From Eledone cirrhosa (taxonomy: Eukaryota), in the NCBI GenBank assembly GCA_964016885.1, contig OZ024740.1:217186001-217250000 (forward strand): a stretch of 64,000 nt of DNA. The letters are read 5' to 3'. The notes beneath the pieces are model-generated. The model was not told the DNA's origin. It worked only from the letters and a program-made list of their open reading frames with translations, and searched no databases. Positions 1 to 64,000 of this stretch are shown piece after piece (within the stretch, counting starts at the first letter, position 1; the number at the start of each line of letters is the position of its first letter). A program made the position numbers and the translations under genes.

Positions 1-159
1 TTAATATCACAGTTCATAGCAATGTGGTACTAAGTTACTCTATATCACTTGTTAATCCACCCCTAATAAATGTTGGGGCAGACTAACATCTTATTCACAG
101 GGAATCTTATACATTGAAGTACTTCATACCACATGAAGCTGTGATAAGTATTGGCCTGT

Positions 160-425
160 TCATCATCATCATCGTCAGGTTTAATGTCTTCTTTATTTGT
201 CACAAGCATTGAATGTTTTGATAGTCTCTTTCAAAGCATCTATCAAGAGTGTTTGTTCCAAGGATAGGTTTTGGTCCAGATTCCAGGCCTTCAGGTCATC
301 CTTGGTTAACTCTTCCCAGGTCTTACGGGAGTGTTCTCCTTCCTCATCTATCAGGAGCCACAATCTTTGTACATTGATGTATCCACCCACCACTATGGTT
401 TACATGTCTAAACCAACGCAGTCTG
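160..425 (-). mobile_element. RTE-clade LINE 3' end fragment
   Basis: Minus-strand translation ...RKTWEELTKDDLKAWNL resembles the C-terminus of the other RTE copies in the window; (GAT)n-type tail near 160-175. Confidence 0.6.
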
Positions 426-739
426 CGTGATCTTAATGCAGAGTTGGGTGCTGGTATCTTTAATTTTAGTTCTACCTCTAGAATCAAGAAAGGGTTTAAC
501 TTTGAAATAAATGTGGAAATATTATCAAGATGTTTTTTTCCAGGCAAGTTTTTGATTAGAGAAATATAAAAACAAAATTGTAATTTTGTTGGAATTATTT
601 CTTCTAAGTCTCTTGTAGTAAATGAAACAGGTTGTGGCACTATAACTAGCTCAATGTTGTCCATTGGACCTTTGTTTAGACAATGATTGTTCCAGTTGGA
701 GCACTTGTTGGTGAAATTAATATGGCTGAGCCTTCCACA

Positions 740-935
740 CATGTTTAATTTTAATGTAGTTCTCAGGGAGATTCAGCAGGACACAGTGTATGACAAAGCT
801 GGCTCTTTGAATTACAGGTGCAAGTGGACTGAAACAATGTGAAGTGAAGTATCTTGCTCTAGAATACAACACATCACTGGGAATCAAACTTTACCCTAAC
901 TATTATAAACTTAATGTCCAAACCATTAAGCCACA
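740..935 (-). mobile_element. tRNA-derived CORE-type SINE
   Basis: Shares GTGGACTGGAACAATGTGAAATAAAGTGTCTTGCTCAAGG-like core with copies at ~3835-3955, 8880-9100, 17880-18070, 54490-54700, 56580-56720 and 57260-57515. Confidence 0.6.
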
Positions 936-974
936 CACCCTTTATTACTAGCTCTAATAGCCTGCTAATATAAT

Positions 975-1157
975 TGTTTCTACTTTTGGCACAATGCCAG
1001 CAATTACCCAGTGTATTACTGGTACTTTATTTTATCGACCTCGTAAGGATGAAAGGCAAAGTTAACCTCGGCGGGATTTGAACTCAGTCCGTAAAGAGAC
1101 GTAACTGTGCTGCAAAGCATGGCGTCCGACCCTCCACTGATACTGCCAACCCACCGC
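975..1157 (-). mobile_element. tRNA-derived SINE with Meta-type core (MetaSINE-like)
   Basis: Reverse complement has A box, B box GAGTTCAAATC and GCCTTTCATCCTTACGAGGTCGATAAAATAAAGTACC core; target-site duplication CCTGCTAATATAAT at 961-974 and 1158-1171. Confidence 0.85.
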
Positions 1158-1578
1158 CCTGCTAATATAATGATACATAGCCTGCTAATATAATGATACA
1201 TTGTTCAGTGTGTTGCTACAGAGTAAATTATTTTGAAATTACATTTTATAAATTCAAAAACTTAGATGTGTTAAACTGTCCGAAAAATTGATAACTTGGT
1301 ACAAATGTCTGGGAAAAATTAAAAATAAATGAATATAGTAGCGAAATAATTAATTAAATTATGAATATTAGATATAAAGTTAGGTCATAATGGGATAATT
1401 TCTTTCTTCTACATGTGAATGAGTGTGTGGGTGTTGGATGACAGTGAAAATATAGGCTGGCAGAATATTAATGTAACACTAAAAAAAAACACATTCAGAT
1501 TGAAATGCCTTCTTGAAAAGCTTCAATTGAAATCTTTAATATCAAAATATTTCATATAAAAAAAATCTAACAAGTGTG

Positions 1579-1652
<74 letters not shown>

Positions 1653-1654
1653 TG

Positions 1655-1700
<46 letters not shown>

Positions 1701-2085
1701 CTAATATTTTAAATTAACAACTATATGTACATTGACATCTTCTAATGTTTCAACACTACACAGGTAGGTATGAGTCAAACCTTTTTTTACATGTAAATTT
1801 AAAGAATTAAAATATATATGTCAATCTGCTGACCACCCAGTGAGTTATGTAAGAAATATTCCACATTGAAAAATATTTTAGTGTTTGGGTTCAGTTTAAA
1901 ATGTGCCATATCTTTTGATATAAAATGCTTAGTGAAACTCAAAACTTATTAAAAGAAGGAACACATTTCATAAAGTATTTTGAGTATTCTAATTCATGCA
2001 TTTCAGTATTCTATTTAGTATCTTGTAATACACAGAATCATATAAGATCCCCATCTCAGCTGGGAATATTCAGAAAAAAATAAAA

Positions 2086-2418
2086 TAGTATAGTTAATAC
2101 AAAGCATTATGAGATATGTAATACATGGCTGATAAGTTTATATTAGTATAGTTAATTAGGAAGTATTGTGAGATGTGTAATAAATGCCTAAGTTTATATT
2201 AGTATAGTTAATTAGGAAGTATTGTGAGATGTGTAATATATGACTAAGTTTATATTAGTATAGTTAATACAAAGTATTGTGAGATGTGTAATACATGACT
2301 AAGTTTATATTAGTATAGTTAATACAAAGTATTGTGAGATGTGTAATACATGACTAAGTTTATATTAGTATAGTTAACAGGAAGTATTGTGAGATGTGTA
2401 ATAAACGACTGATAAGTT
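2086..2418. repeat. ~55-56 bp minisatellite, ~6 copies
   Basis: Unit AAGTTTATATTAGTATAGTTAATACAAAGTATTGTGAGATGTGTAATACATGACT repeated in tandem. Confidence 0.9.
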
Positions 2419-3489
2419 TCAGAAAGCCAATACAATGCATAAAGAGTAAAGGATGACAAATAAAACAAAACAAAGTAATGTTTTTTTACCCAGTGTTGGT
2501 TAAAAAAAACATTACTTTGTTTTGTTTTATTTGACATCCTTTGACCTTTATATATTTCTACCACATTGTACCGGCTTTCTGTATCACTCAGAAAAAAATG
2601 TTTTGTGTAATTACAGGTAAGCATCTAATATTATTAAGCCATATAGCCCAACTTTGCATACAATTTCCTGATAGTATTTTTGGAGCCATTTTATTATTTT
2701 AAAAAGTGGGTCTTATATGCCATCAAATGTAATAATTTAAAACTTTCTTCCTGTCTGATTTAACAGACCTCACACCTCCTAATGATAAATGAAATATTAT
2801 ACAAATTTTATTAACATAGACTATTTCATTACAACTTCAACTAGAAACCAGTAAGAAACAACTAAACATGTAGGAGCCATTTAAGAACCCATAAAATATG
2901 TGTTCTTGACTCAAGTCATTGCAAGGAAAAATGCTATTAGATTATAACCAAGTAGTGATGAAATATTCGCAATTCCTTGGCATAGATAACTTACTATGTG
3001 GAGAGATAAATCTGCTCTTGATGTATCAACTTTTTCATTAATATATTTCTAATGAATTATATCATTTTGAAAATAATAAAGAATTTGGAAAGATTTAGTA
3101 ATTTTTCATATTACTAAGTTGGTGTTTGAAATATAACAAAAGTTCTTACTATTAAGATGTAAGGAAGATGTTTAGATAAATATACACACCTTAAATAAAC
3201 AGCTTTGTATTGTAGAACCAAGAGCCAAGAGTGTGTATAAGCAGTTTGGTATCAAAATATTAAAGATAAATATATCGAATATATTTAGCAATGAGAAAGC
3301 AGTTAGTAGAAAATAGAATTCAATAAAATTCTAGATTTGCATAATTCTTTTATATATTAATATTGTGGGTATAAACAGGATTAGGAACTGGCTGTAGAGT
3401 AAGATAAATTATTTAGCAATGGTCAGGCATTCATAATTGTTTATATGTAGTAATCAGGGAATGTGTGTCTGTGTGTGTGTATTTGTGTG

Positions 3490-3585
<96 letters not shown>

Positions 3586-3950
3586 AACAGTGATGATGAT
3601 GACACACACATATGTATGTGTGTATATATATATATCATCATTTTATCATTTCATTTTACGTCCACTTTTCCCTGCTTGCAAGGGTGGGATGGGAACTGAT
3701 TCTGGCTTGATTTCTACAGCTGGATGCCCTTCCTAACACCAACCTCATTTACAGTGAGTGCTGGGTGCTTTTTTGCCGTGGCACCTCCACAACCACTTTA
3801 CAGTGGAATGATAGGGATCCCAGTCCCTATCATCTCATTTCTACAGCTGAGTAAACTGGAGCAATGTGAAATAAAGTGTCTTGCTCAAGGAAACAACACA
3901 TCACCCGGTCTGAGAATTGAACTCACAACCTTTCGATTGCAAACCACTAA

Positions 3951-4028
<78 letters not shown>

Positions 4029-4149
4029 GGAGGTGAGTTTTATTGTAGTACAATAAAGCAATGCAGATATCGGATGAGAAGCACTCTACAGTTTGTGGGA
4101 CTGGAGTATGCATAATATAAGATCAAAAGATGGTTAAAGGAGTTCCATA

Positions 4150-4220
4150 TATTTTATTATGCGCATTTCAAAAACAAACATCATCAAGCAATAATATTTG
4201 CGTTTTCATCAGATAAAACA
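4150..4220 (-). ncRNA. Type I hammerhead ribozyme motif (mirror arm)
   Basis: Exact reverse complement of 4392-4462. Confidence 0.8.
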
Positions 4221-4391
4221 GGAGAACATGATATGAAGGCTAAAAAAAACACTTGTTGATAGTGCAGTTTTAAATCAACATATGAAAAGTGGTTTTAGAT
4301 ATCACACATCAATCTAAAACCACTTTTCATATGTTGATTTAAAACTGCATTATCAACAAGTGTTTTTTTTAGCCTTCATATCATGTTCTCC

Positions 4392-4462
4392 TGTTTTATC
4401 TGATGAAAACGCAAATATTATTGCTTGATGATGTTTGTTTTTGAAATGCGCATAATAAAATA
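4392..4462 (+). ncRNA. Type I hammerhead ribozyme motif
   Basis: Stem I TGTTTTAT/ATAAAATA; core CTGATGA (4400-4406); long stem II; GAAA (4443-4446); palindromic stem III TGCGCA; UH = TA (4453-4454). Confidence 0.8.
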
Positions 4463-4492
4463 TATGGAACTCCTTTAACCATCTTTTGATCT

Positions 4493-4529
<37 letters not shown>

Positions 4530-5039
4530 ATTGCCATTTTAATGTCCACTTTCCATATATATATATATTTATATACACATACACACCAGTGTCTCATGTA
4601 TCTGTATATGCTTGAGCAAGTATATTTGTGGTGGGCTATGAAATTTACCTTTTATCGATGTAATGCTAAAAATCCTTGTGATAAACATTTACTCCATGAT
4701 TTACACAGAGAAACACTCTGTTTGAGTTGGTAGAGGGGATAAATATTCCACCATGGACAGGATTTTAATCTATTTTCTCAATATGTTAAAACTCTACCAG
4801 ATAGGCTGTTACTTGGCAAACTGCATCACTTCTCTCATATCCACACACACACACACACACATTTATTCATGCTAGCATGGAAAAGTGTTAAAATGATGGT
4901 GATCCTCTCTTGCCCATTTGTTCATATACTATATCATTGTTATTGAAATGTGACCATGACCGTGACATTTATTGAGCTGTGTCCACTATCTTGACCCTGT
5001 ATTTAAGCTGTGGCCGTGGTCTTGTCATTGAACTGTGTC

Positions 5040-5302
5040 CTTATTTGGCCCCATCTGACTATCATTATGAAAAAACACTTAGCTGGGAACCAGTATCGCA
5101 GTGATGATGATGTCATATCTGCTGTTGGTGACCTTTTTGACCAATAGGATGAAAGCCTCTTCATCAATGGGATCCAAGCACTCAACACCGATGAAAGAAT
5201 TGTGTGCACTCCAAGGGGACTATTTTGTAAAAACCAACCCCATTTCGTCAACATTCCATTAGAGTATCTTGGTCAGCCTATGAAATTTTCAGCCAACCCT
5301 CA
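5040..5302 (+). mobile_element. Mariner transposase C-terminal remnant plus right terminal inverted repeat
   Basis: Translation LAGNQYRSDDDVISAVGDLFDQ*DESLFINGIQAL resembles the mariner C-terminus; its end CTTGGTCAGCCTATGAAATTTTCAGCC is mirrored at ~5555-5640. Confidence 0.7.
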
Positions 5303-5667
5303 ACCCTAATATGTACTGAACTGTGTCCACCACTAATATTGGACTGACACTGTACTGACTTGACACTGTCACTCAACTGTGTCCACCACCTTTACCATTA
5401 ACCCTCACTGTCTTTGTGCAGCTAACTCTAACAAGGAATTATGGGGAGGTAAAGAAGTAGGGGCACTATTTCATTGTTGTGTGTTTTCAGCTAAGTCTTT
5501 CAAACTGAGATATGAATTGGAGAGAGAAAGACTTATTATGCTGACCACATTAAATATGAGAATCGGCTGAAAGGTTCAAAGGCTGACCAAGATACTCTCA
5601 TGGAATGACCAAATGAGGTTTATTTTTCAACATAGACCCTAGAAAGAAACAGTTGCTGCAATGGAGT

Positions 5668-6112
5668 TACTTCTCAGAAGACCTTCTACTGTCCAGCTCT
5701 CCTGACAGTTTCTTCTCACAAGACCTTCTGATGTCCACCTCTCCTGACAGTTTCTTCTCTGAAGGCCTTCTGCTGTCCAGCTCTCCTGACAATTTCTTCT
5801 CTGAAGACCTTCTGATGCCCAGCTCTCCCGACAGTTTCTTCTCTGACGACCTTCTACTGTCCAGCTCTCCTGAGAGTTTCTTCTCTGAAGACCTGTCTAG
5901 CTCTCCTGAGAGTTTCTTCTCAGAAGACCTCCAGTTGTCCAGCTCTCCTGAGAGTTTCTTCACAGAAGACCTTCTGTCCAGCTCTCCTAGAAGACCTCCA
6001 GCTGTCCAGCTCTCCTGACAGTTTCTTCTCAGAAGACCTTCTGCTGTCCAACTCTCCTGACAGTTTCTTCTCAGAAAACTTTCTGCTGTCCAGCTCTTCT
6101 GACAGTTTCTTA
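5668..6112. repeat. ~42-bp minisatellite, ~10-11 copies
   Basis: Unit CTCTCCTGACAGTTTCTTCTCAGAAGACCTTCTGCTGTCCAG in tandem, with length variants. Confidence 0.9.
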
Positions 6113-6189
6113 CCACACTATTTCAACTTACTGAAAGAAAATAACAGAACTAATTATTAAAATTGAAACAAAATTAAACCAGGTATAAC

Positions 6190-6285
6190 AAACACACACA
6201 CACATGCACATACATACATACATACATACACAAATATATACATTTATATATGTGTACATGTGTGTATATATATATATATGTGTAT

Positions 6286-6326
<41 letters not shown>

Positions 6327-6433
6327 CATATGTATATATATATGTGTATATAAAAATATGTATATATATATATATGTATATATATATATGTATATATATG
6401 TGTATGTATATATATATTTATATATATACATAC

Positions 6434-6464
<31 letters not shown>

Positions 6465-6740
6465 TACATACATATATGTATGTTTGTATATATATGTATA
6501 TATATATGTATATATATATATGTATGTATATATATATGTATGTATAGATATGTATGTATAGATATGTATGTATATATATGTATGTATGTATGTATGTATA
6601 GATATGTATGTATATATATGTATGTACATATATATGTATGTGTGTATATATATATATGTGTGTGTGTGTATATATATGTATATATATATATAAATGTATG
6701 TATATATATGTATGTATATATGTATGTATATATATATATG

Positions 6741-6772
<32 letters not shown>

Positions 6773-6903
6773 TATATATGTATGTATATATATGTATATA
6801 TGTATATATATGTATGTATATATATATAAGTATGCATGTATGTATATATATATATATGTGTGTGTGTGTGTATGTGTATATATATATATATATATATAAT
6901 ACA

Positions 6904-6936
<33 letters not shown>
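6190..6936. repeat. Long compound (TA)/(TATG)/(TG) microsatellite
   Basis: Directly visible; source of many spurious Y/I/H/T-rich ORFs. Confidence 0.95.
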
Positions 6937-6959
6937 GAAATCGTGTGTTGAAACAAATG

Positions 6960-7080
6960 TTGTTATATTTGGGGAGGGTCATATTGTTATAATATTGCCA
7001 GAAATAATAATAAAACTGAGTCTGTTTTATTATTATTTCTGGCAATATTATAACAATATGACCCTCCCCAAATATAACAA
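6960..7080. repeat. Perfect 57-bp inverted repeat with 7-nt loop
   Basis: 6960-7016 is the reverse complement of 7024-7080. Confidence 0.9.
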
Positions 7081-7310
7081 TATATATATATATATATATT
7101 TATATTTCTGTGTATATGAGTATAAATGTTTGGTTGTGTATAAAAGTATATAATTAGACATAAGTATACAGCAGCATATAAGTATACAACTATATAGATA
7201 TATTTATACATAATTTATACACAACTTTTCATGTATGTATATCAATTGTTTATTGTTTGTATAGTTAACATTTAAATTTCATGCCTCCAAATTTATTTTT
7301 TTATCTTCAG

Positions 7311-7386
7311 AAACCTGTCCATGAAGAGTTCCAATCTTAGTCAGGATCCTTCATTATTTGGTGATAATTTGAATGCCAGTCTAAGA
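7311..7386 (+). CDS. Internal coding exon of a Ser-rich nuclear-type protein (NLSMKSSNLSQDPSLFGDNLNASLR)
   Basis: Polypyrimidine-CAG acceptor and GTAAGT donor; ends in phase 0, matching the exon at 13519. Confidence 0.65.
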
Positions 7387-7569
7387 GTAAGTTTTATCAT
7401 TGAACACTTAATGATTGACAATTTGGTTATTTGATTTATTTGTGAAATGATTGTTTATATTGATCCCATTCTTTGTACTTCATATTCTTAAAATTCACAA
7501 AGTTGTCTATCGTTATTGAAAACTTGGTTACATGGTAAATTGATGAAGCATTGTATTTTATTTCTAAAA

Positions 7570-7600
7570 ACTAGCAGAAATACCTGGCATTGCCTGGGCT
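7570..7600 (-). mobile_element. Helitron 3' terminus
   Basis: Reverse complement CCCAGGCAATGCCAGG hairpin followed by CTAG-T; same motif as at 18590 and 58796. Confidence 0.55.
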
Positions 7601-9439
7601 AAGGATTCTGATTTTGTCGTGTTGGTGATATGACAAAAAGCACCCAGCCCACACTGTAAAGTGGTTGTGTTGGTATCATTGCAAAAAGCACCCAGCACAC
7701 ACTGTGAATGTGGTTTCTGTTCGGAAAGGCATCCTGCCATAGAAACCAAGTCAGAATCAGTTTTGTATGAACAAGACACAATCACTTGATCTCATTTGTC
7801 TTAAAATGGGATAATTCATCTAACCCATGCTAGCATGGAAAAATGGATGTTAAACAATAATAATGGATTGAATGTTGTTGTGAATTAATGTCATAAAGTA
7901 ATTCATATAGTAAAGCGTCTTGATAAACTATGCTTTGTGATTTGTCTATATAAACTTACTAATTACGTATAATTCTCAGAAGTAATGAAACGTTTATCAC
8001 TTGGATGGAGAAAAAAATGCGATAATGTAACATGCATAATATATAATAATCTATGCTATTCCACTTCAGTAATTAGTGCTTTTTCTTTAGCTATGTTACA
8101 GAACATAGACAGAAACAAGAGAAAGTGTAAGCACATACATACACACACATGTGCAAGGGAAGAAGTAGTTGGGAATGGTTCACTTTGGAAAGATTTCATA
8201 GGAGATTATAATAATGTGAATGAATAAACATAAAAAGGACTAAAATGGGAGGAAATGACTGTTTGGGAGGTTGGCTTATATATGCCATCTAAACAATATG
8301 TTGATTAGCTGCCTCAGTTTATAAACTGGGTTGGGTTTTTGCCTATTTCTCAGACATAAAATGGGGAGGGGGGGTCTTATATTCGGATCGGCTTATATTC
8401 AAGTATATATGGTACTTTGTGTGGTTTTCTAATAATTTTAGAGATAGTCAAGAATTTGGGGGGATTTAGTAAAATAATGAACTTCGGCATAATTAAGCTG
8501 CTGTTTGGAGCGCAACTTAAAGGTTCTTAACATAAAATTATGATGGAAGGTTTTTAGATAAATACAAACACTTTAAAATAATCAACTTAGTAGCATAGAA
8601 TCAATAACAGTTTCAGGTAGATTGGTATCAAAAGTGTTTCAAAACATATTACAGTTAACATGGGAAGAATATTATTTAGGTTAATACTAGGATGTGGAAT
8701 TACTCAAGGAATGATGTTTGGCTATGACTAAATTATCTTCTCTTACATAATATTTGGCACCTTATGATTTTGTGAAAAATTTAAAAGAACTAGAATGTAG
8801 GTGTAGTTTAAGTGTTACAGTTGTAGGAACAAAAGATCAACCTCCTTGTAGAATTAGCATGTAAGAGGCTGAGTATTCCACAGGCAGGCACACTCTTAAC
8901 ATAGTTATCATGTAGAGTCAACATAATATAGTGACAAGGCTGACCCTTTGAATTTCAGATACAACTGATTTATGCCCACTGAGTGGACTGGAACAATGTG
9001 AAATAAAGTGTCTTGTTCAAGGATACAGCCCTTTATTGAGAATCGAACTGATGGCTATATGATCATGAGCTGAACAACTGAACATTAAGTCATGCACTTT
9101 TACCACTAGATTATAGGGACCGATATACAGTAGCTCAGAATTAGATAACTAGGGATTTATTTCTATGTAACACATCTAATTTAAAAACTGCAGAATGTGT
9201 TTGTCATATTGATGAGAAAAGGTCTAATGATGAATGTGGCTAAGAGGTAACATATAGTTAACTCTTAGTAACCAAGAAACTGTAAGAGACAGTATTTAAC
9301 ACTTAATAACTAAGAAACTGTAATTTAGCAGTAGCATGCAGTTGATAGCTAAGAGGCAAAATATAAAATTATCTCTAGTAATAGTTTGTCTTAACTTGAT
9401 ACAAGAAACTATATACAACTGCTATTAATTAAAGGAATG

Positions 9440-9615
9440 GCGGTGGATTGGCAGTATCAGTAGAGGTTTGGACGCCATGCTTTGACGCATAGAGTTACAG
9501 CCCTTGCCATTCTGAGTTCAAATCCAGCTGAGGTTAACTTTGCCTTTCATCCTTACGGGGTCGATAAAATCAAGTACCAGTAATGCACTGGGTGATTGCT
9601 GGCTTTGTGCCAGCA
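9440..9615 (+). mobile_element. MetaSINE-like SINE, near full length
   Basis: A and B boxes plus Meta-type core; 16-bp TSD ATTAATTAAAGGAATG at 9424-9439 and 9616-9631. Confidence 0.9.
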
Positions 9616-10419
9616 ATTAATTAAAGGAATGATAGGAATGAGACCCTTATCATTAAAGCACCAAAGAAACCTCCTACAAGATCCAGCTTCATAGGAGGCT
9701 GGCAAAACTTATGCAGGTGTAAGTTGTAACAACAACCATCACAACAATCAATTAAATAAATTGACCACTCTATACATTCTGATTTTCAATTAAGAATAAA
9801 TTTACCAGATATACTCAAATATAAGCCAAGAAATATATGACAAAATAAAAAATTGATGGTAAAATGGGGGAGGTCTAAGATGGGGTAATTAGATAATGAG
9901 GGGGAGGGGAAGTATTAAGTTGGGGGGGGGGAGCTATATTGGGTCACATGTTATATATGTGTATATTTATATATATCATCATCTTTTAATGTCCATTTTC
10001 CACACTAGCATGAGTAGGACGAGTTGACCCTTTGGGAGAGAATCAGGCCAGAGGACCGTGTTTTGCTCACTGGGGGGGGGGGGGGGGCTGATTTGGGCTT
10101 GACTTCTACAGCTGGATGCCCTTCCTAATGCCAACCACATTTACAGTGTGTACTGGGTGCTTTTTGTCATGTCACCTACACGCCCACATTGCAGTGTTGA
10201 CTGGGCACTTTTTGTCATGTCGCCGACACAACCACTTTACAGTGTGGACTGGGCGCTTTTCTCTTGACAAATGGGGGGCCACTACATGGTGTGGAATGGG
10301 AAATAGGGAGGAAGCTTGAGGAAATTGCGGACATAGGTAATAGGGGAGGAATGGTTACTGCAAATGGAGGTGTGTGGGAGGGGAGAAGGTAGAGGAATCT
10401 GTTGCCTATTAAATATATG

Positions 10420-11676
10420 CCTCAGCTCAAGCATATGGAAGGACAGGTCTTCTGTAGTACTGCATATCGCCATAGGCTGCAGTCCTGTGTCATTGCCTTG
10501 GTGAGATGTAATTTTGCAAGGTCAGCTTTTATTACCTCATTCCAAGTCTTCCTAGGCCTGCCCACTCCACGGCTACCATCAACTTTGAGCGCTCTGCACC
10601 TTTTTATACAGCTGTCATCCTCCATATGCATCAAATGTCCATACCAATGCAATCTCCTCTCCTGCATGCAACAACTGATCTCTCTTATGCCTGATTTCTC
10701 ATACAGTACATTTATACTTAGCCATTCATGTATATTACCATTGCACATCCAGTGAAGCATGGAGGCTTCATTTCTTTCCAATCTTCACAGTGTCCAAGTC
10801 TCAGTGCTGTGTAACATTGTTGTTTTTATACATGTATCATTCAGTCTGCCTTTCATTTTGAGGGAAAAACCTTTTGTAGTTAGTAATGGTAGTAACTGCC
10901 TGAACTTTCTCCAACCCGATCTTGCTCTGGTTACTGTGCTTTCATAACACCCTCCCCTACTACTGATTTGGTCACCCAGGTAACAGAAACTATCTACTAC
11001 TTCTACAGAGCCCTCTGGTCATTTAAAGGTGATTGTATGCTGAGGGTACTTGTTACTTAATGCCCCTATGCCCCAGCCACAAGTAAAACCTACATTCTTT
11101 GTTAGCCTGCCTGAGATCCCACTATATCTCTTGTGTACCCATTGCTTGCATTTGAGACATAGAATGGAATTTCTCCCTGCTCCTTTTCTGCACACTGAGC
11201 AGGGCCATTTCCCAGAGGAGATCTGGGCCCTGTTTTCTCTTTTACTTACTAGGGCTTTAGTCTTTGCTAGGTTGACTTTAAGACCTTTAGATTCTAGGCC
11301 GTGCTTCCAGGTTTGGAATTTCATCTTTAACTCAGCTATAGATTCAGATATAAGGGTTAGATTATCAGCATACAGAAGTTCTCATGGGTAGCCAGTCTTA
11401 AACTCCTCCGTTATTGCCTGCAGAACAATAATAAACAGGAGAGGGCTAAGAACAGAGCCCTGATGGACACCAACCTGCACGCTAAATTCTTCGCAATGGT
11501 CATTGTTAATTCTGATCTTGCTGACTGTTCATCTATACATGGCTTGAACTGCCCTCACAAGCCATTCGTCAACTCCTAGTTTTATAAGAGCCCACCAGAT
11601 AATGGAACGGGGGACTCTGTTAAAAGCTTTCTCTAAGTCGACAAAAGCCAAGTAGAGGGGTTTACTCTTAGCTAGG
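10420..11676 (-). mobile_element. RTE-clade LINE, 5'-truncated and degenerate
   Basis: RT motifs FVDLEKAF, QGSVLSPLLF, LLYADNL; C-terminal RRLHWYGH...GRPRKTW. Confidence 0.9.
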
Positions 11677-11924
11677 TATATATATATATATTTTTTTTTT
11701 CACTTCAACTTTACTATAAATGAAAAATGTTATTACATTAATCTGCATATCTAGGATTGTAGTGAATATTGTGAAAATATAACCAAAGTTGGGGACTGGT
11801 TGTAATATACAAAATTATATACAGATTTTAGATATTATTGAAAGGTGACTCTTACAAGATTAGTTCTGTGAAGAAATCACCAGATATCTTTCTGACGATT
11901 TCTTCACTGGATGCATCAGAAGTA

Positions 11925-12120
11925 TCATATATACTCGAATATAAGTCTATCCCACTATTTTATGCCTAGGAACAAAATAAAACAAACTTTATTCATGTAG
12001 AATTTGAAGTTGGTGAAAATCGTCAAAATATTGATCCTGAATATAAACCGATCCCCTTCTATCATCGATTTTTTTTTAATTTTGTCACATATTCCTTTGC
12101 TTATATTCGAGTATATACAG
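11925..12120. mobile_element. Tc1/mariner (Tc2-like) MITE
   Basis: TIRs ..TATATACTCGAATATAAG and CTTATATTCGAGTATATACAG with TA flanks; related ends at ~8390-8412 and ~9805-9825. Confidence 0.75.
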
Positions 12121-12423
12121 TAGTTTAACACTTTCAATTGTTACCAATTATCTCTTTCAGCCCAGTGTTGAGCACAGCCAGAGACTCAAAGCTGGTTGGA
12201 TAAACCTTTTATGGGTTTCTTGTTTTATTCCATGACATACGTGTGCAATCATTTAAAATACAAACCAAGGAAATGTTAAATGAGGAATGTTAGATGGGAG
12301 TGTAGGTGTGAAAATGTTATGCTTTATGATGAGAATTATATTATTTGACAAAAGCTTTACAAACAAACTTAAAACAAAAAAAGAAAATAGTAAGAAAATA
12401 TTGAAAATAATATTTTGACTTAA

Positions 12424-12645
12424 TGTGGTGAATTAGCAGAATTGGTTGAGTGTCAGACAACATGCTTTGTGGCATATAGTTATGGCCCTTTACATTCTGT
12501 GTTCAAATTCTGCTGAGGTTAGCTTTGCCCTTCATCCTAACAGACTCAATGTAATAAAGTACCAGTAATGCACTGGTTTCGATTTAATCGGCTTTCTCTT
12601 CCCAAAAATATTTTTGACTTGTGTCTAAATAAGAAACTATTATTA
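12424..12645 (+). mobile_element. Diverged MetaSINE-like SINE
   Basis: GTTCAAATTC B box, CTTTGCCCTTCATCCT core and AATAAAGTACCAGTAATGCACTGG. Confidence 0.75.
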
Positions 12646-12659
12646 TCATTATTAACGAA

Positions 12660-13495
12660 ATCTTACAATGTCCTTTGGGGAGACTCTGGGCATCAATGAA
12701 AATCAAGTAGCCAATCTCTTTAGGAGAACTTTCAGGCCAGGGCCCATGGACAACTTCTAGAAATCCCTGGCCTGGCAGTGCTACTGAGGAGCTTTTCTAG
12801 TTCAGGATAAACTCTACAGGCATGGAAGTGCTGTAAATCGGGCCTGTCCGCAGTGTGAACAGGGCGATGAAACTGTTCTGCACATACTTGTCATGTGTCC
12901 GAGTATTGCTGACCTGTGGGTTCATGTCGAGCACCTGCTGTCACGTGTAGGATGGATCCGACTATCAACTGAGTCCATTGTGAAGATTACCCCCACCATC
13001 CTCCTTTAGAGGGGAAGGACAGGCAGGATTTTATCTGCCTGGTGGCCACGGCGAAAGAGGTCATGTGGTGGACGCATTTGAAAGGGTTGAAGACAACCAT
13101 TTTCTTCTTTGGCGAAGCCTTGATTAACTTTTTCAGATTTTACTTGAAGAGGAAAATGAGTGTGGGGAGGGAGGTGCTGCCTTCCAGTCAGTTTGTTAAA
13201 AGATGGGGGGAGAGTGGCGAGCATGGTCTGTGGGAAAGGGCCTGCCTTGAGCATATGCCTGTAGATGGGAGTAGAAAGACTGGCTGAGGGAGCTTTGCCC
13301 TAGCGGACAGGGTGAGCGTGGCTTTTGTGGGATTTCTACACAAGTGACCCTTAGAGTCTCCACAACTTTGGGGAAGCTGTTATGTTTGTTTTAAATGTTT
13401 ATTTTCATAGTCTCTTTTATAAATTTTATTTTACGCAAAGAAAAACCCACTTGTCTTTAATGTGAGCTCTGTGTGGCTAATAAAGAAATCATTAT
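12660..13495 (+). mobile_element. Tx1/L1-like LINE 3' fragment (zf-RVT region)
   Basis: Homologous to 30070-31090 (KSLAWQCY..ACPQCE..DETVLH); ends AATAAAGAAATCATTATT; flanked by ATT repeats. Confidence 0.75.
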
Positions 13496-13518
13496 TAATG
13501 AAATCTTTCCAATTTTAG

Positions 13519-13652
13519 GCTGCACTTGGAGAGAATAATCTTTCCTTAATTTCAAATGGTCAACTATCTGCTGGAGAGGTTGATGGTGTAGAAGATTTAT
13601 CAATGAAATCTCAAGGAAGTCATTTGGGAAACCTCAATACAGAATCTATCAG
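13519..13652 (+). CDS. Internal coding exon of the same gene (AALGENNLSLISNGQLSAGEVDGVEDLSMKSQGSHLGNLNTESI)
   Basis: TTTTAG acceptor and GTAAGT donor; 134 bp; phase-2 end joins the exon at 14057 in frame. Confidence 0.75.
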
Positions 13653-14056
13653 GTAAGTTGTTAATGGAAATTATGTCAAATTGTCTTCAAATGTCAAACT
13701 AACTGGGTTAGGTCTTGAAAGGACTCATGACTAACCATAGCATTATGCCTCAAGGAGGTGAATCGGCAGAGTCATTAGAACATCAGATAGAATGCTTTGT
13801 GGTATTCATTTCAGCTCTCTGCTTTCTGAGTTCAAACTCTGCTGAATTCAACTTTGTCTTTCATCCTTTCAAGGTTTGTTTAAAGAATCCTAGCATGATT
13901 ATAAATTTATTCAGTTTTAATAACAAACATATGTGTATGTGTATGTGTTTAGGAAGTGGTATGTCTATGTCAGTTTGTGTATCCATAAAGTTATCAATCA
14001 ATTAGTTTATTCTGTAATTGATGGCTAATTATAGTTCTTTTGTTTTATTATTTCAG

Positions 14057-14654
14057 TGAAGAGGAATTGTTGTTGAGCATCAAACAAGAACCACCATGTG
14101 AGATTGAAAGTAATGGTATGAATAATCACTCCTCCTCCTCATCAGCATCACTATTGCGCCCATCAGAACTGGCTATGTTGGGTTCATCTGCAGATACAGG
14201 CCTAATGTCTGCTACAGAAATATCTGCAATGGTTGGTGGAGCAACAAAAGGCTCAGTTATGGTTGGTGGATCATCAAAAAGCTCAGTAATGTGTAACCAT
14301 GCTAGTAACCACTCAAATATGTCACCATCAATTCTTTGTCCAACCTCAAACACTTCACTATTGTGTTCTACTGGTGACGGTCCATCGAGCATGTGCTCGG
14401 TATCGAGTGAAGCAGGCATGATTAGTCAGTCACCTGATCCATGTCCATCACCTACAGACAGTGTAGCAACAACTGAAGCTAAAGATAGTGCAGTTGATTT
14501 CTCAATGGTTGATGAAGCAGCAGCACCACTAGCACCACCACCATCATCATCACCACCACCATCACCAATGTCTGCATCTGATAGACTAGAATCTAATCTA
14601 CGAAATCCTTCATCTTCTGCTAGTCATTTGGCTTCACATTCCCCAGACGCATAA
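14057..14654 (+). CDS. Terminal coding exon, Ser/Pro-rich low-complexity C-terminus of a probable transcriptional regulator
   Basis: TTTCAG acceptor; open frame EEELLLSIKQEPPCEIES...SHSPDA*; followed by a long AT-rich, microsatellite-rich putative 3' UTR. Confidence 0.75.
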
Positions 14655-15422
14655 CTGGTACTTAGTTCGGATGACAATCATTCATAATTTCTGGAAACAT
14701 GCAAAACTCTAGTGATTACAACAACAACGATGCCAAAGCAATTAATAATAATAATAATGATAATAATAATAATGATAATAATTAAAAATAGTATCGGTGT
14801 AAATTGGTTATAAGGACGATGCTGGTAACAACTGTTATTGTTGTAATTATATCATTATTGTTATTATTATTATTACCACTACCACTGCTACTATTACTAC
14901 AACTACTGCTAGTACTAGTACTACTATTACTATTACTACTACAACAATTGGTGTCATTGTTAACATTGAAAAAAAAAATTATAATAATAGAAAAAAAAAC
15001 ATAAAAATGTAACATAAAAAATCTGTTGGAAGATGTGACACATCGAAGTGGAAAACAACAAAAAATACCAACATTAACAACATAGAATTTTAATAAGAAA
15101 AGCCTTCATTAGTACCATTAATTAGTTTTACCCATTAGTCATGATCTCAGAGACTAAAGGGTTACTCGTTTACGTAATTATGTACAATGCAGTTCCAACT
15201 ATTGATTAAAGACTAAAAATTCCTCCCTTTGGTATAAGACAGAATGAAAAAAAGAAAGAGAGAGAGAAAAGAACAAACAATATTAGTAATAATGGTAATG
15301 TTGTTAAATCTAAAGGGAGGAATAAGATAGTTAAAGATTGGGGTAGGGGGATGTAAGAAAAAAAAGACAGTTAAACAAAAGGAAAAACTTGAAAACTTTT
15401 AAAATGTCATAATGATAATAAT

Positions 15423-15464
<42 letters not shown>

Positions 15465-16443
15465 CCAAAAAATAAAATAAACAAAAACAATACAAAAAAC
15501 ATTCAGGAAATATTAGAAAAATTGAATAGAGAGGGAAAGAGAGAGGAAGAGATAAAAGACATACAAGGAAAGAAAGTGAGAATGAGAGGGAGAGTGTGAG
15601 AGAGAGAAAGAGGATAAGTAAGCAGAGGAAAGAAAGATTTTAAATAAAGACTTTATTGTGGATTTGAACTGATTTTTAAATTGGTTTTCAAAAAACAACA
15701 AAACACCTGAGAGAAAAAACTAGTGTTTCCACCTTCACACTTTCTTTTCATACACACACACACACCTGTGTATTTAGTTCCCTAATTAATGGCTTTTGGT
15801 AAGACTGGTTTAATTAGATAAGTATATCTTATGATGAAGAAAGTCATCCCAATTGAGAAGTTAAAAGTAATCAGATGTGAACACAGGAAAGTAAATGTGT
15901 GTTTTGTGTGTATTGTATGTATGTGAGGGAGAGAGACCGCAGGAAAGAAAATATTTTGAAACAAATGTGAAAAAGATGTGTGTGTGATTTAAATAAAGAA
16001 GTGTCACATTTGAAAACAAGTTGAAAAATCATTGATAAAAATGAAAATTGAGTATATGTACTCTCAGGTCCCAAATAATGGTTGGTGGGGGGGGGGGGGA
16101 GATAAGTGGTGGGCTTGGACATTTGCTTAAATTCTTATAGGGGGGGTGGGTGTTATTGTATAGTATACGTTCATATAAATATGGGATTTCTTGTAATGTT
16201 CTTTTTTTGCTATATATAATGTTTTTTTTTATGTAAAATTAAATTATTAGGTTCTCCAGCTGCTGTATCGATATGAATCACTTACAATAAAATTTCACTG
16301 GAGATAGATTAGCAAGATTTAATAAGTGTGTGTGGGGGGGGGGGGGGGGGGATCTGAAAATGTAATAAGTGTGTGGGAGGGGGGGGGGGTGATTATTCAA
16401 GGCCTGAGAGTATATACTTATGTAATGTGTGTATATATATATG

Positions 16444-16503
<60 letters not shown>

Positions 16504-17564
16504 GGTGCATGTGTACTTTGTATGAGACATCCTTCCACATTTGATTACCACCACCTTTCTACAAATTGTTACTACTACTACTACTATCACTACTATCATC
16601 TTTAGTAGTAGTAATAGTTGTGGTAGTAATACTGCTACTATTGCCACTACTACTACTACTAGTGCTATCAAACAAAACAAAAATGAGGAAAATATTTTTT
16701 TAAAAAGCGTACTATTTTGGCTTACATAAAGCAAGTTTCTCCATAAGAAAGAAGTGAAGTAGCATCGATGGATTTTCCTTTCAGATTTTAAGATGAAGGA
16801 ATTTAGGACAAAGGACAACAAAAAGAGGAATGAGAAAATATCTTTTTTTAATTCTTTTCCTTTGAAAATATTTTTTTTATTTGAAAAAAAAATATTTTCA
16901 AATGAAATAACCATTTATTTTCATTAACCCTTTTGATACCAAACTGCTTAATTCTATAATGATAGAAAACAGTTTTTAAATGTTTATATTTATCTAGACC
17001 ATCTTCCATCATATTATGTAAAGACGTTTTTTTAAGTTATCTTCCAAACACCAGCTTTAATAAGAAAGTTAACTATATTACTTAAATCCCTCCAAATTCT
17101 TGACTATGTTCAAAATTATTTGAAAATCATAGACAGTATCTTTCATCAGAAATATGGTAACAAAAGGGTTGCTGAATGTCTTTTTCTCATTCATTCTAAA
17201 TTTCAGATTCTTTTGTCAATAGATCTACCTTTCCTCCCCTCCTCTTCTTACCATCTTTCTCTCCATCCTTACATTGATATATCCTCCATTAGTTTTGACA
17301 ATCAACATTCAGTTGTTTGATGAACTGAATGTCCAACTTAAATTAATTAACTAATAGTGCACAGTTGTACTACTTTACTGTTTAAGTAATTGAGTATGGG
17401 TGACGTCCAAATGAGTCTCCTCCACCTCCAACTATCTGATTCTCCAACAGGGTGGAGAATACATTGCCCCAGAGATGTATCTCCAGCAAGAGAGATGCAC
17501 TGGAACAGCCACTCCGCCTTGCAGGGCTCACACCTGTGAGCAGTTAACTCTGCTCTGATAGCAG

Positions 17565-17714
17565 TGAGCAGGGATGTGGTTCAGGAGCCATGAATGCCAG
17601 GAGTTTCCACTGCTACAAGCTCTACCACAAATTTATCACATGAGCAGGGATGTGGTTCAGGGGCCAGGAATGCTGGGAGTTTCCACTGCTACAGGCTCTA
17701 CCACAAACTTATCA
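17565..17714. repeat. Tandem duplication of ~75 bp
   Basis: TGAGCAGGGATGTGGTTCAGG...CTCTACCACAAA.TTATCA occurs twice. Confidence 0.85.
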
Positions 17715-18587
17715 GTCAGAAGCTGATACTTGGACAGTTTGCCTTCTTCAAACATTTAAGTGGGGGAGTATTTCACAGACGTGTGAGTTAGACCGTTATC
17801 TGTTACAACAGTGTTCCAGTTGTTCAAACAACAGCTTGCTTGTGAAATTAAGCTGTAAATGGTGGAGCATTTCGCAGACATGCACCCTTAATGCAGTTCT
17901 CAGGGAGATTCAGTCTGACACAGCAGGCTCTTGGAACTACTGGAGCAATTCATTACAGCTGAGTGAACTGGAACAACCTGAAATGGAGTGTCCTGCTCAA
18001 AGACACAATGCACTGCCAGGAATAGATTTTATGACTTTACAAACATGAGCTAAACACCTTAACCACTGTCACACAGATATGTGTACTTTTAACGTAATTC
18101 ACAAACAAAATCAATGTCACAAGTACAATCTATGTGACGATATTTCACACAGTTTACACTGTCAACTTGAGGTAAAAACCACCCTGATGCCACATTGAAC
18201 ATGTGCACTCATGACTGCAAAATGAATTTCTTAATCACCCATCTCTGCCTGTGTCTATGTTATCCTATTTTCTAAGATCTATTCCTTTTTCCCCTACTTT
18301 GTTTATTCTGTTATTTCACCTTCTTCCTCTCTTTTTCTTCATAGTCTTTTACTAGTATCAGACAACAGTCATGGTAGGACACCACCTTAAAGTTATTTTA
18401 GTTGATCATATTGACTCCACTATTTATTTTTTTCAATCTCTTTTTGTCAAACCTCTAAGTTCTTAGACATAACACAGATACACATATATTCATATATATA
18501 CATTATGGATATATATATATATATATCTCATCATCATCGATTAACGTCCATCTTCCACACTAGCATGGGTTATATATGTATATATAT

Positions 18588-18900
18588 AATAGCAGAGGTA
18601 CCCGGCATTGCCCGAGAATAAAAGTGGTTCTTATATATTAGAAGAAAGCAAAACATGTAATATAGTAATTAGTTATTCTAAATTCCATTTATTCTTTAAT
18701 TGAGGTACATGATGAAATCAATTGTGAATTCATAATACAAAAATAATAAAAAATAAAAATTCAAAATGTATCATTTTATGAGAGGAGATAAATTCGATCA
18801 CATATTTGGAATGAAATCAAGAGCTTCTGGGTAAACAAAATTCTTTGTTTTCTGCTTTGGAGCATACACAAATAAGCTTTGTAAACTACCCATCCTGGAG
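18588..18900 (-). mobile_element. Helitron 3' remnant
   Basis: Minus strand encodes GSLQSLFVYAPKQKTKNFVYPEAL (RepHel helicase C-terminus) and ends with a CTCGGGCAATGCCGGG hairpin plus CTAT. Confidence 0.75.
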
Positions 18901-20834
18901 TATTATGTAAGATGACAATGCCTGAAGAACTTGTGGACTGTAAGAACTTTCTTCTCTTTGGATTCTTTTTAAAAAGCTAAAATGTGGATTAAATGAGAAA
19001 TGAATGGAAATTACATGAATATCTTCACCGGGTAGATATAAATCAATGATGAAAAGCTTACCCCATATAAGTTGTTATTGTAAACGGAAGGCTAGCATCA
19101 TTGGAGCTCAGTGTGTTATTGTGTCACCTAACTTTCACAATACCAAATAGCTCTGTGTCATTTTGTGGTAAAGTGTGTTTGTGTTGTAATTAGTATCATC
19201 TCACTTTGCTTCACTTTCTATTACTGATGTCAAACAACTTTATAAAAGCTAACACAATGTGGCTGAAATTCAACTGATACTTTGTTCCTACAATATTTTG
19301 TTTTTATATCATTTAAGAGGATTCTAGACTCTTTTGGAAAACAAACGATCATTCGTGAAAAATACAAACTTTCATGACAATTCACGTACATTTGTTTGGG
19401 AATTAAAAAATGGGATTTTTCATGAGAGAGAGAGGAGGGAGAAAAAAGAAAATAGGGAGAACAAGAGGGTGGGAAATGTTTTTAAAAACGATTATTATTA
19501 TGTATTGTGGAACAGACATACAAATACACAGACGTTTGCAAATATTATATAGATAATATATACGTGTATGAGTGTCTATATACACACATGTAGATAATAA
19601 CTATGTATGTATATATAAAATATATACATGTATGTGTGTCTATATATTCTACACACATGTAGATAATAACTACGTATGTGTGTATATATATATATTATAC
19701 ACACATGTAGATAACAACTATGTATGTAGATAAATGCTCTACGTTCTCTGTAAGAAGGTTGTTAACTATGGGTATATATGAAGTCCCTTCCCTACTAATT
19801 TAGGGTATATAAACCCCCTGTATATGTTGTTATTGTCTCTTTTCCTTTACAGGCCCCTGTGCCCTTCCTATTACCCCTTTTTATTCTAGGTACTTCCATG
19901 ACCAAGTGTTTAATGGACGATATGTTGTGCAGTACGACAGATGTATCGACGTGTTGGTGTTCATTCATGTCCTCTTTTGGTCATGTCTTTGTGTGAAATA
20001 TTCAGCCCTGTCAAACATTTAAGGGTACACGTGCTGAATCTTCCTGAGAAGTTACGAATACATGCATGTATACACACATGTATATATATATGTGAGTATA
20101 CAGACGTATAAATATATGTATACAACAGTTATTAGCAAATTGTGTAATTAATCTTTAAAAAAATGTATGAGTAAGCTCCCTTAGTTTCTTAGTAATTTTA
20201 TTGGAAAAATGTTTTAAAATATCGAAAAAATTGATTAAAATTAAATGAAATACAGATAGAAACAACGAAAGACAGTGAGAGAGAGGGTTCGGACAATACT
20301 TTATTACCAATGTATTTGCCGGTCAACAAACAAATAAACTTTTCTATATAGTAAATATATATATATATATATATAGTGCTAAAAATAGCAGCCAAATGTG
20401 TAAAGTTGGCACACAAACGCAAGCCGGTTGGCTGCTATTTCTAGCAATTAAAAGATGGCTTTCATCCCTCACAATCTTCTGCATATTTGCCAACATATAT
20501 ATAATGTAAGAAATGCAAAAATTAGGCATACTTGTTAATTTTGAATAGTACTGAGTGAATATTTATTATATATTTAACAGTGTTTAGAATCTTGTTTATT
20601 ATAATTTAACATAATTATGATAAACTATTCCATAATAAAGAATATGTAATTAGATATTAATTTGAAGAGAGAGGAGTAGACAGATATAAATATATATGTA
20701 TTTGAACAAGATAAGACACTAACATACTTACACCAAATGTATCTTCCTACATCATAAATCTCAATTCAGTTTAATGACTGCATGGAGCAGACGTGGATTT
20801 CACAAGCCGTAGTACTGGTAGCATGAACAATGTG

Positions 20835-23800
20835 TCCAGTCCACACTGTAAAGTGGTTGGTGATAGGAAGGACATCCAGCCAGTAAAACCTAGCCAAAAT
20901 CATGAAATATTAAATATTATTTCCACTAGTTGTGAACACAAGTAATATCAGTGCTGCGCATGGTAGTGGGGTGGCTAGGGCAGCCATGTGCAAGAGCTCC
21001 TCAACCATCATCAAGCAATCGCACAACCACTTTCCCTTTCTGATACTTAGAACGTCTAACTGAAGAAGTAACAACAGCAACTATCAAGGTACAAATCTCA
21101 GGACTGCCACCCTCAATATTGCTACCCTGAAAGATAGATCAGATGAAATTGTGGAACTGTTAGAGAGAAGAGGTGTAGATGTATGTTGTGTACAGGAAGT
21201 GAGATGGAGGGGTACCTCAGTGAGACTAATCACAGGCAAATAACTTAGATATAAACTCTACTGGGTAGGAAATGACAATGGGGAAGGATGTGTAGGCATC
21301 CTACTGGCCAAGAAATGGATAGATAAGGTGGTAGAGGTAGTTAAAGTGACAGAATCATCAAGCTTAGATTAACTGTAGGAAATAGACTGGTAACAATTAC
21401 ATCTACCTATGCTCCATAGGACAGGTACTATGAAGAACTTTTACAGAAAACTTCAGGTATTGACAAAAGAGACTTCATCATCCTGGCAGACGACTTTGAT
21501 GAACATGTGGAACAACCAGGATGGATTCAGCAGAGTTCATGGCAGCTATGGTTATGGCTCAAGGAATGAACAGGGGCTGAGACTCCTGGAATTCTGTGAT
21601 GCAAATAAACTAATCATATACAACACAAATTTCAGGAAACTAGCCAACCACCTTATTTCATATCAATCAGGTGAATACACTAGCCAAATTGATTATTTAC
21701 TTATTAAACTAGACAAACAGGCTGTAATAAATACTAAGGCCTTCTCTGGGAAAGAATGCACTGCCCAGCACAAAGTATTAGTGACATCAAAATAAAAAAA
21801 GGACAGAACAAGTCACACAGGAAAATATGGAGATAGAGGGTGTAGAAGTTAAAGGACCCCTCTGTTAAATATAGAAAGTCTCTACAGGATGCACTTGATG
21901 GGAGGGATGATGAGCGAGATACATACCATGGAAAGGACAACGGAAATTCTTGTGACAACCTTTTGCGCACTACTGACAAGTATTACAGCTGTAGTAAAGT
22001 GCCAGCCAGACAGAGGGAGACCAGCACAGTAGATACAGCCATTAGAGCCAAGAGACAGGCATGGAAAAATGGGGATAGCAGAGACCAGTACCAAGTAGCT
22101 AAGAAAGAAGCTAGGTGGCAGGTATATACAGCTCGGAGAGCGGCTGAAGAAAGTAAATTTGCCAAAGTCATGAGACGTGAGGATCAGAGGCATGAAGTGT
22201 TCCATATTGCAAGGCAGTGTGTTAGTGTAAATCAAGATGATGTTGGGGAAAAATGTGTTTGAAACGATGCTGGTGCATTTAGCATCACTGATGCCCCCAG
22301 AATAAGGAGCCTGGAAATGTTATGAGAGATTGATGAATGGAAGGAAAAGAAACTACCCCAACTTATCCAAATGAAGCACCAGCTATTGAAGTTGACAGTT
22401 TTAGAGTCAAAGATGCAATCAAGAGATGAAAAATGATAAAACTGCTGGACCATCAGAAATAGTTGCTGAGATGCTAAAAACATCGGGAGAGGTAGGAGTC
22501 AAACTAGTAACCCATATAGTAAATCAAGTAATACATGACGGAGTCATACCCAATGATTGGTGCAGCAGTAAAATCATAAACTGCCACAGGGGCAAATGTG
22601 ATTCTCTAGAAAGGAGCAACTATAGAGGAATAAAACTAATGGACCAAGTTATGAAAGAGACCAAAAGAGTTATAGCATAGCTAATTAGGGAAAGAGTCAA
22701 AATAGATAAGATACAATTTGGTTTCATGCCTGGAAAAAGTACTACAGAGGCCTTCTAGTGAGGAAACTACATGAGAAGTTCCTAGCCAAAAATAAACTAC
22801 TATGTTTAGCTTTTGTTGATCTTGAGAAGGCCTTTGACAGAGTTCCTTGATCTATTATCTGGATGTAGAAGAATGATTCGTGCAAACTATGTACAGAAGA
22901 GCTGTCAGAAACGTGAGAGTAGGAAATGAGTTTAGCGAGGAATTCAAGGTACAGGTAGGAGTTTATCAAGGTTCAGTCCTTAGCCCATTGCTATTCATAG
23001 TTCTTCAGGCCATAACAAAGGAGTTTAAAAAGGGCTGTCCATGGGAGCTTCTCTATGCAGATGATTTGGTCCTTATAGCTGAAACCATAAAAGAGCTAGA
23101 AAATATATTTCGATTTTGGAAACTAAATTAGGAAATAAAAGGCCTGAGAGTAAACTTAGCCAAAACTAAAGTGCTAGTGAGTAGGACCCAGATTCCCCCA
23201 GGGAAGTGGCCCTGCTGAATATGCAGAAAGGTGAATCTTGGGTACACAAAAGATGTAGGATAATGAGTAGACTAACAGGAAGGGAGAACTTTGCTTGTAG
23301 AAGATGCACAGGAGCAATCGAGAGGAAGACTGCTAATGATATAAACCTTTTTCAGTCACAGGAAGGATACATAGATGTGGTTGATAGCTTCTGCTATCTA
23401 GGAGACCTAAGTAACAGCAGAGGAGGTTGCACCAAAAGTATAATAGCTAGAATAAGGATAGGATGGAAGAAGTTTAGAGAACAGCTCCCACTGATGACAA
23501 CAAAAGGTTTCTCCCTACATACAAAAGGAAGGCTGTATGACATCTGTGTGCGGTGTGCGATGCTGCATGGTAGTGAACATGAGCTGTAACTGCAGAGGAC
23601 ATGTGGAGACAAAAGACATGAAGCAACCATGTTTTGTTGCAGGTACAATGTAAATGTGAGAAAAAGGCAGAGATTGGATGAACTTGAGAGAGAAGCTGGG
23701 CTTAAGAAGAATCTGAGATGATGTGCAAGAAAGAAGACTGCACTGGAGATAACAAAGGAATACGACACATGGAGAGATGCTGTGCTGAGAAGGAGCCTTC

Positions 23801-23850
23801 CAACCCATGCAAGCATGGAAAAGCAGACGTAAAAATAATGATGATGATGA
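20835..23850 (+). mobile_element. RTE-clade LINE, near full length, degenerate (APE endonuclease + RT)
   Basis: TLNIATL...VCCVQEVRWRG (APE N-terminus), SQIDY, NYRGIKL, FVDLEKAFD, QGSVLSPLLF, YADD; (GAT)n tail; many stops and frameshifts. Confidence 0.92.
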
Positions 23851-24997
23851 TATATTTGTGTGTGTATGTTCATCCATATGTGCATGTAGATATGGATGTG
23901 TATACATAAATACTCATTCTTTTGTAAACATATATTGTTATATATATATATATATATATTTTATATAAATACAGAGAGAGAGAGTTAAGAAAATTAACAA
24001 ATAAAGGACAAAACAACAAAACGAAAAACAATTTTTCAAGGGAAAACCATAAAAATTATTTTTTTAAATTAAATATACAAACAAAGGACACAGAACTCCA
24101 TGGTCATCGGCCGTTGAGACAAAAGACAGAACAGTAATCTTTAGCCGTTAAACTACAAAACATGTACAATTATGTGTGGCTTTAGGGAAAATGTCTGGTA
24201 CCTCATATAGCATGTGAAACAATGAAAAAGAAAACAAGAAAAAAGCAAGAAGAATAAAGTAATATATTGTGTAAGAAAATGTAAACCATTACAATAAATG
24301 GAGGACTAGGGAAAAGCACGTTCTCCACATTAGTAGATAAACTTAAGAAAATTATGTACATGTATATACATATACAGAAAACCCGCCTTCCCTACGTGCA
24401 AAGTTAACCTACAGTTAGTAGGCCCCTCTTAACCAAATATCCCAATCCACCACCCCTACTCCATCCTCCCACTCCCACCTACACCACCCTTTCTCTGTAA
24501 AGTTATGTTGGCACCACGAGATCCTGTAGGTGTCACAAAAAAAAAAAACAGACAGTCCATGCTGCTATGTGGCCGTGTAGGAAACATGGTAAAAAGGTTC
24601 CCAGTCCACACTGTAAATTTGGTTGGTGTTACGAAGGGCATCCAGCCATAGAAAACCTGCCAGATACAGTTCTATACGAGCAAGACACAGTAACCCGGTC
24701 AATCTTGCCTCAAGTGGGACTATTCCCATCTAACCCATGCTAGTGTAGAAGATAGACGTTAAACGATGATGATAATGACAACGATGATATATATTGTTTT
24801 ACTTTGGGAGGGTCATGTTGCCAATAAAAAGAAATCTTGCGAAACAAATTCATATATATATATATATATGTAGGAGGTGAGTTTTATTGTAGTACAATAA
24901 TGCAATGCAGATATCAGGTAAGTAGCACTCTACAGTTTGTAGGACTGGAGTATAAATAATAATATATAAGATCAAAAGATGGTTAAAAGAGTTCCAT

Positions 24998-25070
24998 CTA
25001 TTTTATTATGCGCATTTCAAAAACAAATATCATCATGCAATAACATTTGCGTTTTCGTCAGATAAAATAG
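24998..25070 (-). ncRNA. Type I hammerhead ribozyme motif (mirror arm)
   Basis: Reverse complement of 25187-25259. Confidence 0.8.
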
Positions 25071-25186
25071 GGAGACATGATATGAAGGTTAAAACACACT
25101 TGTGAATAGTGCAGTTTTAAATCAACATATGTTGATTTAAAACTGCACTATTCACAAGTGTGTTTTAACCTTCATATCATGTCTCC

Positions 25187-25259
25187 CTATTTTATCTGAC
25201 GAAAACGCAAATGTTATTGCATGATGATATTTGTTTTTGAAATGCGCATAATAAAATAG
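25187..25259 (+). ncRNA. Type I hammerhead ribozyme motif
   Basis: Stem I CTATTTTAT/ATAAAATAG (9 bp); core CTGACGA; long stem II; GAAA; TGCGCA; TA cleavage site at 25249-25250. Confidence 0.8.
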
Positions 25260-26195
25260 ATGGAACTCTTTTAACCATCTTTTGATCTTATAAATTATTA
25301 TATATATATGTATGTACATATAGAGGTATATGAGTTATCGTTTTCTGTTACTGTAGTTTAAGAGTTAAAGTAACCCTTATCAAGGACTATCTCAGCATAC
25401 AGTGGTTTTTGACTCAACAAAAGGGTTGTTGCAGGTCGATTATAGGGTGATCCTTAGATGGTTCAGTAATCCATGGAATAAATACAAATAGGTAAAGATT
25501 TATGCAGTACACTGTACAATAGGATTTATTTCAAGCATTTACATATATTTCATTGATATGTATGGAAACCCTTCTGGAAATCACTAATCCCAATAATCTA
25601 TTGGGAAAAATCAAATTCAAATATGGTGACAAATTTTTTTTAACTCCAGGCACATCAAATTATCAAAACAGAATAAGGACTTGTATTGGTTAGGATCTTA
25701 TAAGAAATGTGTAGAAGGGAAAAGGAGGAGACATAAGAAAGAAAGACATAAAAGAGAAAGAAAAACACTAAGTAAGCATATACAGAGTGTTCAAAGTAAA
25801 TATTAGATGTTGTTGTCTGCTTGTTGAGGATGGATATTCCAGCTGGCCGCAGTTCATCAGAGTTAATAGAATTAGCTGCTGATTGATTGAAAGTGTTTTG
25901 TTGTATTGACCAATGGCTATTTTGTCCTAGAATCTTGCTGACATTCACCATTGATTTCTATGGATCTGAAAAGGTATTAATAATTTTATAGGTAAGCAAT
26001 TGCTATTGTTTTGTGGCCATTGTAATAAGACTTAGCTTAATGTTCTTTTATATTATACCTTTCATGTGCACTTTAACATTACACTAAGTCTTATTAGAAA
26101 TGGCCATAAAACAATGGCAATTTCTTAGTAGTAGTAATGGTGGTGGTGATGGTAGTATTAGTATCAGTGGTGGTGGTGGTAATAGAAGGAGAAGG

Positions 26196-26705
26196 AGGAC
26201 ATTTTAGAAAAACTCTCCCAATCATTCCAAAAGGCAATAGGATTAATCAAATCCAAGCCTGTTTGAAAAAAAATTGACACTGGACTTCTATCAAAGTTTT
26301 GAAGCTCGCTATTTTGATAGAGCATATTTTGGTAGAGATGAACAGTTCACCCAAAATCTATTTTTGCTTGGTGATGGAAAACTTCCTGTAGATTGCAAAG
26401 GAGCTATTGATACAAGTCCCATAGGCACAACAGTGGAATCATTATTCCACCTCATAGAAAAAGTGTTCTCTAATCTTGAATATCAGTTCACAGATCACAA
26501 GTGGCTCAGTAAAAGGGCTATATTAGCCCCAAAAAATGTGACTGAAAGTGTTAAAAAGAATTTCAAATGTTCAAAGCTCTATCGATCTGTCAACACTATG
26601 GTGGAACAGTCGGAAGTTGTCAATTACTCGACAAACTTCCTCAACCATCAGGAATGCCTCCACATGTTTTTCACCTTAAAGAAGGAGCTTCCATAAGAGC
26701 TCTTT
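26196..26705 (+). mobile_element. Helitron PIF1-like helicase fragment, degenerate
   Basis: GHFRKTLPIIPKG, LLGDGKLP, WLSKRAILAPKN, VNYSTNFLN and GMPPH motifs. Confidence 0.8.
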
Positions 26706-26949
26706 TGTCACGGGAGGAAACAATAACATAACTGATGATGTCAGAGGTGTGTGACAAAAGAATTCTGAGAAACTATTTATATCTATATCATCAACTGTTG
26801 GTCAATCAATGATAAACATTGATTGCCAATTGAATTAATTATAAAAATACAAAATATACTGAAGCAAAAACCAACCCAAACCAAACAGCGAGTGTGTTTA
26901 TATTTCTGGCAATATTATAATAACATGGCCCACCCTAAATATAATAATT

Positions 26950-28596
26950 AAGGAAATGAAAAGTGGTAAGACCACTGGACCATCAGGGATAGTTGCTGAG
27001 ATGCTAAAGGCATCAGGAGAAGTAGGAACTAAACTGGTTGCACTCATAGTCAATCAAGCTATATATGGTTGAGTCATACCCAAATACAGGTGCAACAGTA
27101 TTCTTGTAAATTGCTTCAAAAGTAAAGGGGATGCTCTGGAGAGGAGCAATTATAGGGGCATAAAACTAATGGATCAGGTTATGAAAGTGACAGAAAGAAT
27201 GCAACACAACTAATTAGAGAAAGAGTCAAATTAGATGAGATGCAGTTTGGTTTTGTGCCTGGGAAAAGTACAACAGGTGCTTCTTAGTGAGAGGTTCTTA
27301 GAGAAGAATACTATAAGCTACTATACTTAGCTTTTGTTGACCTAGAGAAGGCCTTTGATAGAGTACCCCGATCTGTCATCTGGTGGTCCATAAGGAAACT
27401 AGGTGTAGAGGAATGGCTGGTGAGGACAGTGCAAGCTATGTACAGAGGTTCTGTCAGTAAAGTGAGGGTAGGAATGGAGTTTAGTGAGAAATTCCAGATA
27501 CAACTAAGAGTGCATCAGGGTTCGGTCCTCAGCCTACTCTTATTCATTATAGTTCTCCAAGCCATAACCGAGGAGTTTATCACTGGCTGCCCATCGGAAT
27601 TTCTCTATGCTGACGATCTAGCACTTATAGCAGAATCAGTAGAGGAGCTAGAGAATAAATTCTAGCAATGGAAACAGCAGTTGGAATCAAGAGGACTGAG
27701 AGTGAACCCAGCAAAGACTAAAGTGTTGATAAGTAGGAAAGAAGATAAAACTCTGATTCCATCAGAGAAATGGCCATGTTTGATATGTAGAAAATGAGTT
27801 GGCATAAATTCTATAGAATGTACACAATGCAGATCTTGGGTACACAAGAGGTGAAGTGGGATAGCAGGCAAACTAACAGGAAGGGAAAACTTCATATGCT
27901 GTAGATGTTCAAGGAAATTTGATAGTTGATAGTGTCAGCACATTTTTCAAATGCAGGTAGGATCTATACAGGTGGTTGATATCTTCCGATATCTAGGTGA
28001 TCAGATTAGCAAAGGAGGAGGATGCTCTGAGGTGATAGTATCTAGAATAAGGACAGGATGGAAGAAGTTTAGGGAACTGCTTACTCTGTTGACAAGGAGG
28101 GGTTTCTCCCTGTGAACGAAATATTGGTTATATGATGCTTGTGTGAGATGCATGATGCTGCATGGTAGTGAACATGGGCAGCAACTGTGGAGGATATGCA
28201 ACAGCTGGAGAGAAATGAAGCAAGCATGCTCCGATGGATGTGCAATGTCAACGTGCGTGAACAACCAAGCATGGGCGAGTTGAGAGTGAAACTGTGTATT
28301 AGAGGGATAAACTGTAGTGTGTGGGAGAGAATATTGCATTGGTATCGCCATGTGATGCACATGGAAGATGACTGTTGGGTGAATAAGTGCCAAGAAATCC
28401 CGGTGGAAGGAAGACGCAGTAGAGGAAGACCACAAAAAAAATAGGCAAACGTGGTGAGAGCTGACCTCAGATTGCTGAAGCTCAGAGAGGAGATGACAAG
28501 GTACTGTGATGAATGGAGAGATGCTCTGCTGAAGAGGACCCGACCCACCTTTGCAAGCAGGAAAAGTGGACTTGAAATGATGGTGATGATGATGAT
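26950..28596 (+). mobile_element. RTE-clade LINE, 5'-truncated
   Basis: NYRGIKLMDQ, FVDLEKAFDRVP, YADD and RILHWYRH motifs; (GAT)n tail; closely similar to 47505-49110. Confidence 0.92.
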
Positions 28597-28695
28597 AATA
28601 CATACATTTCTTTCAATTAAAAGAAGAAGTATAAATAGATATTACTTACCTTCATAGGTATTTTACGGCCAGGCCTTACTTGATATTATCTAAAG

Positions 28696-29272
28696 CAGAG
28701 GTACTCAAACGTTTTGCCCCCCCCCCCCCCCCCCCTCACAACCATGTAATACCCTCAGCACCGCCCCAACCCTATTTCAGACAGACCTTCCTATGCGCAA
28801 ATTGTAAATAATATATAAATAAATAATATAATATATACTATATTATATTATTTATACATATAATATGTATAGATAAATATTTTGGCAGTATCGGTAGAGG
28901 GTCGGACGCCATGCTTTCCAGCATAGTTACGTCCCTTTACGATCTGAGTTCAAATCCCGCCGAGGTTGACTTTGCCTTTCATCCTTACGGGGTCGATAAA
29001 ATAAAGTACCAGTAATGCACTGGGCATTTGCTGGCCTTGTGCCTAAAGTAGAAACAATTATATATTTTACTATGTTTTACTATATTATATATTTTACTAT
29101 ATTATATATTTTTATATATTTTACTATTTTACTATATTTATATATAATATGCATATTTAATATACTATTATATCATCTCTAGCCCCCAAACCCTAGTGCC
29201 CCTGGACCTTCTCACCCCCTCCCCACCCACACACTTCCCAGAAGGCAGTAGCGTCCACTTAGAGAACCTCTG
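28696..29272. mobile_element. hAT (Charlie-like) MITE with a nested MetaSINE-like SINE (~28882-29060)
   Basis: TIRs CAGAGGTACTCAAA and TTAGAGAACCTCTG; perfect 8-bp TSD ATCTAAAG at 28688-28695 and 29273-29280. Confidence 0.85.
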
Positions 29273-30020
29273 ATCTAAAGCGTTGAAGTTAGTTACTGTG
29301 AAGATGTGAGAATTATCCGTGGTCATAGCTTGAAGTTCTGATTGCCGTACATTTGAGAACACTGCTGCAACGTTTGTTGTTTGAATTGGATTCGGAAATA
29401 TTTCTTATCTCTCCTTTGTTCTAAGAATCTGTCATACAACTCTCCAGCGTTGTCTCCCTTCTAATTTATCCAGCCAACTAAATTACAAAACATACTATCT
29501 CTTATCTCAATTAATCCTCCAATGAAACAAAGGGAAGAAACTCATTCCAAACATTTCATTCCAGTATATAAATTTGAGCGACTTCCCTCTACTCGTCCTT
29601 CCGTCACACACTAGAGATGACTAAGGAAGGGAGTGGTGATGACATCACACATTAGAGATGCCTATCCTGGTGTCCACACCATGCTCTGTGTTAATAAAAC
29701 TGCGAAGATACAAGAAGTCATCGACTCCTCAATCTCTGAATTGTCCAGCACCTATATTTGTTTATTTGACGTTGATTTAACCCTTTAACATTTACATTAC
29801 TCTATATTTACTTTTTGTATTTTCACAGTAAACATTTTATGCCACTACATTCATCTTTTCTCTCCATCCCTATTTTCTCCCCCCCCCCCCCCCACTTCCT
29901 TCTTGTTGACCTCCACTTTCTGCCTTTGCACCTGTCGCTGTTTTGTGCTACAACTTGCAATTATTTTTTCTAGCTTTGATTTGGTATCGAGCAGACATGT
30001 CCCATATCTCTCCCACTCTG

Positions 30021-30067
<47 letters not shown>

Positions 30068-30069
<2 letters not shown>

Positions 30070-31089
30070 TTTCTTTATTGGCCACAAGGGCTGACATCAA
30101 GAAAAACAGACGGAACAGGACGGTACGATGTGGGTTTTGTGCGTGTAAATATTTTTATTATTTATATAAGAAAAGAAAAAAGACATAAAACATATATATA
30201 TATATATAAACAATAAAATGAAAATTGAAACAATGAAAAATTCCCCAATAGGGGGGAAACCTCCGAGGGTTACACGTGGCGAAAACCACACAAAAGACCA
30301 CGGCCACCCTGACTACCAGGGCAAGCGCCCTCTCTCAATTTTTCCATCTCTCAAACTACAGACGTATATTCAGAGTGGTCCCGTTCACTCGGACCATTCT
30401 CGCTACATTCACCCACCTTTCAACAAACTTGCTAGAAAGCAGCACTTGCCTCTCCACCCTGATTTTCCTCTTCAAGTGAAACTTGAAAAAGTTAATCAGG
30501 GATTCGCCGAAGAGGAAAGTGTTTGTCTTTAATCCTTTTAACCTTGTCCACCACACAATCTCTTTCGCCATGGCCACCAGGCAGATGAAAACCGCCTGCC
30601 CTTCCTCCTCAAAGGAAGACGGCGAGACCATCTGCACAATGGACTCAGTCGACAACCGGATCAGTCCCACACGTGACAGCAACTGTTCGACATAGCTCCA
30701 CAAGTCAGCAATGCTCGGGCACTGAACGAGTGCGTGCACAACGGTTTCGTTGCTATGCGCGCATCTCGGACAGGCTCGGCTGACGGCACTTCCGTGCCTG
30801 TAGAGCTTATCTCGAACCGGCAGCGCTCCCCGGTAGCACTGCCAGGCCAGGGATTTTTGGACGTTATCCATAGGCCCCGGGCTGAAAGTTCTCCGGAAGA
30901 GAGCAAGCAGCTGATCTTCTTCGACGCCCAGGATCTCTCCGAGAACGTCGTCGCTCTTCCCCTCCACTAGTCCTCTATAGAACGCCGAGGTGGATGTTCC
31001 ACCGATACTGGTGCCCAACTGGGAGAGGGCAGTGAGTGCCTGGAGACATTCCAGTTTCCAAGCGCTATCCCTCGGTCTTTTTCTGACCC

Positions 31090-31090
<1 letters not shown>
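30068..31090 (-). mobile_element. Tx1/L1-like LINE 3' fragment inserted in (TAA)n
   Basis: ORF 30356-31135 contains zf-RVT-like ACPRCAHSNETVVHALVQC; 3' end AATAAAGAAATC(ATT)n; (TAA)n on both sides. Confidence 0.85.
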
Positions 31091-31123
<33 letters not shown>

Positions 31124-31157
31124 ATAATAATACATACAACAGTAATAATAATAATAA

Positions 31158-31589
31158 TGATTTCATTTATTAGCCACCAGGGCCGACATGTAGGGGACAA
31201 TACAAAGACAGGGACAGTGGGGGTTTACAATAAGGTGGAGTAAAAGTGCACAATGGCAAGACTAATTTAACAATGAAAATATAAAAATATAAAATAAACT
31301 ATGCATAAATATAACAAAATAAATTCCCCAATAGAGGGTGTACGACCCTGGGGTGCTTCAGGTACCCCACCAATCCTGAACCACCCTGCGTTTCTAGGGC
31401 ACCCAGGGAGAGCACCCCTCTCCTCAAGTTAGCCAGCCTATAGGCGCATGGTCAGAGTAGGCCCATTCACACGAGCCATTCTCGCCACATTCACCCACCT
31501 TTTAGCAATTGTACTGGAGGGCAGCACTTCTCTCTCCACCCTCACCTTCCTTTCCAGGTGAAACTTGAATAAGTTGATGAGGGATTGGC

Positions 31590-31590
<1 letters not shown>
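31158..31590 (-). mobile_element. Short Tx1/L1-like LINE 3' fragment in (TAA)n
   Basis: QSLINLFKFHLERKVRVEREVL...RWVNVARM matches the C-terminus of the adjacent copy. Confidence 0.8.
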
Positions 31591-31653
<63 letters not shown>

Positions 31654-32759
31654 CAACAGCCAGATAACGGCAATTTCACCACCACCACCACCACCAATCC
31701 CAGCATAATAATAATTGTTTCTACTTTAGGCACAAGGCCAGCAAATTACCCAGTGTATTACTAATAATTACTATTATTATTGTCTCAAGTTTTCACAAAA
31801 TGTTTAATTCCAATATTAAGGAAATATGTCAACGCATATATTAAACATACGCGACTAACCGCATAGATTCACCGATCAAACAAACTACAGTCTATTCAAC
31901 AAAACTCAGTAACGACAACGCCATCACTATAGTCACCGCTTCCACCACCCCATCCATCATTGCTACCACTATCCCATCACCGCCGCCACCACTCCTTCAT
32001 TGCTACCACTGCTATTCCCCCATTACCTTCTGTTAACTTACGAAAGGGGAAGGTGGCGGTATCACTAGACAATATTAATAAACAATATTAATATTTAATT
32101 TTGGATCAGGAATGTTAGAGTCGAAAAGGAGGAAAATGGCAAAATGACTAAATGACTAAATAGCTAAATAGCTAAATGGCTAAGTGGACGGAGAAGATAA
32201 TTTCACCACCAACACCACCACCACTACCACGCTAAAAACTCTAGTCAAGTTACCTCAACTTCTATTTCTACTTCAACACCATCACTACAGTACTACGATC
32301 ACATCACCACCACCACTGCCTCATTATCGCTACCGCCGCTATTCTCTCCCACTACCTCCTGCTAAGTACTACTAGCACAGCACCACCACTACCACCACCA
32401 CCACCACTGCCTCATTATCACTACCGCCGCTATTCTCTCCCACTACCTCCTGCTAACACATGCATCGTAGTGTCCCCACTAAAAGAGGAAGGCATCAAAA
32501 TATATAAATAGACTGATTTGATGACCCGGTCAAAAAATCAGGAAACCAAAAATAAAAATCAAAGCAGCACAGCAACAACGAAAAACGTAAAGAAAAGAAA
32601 AATGAAGAGAAAAACAAACAGACGGACAGAGAAGGGAAGGGAAAAACTAAGTCAGACATTCAAACATTACATTACAATGAAACTTATGCTTATTCTTTTT
32701 TTTTTTTTTTTTGCCTGTTTGGTTGTTTGTTTATTTATGTTCGTCTACAGCGTGATAGT

Positions 32760-35700
32760 TTGACACAAAAATCACCGGGAGTGATGAAATCACCGGTGGT
32801 TATGTAACCATACATTCACCAATCCTCGATAAGAGTGTTTAAATGTCGAACCTAAACAGTTCGAATAACGGTGAAGTGGAGACTAGAATGTCATGTGACA
32901 GACTCTCACCCAGCAGGTGCTCCCTGGCTCAGCAGCAGGGACCTGGCTGTCAACCAAATACTGCTGGTGTCGGAGGAAGAAGAAGAAGGAAAGGGACCAG
33001 AACCAACTGGACGAAAGAATTGAATAGAACTGTTATGCAATGTTACCTGAAAAGTAATCCCAAGGAGAAAGGCTATAGGAAACGGATGCATAACATCTGG
33101 AACGAGATTGGTCTATTTAAATTAGATGAACAAAAATTGGCCGGGCAGGTTCGGGTAATAAGAACTAATGGGTGGATAAGCGAGCTGGAACTGGAGGAAC
33201 TGAGCAGAGAGATTAGCCTGGAAATGGAGAGTGGAGTATGCCAGGCAAACGAGCCAGTGGGAAATGAAGGTGAAGAGGTTGAGAGAACGGAGGAACCATC
33301 CGAAGCAGACAATGATCTGAATGCTGAAATAAATAATACCTGGAACAAAGATACGGCCATTGAGGAGATGAATGCTGACAAGATTTGGTTGATATCCTAA
33401 ACTTAGTGGTATGTGAATTGAATAATGATAGTGGGAAACCTATGAACCTAAGATTTGTAGACAGGAAAAAGTTAAAAGAAACAACAGCTAAGGTAAACAA
33501 AGTCATCCCATACCTTGAAGCTAGGAGCCTTCACCAGTGCAACAATATCCTCAAAGCAACAGCAAATGCGGTGAGGAAATTACTTGGTATAAAAGCGAGA
33601 GGAAACAACAAACAAGAAAGATCAGAGCCTTGGTGGAAGAAACGACTGAGTGGTCAAATCAGAGAAATGAGAAATGACATTGGAAAGCTTGAGTCCCTAC
33701 TGAATGGGACACTAAAAAACATAGACACTAAAAATAGATTGGAAATAAAGTACAAAACTAGGAGGAAAAAGTTAAATATTATCATAGAGGAACTGAAGCA
33801 ACGCATTGTAGCAAAGAGTGCAAAAATTAGGCGATACGAGAGCAGAGTCAGTCGGTATAGACAGAACCGCATGTTTAACAACAAACAGAAGATGCTGTTT
33901 GGACAGCTTGAGGGGAAAGAAAGAGGCAACGACTTGATCCCTGAGGCGGAACAAACTAAAACATTCTGGAGAGGAATATGGGAGCAGGATGTTAAACATA
34001 ATGACCAGGCAGTGTGGATTGAGACAGTACAGAAGGAGATTAGTGAACAGGCACACCAACAAACTGACTTGAGTATCACAGTTGAAACTCTTAAGGGGCA
34101 GGCCAAAAAACTAACCAACTGGAAATCACCAAGCCCAGATGGTGTGCAGGGGTATTGGATTAAAAATATAACATCCCTCCACCCGAAACTGACAACCATG
34201 TTCAATGACTGCTTGATGTCAGGTGAGGTACCAGAGTGGTTGACAAAAGGTACCACAGTTCTGGTAATGAAGGACCGAATCAAGGGTAATGATGTTACCA
34301 ACTATAGACCTATCACATGTCTGTCCGTAATGTGGAAACTGTTGACAAGCATTATGTCTGAGGAAATCTACCATCACCTCCACACAAACAACTTGTTACC
34401 GGACGAACAGAAAGGATGCCGAAAGAAGTCCCGTGGTACAAAGGACCAGTTACTTATTCATAAGATGGTAATGAGGAATTGCAAGAGGAGACACACTGGT
34501 CTTGCCATGGGATGGATAGACTACAAAAGGCATTTGACATGGTGCCTCATTCTTGGATCACCAAAAGCCTAGAGATCTTCAAGGTGGCAGATAACATCAG
34601 ACAGTTGTTGGGCAAAAGTATGAAGTCCTGGGAAACAGAGTTAACATCAGCTGGAGAATCCTTGGGAGGCGTGAAGATCAAGAGAGGTATCTTCCAGGGA
34701 GATAGTCTGCCCCCTCTGTTGTTTGCCCTTGCTCTGATGCCTCTGACCATTATACTGCGAAAAGTGAGAGCAGGATACAAGTTGGGAAAGGGAGAGCTTA
34801 CCATCAATCACCTCCTCTTCATGGACGATCTTAAGCTCTTCGGGAAGAGTGAGAAGGAGTTGGATGTGCTTGTTGACACTGTCCGTATTTTCAGCAATGA
34901 TATATGTATGCAATTTGGTATTAGTAAGTGTGGAGTCCTTGTGATGAAGAGGGGGTAAATTGAGCAGAAGCAACGGAATCCAGGTACCAACAGGTGAGAT
35001 GATAAAGGAAATTGTCACTGAAGAAGGATACAAGTATTTGGGTGTTCTGGAGGCTGATGACATCAAGAACAAAAAAATGAAGGAATTGATAAGAACTGAA
35101 TACATTCGGAGAGTAAGGAGCGTATTAAAGTCACATCTGAACAGTAGGAATGCCATAAGTGCAGTAAATTCCCGAGCTGTGTCTATTATTAGGTACAGTG
35201 CGGGAATTCTGAGATGGAATGTTGCTGAACAAAAAGAAATGGATAGGAAGACTAGGAAGCTATTGACTATCTACAACATGTTCCACAAGAGCAATGATAT
35301 CGATAGACTCTACTTAAGGAGATCTGAGGGTGGAAGAGGTCTTATCAGCATAGAGGACTGTGTTCAGATGGAGAAAAACAACCTACACAAATACGTGACT
35401 GATAGTAAGGAGCCAATGCTCAGAACTGTACTGAAGGAGAGGACAATAGACCAGGGGGTGTCCAAGGAGGAAATAACAACAAGGAGAAAGAGCAGCCTTC
35501 AGGAAAAATCCCTTCATAGTACCTTCTTTGAGAAAACTGAATTCAGAGATCCACAGACATGGAACTGGTTGAAAAGAGGAGACCTTAAAAAGGCTACAGA
35601 AGGAATGTTAATGGCTGCGCAAGAGCAGGCCCTCAAAACGAAGTGGTTGAAACACCATATTTACAAGGAGGAGGCTAGCCCACTGTGCAGGATCTGTGGA

Positions 35701-36320
35701 GAGAGAGAGGAGACTGTGGCTCACATTGTATCCGAGTGTAAACACCTAGCCCAGACTCACTATAAGGGCTGGAGACATGATGTGATGGGCAGGGTGATCC
35801 ACTGGCACCTATGCAGAGTAAACAATTTACCACATTCTGAGAAGTGGTATGAGCATAAGCCAGAGTCGGTGATAGAAAACGATCAGGTGAAGGTGCTGAA
35901 ACTGGACAAAAAACTGGAACACAATAGACCTGACCTGGTGGTTTTGGACAAAGAAAAAAATCGTGCCTGATTGTGGATGTGGCCTGCCCATTCGACACGA
36001 GAGTGCAAGAGAAGGAGAGGGAGAAAATTAACCGATACCAGGACTTAAAGTGGGAGGTAAAAAGGATTTGGAACTGCCATGAAGTCAAAGTGGTCCCGAT
36101 TGTCATAGGCGCACTAGGTACTATCTCAAAAAGTTTTCAGGGATGGTTAAAGAAAATTGGCCCCTTCACGCTTTTTGGAACGCTTCAAAAGACATGCTTG
36201 CTGGGAACAGCAAGAACCCTCCGATACGTCCTGAATATCTGAGGCTGCAGGTTGTGGCTTGATATTCATTTCAACAAACTTTCAAGTTAACTAACATCAA
36301 TGACTGAGACTCAAAGAACA
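32760..36320 (+). mobile_element. R4/Dong-like non-LTR retrotransposon with restriction-like endonuclease, near full length, frameshifted
   Basis: N-terminal RTNWT..GYRKRMHNIW; RT motifs NYRPITCL, GIFQGDSL, LLFMDDLKL; CCHC CRICGEREETVAHIVSEC; RPDLVVLD..DVACPFD..EKINRYQDL; ends in (TAA)n. Confidence 0.9.
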
Positions 36321-36344
36321 ATAATAATAATAATAATAATAATA

Positions 36345-36960
36345 ACCATCACCCTGAGGCTGTAACTGAAGGAGAAGAAGTAACAATTCTCAGGGACTTT
36401 CCTGTACATACTGACAGGACCATAAAAACAAATAGACCTGACATTATTATAAAAGATCAACATAACAAGGTCTGTTTGTTGATAGATATGAGCATCCCAT
36501 TTGATCACAATATCGCAGCAAAAGAATTTGACAAGCTACGAAAATATAAAGATCTGCTTATTGAAATTGAGAAAATGTGGCACCTTAAGGCCGTTACAAT
36601 ACCAGTGATTGTGGGAGGACTGGATATGATCAAGAAAGGAACAGAACAATATTTGCGAATGATTCCTGGTTTGCCCTCTCTGCACGAGGTGCAAAAAACT
36701 CTTTTGACTGGTACTGGACACATATTGAGAAGAGCACTATCTCTGTAAGATTGATATCCCTCCTTGTATTTACATATGCATATGCACATGTGTATATATG
36801 TATACTGTTTGTTTTTTGTATTTTGTTTTTTTTTAAATTATAATCAATGTGCTGTATTAATTGGCTTACCAATGCACACTGAATTTATTTGCCCTTGGTG
36901 TTGGGAAGACACTCGGCATATATCTCAGAAACAATAATGAAGGAAAATAAGAACAATGAT
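36345..36960 (+). mobile_element. Second R4/Dong-like element, 5'-truncated (endonuclease domain + 3' UTR), different subfamily
   Basis: DFPVHTDRTIKTNRPDIIIKD...LLIDMSIPFD...KLRKYKDL; (TAA)n flanks. Confidence 0.85.
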
Positions 36961-36974
36961 AATAATAATGAAAT

Positions 36975-39880
36975 TATTATGTACAGTGCTCAGGTGCACT
37001 ACAACTCATCAAAGGTGCATGTATAGTACATAGAATAATATACAAATGTCACGGAAATGAATAGTGTATGAGTCATGATATACATGTGTGCATGTGTATG
37101 GAGGGGGAATATTAGGTGTAGTGTTGGCGAATCTCAGAAAGCATGGAGGTTTTAAAGGATGCAGTGTCTCGGCAGCTAACAACTGATGCAGGTAGTTTGT
37201 TCCATGCTTCAACAACTCTGAGCGTGAAAAAATGTTTCCGAAAGTTATGGGAGCTGTGCTGTTTTCTGACTTTGTGGGCATGCCCACGTGTGTTAGATAC
37301 ATGGAAATCAAAAAGGTACTCAGGATTGTTGTTTGCAAGATGGTTAGTAATTTTGTGGGTGTTTACCAACTCAGTTGCCAGACGTCGGAGCTTCAATGTA
37401 TCGATGCCCAGGGAAGCAAGGCGTTCAGAGTATGGTAGACGCCTGATGGAGGGTATTCGCTTGGTTGCACGTCCCTGAACAGTTTCTAGGCAGTCAATGT
37501 TCTGAGCAAGATAGGGGTTCCAGACTGGTGATGCAAATTCTAAGTGTGGCCACACCATAGCTATATACAGCTTAAAATAGATAGCTGGAGAGCAGCTGAC
37601 AAAGGTCTTTCTGAGTGATGCTAAGACACCCTCAGCCTTCTTGACAATTTTAGAGACATGCTTCATCCAACGCAAATCGCTGCTGACCGTAATGCCCAGG
37701 TCACATTAACAAGAAGACTTCTTGATATTAGTGTTGTGGAGGGAGTATGTGGACGCTGGGTTTTTACTCCCAAAATGCATGGTGGTGCACTTGTCCACTG
37801 CTAGCTTGAGTTGCCAGTCTGAGATCCATTGTTGCATTATGTCCAGGTCAGATTGCAGGAAAGATCTATAGTGTTCAGGATCTGTCCTTTTTATCTCAAG
37901 GTACAGCTTGATGTCATCTGCGTACTTCAGTACTATGGCATTCTTTAAGTTGGCATCTATGTCATTAATATATGCAACAAACAAAAGGGCCAAAACAGAT
38001 CCCTGTGGTATACCAGATGACATCTCATATGGTGAGGAATGCTGTCCTAGAACCGTGACTACCTCTCTTCGACTGAGAATGAAGGACTTTAACCAGTTAA
38101 AAAGATTATCCTTCACACCCATTGCAGAGAGTTTTGCCATAAGTCTTTTGTGTAGCACAGAATTGAAAGCTTTAGCAAAGTCAAGGTAAACAACATCCAC
38201 CCATGAGCCACCATCAGTGATCCGGTGATGTCTACAAGAAACTCGATAAGTTGATCACAGCAGCTGGAGTTAGGGATAAATCCAAATTGCGAGGGCCGGA
38301 AAAGACTGAGAATTCCAGAAGTTCCAAAGCGTTTCTCTGACACAGGATTCCATCAGTTTGGCGATGCAGCTAGTAAGACTGACTGGACGATAGTTCACAG
38401 GTGATGTGCGGTCACCTTTTTGAACAGAGGAATTACACTGGCAGTTTTTAACTGTTCTGGAGTAGCACCGTTGTTCAGACTGAATTGGAAGAAGCGTGAT
38501 AGCTGGTACAGAAGGAAGTACCCACCACGTTTGAGAAGCAGGTACGTAACACCACCAAGACCAGAAGAGGCATGGTTGCGTTTATTTTTAAGGTGATATC
38601 GGAGCATTGCAGGTGTAAATTCCATAGTTGTAATAGAATCCGATGTCAGAGGTGGTGGAGACGGTACACTCTGGTCTTCAATAGTGAAAATGCCTGCATA
38701 GCATTCAGCAATGAGCTCCGCGCATTCCTTGGGGTCGTCAGTAACCTGGCTTGTGTGGGGATTGCGAAGAGAACCAACTGGGGAGTGAGGCCTCTGCTTT
38801 GAGTGAACATACTTCCAGAACACCTTACTGTCAGGGCTGGTTGCTATGCGCTGCTCAAATTGAAGCACTCCCTTTTTTGTCACCTGTTTGAGATGGTTGG
38901 ATGATTTATTTCGCTTCTTCCTATTGATATCTGATTTATGCAGTTTGTACTCACGTTCAGCATTACAACATTCTTTTCTGGCAAGACGGACTGCTGCAGT
39001 CTTCCAAATTGCACTTTTGGGATGTTTTTTCTGTTTACATGGCATCGATGCTGCACATGCTGTCCATATTGAGCTCAGGATGTTCTGGAGTACAGTGTTC
39101 ACATCTCCAGAGTCGTAGAACTCAAGCCAGTTTGGACGTTGCACCTCGGTGCAGTAACAGTTCCAGTCTGCTTTATTCCAGTCAAAGTGAGCAGTTTGGA
39201 GATGGTTGTGGTTTTTGTTACTGCCCATGAGGGATAGATTGGCAATGATCATAGCATGATCAGTCACCTAAAGGTTCCTCAGTAGTAACACTAATAACCG
39301 ATTCAGGAGTAGTGGTGAAGAGTAGGTCCAAAGTGTTGTCACCTCTTGTTGGGGGGGGGGGGGGGTGACTACTTGGGACCAATTCGAGTCCAGCACTAGC
39401 TCAAGGAAGTCATTTGCACTTGGCGGCCATCGAAAGGTTTCCCAGCCAATCTCAATGTGATTGAAGTCCCCTGCAATAAAAACATAAGTGGCCGTTTTCC
39501 TGACAGCAACTCTGATGATATCACAAAGTTGAGTGTCCTGGTGGTAATTTGGGGGACGGTAAACGACTCCAAGTAGCAGTGTTGTCATGGTCATACGTAT
39601 ATCGCAGAAAAATACTTCCTGCTGCGATTGGTTCAAATCAACACAAGGAATTGCCGAAACATTTGAGCAAACGTAGACCATTACACCACCACCACAACGA
39701 ATAATGCAGTCTTTACGAAACAAGTTGTAGCCAGTTATGCTGAAAACCCCATCACAGAGTAAAGAATGTGCCCATGTTTCCGCGATGTAATGAAGTCAGG
39801 GTTGATACTTTTGATGTAGGAGTCAAAATGATGAATGTTATTGCATAGACTACGTGCATTCAAGGACAACAATTTGATCT
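36975..39880 (-). mobile_element. CR1-clade LINE ORF2 (APE + RT), degenerate
   Basis: GGGV..YV, GVVYRPP, AGDFN; YLDFAKAF, PQGSVL, YADD; PHLEFASPVWNP, TRGH, FFTLRVVEAWNKLP. Confidence 0.92.
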
Positions 39881-40654
39881 ATCTGGCTACCCATCTGTTT
39901 GTTCATTTTGGCAGACACACATATTGTAGCAACAGGACAGGTAGGAAATGCACTGTGTGTATGTGTGTATATTTTAAAGAATTACAGATGGAGATATAAA
40001 TATATATACAAATAAACCTAATGGAATAAAACTGCCAAGGGAGACAACCCCAAAATGGCTCAATTAAAGAATTATAGTTCCAGATTAGTATAGGGCAGGC
40101 ATATATCTAAATATTTAAAGTTGCTCCAGCTGTACCCATCTTGTCTATATATAATCAAAAGAAGAAGATATATGTATATGTAGCGAGAGCGAGAAAGAAC
40201 CATATAATCCAGAGTTTTCTGAGTCTGCTGTGGTTTAATTATAATCGATAGTTTGTGATCGATAACCGTTCACATAGATCGATTTTAAATCACAGTTTAC
40301 AGTTAACGAAATGGCGCCATAAGGTCACTTTTTGATTCCATCTTGAGTACATGTTCTTCTTTGTAATATGTATTTAGTATATATACAATATACTTTGTCT
40401 TCTCTGGGTATACGATTCTTTCTTTCTCTCTCTCTCTATATATATATTCTACTTTTGACATAATATTGAGTTAATTTATTGAGAAGCACATCATTCTAAT
40501 ATATCTGTTAGAACACGAAAAGTGTGAAACAACAGAATGTTCACTTTTCGTGTTCTAACATATATGGGTAACTTCTTCATAAATTTTCCGGGGATAGCCG
40601 TGGTGGTGGTGATCGTATGTCATTGGCTAATTTTCAACCAATCAGAGTAAGTGT

Positions 40655-40764
<110 letters not shown>

Positions 40765-42297
40765 TATTCCCCCTCTCTCTATATATATCTTACGCTTTCG
40801 CTTTACACTCCTCCCCTTCAATAACACATTTCCCCCTCTCTATATATCTCTTATACTGTTACACTTATATTTCCATTTATTTATTACCCCCTCTCTCTAT
40901 ATCTCTTCCACTGTTACTTACGCCTGTTTCTCTCTATCTGTTCCGTCTCTATATATATCTCTCTTACTCTTTCGCTTTGCACTCCTCCCCTTCAATACCA
41001 TCTCTCCCCCTCTCTATATATTTGTTACTCTATCGCTGCACGCTCCTCTCCTTCAATATATCAATTACACACTTACGCTTTACACTCCTTTATCCCCAGC
41101 GCCCCTATATATACCCCCCCCCCCGCATCTATATTTTAATGTTCCGTTGCACCGTGAATATATGTGTCTATATATATATACATATATATTGTATATACAC
41201 ATTCATGTATGTGTATACACACTCATGTATGTATATACACTGGTTTTATGTGTGTATTGTAAATTTGTACTGTTAAAACACGAAACTAACATTCGATTGA
41301 CACTTTGATTACCTGTACAGGCAATAGTTATTAGAATGCTGTTGAAGTGTGTATATATTTTTGGGGGACATCCTGTATATACACACATTATATATAATAC
41401 AATAAACAGATAAATACACACATATATATATGAGCTTATTTAATTATAAATATTGTGAATTTTTAACTCAGTTCAATTATATATATAAATGGCTTCTACA
41501 GGACTAGAACTGTTTCATTCGAAAGAAATCATCATAATATTGAGAGGGGGGACTAGATAAAATATTTCAAATCAAATGTGTATAAGTTATAAGTTAAAAT
41601 GTATAAATAGAGACGATAGTGGAGGTATATCTGTTTAGTGGAACAGTAGACGATAGAATTAAATACAGACGATAATCTCCCTTTAATGAAACAGCAGACG
41701 ATAGAATTAAGGCAATTTAAATTTTAAGCATTTGCATTTTTGCCTTTCATCGTTACGGGGTCGATAAAATAAAGTACCAGTAATACACTGTCACTATAAG
41801 TAGACGACTTTCAAATTGAATTGTTGGTTCCATTTCTTTAGTATTTTCAATTGTAGTTATCTACTTAAAAAGCGTTACACGGTTAGAGACATAATTGGTA
41901 AGTTATATCTTCCCTATTAAACCATTGCATTATTTCGCCTACAATAGAACAAAAATGAAATGTTCTTTAAAGAAACAGGAATATAACTTTATAAAAAAAA
42001 AAGTTGCATCCGCTTCTTTTATCATTGATAATTTTTTCGTTTTAATATTAATAGGAGAAAAAAAAAAATCTTATTGCACAAACAATAATTCTGCACAAAT
42101 GTTGCTCCATTATTAGATCTAATGTTGCAACGATACAGTTAAATGTTGTCTGTGTATTTTAAAAAAGATTTGCTTATAATCTTTTCAAATTTCATTACGC
42201 CAATGATTCAAGCTCAAATTGACATTATCTAAAAAATTGTACAAACAGCGGTGGATTAGCAGTAGTGAACAGATAAATCAGTCAATTTATTAAGATT

Positions 42298-42940
42298 GAC
42301 TTGGCATCAATCAGCAAGACCTTCATTAGCTGCTCTCCAGCCATCTATTTAAAGCTGTATACATCTATGGTACGAATACACTTGGAGTTCGCGTCATCAG
42401 TCTGGAACCCCTATCTTGCTCAGAACATTGACCTCCTGGAAACTGTTCAGAGACATGCAACCAAGCGCATACCCTCCACCAGACACCTACCATACCCTGA
42501 ATATTTTGCTTCCCTCTGGCAATGGACTTGGTAAACACCCACAAAGTTATTAACCATCCGACCAACAACAACCCCGAACACCTTTTTGATCTCCATGTGT
42601 CTAACACGTGGACATGCCTACAAAGTCAGAAAACAACACAGCTCCCATGACTTTAGGAAATATTTCTTCATGCTGAAGGATGGAACAAACTTCCTGCATC
42701 AGTTGTTAGCTGATGACACACTGCATCCTTTAAAACCATCATACATTCCGAAATACACCAAAACTACACCTGATGTCCCCCTTCCATACACATGCACATA
42801 TGTGTATATCATGACTCATGCACTGTTCTTTTTTCCTGACGTTTTTATATTACCCTATGTATTATATATGCACTTTTGATGAGTTGTAGTGCACCTCAGC
42901 ATTGTACACAATATTTTCATTATTATTATCATTATTATTA
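42298..42940 (+). mobile_element. CR1-clade LINE 3' fragment
   Basis: Homologous to the 3' end of 36975-37680; (ATT)n tail. Confidence 0.85.
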
Positions 42941-44127
42941 TTACACTCATTGATCCATTTTGCACTAACTCTGCATCAAGCACCCTCACCTAAATATTAA
43001 CCAATCAAGGATCCAATACAGCTATCTGATGGATGAGTATTGTATAGTGCCAAAAACGAAACCAATCAGTTTAGCAGAAAGTTTCCAGACAAGAAACACG
43101 CATATTTTGCTATCCTCAAACACGTTTACACATGGCATGAAATATAACTAATCCGAGATGGCTAGGTTTCATCTTCTAACTGGATATACGAAATCCATTA
43201 TGTCTTGACAACAACATGAGGTAACATTATGTTATTCACAGACACACTTTGTACACTGTTCCATATCAGAATGTATTTCCTTCGTCACATTCACAAACAG
43301 TATTGAAAATATGTTCTTCGGCAAATAAAAATGTTTTGTTCATAATATTTCAACTAGCGATTGATCTACTCTACGCACGACCACCATAAATTAATGACCA
43401 GCTCAACACAAGTATTGGTAGAGCGTCAGACACCATGCTTTGCAGTATTGTTATGGTCCTTTGCATTCTAAGTTCAAATCCTGCCGAGGTTAACTTCGAC
43501 TTTCATACTTACTAATTCGATAAAATAAAGTACCAGTAATGGACTGCCGTAATGGATTTGTGCCGAAAAATAGAAACACTATTAATGTGCAATAAGAGCA
43601 AAATATAACGACATTGCTCAATTATTTTATCTAATGTTGTAATAACACAAGGAAATGTTGTTTGTGTATTTTTTTTAATATTTGCTCATAGGCTTTTACA
43701 ATTTCGCTCAGCCAACAACTATTAAAAAGTGAGTTGCTTAAGATAACAATTTAATCACAAATTGTTGCTATCTTTTAATACACTCCAACAAGTCATCAAA
43801 TTATGTACAATAAAAACAAATCTTATTAATTTGCTCAGGGAATATAAAGAAAATGTATATACACTGATAATTGCAATTGTATGTAAATATTTTGTTTTTG
43901 TATTGTTTATTTTATGTTTTCTATTATGTATAATATATTGATTTAATATTGATTGCTTTTTGTAGTTGTTTATATTAAAAGTCTGAAAATATTTTTATAC
44001 ATCCTACACTAATATTTATAAGATAATTTATAATAACAATTACATAATCTAATTACATTACAACGATAATTTATTATTAATATATATCCTGTTTAACTAG
44101 AGTTATTACAAGCGTTGCCTTAAAAAA

Positions 44128-45098
44128 ATATTAAACTAGACATGAAAAATGCGCAAGCTCAAAAGTGCCACAGAATGTTATAATAAACCTTCAAAAGTGT
44201 GGGACTAGAGTTGTTGCTAAAAAATATTGTAATCATTATATATCGTACATTCTGTGGCATCCTTTATAAAAATAGCTTAAACCAACGAAGCCTTTATTTT
44301 TACGCTATTTCACTTAGTTAATTCTTAGAGTGTAACATATAAAAATAAATACATCTATGTTTAATGTAATAACAGCTATAAATAATTACGTAATATTATT
44401 ATCATATACTCATAGTAACAAAATAATTGTGTTGAAAATTAATATGATGCTTATATGAACGATCAAATCTATAATGATAATTTCTTAAATATACTAATAG
44501 TAAAATAATTTAGTTATCTATTGTTACATTTTCATAGAACTATAATATTAACAATCGTATTGCATTATCAAATTTTTATCACTACAAACTTTCATATTGG
44601 AATTACCTTAAGCCACTTATTATTACTTCGCTTTCATACTTTTACAGCTGTAGATATTGCGCTGTATCTTATATCTAATATCAATATCTCATGGTAATTT
44701 GCATGCAGTGTAAAATAGGTTTATTAATAACTTTAATATGAAATGTATTATACAGGGCTGCGGAGTCGGCCAAAAATTGACTGGCTCCAACTCAGGATCC
44801 GATACTCCATTATTTCCTAAATTTCAGCTCCGCAGCTCTGTTATTATATTAATTAATTTATTTTATAGTTGTAAATCATATTTTTATATGTTACACTCTA
44901 AGAATTAACTAAGTGAAATAGCGTAAAAATAAAGGCTTCGTTGGTTTAAGCTATTTTTATAAAGGATGCCACAGAATGTACGATATATAATGATTACAAT
45001 ATTTTTTAGCAACAACTCTAGTCCCACACTTTTGAAGGTTTATTATAACATTCTGTGGCACTTTTGAGCTTGCGCATTTTTCATGTCTAGTTTAATAT
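44128..45098. repeat. 220-bp inverted duplication (arms 44128-44347 and 44879-45098)
   Basis: Arms are reverse complements, with no mismatch found by eye. Confidence 0.9.
44753..44840. mobile_element. 88-bp hAT-like MITE
   Basis: TIRs CAGGGCTGCGGAG and CTCCGCAGCTCTG; flanks GTATTATA and TTATTATA (7/8 TSD). Confidence 0.7.
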
Positions 45099-45461
45099 GT
45101 TACATTTGTATTGGTCTATTCACACCACCATGGGCTATAAAACGCATGTCTTTTCTCTATAACATGCGTGTTTTCTTAATTATCTGATATATTTTTAGAA
45201 ATGTTGATCGTATTGATAGGCATATGCTGATGAGCCACATCTAACAATATATATTCTTCACTTTTTATAGCAAAACATAATTAGATGGTTAGTACACTTT
45301 AATATATTCTTTTAATTGATTTATATTTACCATTCCTTCCATAGTTAATATGTTCATCACTCTGGCAGTTTTTGATCCCCTATGATTGAACACATAGAGA
45401 TATGTGTACTCCTCTCTATATGCTGATTTATAAAGAGCCCGGGACCTATTCCTTGAGCTGA

Positions 45462-45643
45462 TTTGGCAGTATCGGTAGAGGGTCGGAAGCCATGCTTTGT
45501 AGCATAGAGTTACCCCCCATTATGTTCTGAATTCAAATCCCATCGAGGTTAACTTTGCCTTTCATCCTTACGGGGTCGATAAAATAAAGTACCAGTAATG
45601 TACTGGGATAAATGCTGGCCTTGTGCCAAAAGTAGAAACAATT
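45462..45643 (+). mobile_element. MetaSINE-like SINE
   Basis: Highly similar to the copies at 9440-9615 and 28882-29060. Confidence 0.9.
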
Positions 45644-45646
45644 AAA

Positions 45647-45922
45647 TTATAGGGGATAAATGTGAGTCTTTAACTCCCGAAACATTCGGTGGAGTTCGGC
45701 CGCTGACGGCGAAGTTCTTGTCTCCACTGTCGGCTCACCTTACTGAGGTGTCAAGTGATGCCCGTGAGGGTGCCTGGTTATTTCAGCGCCTTAGTCCCGC
45801 CATTACCCATGGTAATGCTGTGAGCGTGTTGGCTTGCCTGAAAGTGTGCAGTTAATTGCTAAGGTGTGAGGTGTAGCCAATTATCACACTTGGTGGTGAA
45901 TTGCCACCACGCCTTTTTTTTT
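45647..45922 (+). ncRNA. Candidate structured RNA of unknown family
   Basis: GC-rich island with at least six hairpins, ending in a terminal hairpin and a T9 tract. Confidence 0.35.
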
Positions 45923-46551
45923 CATTCTTTTTTCTTTCCTTTATCATGAATTTATATTATTGTGTTATTATACACAGTTTAGACATGACATATTTGTCCC
46001 TCTGAACGAATTGTGAGCAATTTATAATGTTATTTACGCATTTGTTATGTTATTTGTGTATATATCTAAAACATATTTGCAACGTTATTCTACTGTAAAT
46101 TTATACAAGTGTAATAAAATATCGTATGTGATATATATATATATATACACACATACACATATATATATATATGTGGCAATGATTTGATGGTCATGCTGGG
46201 AATTGTGTTGTGGTGTTGATTCGTTTGTTGCGTGTATGCTCACTTGTAGCTTGCTGTGTGGTGTGGTCAGTGTTATGTGGTAGTGTGGTCAGAGGTTGCA
46301 TGTATGCAGGTAAGTGAGTAAGTGTTCAATAAGATGATGATGATATGATAGTTCCTTGATCACGCAGAAAATGAATATATATAAATGAACCACAATGACA
46401 CCAAAGTGCTATATTATTAATTTATTGAAAATAGCTCATGCTGGAGCTATACAAAAAAATACACAAGAATTATGGACGTTATTTGTTTGTTTGTAAAAGT
46501 AGAATTAAAGCGTATTTACCAAGAAAACTTCATGAACTTCACTGGCTTGGT

Positions 46552-46620
<69 letters not shown>

Positions 46621-47504
46621 AATAGAAAGAGATTGAGTGAAAGAGAGAGAGAGTAAGAGAAAGTACGAGTCTGTTAAACCCCAAGGGGTCTGTAGAAAGA
46701 AAATGTTTACATATTTAATCTATCAAGGATCACTCCGAATTGCCTGGCCTGATCTAAGGCAGGGTATTTATCTATGTCGCTTCCTCTGTCTCCAAGACTT
46801 GAGAACAAAGGGCTGACCTTTTGAGGTTGTCCAATCTCAGACCTATTGATGCCTGAATTCTAGTTAATATGTTTGTCACCCTGGTGGTTTTATATCCCTA
46901 TAATCCAACACATATATTTATGTGTATTTCTCCCCTTACTGATTTTTTTAATATATATATATATATGTATGTATAATACAATATAAATACACTATAAATG
47001 ACAATCAAAGAGTATTTAAAACATTTAATCACTTACGATCATTTTATCCTAGCACAAGGCTAGAATCATCAGAGTAGATAATAAAGGTCAAACACAAATA
47101 TATCAAAACTTTGTTACAAGAACATACATGATATGGGAGGCTAGATAAGCATAAGTATCAACATTTATATAAGATATAAGATAACAGAGGTGGAAGAGGC
47201 ATAAGGTGAATGGGAGCAGATAAATGTAATAAAAATTAGGAGCAGATAAAAGCATTAAAAATGAAGAAATTTAAAAAAACATACAGAAAATTGTAAAATA
47301 TATTGCTACAGAAAGGTTAAGTACAGTGAGAAACATATATCATAAGTAGTAAAGAAAATTAATAAAGTTAATAAGAGGAGGCATGCAATTTAAATATAAA
47401 TTTAAAACATACATCTCCAAAAAATTATTTTTAATTATGCATTTAAAAAAATATTTTCATACTTGTAATAGGGTAATATTTATTATTAGCCACATTATAT
47501 TATA

Positions 47505-49110
47505 TCATCATCATCATCATCATTTTACATCCGCTTTTCCTTGCTTGCAAGGGTGGGAGGGGTATTCTTCAGCACAGCATCTCTTCATTCGTCACGGTCC
47601 TTCGTCATCTCCTCTGTGAGCTTCAGTGATCTGAGGTCAGCTCTCATCACCTCCACCCATGATTTTCGTGGTCTTCCTCTACTGCATCTTCATTCCACTG
47701 GGATTTCTTGGCACTTCTTCACCCAGTAATCATCCTCCATGCGCATCATATGTCCATACCAATGCAGTCTTCTCTCCCATACACTACACTTTATTCTTCT
47801 TATACACAGTTTTACTCTCAACTCGTCCATGCTTGGTCATTCATGCACATTGACATTGCACATCTCTCGGAGCATGCTTGCTTCATTTCTCTCCAGCTGT
47901 CGCATATTCCCCCGCAGTTGCTGCCCATGTGTCCCTACCATGCAGCATTGTGCATCTCATACAGGCATCATATTACCAGCCTTTCGTTGCTAATCTGATC
48001 ACCTAGGTATCAGAAGCTATCAACCACCTCTATAGATCCTACCTGCATTTGAGAAATGAATCTATCACTGCCACTTCTACTATCAAATTTCCCTGAACAT
48101 CTACTGCATATGTAGTTTTCCCTACCTGTTAGTTTGCCTGCTATTCCACTACTCCTCTTGTCTACCCAAGATCTGCATTGTGTACATTCTATAGAATTAA
48201 TGCCAACTCATTTTCTACATATCAAACATGGTCATTTCCCTGATGGAATCAGAGTTTTGTCCTCTTTCCTACTTATCAACACTTTAGTCTTAGCTAGGTT
48301 TACTCTCAGTCCTCTTGATTCCAACTGCTCTTTCCATAGCCAGAATTTATTCTCTAGCTCCTCTACTGATTCTGCTATAAGTACTAGATGGTTAGCATAG
48401 AGAAATTCCGATGGGCAGTCAGTCTTAAACTCCTCTGTTATGGCTTGGAGAACTATAATGAATAAGAGTAGGCTGAGGACCGAACCCTGATGCACTCCTA
48501 GTTGTATCTGGAATTCCTCACTAAACTCCATTCCTACTCTCACTTTACTGACAGAACCTCTGTGCATAGCTTGCACTGTCCTCACCAGCTATTCCTCTAC
48601 ACCTAATTTCCTTATGGACCACCAGATGACAGATCGGGGTACTCTATCAAAGGCCTTCTCTAGGTCAACAAAAGCTAAGTATAGTGGCTTATTCTTCTCT
48701 AAGAACCTCTCATGTAGTTGTCTCACTAAGTAGAGGGCACCTGTTGTACTTTTCCCAGGCATAAGACTAAACTGCATCTCATCTAATTTGACTCTTTCTC
48801 TAATTAGTTGTGCTGCATTCTTTCTGTCACTTTCATAACCTGATCCATTAGTTTTATGCCCCTATAATTGCTCCTCTCCAGAGCATCTCCTTTACCTTTG
48901 TAGCAATTTATAAGAATACTGCTGCGCCAGTCTTTGGGTATGACTTCGCCATATATACCTTGATTGACTATGCTTGCAACCAGTTTAGTTCCTATTTCTC
49001 CTGATGCCTTCAGCATCTCAGCAACTATCCCTGACGGTCCAGTGGCCTTACGACTTTTCATTTCCATAATTGCCTTTTTGACCCTATAGTCGTCAATCTC
49101 AATAGCTGTG
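47505..49110 (-). mobile_element. RTE-clade LINE, 5'-truncated
   Basis: KATGPSG, NYRGIKLMDQ, FVDLEKAFDRVP and QGSVLS motifs; (GAT)n tail. Confidence 0.92.
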
Positions 49111-49321
49111 AGATATGTGTGTGTCTGTGTTGTTGTTGTGTGTGTGACTACACGGCAGAATGTGTTCTTCCCATGTTTTAAGATATTAGAGAGTGTTTTG
49201 ACTGCTATTTCTAGAAGTTCAAGCAACTAGGTAAGAGACAGTCTCATTGATACCTAAAAGGTAAGAGACAGTCTCATTGATACCTAAAAAATATTTTACT
49301 GAGTGATGTATGTTCTCCCAG

Positions 49322-49373
49322 GTTTTGCTACAATTGATGGAGTAATTTCACATAACTGAAAGTGTTTCTGAAG
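49322..49373 (+). other. Possible 5' UTR exon of the zinc-finger gene
   Basis: TTCTCCCAG acceptor and AAG/GTATTA donor; possible acceptor at 50237-50238 just before the ZNF ATG; a further donor CAG/GTAAGT at 46309/46310. Confidence 0.3.
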
Positions 49374-50275
49374 GTATTAAATTATGTCAGGGACTTTTAA
49401 CGTATGACACCGGTGTCTTTTAGGAGAGTGAAGTATTACCAACGACACCGACTTCGCGGCATGTTAATTATAACTTTAATTAATATTATTATATCTTTTG
49501 TAGTAATTATTTCATGTTAAGTTGAATGTTAGTATTTTGTGGATAACATAAGGTGAGCTACATGTTTCAGGGTAGGTGTTCCATCATCTATATGATTAAA
49601 TATTTCATTTTATGAGAAACTACGCTACATCGTGAATTGGTTGTTCCACATTTGACAAGACAGTGAAAAATAGGTTTAAATCACCAACATCTGAACAATT
49701 AGCTTTCTTAACTTTACACTTAGACTTGAAATATAAAATACGTATTATTTGTAACACAGCAGATATTGTGTACTTTTCTACACTCCGTGGTAATCAATCC
49801 TTGTTTATTAGGTCAACTCATCTATACGGAAATAAACACACGATCATATAGACCGCCACCTCACCCCCGAATATATATATACACACACACATTTTCTTTC
49901 CCGACATCAGTCTTACACATTTGTATCAACTGAGAGTTCCATTACAATTTGTAGAAGAACGACTATTTTAACAGAACATCTGCATTCAGTCATTTATAGA
50001 CAATATATATGTTATACTCCATAGCGACCATTAACGATAGTCACATATTTTAAACAAAGAAATAGAAGTATTTTTCTCTACAACAATATATATGTACCAC
50101 TTGGAGAGGACTCACTTTGCTACAAGAATTCTAGTGGTATGTAGAAAATATATCTACATTGCATATTTTCCACACATGTAAGCATAGTTCTATGATATCT
50201 AAGACAAGAAATTGAATTGTAATATATTATAAACACAGATATTTCTCAACTTTTACGAATTCTTCAAGAATTACT

Positions 50276-51520
50276 ATGGAAGACGTTATACACTTGGACA
50301 TTTCTAACACACCTGTTTCTACCAATATAGATACAGTTACACAGACATACAGTGATGAAAAAACTTTACTTAGTGAAACATGTACTGAACAAGGATCTTT
50401 ACACAGAAATATTCCTGTATATAGCTGTGAGATATGTAGGAAAACTTTCTCTTCAAAAGATGAAGTATCCACACACGAAGACACACACACTAAAGACAAA
50501 CCCTTCCACTGTCAAATATGTGAGAAATCGTTCACTAAGAAATCTCATCTTGTTTACCATATACGTATTCACACTGAAGAAAAACCCTATGACTGTGAAA
50601 TATGTGGTAAATCTTTTGTCACTAACAATGATTTAACAGAGCACAAGAGGACACACACTGAAAAGAAACCCTACCACTGTGAAATATGTGGGAATTCTTT
50701 TGTTTGTAACAGTGCCTTAACAGTACATACAAGAATACACACTGGAGAGAAACCCTACCACTGTGAAATATGTGGTAAATCTTTTGTTCGTAACAGTCAC
50801 TTAATATCACATACAAGAATTCACACAGGAGAGAAACCCTTCCATTGTGAAATATGTGATAAATCTTTTGTCACTAACAGTGATTTAACGGAGCACACGA
50901 GAACACACACTGGAGAAAAGCCATATCACTGTAAAATATGTGGGAAGTCTTTTGTTCGTAACGGCGGCTTAATACAACATACAAGAATACATACTGGAGA
51001 AAAACCCTACCACTGTGAAATATGTGATAAATCTTTTGTCGCTAACAATGATTTAATAGTACATATGAGTAGACACACTGGAGAGAGACCTTTCCACTGT
51101 GAAATATGTGGTAAGTCTTTTGTTCGCAATAGTCACTTAATATCACATACAAAAATACACACTGGAGAAAAACCCTACCACTGTGAAATATGTGGAAAAT
51201 CTTTTGTCACTAACAGTAATTTATCAACACACAAAAGAAAACACACTGGAGAGAAACCTTTCCACTGTGAAATATGTGGTAAATCTTTTTTCCATAACTG
51301 TGATTTAACAAATCATAAAAGATTACACACTGGGGAAAAACCATATCAATGTGAAGTATGTGAGAAATCTTTCACTCAGAATGCTAATCTTATTAGCCAC
51401 ATTCGAAGTCACACTGGAGAGAAACCATACCACTGTGAAATATGTGGCAAATCTTTTGTTCGTAACAGTCTCTTAATATCACATAAAAAAATACACACTG
51501 GCGAGAAACCTTACCACTGA
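50276..51520 (+). CDS. C2H2 (Kruppel-type) zinc-finger protein, 13 tandem fingers
   Basis: 414-aa ORF with 13 CxxC-x12-HxxxH units and TGEKP linkers. Confidence 0.93.
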
Positions 51521-51700
51521 GAAATATGTGGGAAATCTTATGTCACCAACAGTGATTTAATAATAGAACACATACTGGAGAGAAACATTTCCACTGTGAA
51601 ATATGCGGGATTTTTTTTCTTAATAGTAGAAATTTAAATCACACAAAAGTACACACATTTAAGAAAAACTTGTCACTCTGAAATATGTGGGAAATTTTGT
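51521..51700 (+). pseudogene. Decayed additional zinc fingers downstream of the stop
   Basis: GAAATATGTGGGAAATCT..., CATACTGGAGAGAAACATTTCCACTGTGAAATATGCGGG, with indels. Confidence 0.8.
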
Positions 51701-51799
51701 TTCTATAAGTAACTGGATAGAACCACACATACAATGAATGGAAACTGCGATATCCTTCCTCTGATAATTCTAAATTTATTGTTTACCAACATCAAATGT

Positions 51800-52000
51800 A
51801 AATACTTGACAGTTTAACAGACTCCAAACATTTCTTCTTCTTCCAATGCTGTAGACCAATTCTTCTTTTTGGGCAAATGCATTCAATATTTCCATGCAAA
51901 GCCTCCTCACTTAAAATGGCTTCAAGCACAGGTATCGCTTGATATGTTACATTTTTTGCGATGTATGGCATTGCTGGCCAGAGGCAAGTCCCTAACAGGA
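51800..52000 (-). mobile_element. Possible degenerate Merlin/ISXO2-like transposase fragment
   Basis: Frame-hopping LASGQQCHTSQKM...CPKRRIG...VKLS loosely resembles the N-terminal zinc region of these transposases; weak. Confidence 0.25.
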
Positions 52001-53219
52001 CTAAAAATCCATGTCCGTGATGCTCATGCTTAAGTATCAAGTGATAGCATTACTCAAAATCGAGTTGCAACCATCAAATGTATGTATGGAAGCCTTGGTG
52101 TGGGGAGACCTAGGCAGACTTAGGATGGGGTGATAAAAGTGATGACACAGGACCGAAATCTCTGGCATTATGCAGTAATACAGAAGACCTGACATCCCAC
52201 AGGCTGAAGCTGAAGCATATACACAGTATGTCCCACCTCACCCTCACATACAGCCCCAGCCCGCACAGTAAAGTGGTCGTGATGGTGACATGCAAAAAGT
52301 ACCCAGCTCCCACTGTAAAGTGGTCATGTAGGTGTCACAACAAAAAACACCCAGTTCACACTGTAAAGTGGTCATGTAGGTGCCAAGACAAAAGGCACCC
52401 AGTACTCACTGTAAATGAGGTTGGCATTAGGAAGAGCATCCAGCTATAGAGACAAAGTCAGAATCAGTTCTGTATAAGTATGATATGGTCACCTGACCTA
52501 GCATTGCTCACAACAGGATAACTCGTCTAACCCATGCTAGTGTGGAAAAATTGATGTTAAATGGTGATGGTGGTGATGATGATATATATGTTTATACATA
52601 TGTATATATGAACTGTTGTCCTGCTGTGAGAAGGGTTCAGCATGACCAACTGGCCTGTCCTTCATAATGGTGTCATCTAATTTCACACTGTAAATGTGGT
52701 TGGTGTTAGGAAGGGCATCCAGCTGTAAAATCCCCGGGCCAAATTTACAGTTCTGTTGGAGCAAGGTATGACATGGTGAATTCTGGCCAGACTTGTCTCT
52801 CGATGTGGATGACCTGTCTAATCTTGCAAGCACGGAAAACGGATGCAAAATGGTGATGATGATGATGATATATATCATTATCATCATCATCATCGTTTAA
52901 CATCCATCTTCCGTGGTAGTATGGGTTTGATGGGTTTGTCCCATTAGAGGCAAGTTGGGTCAGGTGACCCTGTCTTGCTCATATAGGACTGTTTCTGGCT
53001 GGTTTTCTACAATGCCCTTCATAACACCAACTACATTTACAGTATGTGCTGGGTGCTTTATGCCATGTCTCCTACATGACCACTTTACAGTGTGGGCTGG
53101 ATGTATATATTTATACATCATGACATTAACACTACTACTTTACAGAATGTATTGGGTGTACTTTATTAACCCATGCAAGTGTGGAAAAACCAATGTAAAA
53201 AAGGTGATTTGTATGTTGT

Positions 53220-53630
53220 AGTGCCAGAGGTGTTGGTCCTGTGTCATCTCAATTGAGCTAAACCAGGTCAGCCTTTATCATTATGTTTCACTTCTTCCTA
53301 AGTCTTCCTCTTTTGGGGCATCCTACAACCTCAAGTGCCCTGCACCTTTTTATACAGCTGACATTCTTCATGTGAATCACATGTCCATACCACAGCATTA
53401 TGCCCAGTTTCGCTCTCAATTCATTTACATTTTGCTGTTCACACAAGCTACTGTTACACATCCATATGAACATGCAGACTACATTTCTTTCCAATTTCCA
53501 TAGATCCTTGGCATACAGTGCCCATGTTTTGCTTCCATGTAACATTGCTGTGCGCACACAGGCATCGTACAGCTTGCCTTTTATATTCAATGAGAGACCT
53601 TTTGTAGCTAGCAATGGCAGTAACCTGAGC
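53220..53630 (-). mobile_element. RTE LINE 3' fragment
   Basis: KGKLYDACVRTAMLHGS...LWYGHV...RGRLRK. Confidence 0.85.
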
Positions 53631-53915
53631 TTTGTCCATCTCGTTCTTATATATACGTACAATCCTATACGAGCGAGACACGGTCACCAGATCAATCTTG
53701 CCACAAGTGGGACAAATCCCGTCTAACCCATGCTAGCGTGGAAGATAGATGTTAAACGATGATGATGATGATGATTATATATATATATATATATATATAT
53801 GGCCGACTGAACACGCATATGTGTTTTTTTTCACCCCACGTTTTTGTTTCTTATTTTCCCCATTCTTTCCTCTTATCACTCTTTACTTTCTATTTATCTT
53901 CTATTTCTAACTCTA

Positions 53916-53951
53916 TCTTCTGATGAAGCACTAGTGTCTGAAACGTTAAGA
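53916..53951 (+). ncRNA. Minimal hammerhead-like motif (Penelope pLTR type)
   Basis: TCTT-CTGATGA-AGCACTAGTGTCT-GAAA-CG-TT-AAGA within a T-rich segment between microsatellites. Confidence 0.5.
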
Positions 53952-54038
53952 CACTCTTCCTACTATTTCAAGCATTAAACTAATGTATTTCTTCCATGTA
54001 TTGTGTTGTTTGTTTTGTTATTTTTGTTTACCTTTTAC

Positions 54039-54104
<66 letters not shown>

Positions 54105-54239
54105 GAGAGAGAGAGAGGGTAGGTAGCTAGGTAGACAGACAGATATATAGATAGCACAGACAAAATTAATAGATACATAGATTGATAAATATACAATGAT
54201 TTGGAAACATTTTCAGTATTAATTCATCAATAGTGATGG

Positions 54240-54451
54240 TCATATTGAACAATAATCAATAGAATCAGACAAACCGACAGTATATGTTGACCCACAAAAA
54301 TCAGGTGTGTTAATTAACAACTGTACTATAGATTGTGTACAGTTGTTCCCAATGGCTGTGTGGAGTGGAGTTTCCCCATCTTTATTTTGACTATTTACAT
54401 CAGCTCCAGATGAAATCAAGGAATTCACCTCTTCATATTTGTTTCTGAACG
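54240..54451 (-). CDS. Ankyrin-repeat exon (FRNKYEEVNSLISSGADVNSQNKDGETPLHTAIGNN...)
   Basis: Canonical GADVN..DGETPLH.A motif; TTTTTCTCTATAG acceptor; 3' boundary uncertain (stop at 54240 or an earlier GTTTGT donor). Confidence 0.7.
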
Positions 54452-54489
54452 CTATAGAGAAAAATTCAAATATACATACATAGGAAGTG

Positions 54490-54700
54490 AAGGCACATGG
54501 GTTAGTGGTTAGTGTGTAATACTCAAGATCATAAGGTTGTGAGTTTGATTCCTGGTGGTGTCATGTGTCCTTGAGCAAGGCACTTTATTTTATGATGCTC
54601 CAGTCTACTCAGCTGGCAAAAACGAGTTGTACCAGTAATACAAAGAGTCAGTCATGTTAAACTGCTTATCCTTGAGAACTACGTTAGGGGTACACATTTA
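54490..54700 (+). mobile_element. tRNA-derived CORE-type SINE
   Basis: TGGGTTAGTGGTTAG A box, GAGTTTGATTCC B box, GTGTCCTTGAGCAAGGCACTT core. Confidence 0.75.
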
Positions 54701-56029
54701 TGTCTGTAAAGTGGTTGGTGATAGGAAGGATATCAAGGCTAAGATACTGGAATAACCAAGCACCCTCAGCTAGGAGCATCAACTGATACATCAGTGAAGC
54801 CTGGGGATGGTGAGACTAAGATGCTGGAATAGCCAAGCACCCTCATCACCTGATACATTGGTAAGGGAAGTCACCAACAAGAACAAGAGCCTCATTGTCA
54901 ATGGCTGCCAACTCCCCATGAAAGTATGAAATGCAATAAAAAGTATAGAAACAGTTGTGAATATCCATGGCAATCTATCTGCCTGACTAGCTACCCCACC
55001 TCTCTCTCTCTATATATATATCAGTTTTACATCCGTCTTTCCACGCTTGCATGGGTTAAAGTACACCGAATACACTCTGTAAAGTGGTTGTGTTAATGTC
55101 ATGATATATATATATATATAAGAGGAATCAGATGCAGTGTGCAGGAGAGGAGATTGCGCTGGTATGGACATGTGATGCATATGAAGGATAACAGCTGTAC
55201 AAAAAGGGGCAGAGTACTCAAAGTTGATGGAAGCCATGGATTGGGGAGACGCAAGAAGACTTGGGATGAAGTGATAAAAGTTGACCTTGCCCAATTGCAC
55301 CTCTAAAAGGCGATGACACAGGACCGGAATCTCTGACGTTATGCAGTAATACAGAAGACCCGACTTCCCATGGGCACTGACTGAAGATGAATCATATGTA
55401 TTATATGCACCAACCCACCCACTCCCACCATACCTCACCCCCACACATACATCCAGTGAAGCCTGCAGCCCACACCATAAAGTGGTCATGATGGCGACCT
55501 GACAAAAAGGACCCAGCCCACATTGTAAAGTGGTCATGGCAAAAAGCACCCATTCCATGCTGTAAAGTGGTTGTGTAGGCGTCACAACAAACAAAAAGCA
55601 CTCAGTACTCACTGTAAATGAGGTTGGTGCTAGGAAGGGCATCCAGCTGTAGAAACGAAGCCAAAATCAATTCTGTATGAGCATGATATGGTCACCTGAC
55701 CTGGCATTGCTCACAACAGGATAATGCTAGCATGGAAAAATTGTTAAATTGTGATGATGATGATATATAAAGGGTAAAGACCTCCTTCAGTCACAAATGA
55801 CTGGGATTTGCACCTAGAAAGTTTCCCTCCGAGGCATGAGTGCAGACAAGGTTGTTAGTGGAAGACCACCAGCCCATGCATACCAGTCTCCTCTCTCCAT
55901 GCCACCTATGTTGTCTAAGGGAAAGGCAATGGCTGATACAGCTTGGCAGCAGTGACGTGACAACATATATAACTAGATATATATATATACGTGCCTTATA
56001 TATACAATATCACCTTGATTACCTTCACC

Positions 56030-56492
56030 AACCAGTCTGTTGAGCGTCCATTCGGCGCCGCTGGTCACAGCACGCCGTCCATTCCTCTCTGGATCGTGCT
56101 TTCCCCATCCATGTAGACCCGATCGTATTCTTAAAATCGTAACTCGACCCTCGTGGAGGCCTTCCGAGTGGTCGTTTCCGCTCGTGCAGGTACCACTCAG
56201 CAACTGCGCAGGTCCACCGATTATCGGTGAACTGGGCGACGTGTCCAGCCCATCTGAACTTGCTGCACATATATTCCGTGATGACGTCCCTCACGCCGGA
56301 CTTCTGTTTGATGACTTCACTCCTGATGTGCTCTCTCAACGAGATTCCTAGCATTGATCTCTCCATGGCTCTTTGAGCCGTTACCAGCCTCTGCTCTTCT
56401 CTCTTCGTTGTAGCCCAAGTTTCACTGCCATATAACATTGCAGGTAAAACTGTGCTATTGAAGAGGTTGGCGCGGGTGGTCTTGTCAACATC
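56030..56492 (-). mobile_element. RTE LINE 3' fragment of a second subfamily
   Basis: LPAMLYGSETW..QRAMERSMLGISLR..KFRWAGHVAQ..DNRWT..KRPLGRPP. Confidence 0.88.
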
Positions 56493-56759
56493 ATATATAG
56501 TGTATATATATATATATACACTATATATGATGTTGTCCAAGGGAAAGGCAATGGCTGATACAGCTTGGCACCAGTGATGCCACAACTCATTTCTACAGCT
56601 GAATAAACCTGAGCAACGTGAAATAAAGAGTCTTGCTCAAAGATACAACGCATCACCCGGTCTGAGTATCAAACTCACAACCTACCGATTACAAGTCCAA
56701 TTCTCTAATCACTAAGCTATATCTGTCTGTCCGGCCGGCAGTCCATCTCTATCATCATC

Positions 56760-57250
56760 ATCATCATCATCATCATTATTATTTTTACATTCACTGGTAT
56801 GGGTTGGACATGTTGTCAGTGTCTATGATTAAATGAATCATTTTGCTCATACATTCCATATTTGGCATGTTTCTACTGCTGGATGTCCAACCAAACACCA
56901 ACCAATTTACAGAGTGTATTAGGTGTATTTTATCATGGCACCAACACTACCATTTTACAGACTGTACTGGGTCTATTTTATTGTGACACCAGCACTATCA
57001 CTTTACAGAGTGTACTGGATGTATTTTATTGTGACACCAACACTACCACTTTACAGAATATACAGGTTATATTTTATCATGGCACCAACACTACCATTTT
57101 ACAGAGTGTGCAGGTTATTTTATCATGGCACCTGCACTATCACTTTACAGACTGTACTAGGTGTATTTTATTGTGGCACCACCACTACCACTTTACAGAA
57201 TGTACTGGCTGTATTTTATTGTGGCACCACCACTACCACTTTACAGAGTT
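56760..57250 (-). mobile_element. RTE-associated short element with expanded ~45-48 bp internal tandem repeat
   Basis: About 8 units of CCACTTTACAGAGTGTACTGGGTGTATTTTATTGTGGCACCAACACTA following TTTCTAC.GCTGGATG and a (CAT)n tail. Confidence 0.7.
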
Positions 57251-58259
57251 TCTAAAGTGTGTCTTAAGCCCGGAGGCTCACCAGTCGAGTTCTTATCCCA
57301 GGTTCTGTGGAGCTAAGTGACTGAGAGTACATGACTCCCCCCTGGACAAAGCACCAGTCAAACACAGGGTTAAACTCCCAGCTATAGCTGGTACTCATTT
57401 TCAGCTGAGTATATAGGAACAATGGAAAAGGAAGTGTTTTGTTCAAGAACACAATACACAACTCAGTCCAGGAATCGAACCCATGGCATTATGATTGTAG
57501 GCCATATGCCTCTAGGTGCATTCTATCATGTCACCAATGTTGTCTTGGTGTGTTCACTCAACACTATATGGTGTTGAGGTAGGGCTATTATGTGTGAACC
57601 ACTGGGGCAGGTTAAGGTCACTCTACACTCCATGTAGTCTCCAAACACTCACTATATTTACTTTCAGTGTCACAGTGCTTGAACTGATAAGTCTTTTATA
57701 TTATGACATATCACCTGTCAGTTTGATCCCATGTCTTCTACTTTGGGAGGTACAATTTCTTAAGGTCGTTCTTCACAACTTCATCCCATGTTCTTCCCTT
57801 GTCTCCCTCATCCCTAATTTCTACCCCTTTCAAGTTCTCAGCACTTTTTTTTACACAACTCACGCTCTCCTTACATCACATGCTCATACCTGTGCAATTA
57901 TCTCTCTTTCACTTTACATTCAATTCTTCTTATTCCCAGATATTCTCTCAGTTTACATGTGCTCTGTAGTTCCTGTACACTAGCATTACACATTCAGTTT
58001 AGCCTGTATGCCTTGTTGCTTATTAGTGTCTGCAGATCCTCAGCTTCTATGTATACATACATATGCATATACACTTACACATATATATGTCTGTGTGTGT
58101 GTGTGATAATAACACTTCATATAACAGATTAATGCTATAGACATATGAATTGGAATGTTTAAATTATTTACTTTTTACGACTTTAATTGGTTAAATATTA
58201 ATATGACAACACCCATAGTGTTGTACTTCTGGCAATTCTGCCGGATACACTGCCAAGGA

Positions 58260-58823
58260 TGAACCTTTTCCCCTCGGCGTCAGATATCCCGTTTGATTTC
58301 CGGTGAGACCATGTTTTGCCATGTCCATTAACAAGTCACAAGGGCAAACAATGTCGGTGGCAGGCATCCATTTGGGGGAGCCATGCTTCTCCCATGGCCA
58401 ACTTTATGTTGCCTGTTCCTGCGTAGGGAGCAGGAATGGACTTTTTGCTTACACTCCTCAAGGGATGACACGCAATATCGTCTACAAAGAGGTGCTATAG
58501 ATGTTGGTGCAGGTGTTGGAGGTGTTGGAGCTATGCCGTCTGGAAAACTATTTCCTGGTAGGGTCACCCATGGTGGATAGATATGACACCCAGCGGCATC
58601 AGGGCCACCATCTTGCAACTTTGGTCTGCTAAATTCGCTATTGGAAGATTATTAACCCATCATTGATTGTCCAAAATGCTAATTGGTTCGTAACTTTTAA
58701 TAACTGGTTCAACTGCTTTATGCACTTAATTGATAAGCTTATTCGTTTTCAAGCCACGTTTACCTGTATGTAACTTTTCATAGCAAATGAACAAACCCGA
58801 GCAACGCCGGGCTAAACTGCTAG
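58260..58823 (+). mobile_element. Helitron 3' part (helicase C-terminus + terminus)
   Basis: FAMSINKSQGQT..FSHGQLYVACS..TRNIVYKEVL; 3' hairpin CCCGAGCAACGCCGGG followed by CTAG-T at 58820-58824. Confidence 0.9.
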
Positions 58824-59329
58824 TATATATATATATATATATAGATATATATATATATATATAAAGAGAGAGAGCTTTATCTGTGTATATCTATTTTTCT
58901 CTCTCTTTATAATAAGCTTTCTCTCTGTACACACACATACTATATATATATATGTCATCATCATCATCGTTTAACGTCTATCTTGCACGCTAGCATGGGT
59001 TTAGAGAGTGTATATATATATATGTGTGTATGTATATATATATATCTGTATATATATGTATGTGTACACAAGAAGGCAGAGTTGAAATAAGAGTTGCAGT
59101 TAACACTCTCTGTCTTTCTCTCTCTCTCTAAATCACTAATGTAATCTTTCTTCTGATTTAAAATAATCTCACCTGTTTATTTACACACGTCTCTCATTTC
59201 TGTTTCATTTTTAATATCAATACTATATTTAATTTTCTTGTCTATTTCTCTATTTCTCATTTAAATCTGTTCTGTTTCATTTTTAATATGTGATCTGCCA
59301 TGCACTCTTTAATGTCTGTTCTACTTTCT

Positions 59330-59480
59330 CTGAACATGGCCTTTTCTGTCACCACTCAGCAGGGTTTGGTTTCCTCCTGGTCACCTCTGAACATGGCTTT
59401 TTTGTCACCACTCAGCGGGGTTTGGTTTCCTCCTGGTCACCTCTGTACATGGCCTTTTCTGTCACCACTCAGCAGGGTTT
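59330..59480. repeat. ~56-57 bp tandem repeat, ~2.5 copies
   Basis: CTGAACATGGCCTTTTCTGTCACCACTCAGCAGGGTTTGGTTTCCTCCTGGTCACCT. Confidence 0.85.
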
Positions 59481-60249
59481 TACATCCCCTGTAAATGTGT
59501 GATGGTTGTTGTTAGAGAGAGACCCTGCAAGAAGGTTTGGCACTAAATGAGGTCTAATACAGGGTTGTGTGGCCCCTGTTGTTAAATCAAGAGACGGTTG
59601 TTATTGTTAGAGAGAGAGACCATGGTTGTGGATTTCAATTCCAAGTGACGCTGTATCTTATATTTGCTGATCATTTTGGCTCTAAAAACTGTTTGAAGGT
59701 TTCTTAATGTTGTAGCTACCACACTGCAATTCATTGAGTAGTTTCTTACATATAGCACATATGTTCACCGAGGCGTCATCATATGTGTCGTTTGATTGTT
59801 GGTAACAATGTGAGGGATGAAATTCATCTTTCAATTCCTAGAAATAGCTGCTAACTGCCTGACCAGCTTGAAACAGAATTCCTCACACAGGTAAGTCGTT
59901 TTCTCTCACATTTAAAAAAACAAACAACTATTTCAGTTTATTTTATTCAATAAATTCTATAAGAAAATTTTTCCTCAGATTTAAAATAATCTCACTTGTG
60001 TTATTTACACATCTTGGCTGCTATTTCTAATGTGAATTTTCATCTGAGTTTTATTACTTGACTTTGAAAGGGTACACCACAACTACTTCTGCCACCACTG
60101 CAATAACATCAAGAACAACACTAACAACAGTAACAACACCACCACCAACAGTAATAACAACAACAACAATAGTGACAACAGCAACTGTAATAACAAGAAC
60201 AACAATAACAACACCAACAGCAACAGGGACACTAACAACAACAATAAAA

Positions 60250-63145
60250 ACAAGTGTGTAAATTTTGAAAATATTTATCTCTCATATTGAAAGAAAGCAA
60301 AATGTTGATTTGTTCCATGTCCAAAAATTGTGATACTGAGGATTAATTGTAAGTTACTGTCTATAGATACTTGGTAACTATTGATAATGTCTTCATCATC
60401 TTCTGTGGCTGATGATATATAAATATTTTCACTATGTGTTGTGAGACACAGTCTGTGGTATTTCTAATTTCCTGACCAACTGCTGATCTCCGTACCAACA
60501 GATATATCTGTACCACCACCTCCTCTCCTCTGACTTGACAACAACAATGTCTTCACTTGATGTGACACCAACTGCTAAGACTGTCTCATTCTCATCCTTC
60601 TCCCTATCATACTCTACCTACCTTCACCCTTTGATACTCCCCTTTCACCCTCTCATACTCTTCCTCTCATACTCCCCCTCCATCCTCTTATACTTTTCCT
60701 TCATCCTCTCATACTGTCCCTCTATATACTCCCCCCTCACCCTCCCTCTTCGTCCTCTCATCCTTTCTAACCAACACTGTATTTCACTTCAAAACTGTAG
60801 ATATCAACTATATCTACATAAGGAGAGTCTCCAGGGTCATATTTAAACACATCATTATCACCATATACCTCACAGTTATATTCAAACATATTTCTATCAC
60901 CATTATAAGCACATACAAGTTGGCTGTCATTCTTTTTATAAATCAGGTTGTAGTATTTTGCCTTTCATCCTTACGGGGTCGATAAAATAAAGTACCAGTA
61001 ATGCACTGGGTAATTGCTGGCCTTGTGCCTAAAGTAGAAACAAGTATTTTACAAGGTTGATTTTTTTAATGTGAGAAATAATTTTTTTGTAAATCACCAT
61101 TTTATGATAGTAAAGGGCAATAAAACAATTATCTGACCATCTGCAAATGTCTATTGGCCTTTCTGGTAATATTTTCCCATGGATTATTTCACCTTCTGTT
61201 CTTGTTACTGTGAGAATATTTCTCAACATGAACACTGCCACATTGTCATGTAACATAATTAGTTTACTGTAGTTGATGATGTCCCTCTCATATTCCTCAA
61301 AATATTCAGTTTCATCAACTTTACATCTCTCACCATATTTAGATATATCTGGATATGTTGGATAGGAAATAGGAAACATTGTTATTCTATGGGGAAGAAA
61401 CCATACTGATATTTCATCATTTCCTAACATACACTCTACCTTGTAATTACCACGTCTCATCTCTAGTAAATTGTTAATTATTTCACTTGATGTAGTAGTA
61501 TATCTTGCTTGATTGTTTTCCAATTTCTTGTTCCTCTCAGTTATAATGGAAGGGAGCGAAAGATGATAATCCAGATTTAATGTCCCATGTTCCAGAACAT
61601 TCAATTTGTTGTCATCAATCTTTATGATATGATATTCTGTCAAGTTAATATGTAGACAGCAGTAACTATGTTCTTTTATTCTGAATATAACACCATAAGG
61701 GAGAGAACTGGACCAAACTTCACATTCTGTCAAATCTTCATTCTTTAGTTGAATTATTTTGTATTTATTAGGAAGTGTAACCATAATAAATCCTCCTTCT
61801 TCTGTAAAACAGATTCCACCAACTAAAGTTTCAACATTTCTGTGGCATAACAGTTCCCCATCTCTGAAATATTTTAACATCACCACAATTGATTATTCAA
61901 ACACAACTGTTTGTCCATCATCAGAGATGTCCATATCTTTTATTTTAACAAGGCTTTGGTCTATTTTTACACGACAAACAGGGAATGCTTCCCTATTAAG
62001 TTCATATAAACCTTCAACATATAAACAGTCTCTATCCCTGACATATCCAACAAACCTTGGACCTTTACAGTTAATACTGCTGAAATGTATGTCACCTCTA
62101 TAATGTCTTTTATTTAAAAATATTTCCCTGTATTTACCAGTCTGTGACAAACAAACAATCTGGTAATTACTGTGACTAACGTTGTTATATAATCTCCACT
62201 GTCCATAAATGTACAAATAATTGTAATCTGTTGTTATACAGGTGTTTGATGGTATTTTCTGATAATATTGTCTGTGTGAATGTAAATAACCAGTTCTACA
62301 GCTGAAAAAAGTGATATATCTACCATTGTCAAATATAATCTAATTCTTAACATTCACTACAATATTAGAGATGAGATGCTTACCATAGCTATATTGTATG
62401 TCATTGAGGAACTCAGGTATGTTTATTTCTTTCTTTACATTGACAGTTGAAAGTATTTCATCAATATCAATGACAAACAATCTATGTCTACCTCTATCTT
62501 TATATCTATCATCATCATCTGTATATATATCTACACTATTACACACTAGTTGATTGTCTAACAAAGAAGCAATACCATAATATTTATGGTCTGTCTTATA
62601 AGTTACCAAATACAATGGAAACTCCACTTCTAAAGTTAACAGTTTGTTTAAATCAGTGGTAATGACCAGTGTGTTTGACCTCCAACGACATATATGTTCA
62701 GGGAGATTGTTATTTAATTTGATAAAGTCAACAAGCTGACCATCAAATGTTAATATTTTAATGGTGGTATTATTCCTGTCATATAATGCAATCAGGTTAT
62801 TTTCAGTAATAACAACCAAACACTTCAAATCATCATAATAACTACCACCATCACCACCCACTCGTTTTGTGTCTTCTAAACATGGAGGGGGTGAAAATAT
62901 CTTAACTTTATCAGAAACTGTCAGATCCTGCAGATATAATGTAGAAGACAACATTTCACTGACACAGATGTTTCTAGAAAATACATCTACCATGTCAAAC
63001 ATGCTAGACTGTTTCTTTGTCACCAGATATACCATCACAGAGTTATGCTTATTTATAGCCAACACACCATCTTTGTCTATCAGATAATGACAAGTTTTAT
63101 CAGTACATCCACCATACAGATCAGAAAGTGGTTTAAAGTTGGGCT
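60250..63145 (-). pseudogene. Large exon of an uncharacterised tandem beta-propeller/NHL-like protein, pseudogenised
   Basis: ORFs 62340-63065, 61893-62216 and 61029-61886 are one frame broken by TAG and TAA; TTTCAG acceptor at 63147/63146; the frame resumes beyond a SINE; internal repeat (ICRW...KYY...QLVC occurs twice). Fold assignment is inferred. Confidence 0.7.
60960..61042 (+). mobile_element. 5'-truncated MetaSINE-like insertion in coding sequence
   Basis: 8-bp TSD AGTATTTT at 60952-60959 and 61043-61050. Confidence 0.9.
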
Positions 63146-63464
63146 CTGAAATAGGGCTGGGACCCCTTAAAATATGTTGGTGACCCCTTTTTTTATATAG
63201 TTTCGTACATAAATATTTTTTTCTTAGCCACCATAAATATATTTAATGTATCATTGTCTATTGCTAATGACTTTATTTGACATGGGATAGGGACCCTAGA
63301 AATTACTTCACCCTGGTTATGTTTTTGAAGAGATACAATGTCTATATAGTTTGGTTTGTTGTCACAATAACCAATAATTCTACCCTCACCAAACTTCCCT
63401 ATTTGTACATAAGGGTGGTTTAATGATATGATTCTAACTGTTTTTGATAGGTTTGTAGTAAGAT

Positions 63465-63600
63465 GCCTCTCGCCACCTAGTGCCGAATAAAGTGAACAGA
63501 GTCGTCTTCCTTGTTTGTGACGTCACAATAAAATCATCAGCAGCAATCCTCTTTGTACAAAAATTCGGAATGATTGGACGTTCGTAAAATAACCACTGCG
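63465..63600. promoter_or_regulatory. Candidate promoter or insulator cluster
   Basis: CTCF-like CGCCACCTAGTGC (63471-63483); palindromic CRE TTGTGACGTCACAA (63515-63528); reverse CCAAT (GATTGG ~63572); locally CpG-enriched. Confidence 0.4.
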
Positions 63601-64000
63601 TAATGATGGCAGAGTTAAAAACTTTACTTGCATGTTGAATTTATATATGATAAATATTCAAAAGGTATGTTACTCCATTAAAATGTTACATTCACATTGA
63701 ATAAATATGTTGTTGACTAAAAGAAACATAGTTACGTTTTCTGTTCAAGAAGATAGATATTCATTTATCTAAAGTGGTGACCAGAACGTGGAAAATGTAA
63801 CTTTTAAAAATCTTTCAACCTATTTAAGACCTTCATCTCTTTGTTAAACGTGACATTTGTTCTTTCTCTTCGGCAAAACGAACACGCAGACATATGCTGA
63901 ACTTTTCGTTCAGATGGACTCTTTCTGTCACGTCATAAAAAAATTAACAAAAAAAACATTTTAATAGTAACTTTAACGCATATTACACAAACATAGAGGG

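Follow-up and report, generated by a model that had tools for sequence, protein, structure and literature searches.

Insertions of Penelope-like elements (PLEs) are described as 5'-truncated, often accompanied by an inverted truncated copy, tailed at one end and biased toward (TA)n (Craig et al., 2021, PMC8557442). In the inverted pLTR insertions of EN+ PLEs, a 5'-truncated copy stands head to head with its partner, with a palindrome at the junction, a tail at one end only and (TA)n as target (PMC3846280, PMC8557442), and Arkhipova et al. (2013, PMC3846280) read the junction palindromes of such head-to-head arms as self-priming. Elements of the Hydra clade, which includes Hydra-1_Obim of Octopus, also target (TA)n and carry a canonical type I hammerhead about 100–190 nt from their 3' ends (PMC8557442), and Penelope-13_HM has the same hammerhead on both strands (PMC8557442 supplement). 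In purified form, a PLE protein cleaves the two strands of its target, extends each of them and prefers AT-rich DNA, and its reverse transcription starts on uncut RNA at two sites that bound the tail (Frangieh et al., PMC11167929). How PLEs come to form head-to-head repeats that are tailed on one side only is described as an open question (PMC8557442; PMC11167929). In Schistosoma mansoni, dual minimal hammerheads lie on opposite strands 100–700 bp apart and were read as truncated PLEs; they are of type I, with a palindromic stem III and an enlarged helix II (Cervera and de la Pena, 2014, PMC4209133). Animal non-LTR retrozymes are likewise non-coding, about 300 nt long, low in GC, PLE-related and equipped with a type I hammerhead (PMC7229834; bioRxiv 10.64898/2026.07.22.740005).

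The octopod unit reported here shares these traits and departs from each system in a different way. It has no ORF between its arms and a tail of 86 nt, whereas published PLE tails measure 30–40 nt. Its helix II is paired at 15 of 16 positions, compared with no more than 9 bp among the 34 entries of File S2 (PMC8557442) and 7–8 bp in S. mansoni, and it further differs from the S. mansoni hammerheads described in PMC4209133 by an 8-nt palindrome in stem III, an A-U pair at 10.1-11.1 and the lack of a bulged base after A9. Retrozymes form direct tandems that give rise to circular RNAs, whereas the octopod unit is a head-to-head pair with a one-sided tail. The occurrence of a hammerhead on both strands, named in the title of a first-pass annotation of this DNA, reflects no special design: it is the known outcome of an inverted 5'-truncated copy (PMC4209133; Penelope-13_HM, PMC8557442), and the headline feature of the locus, an opposite-strand hammerhead pair, has already been reported.

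We analyzed a window of 64 kb, i.e., the whole stretch of octopod DNA considered here, in which the first-pass annotation had noted a fold-back with 189-bp arms, one mismatch, an 11-nt loop and (TA)n flanks. This structure, which we call copy A, occupies positions 4026-4500 and was confirmed to the base. Its parts are as follows.

3954-4025, no strand assigned: (AT)36 microsatellite, left flank and insertion target
4026-4111, minus strand: unpaired tail of 86 nt, 3' end of the unit, present on one arm only, with AATAAA inside a short stem-loop
4112-4300, minus strand: left arm, with the element sense on the minus strand
4279-4284, no strand assigned: self-complementary hexamer CATATG, mirrored at 4328-4333, which is the apex of a second copy (copy B, below) and of one contig from sequencing run X5
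4299-4300, no strand assigned: AT dinucleotide common to both arms, the probable junction of copy A
4301-4311, plus strand: loop of 11 nt, native element sequence in the direction of the right (tail-less) arm
4312-4500, plus strand: right arm, with the element sense on the plus strand and an AT-rich end merging into (TA)n
4493-4526, no strand assigned: (TA)17.5 microsatellite, right flank

The two arms (4112-4300 and 4312-4500) pair over 189 bp with a single mismatch, G at 4262 against T at 4350, and neither the arm nor its vicinity contains an ORF. Copy A is a young insertion of a repeated kind that encodes no protein and carries a predicted self-cutting RNA motif twice, in mirror image. The continuation of the minus-strand unit to AATAAA and its end in (TA)n were also borne out, with AATAAA at 4039-4044 on the minus strand, 13 nt short of the unit end at 4026. 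This AATAAA forms one side of an 8-bp stem-loop (4038-4056) that is kept in copies A and B. Because no poly(A) follows it, it is perhaps not a polyadenylation signal, and the stem-loop may rather be a protein-binding or RT-start hairpin.

The hammerhead motifs of copy A are made up as follows.

4392-4462, plus strand: predicted type I hammerhead motif, predicted cut after A4454, with A10.1-U11.1 at the base of helix II
4392-4399 and 4455-4462, plus strand: helix I
4400-4406 (CUGAUGA), 4443-4446 (GAAA) and 4453-4454 (UA), plus strand: core boxes
4407-4422 and 4427-4442, plus strand: helix II, 15 of 16 positions paired, four of them G-U, with a GCUU loop
4447-4452, plus strand: palindromic stem III, UGCGCA
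4150-4220, minus strand: predicted type I hammerhead motif, starting at 4212, predicted cut between 4158 and 4157

The motif has the type I core of CUGANGA, GAAA and UH together with helices I–III, and the palindromic stem III lies near the 3' end. To judge it against chance, we used a descriptor that combined a helix I of at least 6 bp, both core boxes, a helix II paired at 80% or more and a palindromic stem III. It matched four times in the window, twice in each of the two copies, and in none of 300 first-order Markov simulations of the window. The complete motif that the first-pass annotation had claimed is present on both strands, and the long helix II remarked on there was seen as well (15 of 16 bp, within a 36-nt helix II region). 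The covariance-model check that had been proposed gave the opposite outcome: in Rfam, no hammerhead family matched either 1.7 kb (E<=1) or 101 nt (E<=10), and the only matches were of hairpin-type miRNAs and snoRNAs, below threshold. This miss is likely explained by the length of the helix II region (36 nt) together with a stem III that is minimal. Pattern scans for the hammerhead in other material gave no match in viral contigs and one in metagenome contigs (L001), a chance match in a bacterial-looking ORF without the helices.

Copy A is likely to lie inside an intron of the octopod FoxP gene, as the annotation had proposed on the condition that exons of a plus-strand gene lay to its left. 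Octopod FoxP exons lie downstream on the plus strand, and a stretch of 198 residues at 14058-14651 is 78–80% identical to the C-terminus of Octopus FoxP proteins.

about 7309-7395, 13519-13650 and 14052-14651 (span 7309-14654), plus strand: last three coding exons of FoxP, from protein comparison

FoxP residues 1-705 had no match within the 64-kb window. Because the upstream exon lies outside it, the intronic position is one that we infer.

The same presumed intron holds a further fold-back of like anatomy at 6935-7080, with perfect 57-bp arms (6960-7016 and 7024-7080), a 7-nt loop, a tail of about 25 nt on one side and AT-repeat flanks; its sequence is unrelated to copy A and has no hammerhead box. 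It is possibly a very short insertion of another PLE family. Elsewhere in the window, a 223-bp inverted repeat (44125-44347 and 44879-45101, 99.6% identical) encloses an AT-rich spacer of 531 nt, and two older, decayed hairpins lie at 2439-2551 and 25993-26127 (86% and 75% alike); these too are free of hammerhead boxes. Other features are a 434-residue open frame with 10–12 C2H2 zinc-finger matches (50216-51520, plus strand), several adjacent open frames of 110–300 residues at 61029-63522 on the minus strand, two of which were scanned and gave no Pfam match, a 42-nt tandem repeat at 5665-6111 (about 8 + 3 copies) that is open in several frames, and 55-nt repeats at 2086-2410.

A second insertion, copy B, was missed by the first-pass annotation and holds two of the four descriptor matches.

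24870-25301, no strand assigned: copy B, of the same family and orientation as copy A, flanked by AT repeats and lying about 10 kb downstream of the stop codon of FoxP
24870-24954: tail of copy B, 85 nt, on one side only
24965-25128 and 25129-25292: arms of copy B, perfect and loop-less
25196 (plus strand) and 25061 (minus strand): starts of the copy B hammerhead motifs

Copy B begins at the same base after (AT)n as copy A, and its short arm ends in the same AT-rich stretch. Both copies thus have an AT-rich or (TA)n target, a one-sided tail of 85–86 nt and head-to-head inverted arms that meet on a self-complementary word, AT in copy A and CATATG in copy B. The apex of copy B is a loop-less palindrome on this hexamer, and its middle is 49 nt shorter than that of copy A. 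The tails match in 78 of 86 columns. Over the shared part, the arms agree at 168 of 169 positions within copy A and at 167 of 167 within copy B, whereas arms of different copies show 11–12 mismatches and 4 gap columns, and the subfamily differences between the copies are mirrored in both arms. That arms are alike within but not between copies indicates that the palindrome was made, or homogenized, separately in each lineage. Together, the arms of copies A and B constitute 1.1% of the window bases.

The ribozyme sequences of the two copies differ at 9 of 86 nt, with no change in the core and no broken pair; besides N7 and the loop, three flanking bases are affected, as are four positions in the helices, where pairing is retained or gained.

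To follow the family in sequencing data, we considered 17 listed runs, 13 of which contained some of the stretch (no RNA run was listed among these, which has no bearing on expression), and compared four of them (X1, X15, X5 and X7) with reference positions 4026-4322. X1, from organism A and possibly the window's own sample, yielded 3,406 contigs, 929 of them at least 99% alike, and X15, which consists of raw restriction-digest reads of organism A with biased ends, yielded 5,149 reads. X5 (organism B) contributed 30 contigs and X7 (organism D) a single one. The family is large and is seen in three organisms. Peak summed depth in X1 was about 2.0 million on the arm and 0.98 million on the tail, and this ratio of roughly 2:1, although a crude measure, is what two arms per tail would give. 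Set against a depth of 5.7 on the locus-specific loop, the peak of 2.0 million is not a valid copy number and is read only as "large". We had also taken a 20-fold fall in depth at 4285-4305 for a fixed 5' end, and dropped this reading because depth rises in a like manner where the reference begins on the left. As the ramp is partly an edge effect, depth does not separate a non-autonomous short element from the truncated end of a long one.

Variation in these runs bears on the hammerhead. Among the 40 of 68 variants listed, none of the 13 variant sites in 4158-4212 fell on the 12 core positions (P=0.025), and the corresponding test over the whole arm and tail gave P=0.16. Helix II variants in the same list kept pairing in seven of eight cases, which is not significant against a transition null (P=0.15). 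Most of the family carries A-U at the helix II base, and G and C variants, unphased, occur at these two positions in X15. The conserved pair at this position is G10.1-C11.1 according to PMC4209133, and the Hydra-1_Obim hammerhead also has A-U there (PMC8557442 supplement). Among the 12 of 153 loose ends listed, some lie inside helix II at 4177 (180 reads in X15 and 1 contig in X5) and lead into other sequence; they mark a subfamily, seen in two organisms, whose putative variant hammerhead would differ in its helix II. A further subfamily diverges at 4125.

The same 12 loose ends define the ends of the unit. At the short end, loose ends of (AT)n occur at 4112 (14 contigs in X1, 297 reads in X15) and at 4115 (197 reads in X15). 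Arms that directly follow (AT)n at these positions make the short end a trait of the whole family, in which two 3' ends recur, one at 4026 and one at 4112-4115. The predicted minus-strand cut lies 43–46 nt from the short and 132 nt from the long end. A further loose end at 4300 was found in 17 contigs of X1, 168 reads of X15 and 3 contigs of X5, among those listed. Past 4300, these records continue into the reverse complement of the loop and then into further sequence, which we followed for 20–30 nt. They show that the loop is native element sequence in the direction of the tail-less arm, and they place the junction of copy A on the AT at 4299-4300. One X5 contig turns back at 4284, the position of the copy B apex.

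These data also speak to an artefact of assembly or library preparation, an explanation with next to no probability in our judgment. We saw no read bridging the apex of copy A by 31 nt on both sides, where the reference reached only 22 nt past the apex, and structures of this kind are reported to trouble assemblies (PMC8557442). Against this stand a second, diverged copy with the same layout, the native loop, the one base at which the arms differ, an X1 depth of 4–5.7 across 4306-4322, and the presence of the (AT)n short end and the CATATG apex in other runs.

If the fold-back itself were the mobile unit, as in a non-autonomous family whose palindromic loci are copied whole, the CATATG apex shared by copy B and a contig of another organism (X5) would be explained, as would the nearly identical two ends of both window copies and the fall of X15 depth near this apex from about 600 (4266-4275) to about 210 (4286-4295). 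This reading comes closest to the title that the first-pass annotation had given the element. However, the apexes of A and B differ, further opposite-strand joints occur at 4056-4282, 4094-4185 and 4119-4247 (among the five joints listed), and what distinguishes the subfamilies is found in the two arms alike. An edge effect accounts for part of the depth fall, with the same ramp at 4026-4055 in X1, and the 168 X15 reads continue past 4300. We therefore consider such palindromic masters improbable; with different apexes, and arms that match far better within a copy, the fold-back does not behave as one travelling unit.

Long inverted repeats, the lack of an ORF and TA flanks would also fit a DNA transposon of the MITE or foldback type that targets TA and carries the hammerhead motif as a passenger, and a palindromic Harbinger repeat of similar size is described in a frog (PMC5625713). 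Yet the inverted repeats are not terminal, as each copy has 86 nt beyond them on one side, the apex varies, and a full hammerhead core with pair-keeping changes would have no role, which makes this origin very unlikely. The retrozyme reading offered by the first-pass annotation fares no better. The unit of about 290 nt, its low GC and its type I hammerhead would suit a dispersed offspring of a non-LTR retrozyme that passed through a tandem array and circular RNA; such elements are known in mussels (PMC7229834) and are described as themselves PLE-derived (bioRxiv 10.64898/2026.07.22.740005). Neither of the two window loci is a direct tandem, so that the tandem-repeat test failed at both, and none of the five joints listed links the 3' end of the unit to its 5' end. 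Moreover, a hammerhead-cut circle would be permuted at the cut, and the window copies are not. We regard this source as most improbable.

By analogy with the systems introduced above, the unit very probably originates from a PLE. The view of a non-coding, (TA)n-targeting element of the Penelope type is supported by the head-to-head arms, the self-complementary junction, the one-sided tail and the (TA)n target. We give about an even chance to a specific form of this origin, in which the 3' end of a likely PLE, together with its hammerhead, was inserted as a short piece without an ORF and the second arm was made during integration into the TA microsatellite from two cDNAs. A PLE protein (RT plus GIY-YIG nuclease) supplied from elsewhere would nick both strands of the (TA)n tract. 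Two cDNAs would then be primed on uncut element RNA from opposite target strands, one at each of the start sites, which lie 86 nt apart (4026 and 4112-4115). Both would stop early, their 3' ends would pair through the self-complementary word, each would be copied on the other, and any overhang of one would become the loop.

Alternatively, a single PLE cDNA primed at the long end (4026) could fold back on a self-complementary word, copy itself and jump to the other target end near 4112-4115, the loop of copy A being flipped later by recombination between the arms. A variant of this route is self-priming on antisense RNA, as proposed by Arkhipova et al. (2013). It accounts for identical arms and for junctions on palindromic words, it places the short end on AT-rich microhomology with (TA)n in both copies, and self-priming is the published reading of such junctions (PMC3846280). 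The orientation of the loop bears on the choice between the two routes. In copy A, the loop reads in cDNA direction on the strand without the tail and is reversed on the tail-bearing strand, an arrangement that the folding back of one target-primed strand does not yield directly. A flip of the loop or a loss of the tail would have to be added, in a copy so young that its 189-bp arms show a single mismatch. This argument concerns one copy only, whose junction word AT is just 2 nt long, and loops enclosed by long arms can invert at a later time. The single-cDNA route also leaves the two-start-site, two-strand biochemistry of the PLE protein unused. We consider it unlikely, though a serious contender, and prefer integration from two cDNAs.

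No PLE partner was found: no RT or GIY-YIG ORF is attached to the unit, in the arm or nearby. Among the nine window ORFs scanned, three RT fragments were found, which are not linked to the fold-back. Frameshifted non-LTR retrotransposon remains (RVT_1, zf-RVT) at 32843-36242 (plus strand), 30356-31162 and 37112-39795 (both minus strand) are not linked to it. Among published cephalopod PLE families, the unit matched, by eye, neither the 3' ends of Naiad_Obim, _Ovul, _Omin, _Esco and _Adux nor the Hydra-1_Obim hammerhead, and three 12-mers are absent from the supplement text of PMC8557442. Naiad was considered as a partner because Naiad_Ovul is flagged "HHR_half_core", and was rejected as its 3' end is unlike the unit.

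We then computed how the RNA would fold. In the isolated motif, helix I has a probability of 0.94 and helix II of 0.99, whereas the A15.1-U16.1 pair reaches only 0.001. Two motifs are predicted to pair through the 8-nt palindrome of stem III (-41.5 kcal/mol vs 2 x -15.0), which is the arrangement described for PLE hammerheads; these form dimers and cut slowly in vitro (PMC4209133; review PMC6765202). In the element's own transcript, the hammerhead would cut only as a dimer via the palindromic stem III, and weakly. The read-through RNA has a computed folding energy of -320.9 kcal/mol and a helix II probability of about 1e-24, and whichever side transcription comes from, it reaches the antisense arm ahead of the ribozyme arm. 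With the antisense arm made first and helix II near zero, the ribozyme is predicted neither to fold nor to cut in FoxP pre-mRNA: the antisense arm would capture the ribozyme arm, leaving a 189-bp duplex as a predicted ADAR substrate. The dsRNA rod envisaged by the first-pass annotation thus stands as a prediction, whereas its mere competition with self-cleavage does not, given a helix II probability near zero in the read-through RNA.

Such duplexes have a described counterpart. According to Porath et al. (2017, PMC5625713), octopus shows an exceptional hyper-editing signal and a near-perfect dsRNA fraction, not assigned to repeats, with an excess of 4.4 per thousand loci. Heavy editing is reported in the same paper for Penelope in the lizard and for a palindromic repeat of the frog. 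Like the octopod unit, the lizard Penelope and the Xenopus palindromic Harbinger repeat form a self-folding duplex of about 200 nt that needs no neighboring inverted copy; the octopod unit differs in its retro-origin and its ribozyme, and editing there is a prediction.

The octopod family did not turn up in the literature searched, and as far as these searches show, the family is new, as are the 15 bp of its helix II, the 86-nt length of its tail and the evidence from its junctions. Repbase, Dfam and subscription papers were outside the scope of the search, and the supplements of the bioRxiv 2026 preprint and of PMC4209133 may list the family.

Rfam misses a hammerhead whose helix II has 15 bp, so that cephalopod hammerheads are probably undercounted. 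The family is also of use as a test bed, being young and having thousands of short, fully readable insertions: junction counts in one assembly could separate integration from two cDNAs from snap-back of a single one. In the broadest form of our proposal, which we hold to be rather doubtful as a whole, an ORF-less PLE-derived octopod family would have seeded tens of thousands of near-perfect 160–190-bp hairpins by two-strand priming, each silencing its own ribozyme and so tolerable in introns, and together these would make up a large share of the near-perfect dsRNA behind octopus A-to-I hyper-editing. With one copy likely in a FoxP intron, the family is a concrete candidate for the near-perfect dsRNA of octopus that PMC5625713 leaves unassigned.

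What the first reader, a model, noticed from the sequence alone, without database searches (positions are those of the whole stretch)
24870..25300. Second copy folds back at a different axis and shows structure-preserving changes in the ribozyme
Seen: same left boundary and nearly the same right boundary as the 4026 copy, but the turn-around is at an internal CATATG palindrome with no loop. Copy-specific variants (CTGACGA vs CTGATGA, stem II changes) are mirrored in both arms of each copy. Between copies, stem II pairs change U-G to U-A and A-U to G-U, stem I changes G-U to A-U, and the other changes fall in the loop and the variable core position. Inference: the inverted arm is generated anew at each insertion (snap-back or template switch during reverse transcription), and the RNA fold is under selection in the source elements.
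Basis: partly seen in the sequence, partly recalled or inferred. Interest (0 to 1): 0.75.

Follow-up and report, generated by a model that had tools for sequence, protein, structure and literature searches.

The report
Hairpin axis marks retroelement RNA start
This mirror-image repeat is one stub of a very abundant, likely Penelope-type jumping element carrying a predicted self-cutting RNA motif, and its turning point is the family's commonest inner end, likely the capped start of the element's RNA, where two likely separately made DNA copies were joined head to head rather than one copy folding back.

Summary
24870-25301 is a head-to-head insertion in (TA)n: a long arm with an 86-nt tail, a short arm, a type I hammerhead in each, no loop at CATATG. 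The 4026 copy has the same outer ends and a different centre. Public-run contigs show a very large family and 55 listed junctions; 17 of the 23 distinct ones shown end at one site (25126-25130). A G that the template lacks sits next to that site in 8 of 13 records, as expected for a copied RNA cap. So CATATG is likely the RNA's 5' end, and the loop-less axis arises when both copies run to it and anneal by ATAT. Twin priming by a Penelope-like enzyme fits best (0.6). The stem changes are real but one-sided; 3 of 3 is not significant, while family-wide A/G changes do cluster opposite U in stems. The architecture is published for Penelope-like elements; no ORF was linked and no empty site could be tested.

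The parts
24852..24869 (.). (AT)9 tract, left part of the target microsatellite of copy 2
   Evidence: sequence
24870..25130 (-). Long arm of copy 2; reads as the element RNA on the minus strand from +1 (25130) to the long end (+261, 24870)
24870..24955 (-). 86-nt tail present in the long arm only (sequence between the two fixed outer ends)
   Evidence: (TA)n loose ends at the short end in hundreds of reads
24926..24952 (-). Predicted small bulged hairpin with an A/C-rich 7-nt loop, starting 4-5 nt beyond the short end; weak on its own (z -1.1 and -1.8 in the two copies)
   Evidence: a hairpin of similar shape seen by eye near the 3' end of Hydra-2_Amil
24999..25069 (-). Type I hammerhead motif in the long arm (core starts at 25061)
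25126..25131 (.). Loop-less fold-back axis CATATG; A25127 (and its mirror 25130) is the family's commonest inner arm end, inferred RNA 5' end (+1)
25127..25301 (+). Short arm of copy 2; element RNA sense on the plus strand from +1 to the short end
25127..25182 (+). Predicted 5'-terminal hairpin that begins exactly at +1 (z -2.35 in copy 2, -0.87 in copy 1)
25188..25258 (+). Type I hammerhead motif in the short arm: 8-bp stem I, core CUGACGA at 25196, 16-position stem II with one mismatch and 4-nt loop, GAA, 8-nt palindromic stem III, predicted cut after A25250
   Evidence: no Rfam hammerhead match
25300..25309 (.). (AT)5 tract, right part of the target microsatellite of copy 2
   Evidence: sequence
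3954..4025 (.). (AT)36 tract left of copy 1
   Evidence: sequence
4026..4300 (-). Long arm of copy 1 (tail 4026-4111; hammerhead 4150-4220; runs 17 nt upstream of +1 at 4283)
4301..4500 (+). Short arm of copy 1 including the 11-nt apparent loop 4301-4311, which is family sequence; runs 28 nt upstream of +1; hammerhead 4392-4462
4499..4526 (.). (AT)14 tract right of copy 1
   Evidence: sequence

Best explanation
Both hairpins are stub insertions of a high-copy, hammerhead-bearing repeat family, likely Penelope-type, and each was likely built from two separately primed cDNAs of one likely capped RNA, joined head to head. Inferred steps: a Penelope-like RT/GIY-YIG protein cuts both strands of a (TA)n tract; each cut end primes reverse transcription at one of two fixed sites on the RNA, 86 nt apart (the short and long outer ends); each cDNA runs towards the 5' end and stops at the cap (+1, A25127, often adding a C), near the base of hammerhead stem II, or at random; the two cDNA 3' ends anneal by 1-4 nt and are filled in. 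Copy 2 is the case in which both cDNAs reached +1: their ends are self-complementary ATAT, which gives a perfect palindrome with no loop. Copy 1 came from a longer RNA, its two cDNAs stopping 17 and 28 nt upstream of +1 and joining by 2 nt. Arms share variants because they were copied from the same source RNA. The stubs are likely dead ends: any transcript across them is predicted to be one long duplex, not a ribozyme.
For: Shown: fixed long end in 2 of 2 window copies and fixed short end family-wide ((TA)n loose ends before 4112 in all 4 runs; 297 and 239 reads in X10 and X11, plus 197 and 276 before 4115). Shown: 17 of 23 distinct junctions displayed have one end within 25126-25130 or its immediate mirror (uniform-chance P about 1e-17, inflated because recurrent junctions are listed first); the reference would allow matches through 25126/25131, yet 13 records stop one base short, so the pile-up is not the edge of the reference. 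Shown: G next to +1 (C on the other strand) in 8 of 13 such records, P about 0.001 at 19% G, and in 5 of the 6 whose intervening letters are given; X1 has no G>C variant at 2% or more on the copy 1 arm. Untemplated G as a mark of a copied cap is established for L1 and SVA (PMC4859970). Shown: in copy 1 the arm that reaches further 5' lacks the tail, and the arm with the tail lacks those 11 nt. Shown: no displayed junction has the partner end predicted by the best self-priming hairpin. Literature: the purified Penelope-like protein PAc cuts and extends both target strands and starts at two internal RNA sites that bound the tail (PMC11167929); inverted 5'-truncated copy, one-sided tail and (TA)n preference are typical of these elements (PMC8557442).
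Against: No RT/endonuclease ORF is linked to this family; the three frames of both long arms are broken by stops and no whole genome is held. The strongest argument against snap-back rests on one locus (copy 1), which a later deletion at the palindrome centre could also give. Short contigs show inner junctions but not which outer end each arm has, so the 6 of 23 junctions whose partner arm lies wholly in the tail fit either model. Only 23 of 55 junctions were displayed; 7 of the 13 cap records are marked 'between: not known'; in 5 of the 8 G cases the G can also be read as the partner arm's own base (a 1-nt microhomology), and only 3 are untemplated by either arm. The tail (86 nt) is longer than the 30-40 nt described. 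Summed contig depth on either side of the short end gave opposite ratios in different runs and decides nothing. No RNA data on the start site.
Confidence: 0.6

Rival explanations
1. Snap-back or self-priming (first reader; also the published reading): one strand folds back at a palindrome or microhomology and copies itself, the second strand then jumping to the TA target at the AT-rich short end.
For: Arkhipova 2013 reads palindromes at inverted junctions as self-priming (PMC3846280, passages). A first strand that runs to +1 and loops back to an internal site also gives 'one end at +1, other end variable', as seen. The short end lies in AT-rich sequence that could anneal to (TA)n. A full-length cDNA can form a -6.3 kcal/mol hairpin that pairs its last five bases.
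Against: Copy 1 cannot be made from either arm alone. The product of the best hairpin (partner end +47 to +52) is not among the 23 junctions shown. A loop-less turn at +1 would need one base pair closing a 2-nt loop; the end has no predicted hairpin but does self-dimerise.
Confidence: 0.22
2. The arms look alike mainly because of events after insertion: older palindromes whose centres were trimmed by deletion and whose arms were homogenised by gene conversion (or by assembly polishing).
For: Copy 2's tail carries alleles that are rare in X1 (24916 and 24918, about 99.8% other letter), and both copies share a letter at 4201/25207 that is a minority in X1, so they may be older than the main burst, yet arms differ at 1 of 189 and 1 of 173 sites.
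Against: Does not explain fixed short and long outer ends, the pile-up of inner ends at +1 or the extra G. The CUGACGA allele of copy 2 also occurs in other contigs and reads (X1 depth 721 in 5 contigs; about 300 reads in each of X10 and X11), so it need not be private.
Confidence: 0.1
3. The family is a non-coding retrozyme-like RNA (tandem or circular) that borrows a Penelope-like enzyme, not the pLTR of a coding element; the insertion chemistry could still be twin priming. This rivals the identity of the source, not the mechanism.
For: Stem III is an 8-nt perfect palindrome suited to a dimer, unlike the Hydra motifs listed in File S2, which all show a 1-3 nt loop III; no ORF seen; retrozymes are reported as non-autonomous derivatives of pLTRs (10.64898/2026.07.22.740005).
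Against: No tandem unit in the window and no back-joint from 3' end to 5' end among the joints shown; only 1 of 23 junctions ends at the ribozyme cut site, 17 at +1, which points to a linear capped RNA.
Confidence: 0.3
4. A DNA-based fold-back element or MITE whose arms are terminal inverted repeats.
For: Long near-perfect inverted arms and a TA target.
Against: Unequal arms, variable centres, fixed unequal outer ends, a hammerhead motif in each arm and G at the inner end.
Confidence: 0.03
5. On the stem changes only: they reflect A-to-I editing of double-stranded stems in source RNAs, fixed by reverse transcription, rather than selection on the ribozyme.
For: All visible X1 variants at paired positions are A/G opposite U (4 of 23 paired purines against 1 of 90 others, Fisher P=0.006; the fifth is opposite U in the predicted 5' hairpin, noticed after the fact). 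The shortage of C/T changes in stems is not significant alone (0 of 23 against 13 of 138, P=0.22).
Against: The catalytic core is identical in both copies apart from position 7 and shows no visible X1 variant at 2% or more (26 of 28 such variants visible); rarer stem variants U-G to C-G also keep pairing (9 of 10 listed paired-site variants keep it, P=0.05). Direction of change is not known.
Confidence: 0.3

Closest known systems
Insertions of endonuclease-positive Penelope-like elements with an inverted 5'-truncated copy and a one-sided tail (Craig et al. 2021, PMC8557442; Arkhipova et al. 2013, PMC3846280)
   Same: Head-to-head inverted copy, tail on one arm only, (TA)n target, hammerhead near the 3' end, palindrome at the inverted junction, Inr-like site at the pLTR 5' end.
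   Different: No ORF linked; tail 86 nt rather than 30-40; published mechanism is self-priming, whereas this family's junctions point to two cDNAs and a capped 5' end.
Hammerheads of Penelope-like elements, including opposite-strand pairs 100-700 bp apart in Schistosoma (Cervera and de la Pena 2014, PMC4209133)
   Same: Type I topology, palindromic helix III predicted to work as a dimer, two motifs on opposite strands a few hundred bases apart.
   Different: Stem II is 16 positions (7-8 bp in the schistosome motif), closes with A-U rather than G10.1-C11.1 and has no extra base after A9; activity untested.
Hydra clade of Penelope-like elements, including Hydra-1_Obim (PMC8557442, section 11, Files S1, S2, S7)
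   Same: (TA)n preference, hammerhead about 100 nt from the 3' end; a similarly shaped bulged hairpin near the end of Hydra-2_Amil (by eye).
   Different: Four short motifs of this family are absent from the supplement (long lines are cut); stem II much longer and stem III a loop-less palindrome; clade cannot be assigned without the protein.
PAc (Poseidon of Anolis carolinensis) in vitro reaction (Frangieh et al. 2024, PMC11167929)
   Same: Two internal start sites bounding the tail, both target strands cut and extended, start near an A/C-rich stem-loop, ribozyme cleavage not required.
   Different: That work does not describe how inverted junctions form (parts 1-2 of 4 read); different clade and host.
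Twin priming and cap-derived G of L1/SVA insertions (as reviewed in PMC4859970)
   Same: Second target strand primes a second cDNA giving an inversion; extra G marks a copied cap.
   Different: In L1 the second primer is thought to anneal at variable internal sites (recalled); here both start sites are fixed and it is the inner ends that vary.
Metazoan non-LTR retrozymes (PMC7229834, search listing only; 10.64898/2026.07.22.740005)
   Same: Short, non-coding, type I hammerhead, high copy, related to pLTRs.
   Different: Defined by tandem units; these copies are inverted monomer stubs.

Membership tests
EN+ Penelope-like element | ORF with telomerase-like RT and GIY-YIG endonuclease | not testable with these tools
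   No ORF in the stubs; no genome held; loose ends give at most 30 letters
EN+ Penelope-like element | Type I hammerhead in the pLTR | tested here: met
   Core and three stems in all four arms; cleavage not tested; no Rfam match
EN+ Penelope-like element | Head-to-head inverted 5'-truncated copy | tested here: met
   2 of 2 window copies; 23 distinct junctions shown of 55
EN+ Penelope-like element | Tail at one end only (30-40 bp described) | tested here: inconclusive
   One-sided extension present in 2 of 2 copies with a family-wide short end, but 86 nt long
EN+ Penelope-like element | Direct partial-tandem pLTRs | not testable with these tools
   No full-length copy in the window
Hydra clade | (TA)n target preference | tested here: met
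   Both ends of both copies; (TA)n loose ends at the short end in 4 of 4 runs
Hydra clade | RWK and DKT motifs in RT, CxCX5C linker, no CCHH | not testable with these tools
   No protein linked
Hydra clade | Hammerhead geometry as in the listed members (stem II 3-7 bp, loop III 1-3 nt); typical, not defining | tested here: not met
   16-position stem II and 8-nt palindromic stem III against File S2
Non-LTR retrozyme | Tandem repeat units each with a type I hammerhead | tested here: inconclusive
   No tandem in the window or among joints shown; master copies elsewhere not visible
Non-LTR retrozyme | Circular RNA formed by self-cleavage | not testable with these tools
   No RNA holder listed
Hammerhead ribozyme type I | Conserved core C3-A9, G12-A14, 15.1-16.1 pair and H17 with three helices | tested here: met
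   the ribozyme-shaped monomer is 4-5 kcal/mol above the predicted minimum, the stem III palindrome pairs as a dimer at -10.5 kcal/mol
Hammerhead ribozyme type I | Self-cleavage | not testable with these tools
   1 of 23 junctions begins at the predicted cut (25251): a hint only
MITE or DNA fold-back transposon | Symmetric fixed terminal inverted repeats around a constant centre | tested here: not met
   Unequal arms and variable centres

The most novel reading that the evidence does not exclude
Penelope-like elements make their inverted ends by priming one capped RNA from both cut target strands at two fixed sites, and the junctions keep a record of the RNA template: an extra G where a cDNA copied the cap, a cluster of ends at the base of hammerhead stem II, and rare ends at the ribozyme cut. 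Thousands of such stubs would then map the start site, structure and cleavage rate of the element RNA in the germ line, and would replace the published self-priming model.
Probability: 0.45. Interest if true: 0.7.

Novelty: new member of a known kind. Interest (0 to 1): 0.45.

Why it matters
How Penelope-like elements form their tandem and inverted structures is named as an open task in Craig 2021, and the standing explanation is self-priming. This family gives countable predictions: which outer end goes with which inner end, a capped start at one base, and an extra G beside it. I did not find the twin-priming or cap reading for these elements in the paper searches (open-licence library only), but many earlier notes of this scan propose the same for other families in this genome, so this locus is one more case rather than a unique one. 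The element itself is an ordinary repeat stub.

Tried and rejected
Whole genome: none held, so copies could not be aligned and R-scape-type covariation could not be run. Rfam: 0 matches at gathering score in the window; at E<=10 only hairpin-like miRNA and other models below their thresholds, no hammerhead family. Exact 22-nt motif: 0 matches in viral contigs and metagenome contigs. Gapped motif in prokaryote genomes: 120 loci fetched, about 270 estimated against about 540 expected by chance; best alignment to the element 30 nt at E 0.025: chance. Empty-site test: not possible, the tool skipped the TA tracts 24781-24879 and 25290-25325, and X4, X5, X6 gave no cover on the unique flank. Expression: no RNA holder listed. 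Depth ratio across the short end as a test of arm counts: opposite answers in X1 and X5, dropped. Allele frequencies from the RAD runs X10 and X11 were not used for the main count because about half the molecules end at 4167, likely a restriction site in variant copies. Junctions whose partner arm lies only in the tail were first taken as decisive against snap-back (note) and then set aside, since a looped-back long first strand gives the same inner junction. Assembly artefact: disfavoured because short-read contigs of another data set show the same kind of junction and two pieces cross the axis with 5 and 8 other letters, but neither has 31 letters on both sides, so the copy 2 junction itself was not bridged. 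Earlier findings by place and by sequence gave nothing.

Full report
Observation. The window is AT-rich, microsatellite-rich animal DNA; no whole genome is held. The sequence at 24870-25301 is a head-to-head repeat between (AT)9 and (AT)5. Its arms are perfect over 164 bp around the centre of CATATG (25126-25131) and match at 172 of 173 sites out to 24956/25301. The copy at 4026-4500 has arms matching at 188 of 189 sites and an 11-nt spacer. BLAST finds no third copy in the window. Both copies start at the same base after (TA)n, and both have an 86-nt stretch in the left arm only. Each arm holds a type I hammerhead motif: 8-bp stem I, CUGA(U/C)GA, a 16-position stem II with one mismatch, GAA, an 8-nt palindromic stem III and UA at the predicted cut. 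Rfam has no hammerhead match. The ribozyme-shaped monomer is predicted at -6.7 kcal/mol against minima near -11, while the stem III palindrome pairs as a dimer at -10.5, in line with the dimer model of Cervera and de la Pena (PMC4209133, parts 1-2 of 4 read).

The family. Twelve public runs were listed, nine holding part of the stretch, none on record as RNA; six different runs were laid. In X1, 3373 contigs lie on the 285-base arm, with summed depth of 1e5 to 2e6, against 5-6 for pieces of the unique right flank that match without a difference. The tool warns that this is no copy number; it suggests thousands of copies or more. The family is also in runs labelled organisms B and C. The short end is family-wide: (TA)n loose ends lie before 4112 in all four runs.

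Inner ends. Laid on the copy 2 locus, X1 gave 55 joints; 15 are shown in the joint table and 8 more can be read from the table of intervening letters, 23 distinct in 24 records. All differ, so no single axis was inherited. Seventeen of the 23 have one end within five bases at 25126-25130 or its mirror; the other end lies anywhere from +82 to +231. The list is ranked by support, which favours recurrent ends, so the nominal P of 1e-17 overstates the case. The pile-up is not the edge of the reference: matches could run through 25126 or 25131, but 13 records stop at A25127 or its mirror 25130. In 8 of these 13 the next base is G on the sense strand where the template has C (P about 0.001; 5 of 6 among records with known intervening letters). 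In five of the eight the G can be read as the partner arm's own base, in three it is templated by neither arm. No G>C variant reaches 2% on the copy 1 arm in X1. Untemplated G at 5' junctions is taken as a copied cap for L1 and SVA (PMC4859970, passages). The site lies in an initiator-like context (consensus recalled, from no call) and a predicted hairpin begins exactly there (z -2.35 in copy 2, -0.87 in copy 1). I infer that A25127 is the capped 5' end of the template RNA. A second group of ends lies at +104 to +116, the 3' side and base of stem II, and depth falls across this region in all four runs; one junction begins at +125, the predicted cut. These may be pausing at stem II and a rare cleaved template; a second start site is not excluded.

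Snap-back or two cDNAs. Loose ends behind 4300 in all four runs begin with the reverse complement of copy 1's 11-nt spacer, and X6 shows the same continuation. The spacer is therefore family sequence belonging to the short arm, which reaches 28 nt upstream of +1 while the long arm reaches 17. The short arm lacks the tail and the long arm lacks these 11 nt, so neither can be a copy of the other; they join by a 2-nt overlap. For copy 2, two cDNAs ending at +1 have self-complementary ATAT ends whose annealing gives the observed centre exactly; a fold-back there would need one base pair around a 2-nt loop. A full-length cDNA does have a good self-priming hairpin (-6.3 kcal/mol), but its product, a partner end at +47 to +52, is not among the 23 junctions shown (32 not shown). 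The purified Penelope-like protein PAc cuts and extends both target strands and starts at two internal sites that bound the tail (PMC11167929, parts 1-2 of 4 read). Together this favours twin priming. Against: it leans on one locus, which a later central deletion could mimic; short contigs do not pair inner with outer ends, so the six tail-only junctions fit both models; depth ratios were contradictory; and Arkhipova 2013 argues for self-priming, possibly on an antisense RNA, from such palindromes (PMC3846280, passages).

Selection on the fold. The two copies differ at 22 sites; 6 of 73 in the ribozyme and 16 of 183 outside. The three named changes keep pairing, but 28 of 46 possible transitions would, so three of three has P=0.23; none is two-sided, and a fourth change at the end of stem I pairs in copy 2 only. 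Family data are stronger: of 28 X1 variants at 2% or more, 26 are visible; 4 of 5 A/G variants and 0 of 13 C/T variants lie in stems I and II (Fisher P=0.002), the fifth A/G variant lies opposite U in the predicted 5' hairpin (seen after the fact), and none lies in the core. Of ten paired-site variants listed in any run, nine keep the pair (P=0.05); 34 of 74 rows were not shown. The fold is thus probably real in source RNAs, but an excess of A/G in stems is also what A-to-I editing would leave, and the C/T shortage alone is not significant (P=0.22). Mirrored alleles are expected if both arms come from one RNA; later arm conversion cannot be excluded, as the empty-site test failed for technical reasons.

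Comparison with what is known. Inverted 5'-truncated copies, one-sided tails and (TA)n targets are described for Penelope-like elements (PMC8557442: passages, section 11, supplement searches and parts 2 and 52 of 59), and so are hammerhead pairs on opposite strands 100-700 bp apart. The stubs work like such insertions. Membership is not shown, since no ORF is linked. Hydra is the nearest clade by target and by a similarly shaped end hairpin seen by eye, but the hammerhead geometry differs from all members listed. A non-coding retrozyme-like source is possible (10.64898/2026.07.22.740005, part 1 of 5 and passages; its supplements were not seen; PMC7229834 seen as a listing only). Searches for Penelope with twin priming, template switch, transcription start, octopus or recent mechanism papers returned no paper whose listing or read passages give this reading; the library lacks most subscription papers. 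Earlier notes of this scan on other families prompted the twin-priming test and agree with the result; they are not independent evidence. The cap reading was drawn before I saw the note that proposes it.

Verdict. Real, correctly described, and a new member of a known kind. Interest 0.45.

Noticed in passing
window 24915-24923 and 24875-24882 (+); 4031-4038 (+): Splice-donor-like motifs on the plus strand of the tail; the one at 24915 is a full consensus match (consensus recalled) found in copy 2 only and made of alleles that are rare in the family. Could matter if a plus-strand gene spans the locus; may be chance.
   Followed up: no
window 44125-44347 and 44879-45101: Near-perfect 223-bp inverted repeat around a 531-bp AT-rich spacer, with no hammerhead core in the scans and no target duplication seen by eye.
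   Followed up: partly
window 4163-4167 (reads of X10, X11): About half the RAD molecules end at 4167 and carry a change in stem III, likely a restriction site gained by a few copies; it biases allele counts in these runs.
   Followed up: partly
window 4170-4205 (reads of X10, X11): A diverged subfamily shows several stem II changes, U-G to C-G at 4190 and 4193, and 4205 with 4170, which together would give the canonical G-C closing pair if they co-occur.
   Followed up: no
window 24884-24900 (-) and 4039-4057 (-): A 7-8 bp hairpin containing AATAAA lies just inside the long end (z -2.8 and -4.3).
   Followed up: partly
window 50216-51520 (-): Open frame of 434 aa with tandem C2H2 zinc fingers on an 84-bp repeat.
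   Followed up: partly
window 30356-31162 (-), 32843-35970 (+), 37112-39795 (-): Broken non-LTR retrotransposon remnants; Pfam zf-RVT and RVT_1 hits for two of the three frames tested. None is Penelope-like by these hits.
   Followed up: partly
window 14022-14654 (+), 61029-61892 (-), 62340-63242 (-): Exon-like open frames of 210-300 aa with no Pfam match; whether the two hairpins lie in introns of a gene was not determined.
   Followed up: partly
window 26946-28565 and 47536-49071: Long inverted similarity about 20 kb apart (85-94%), likely two copies of a dispersed repeat.
   Followed up: no
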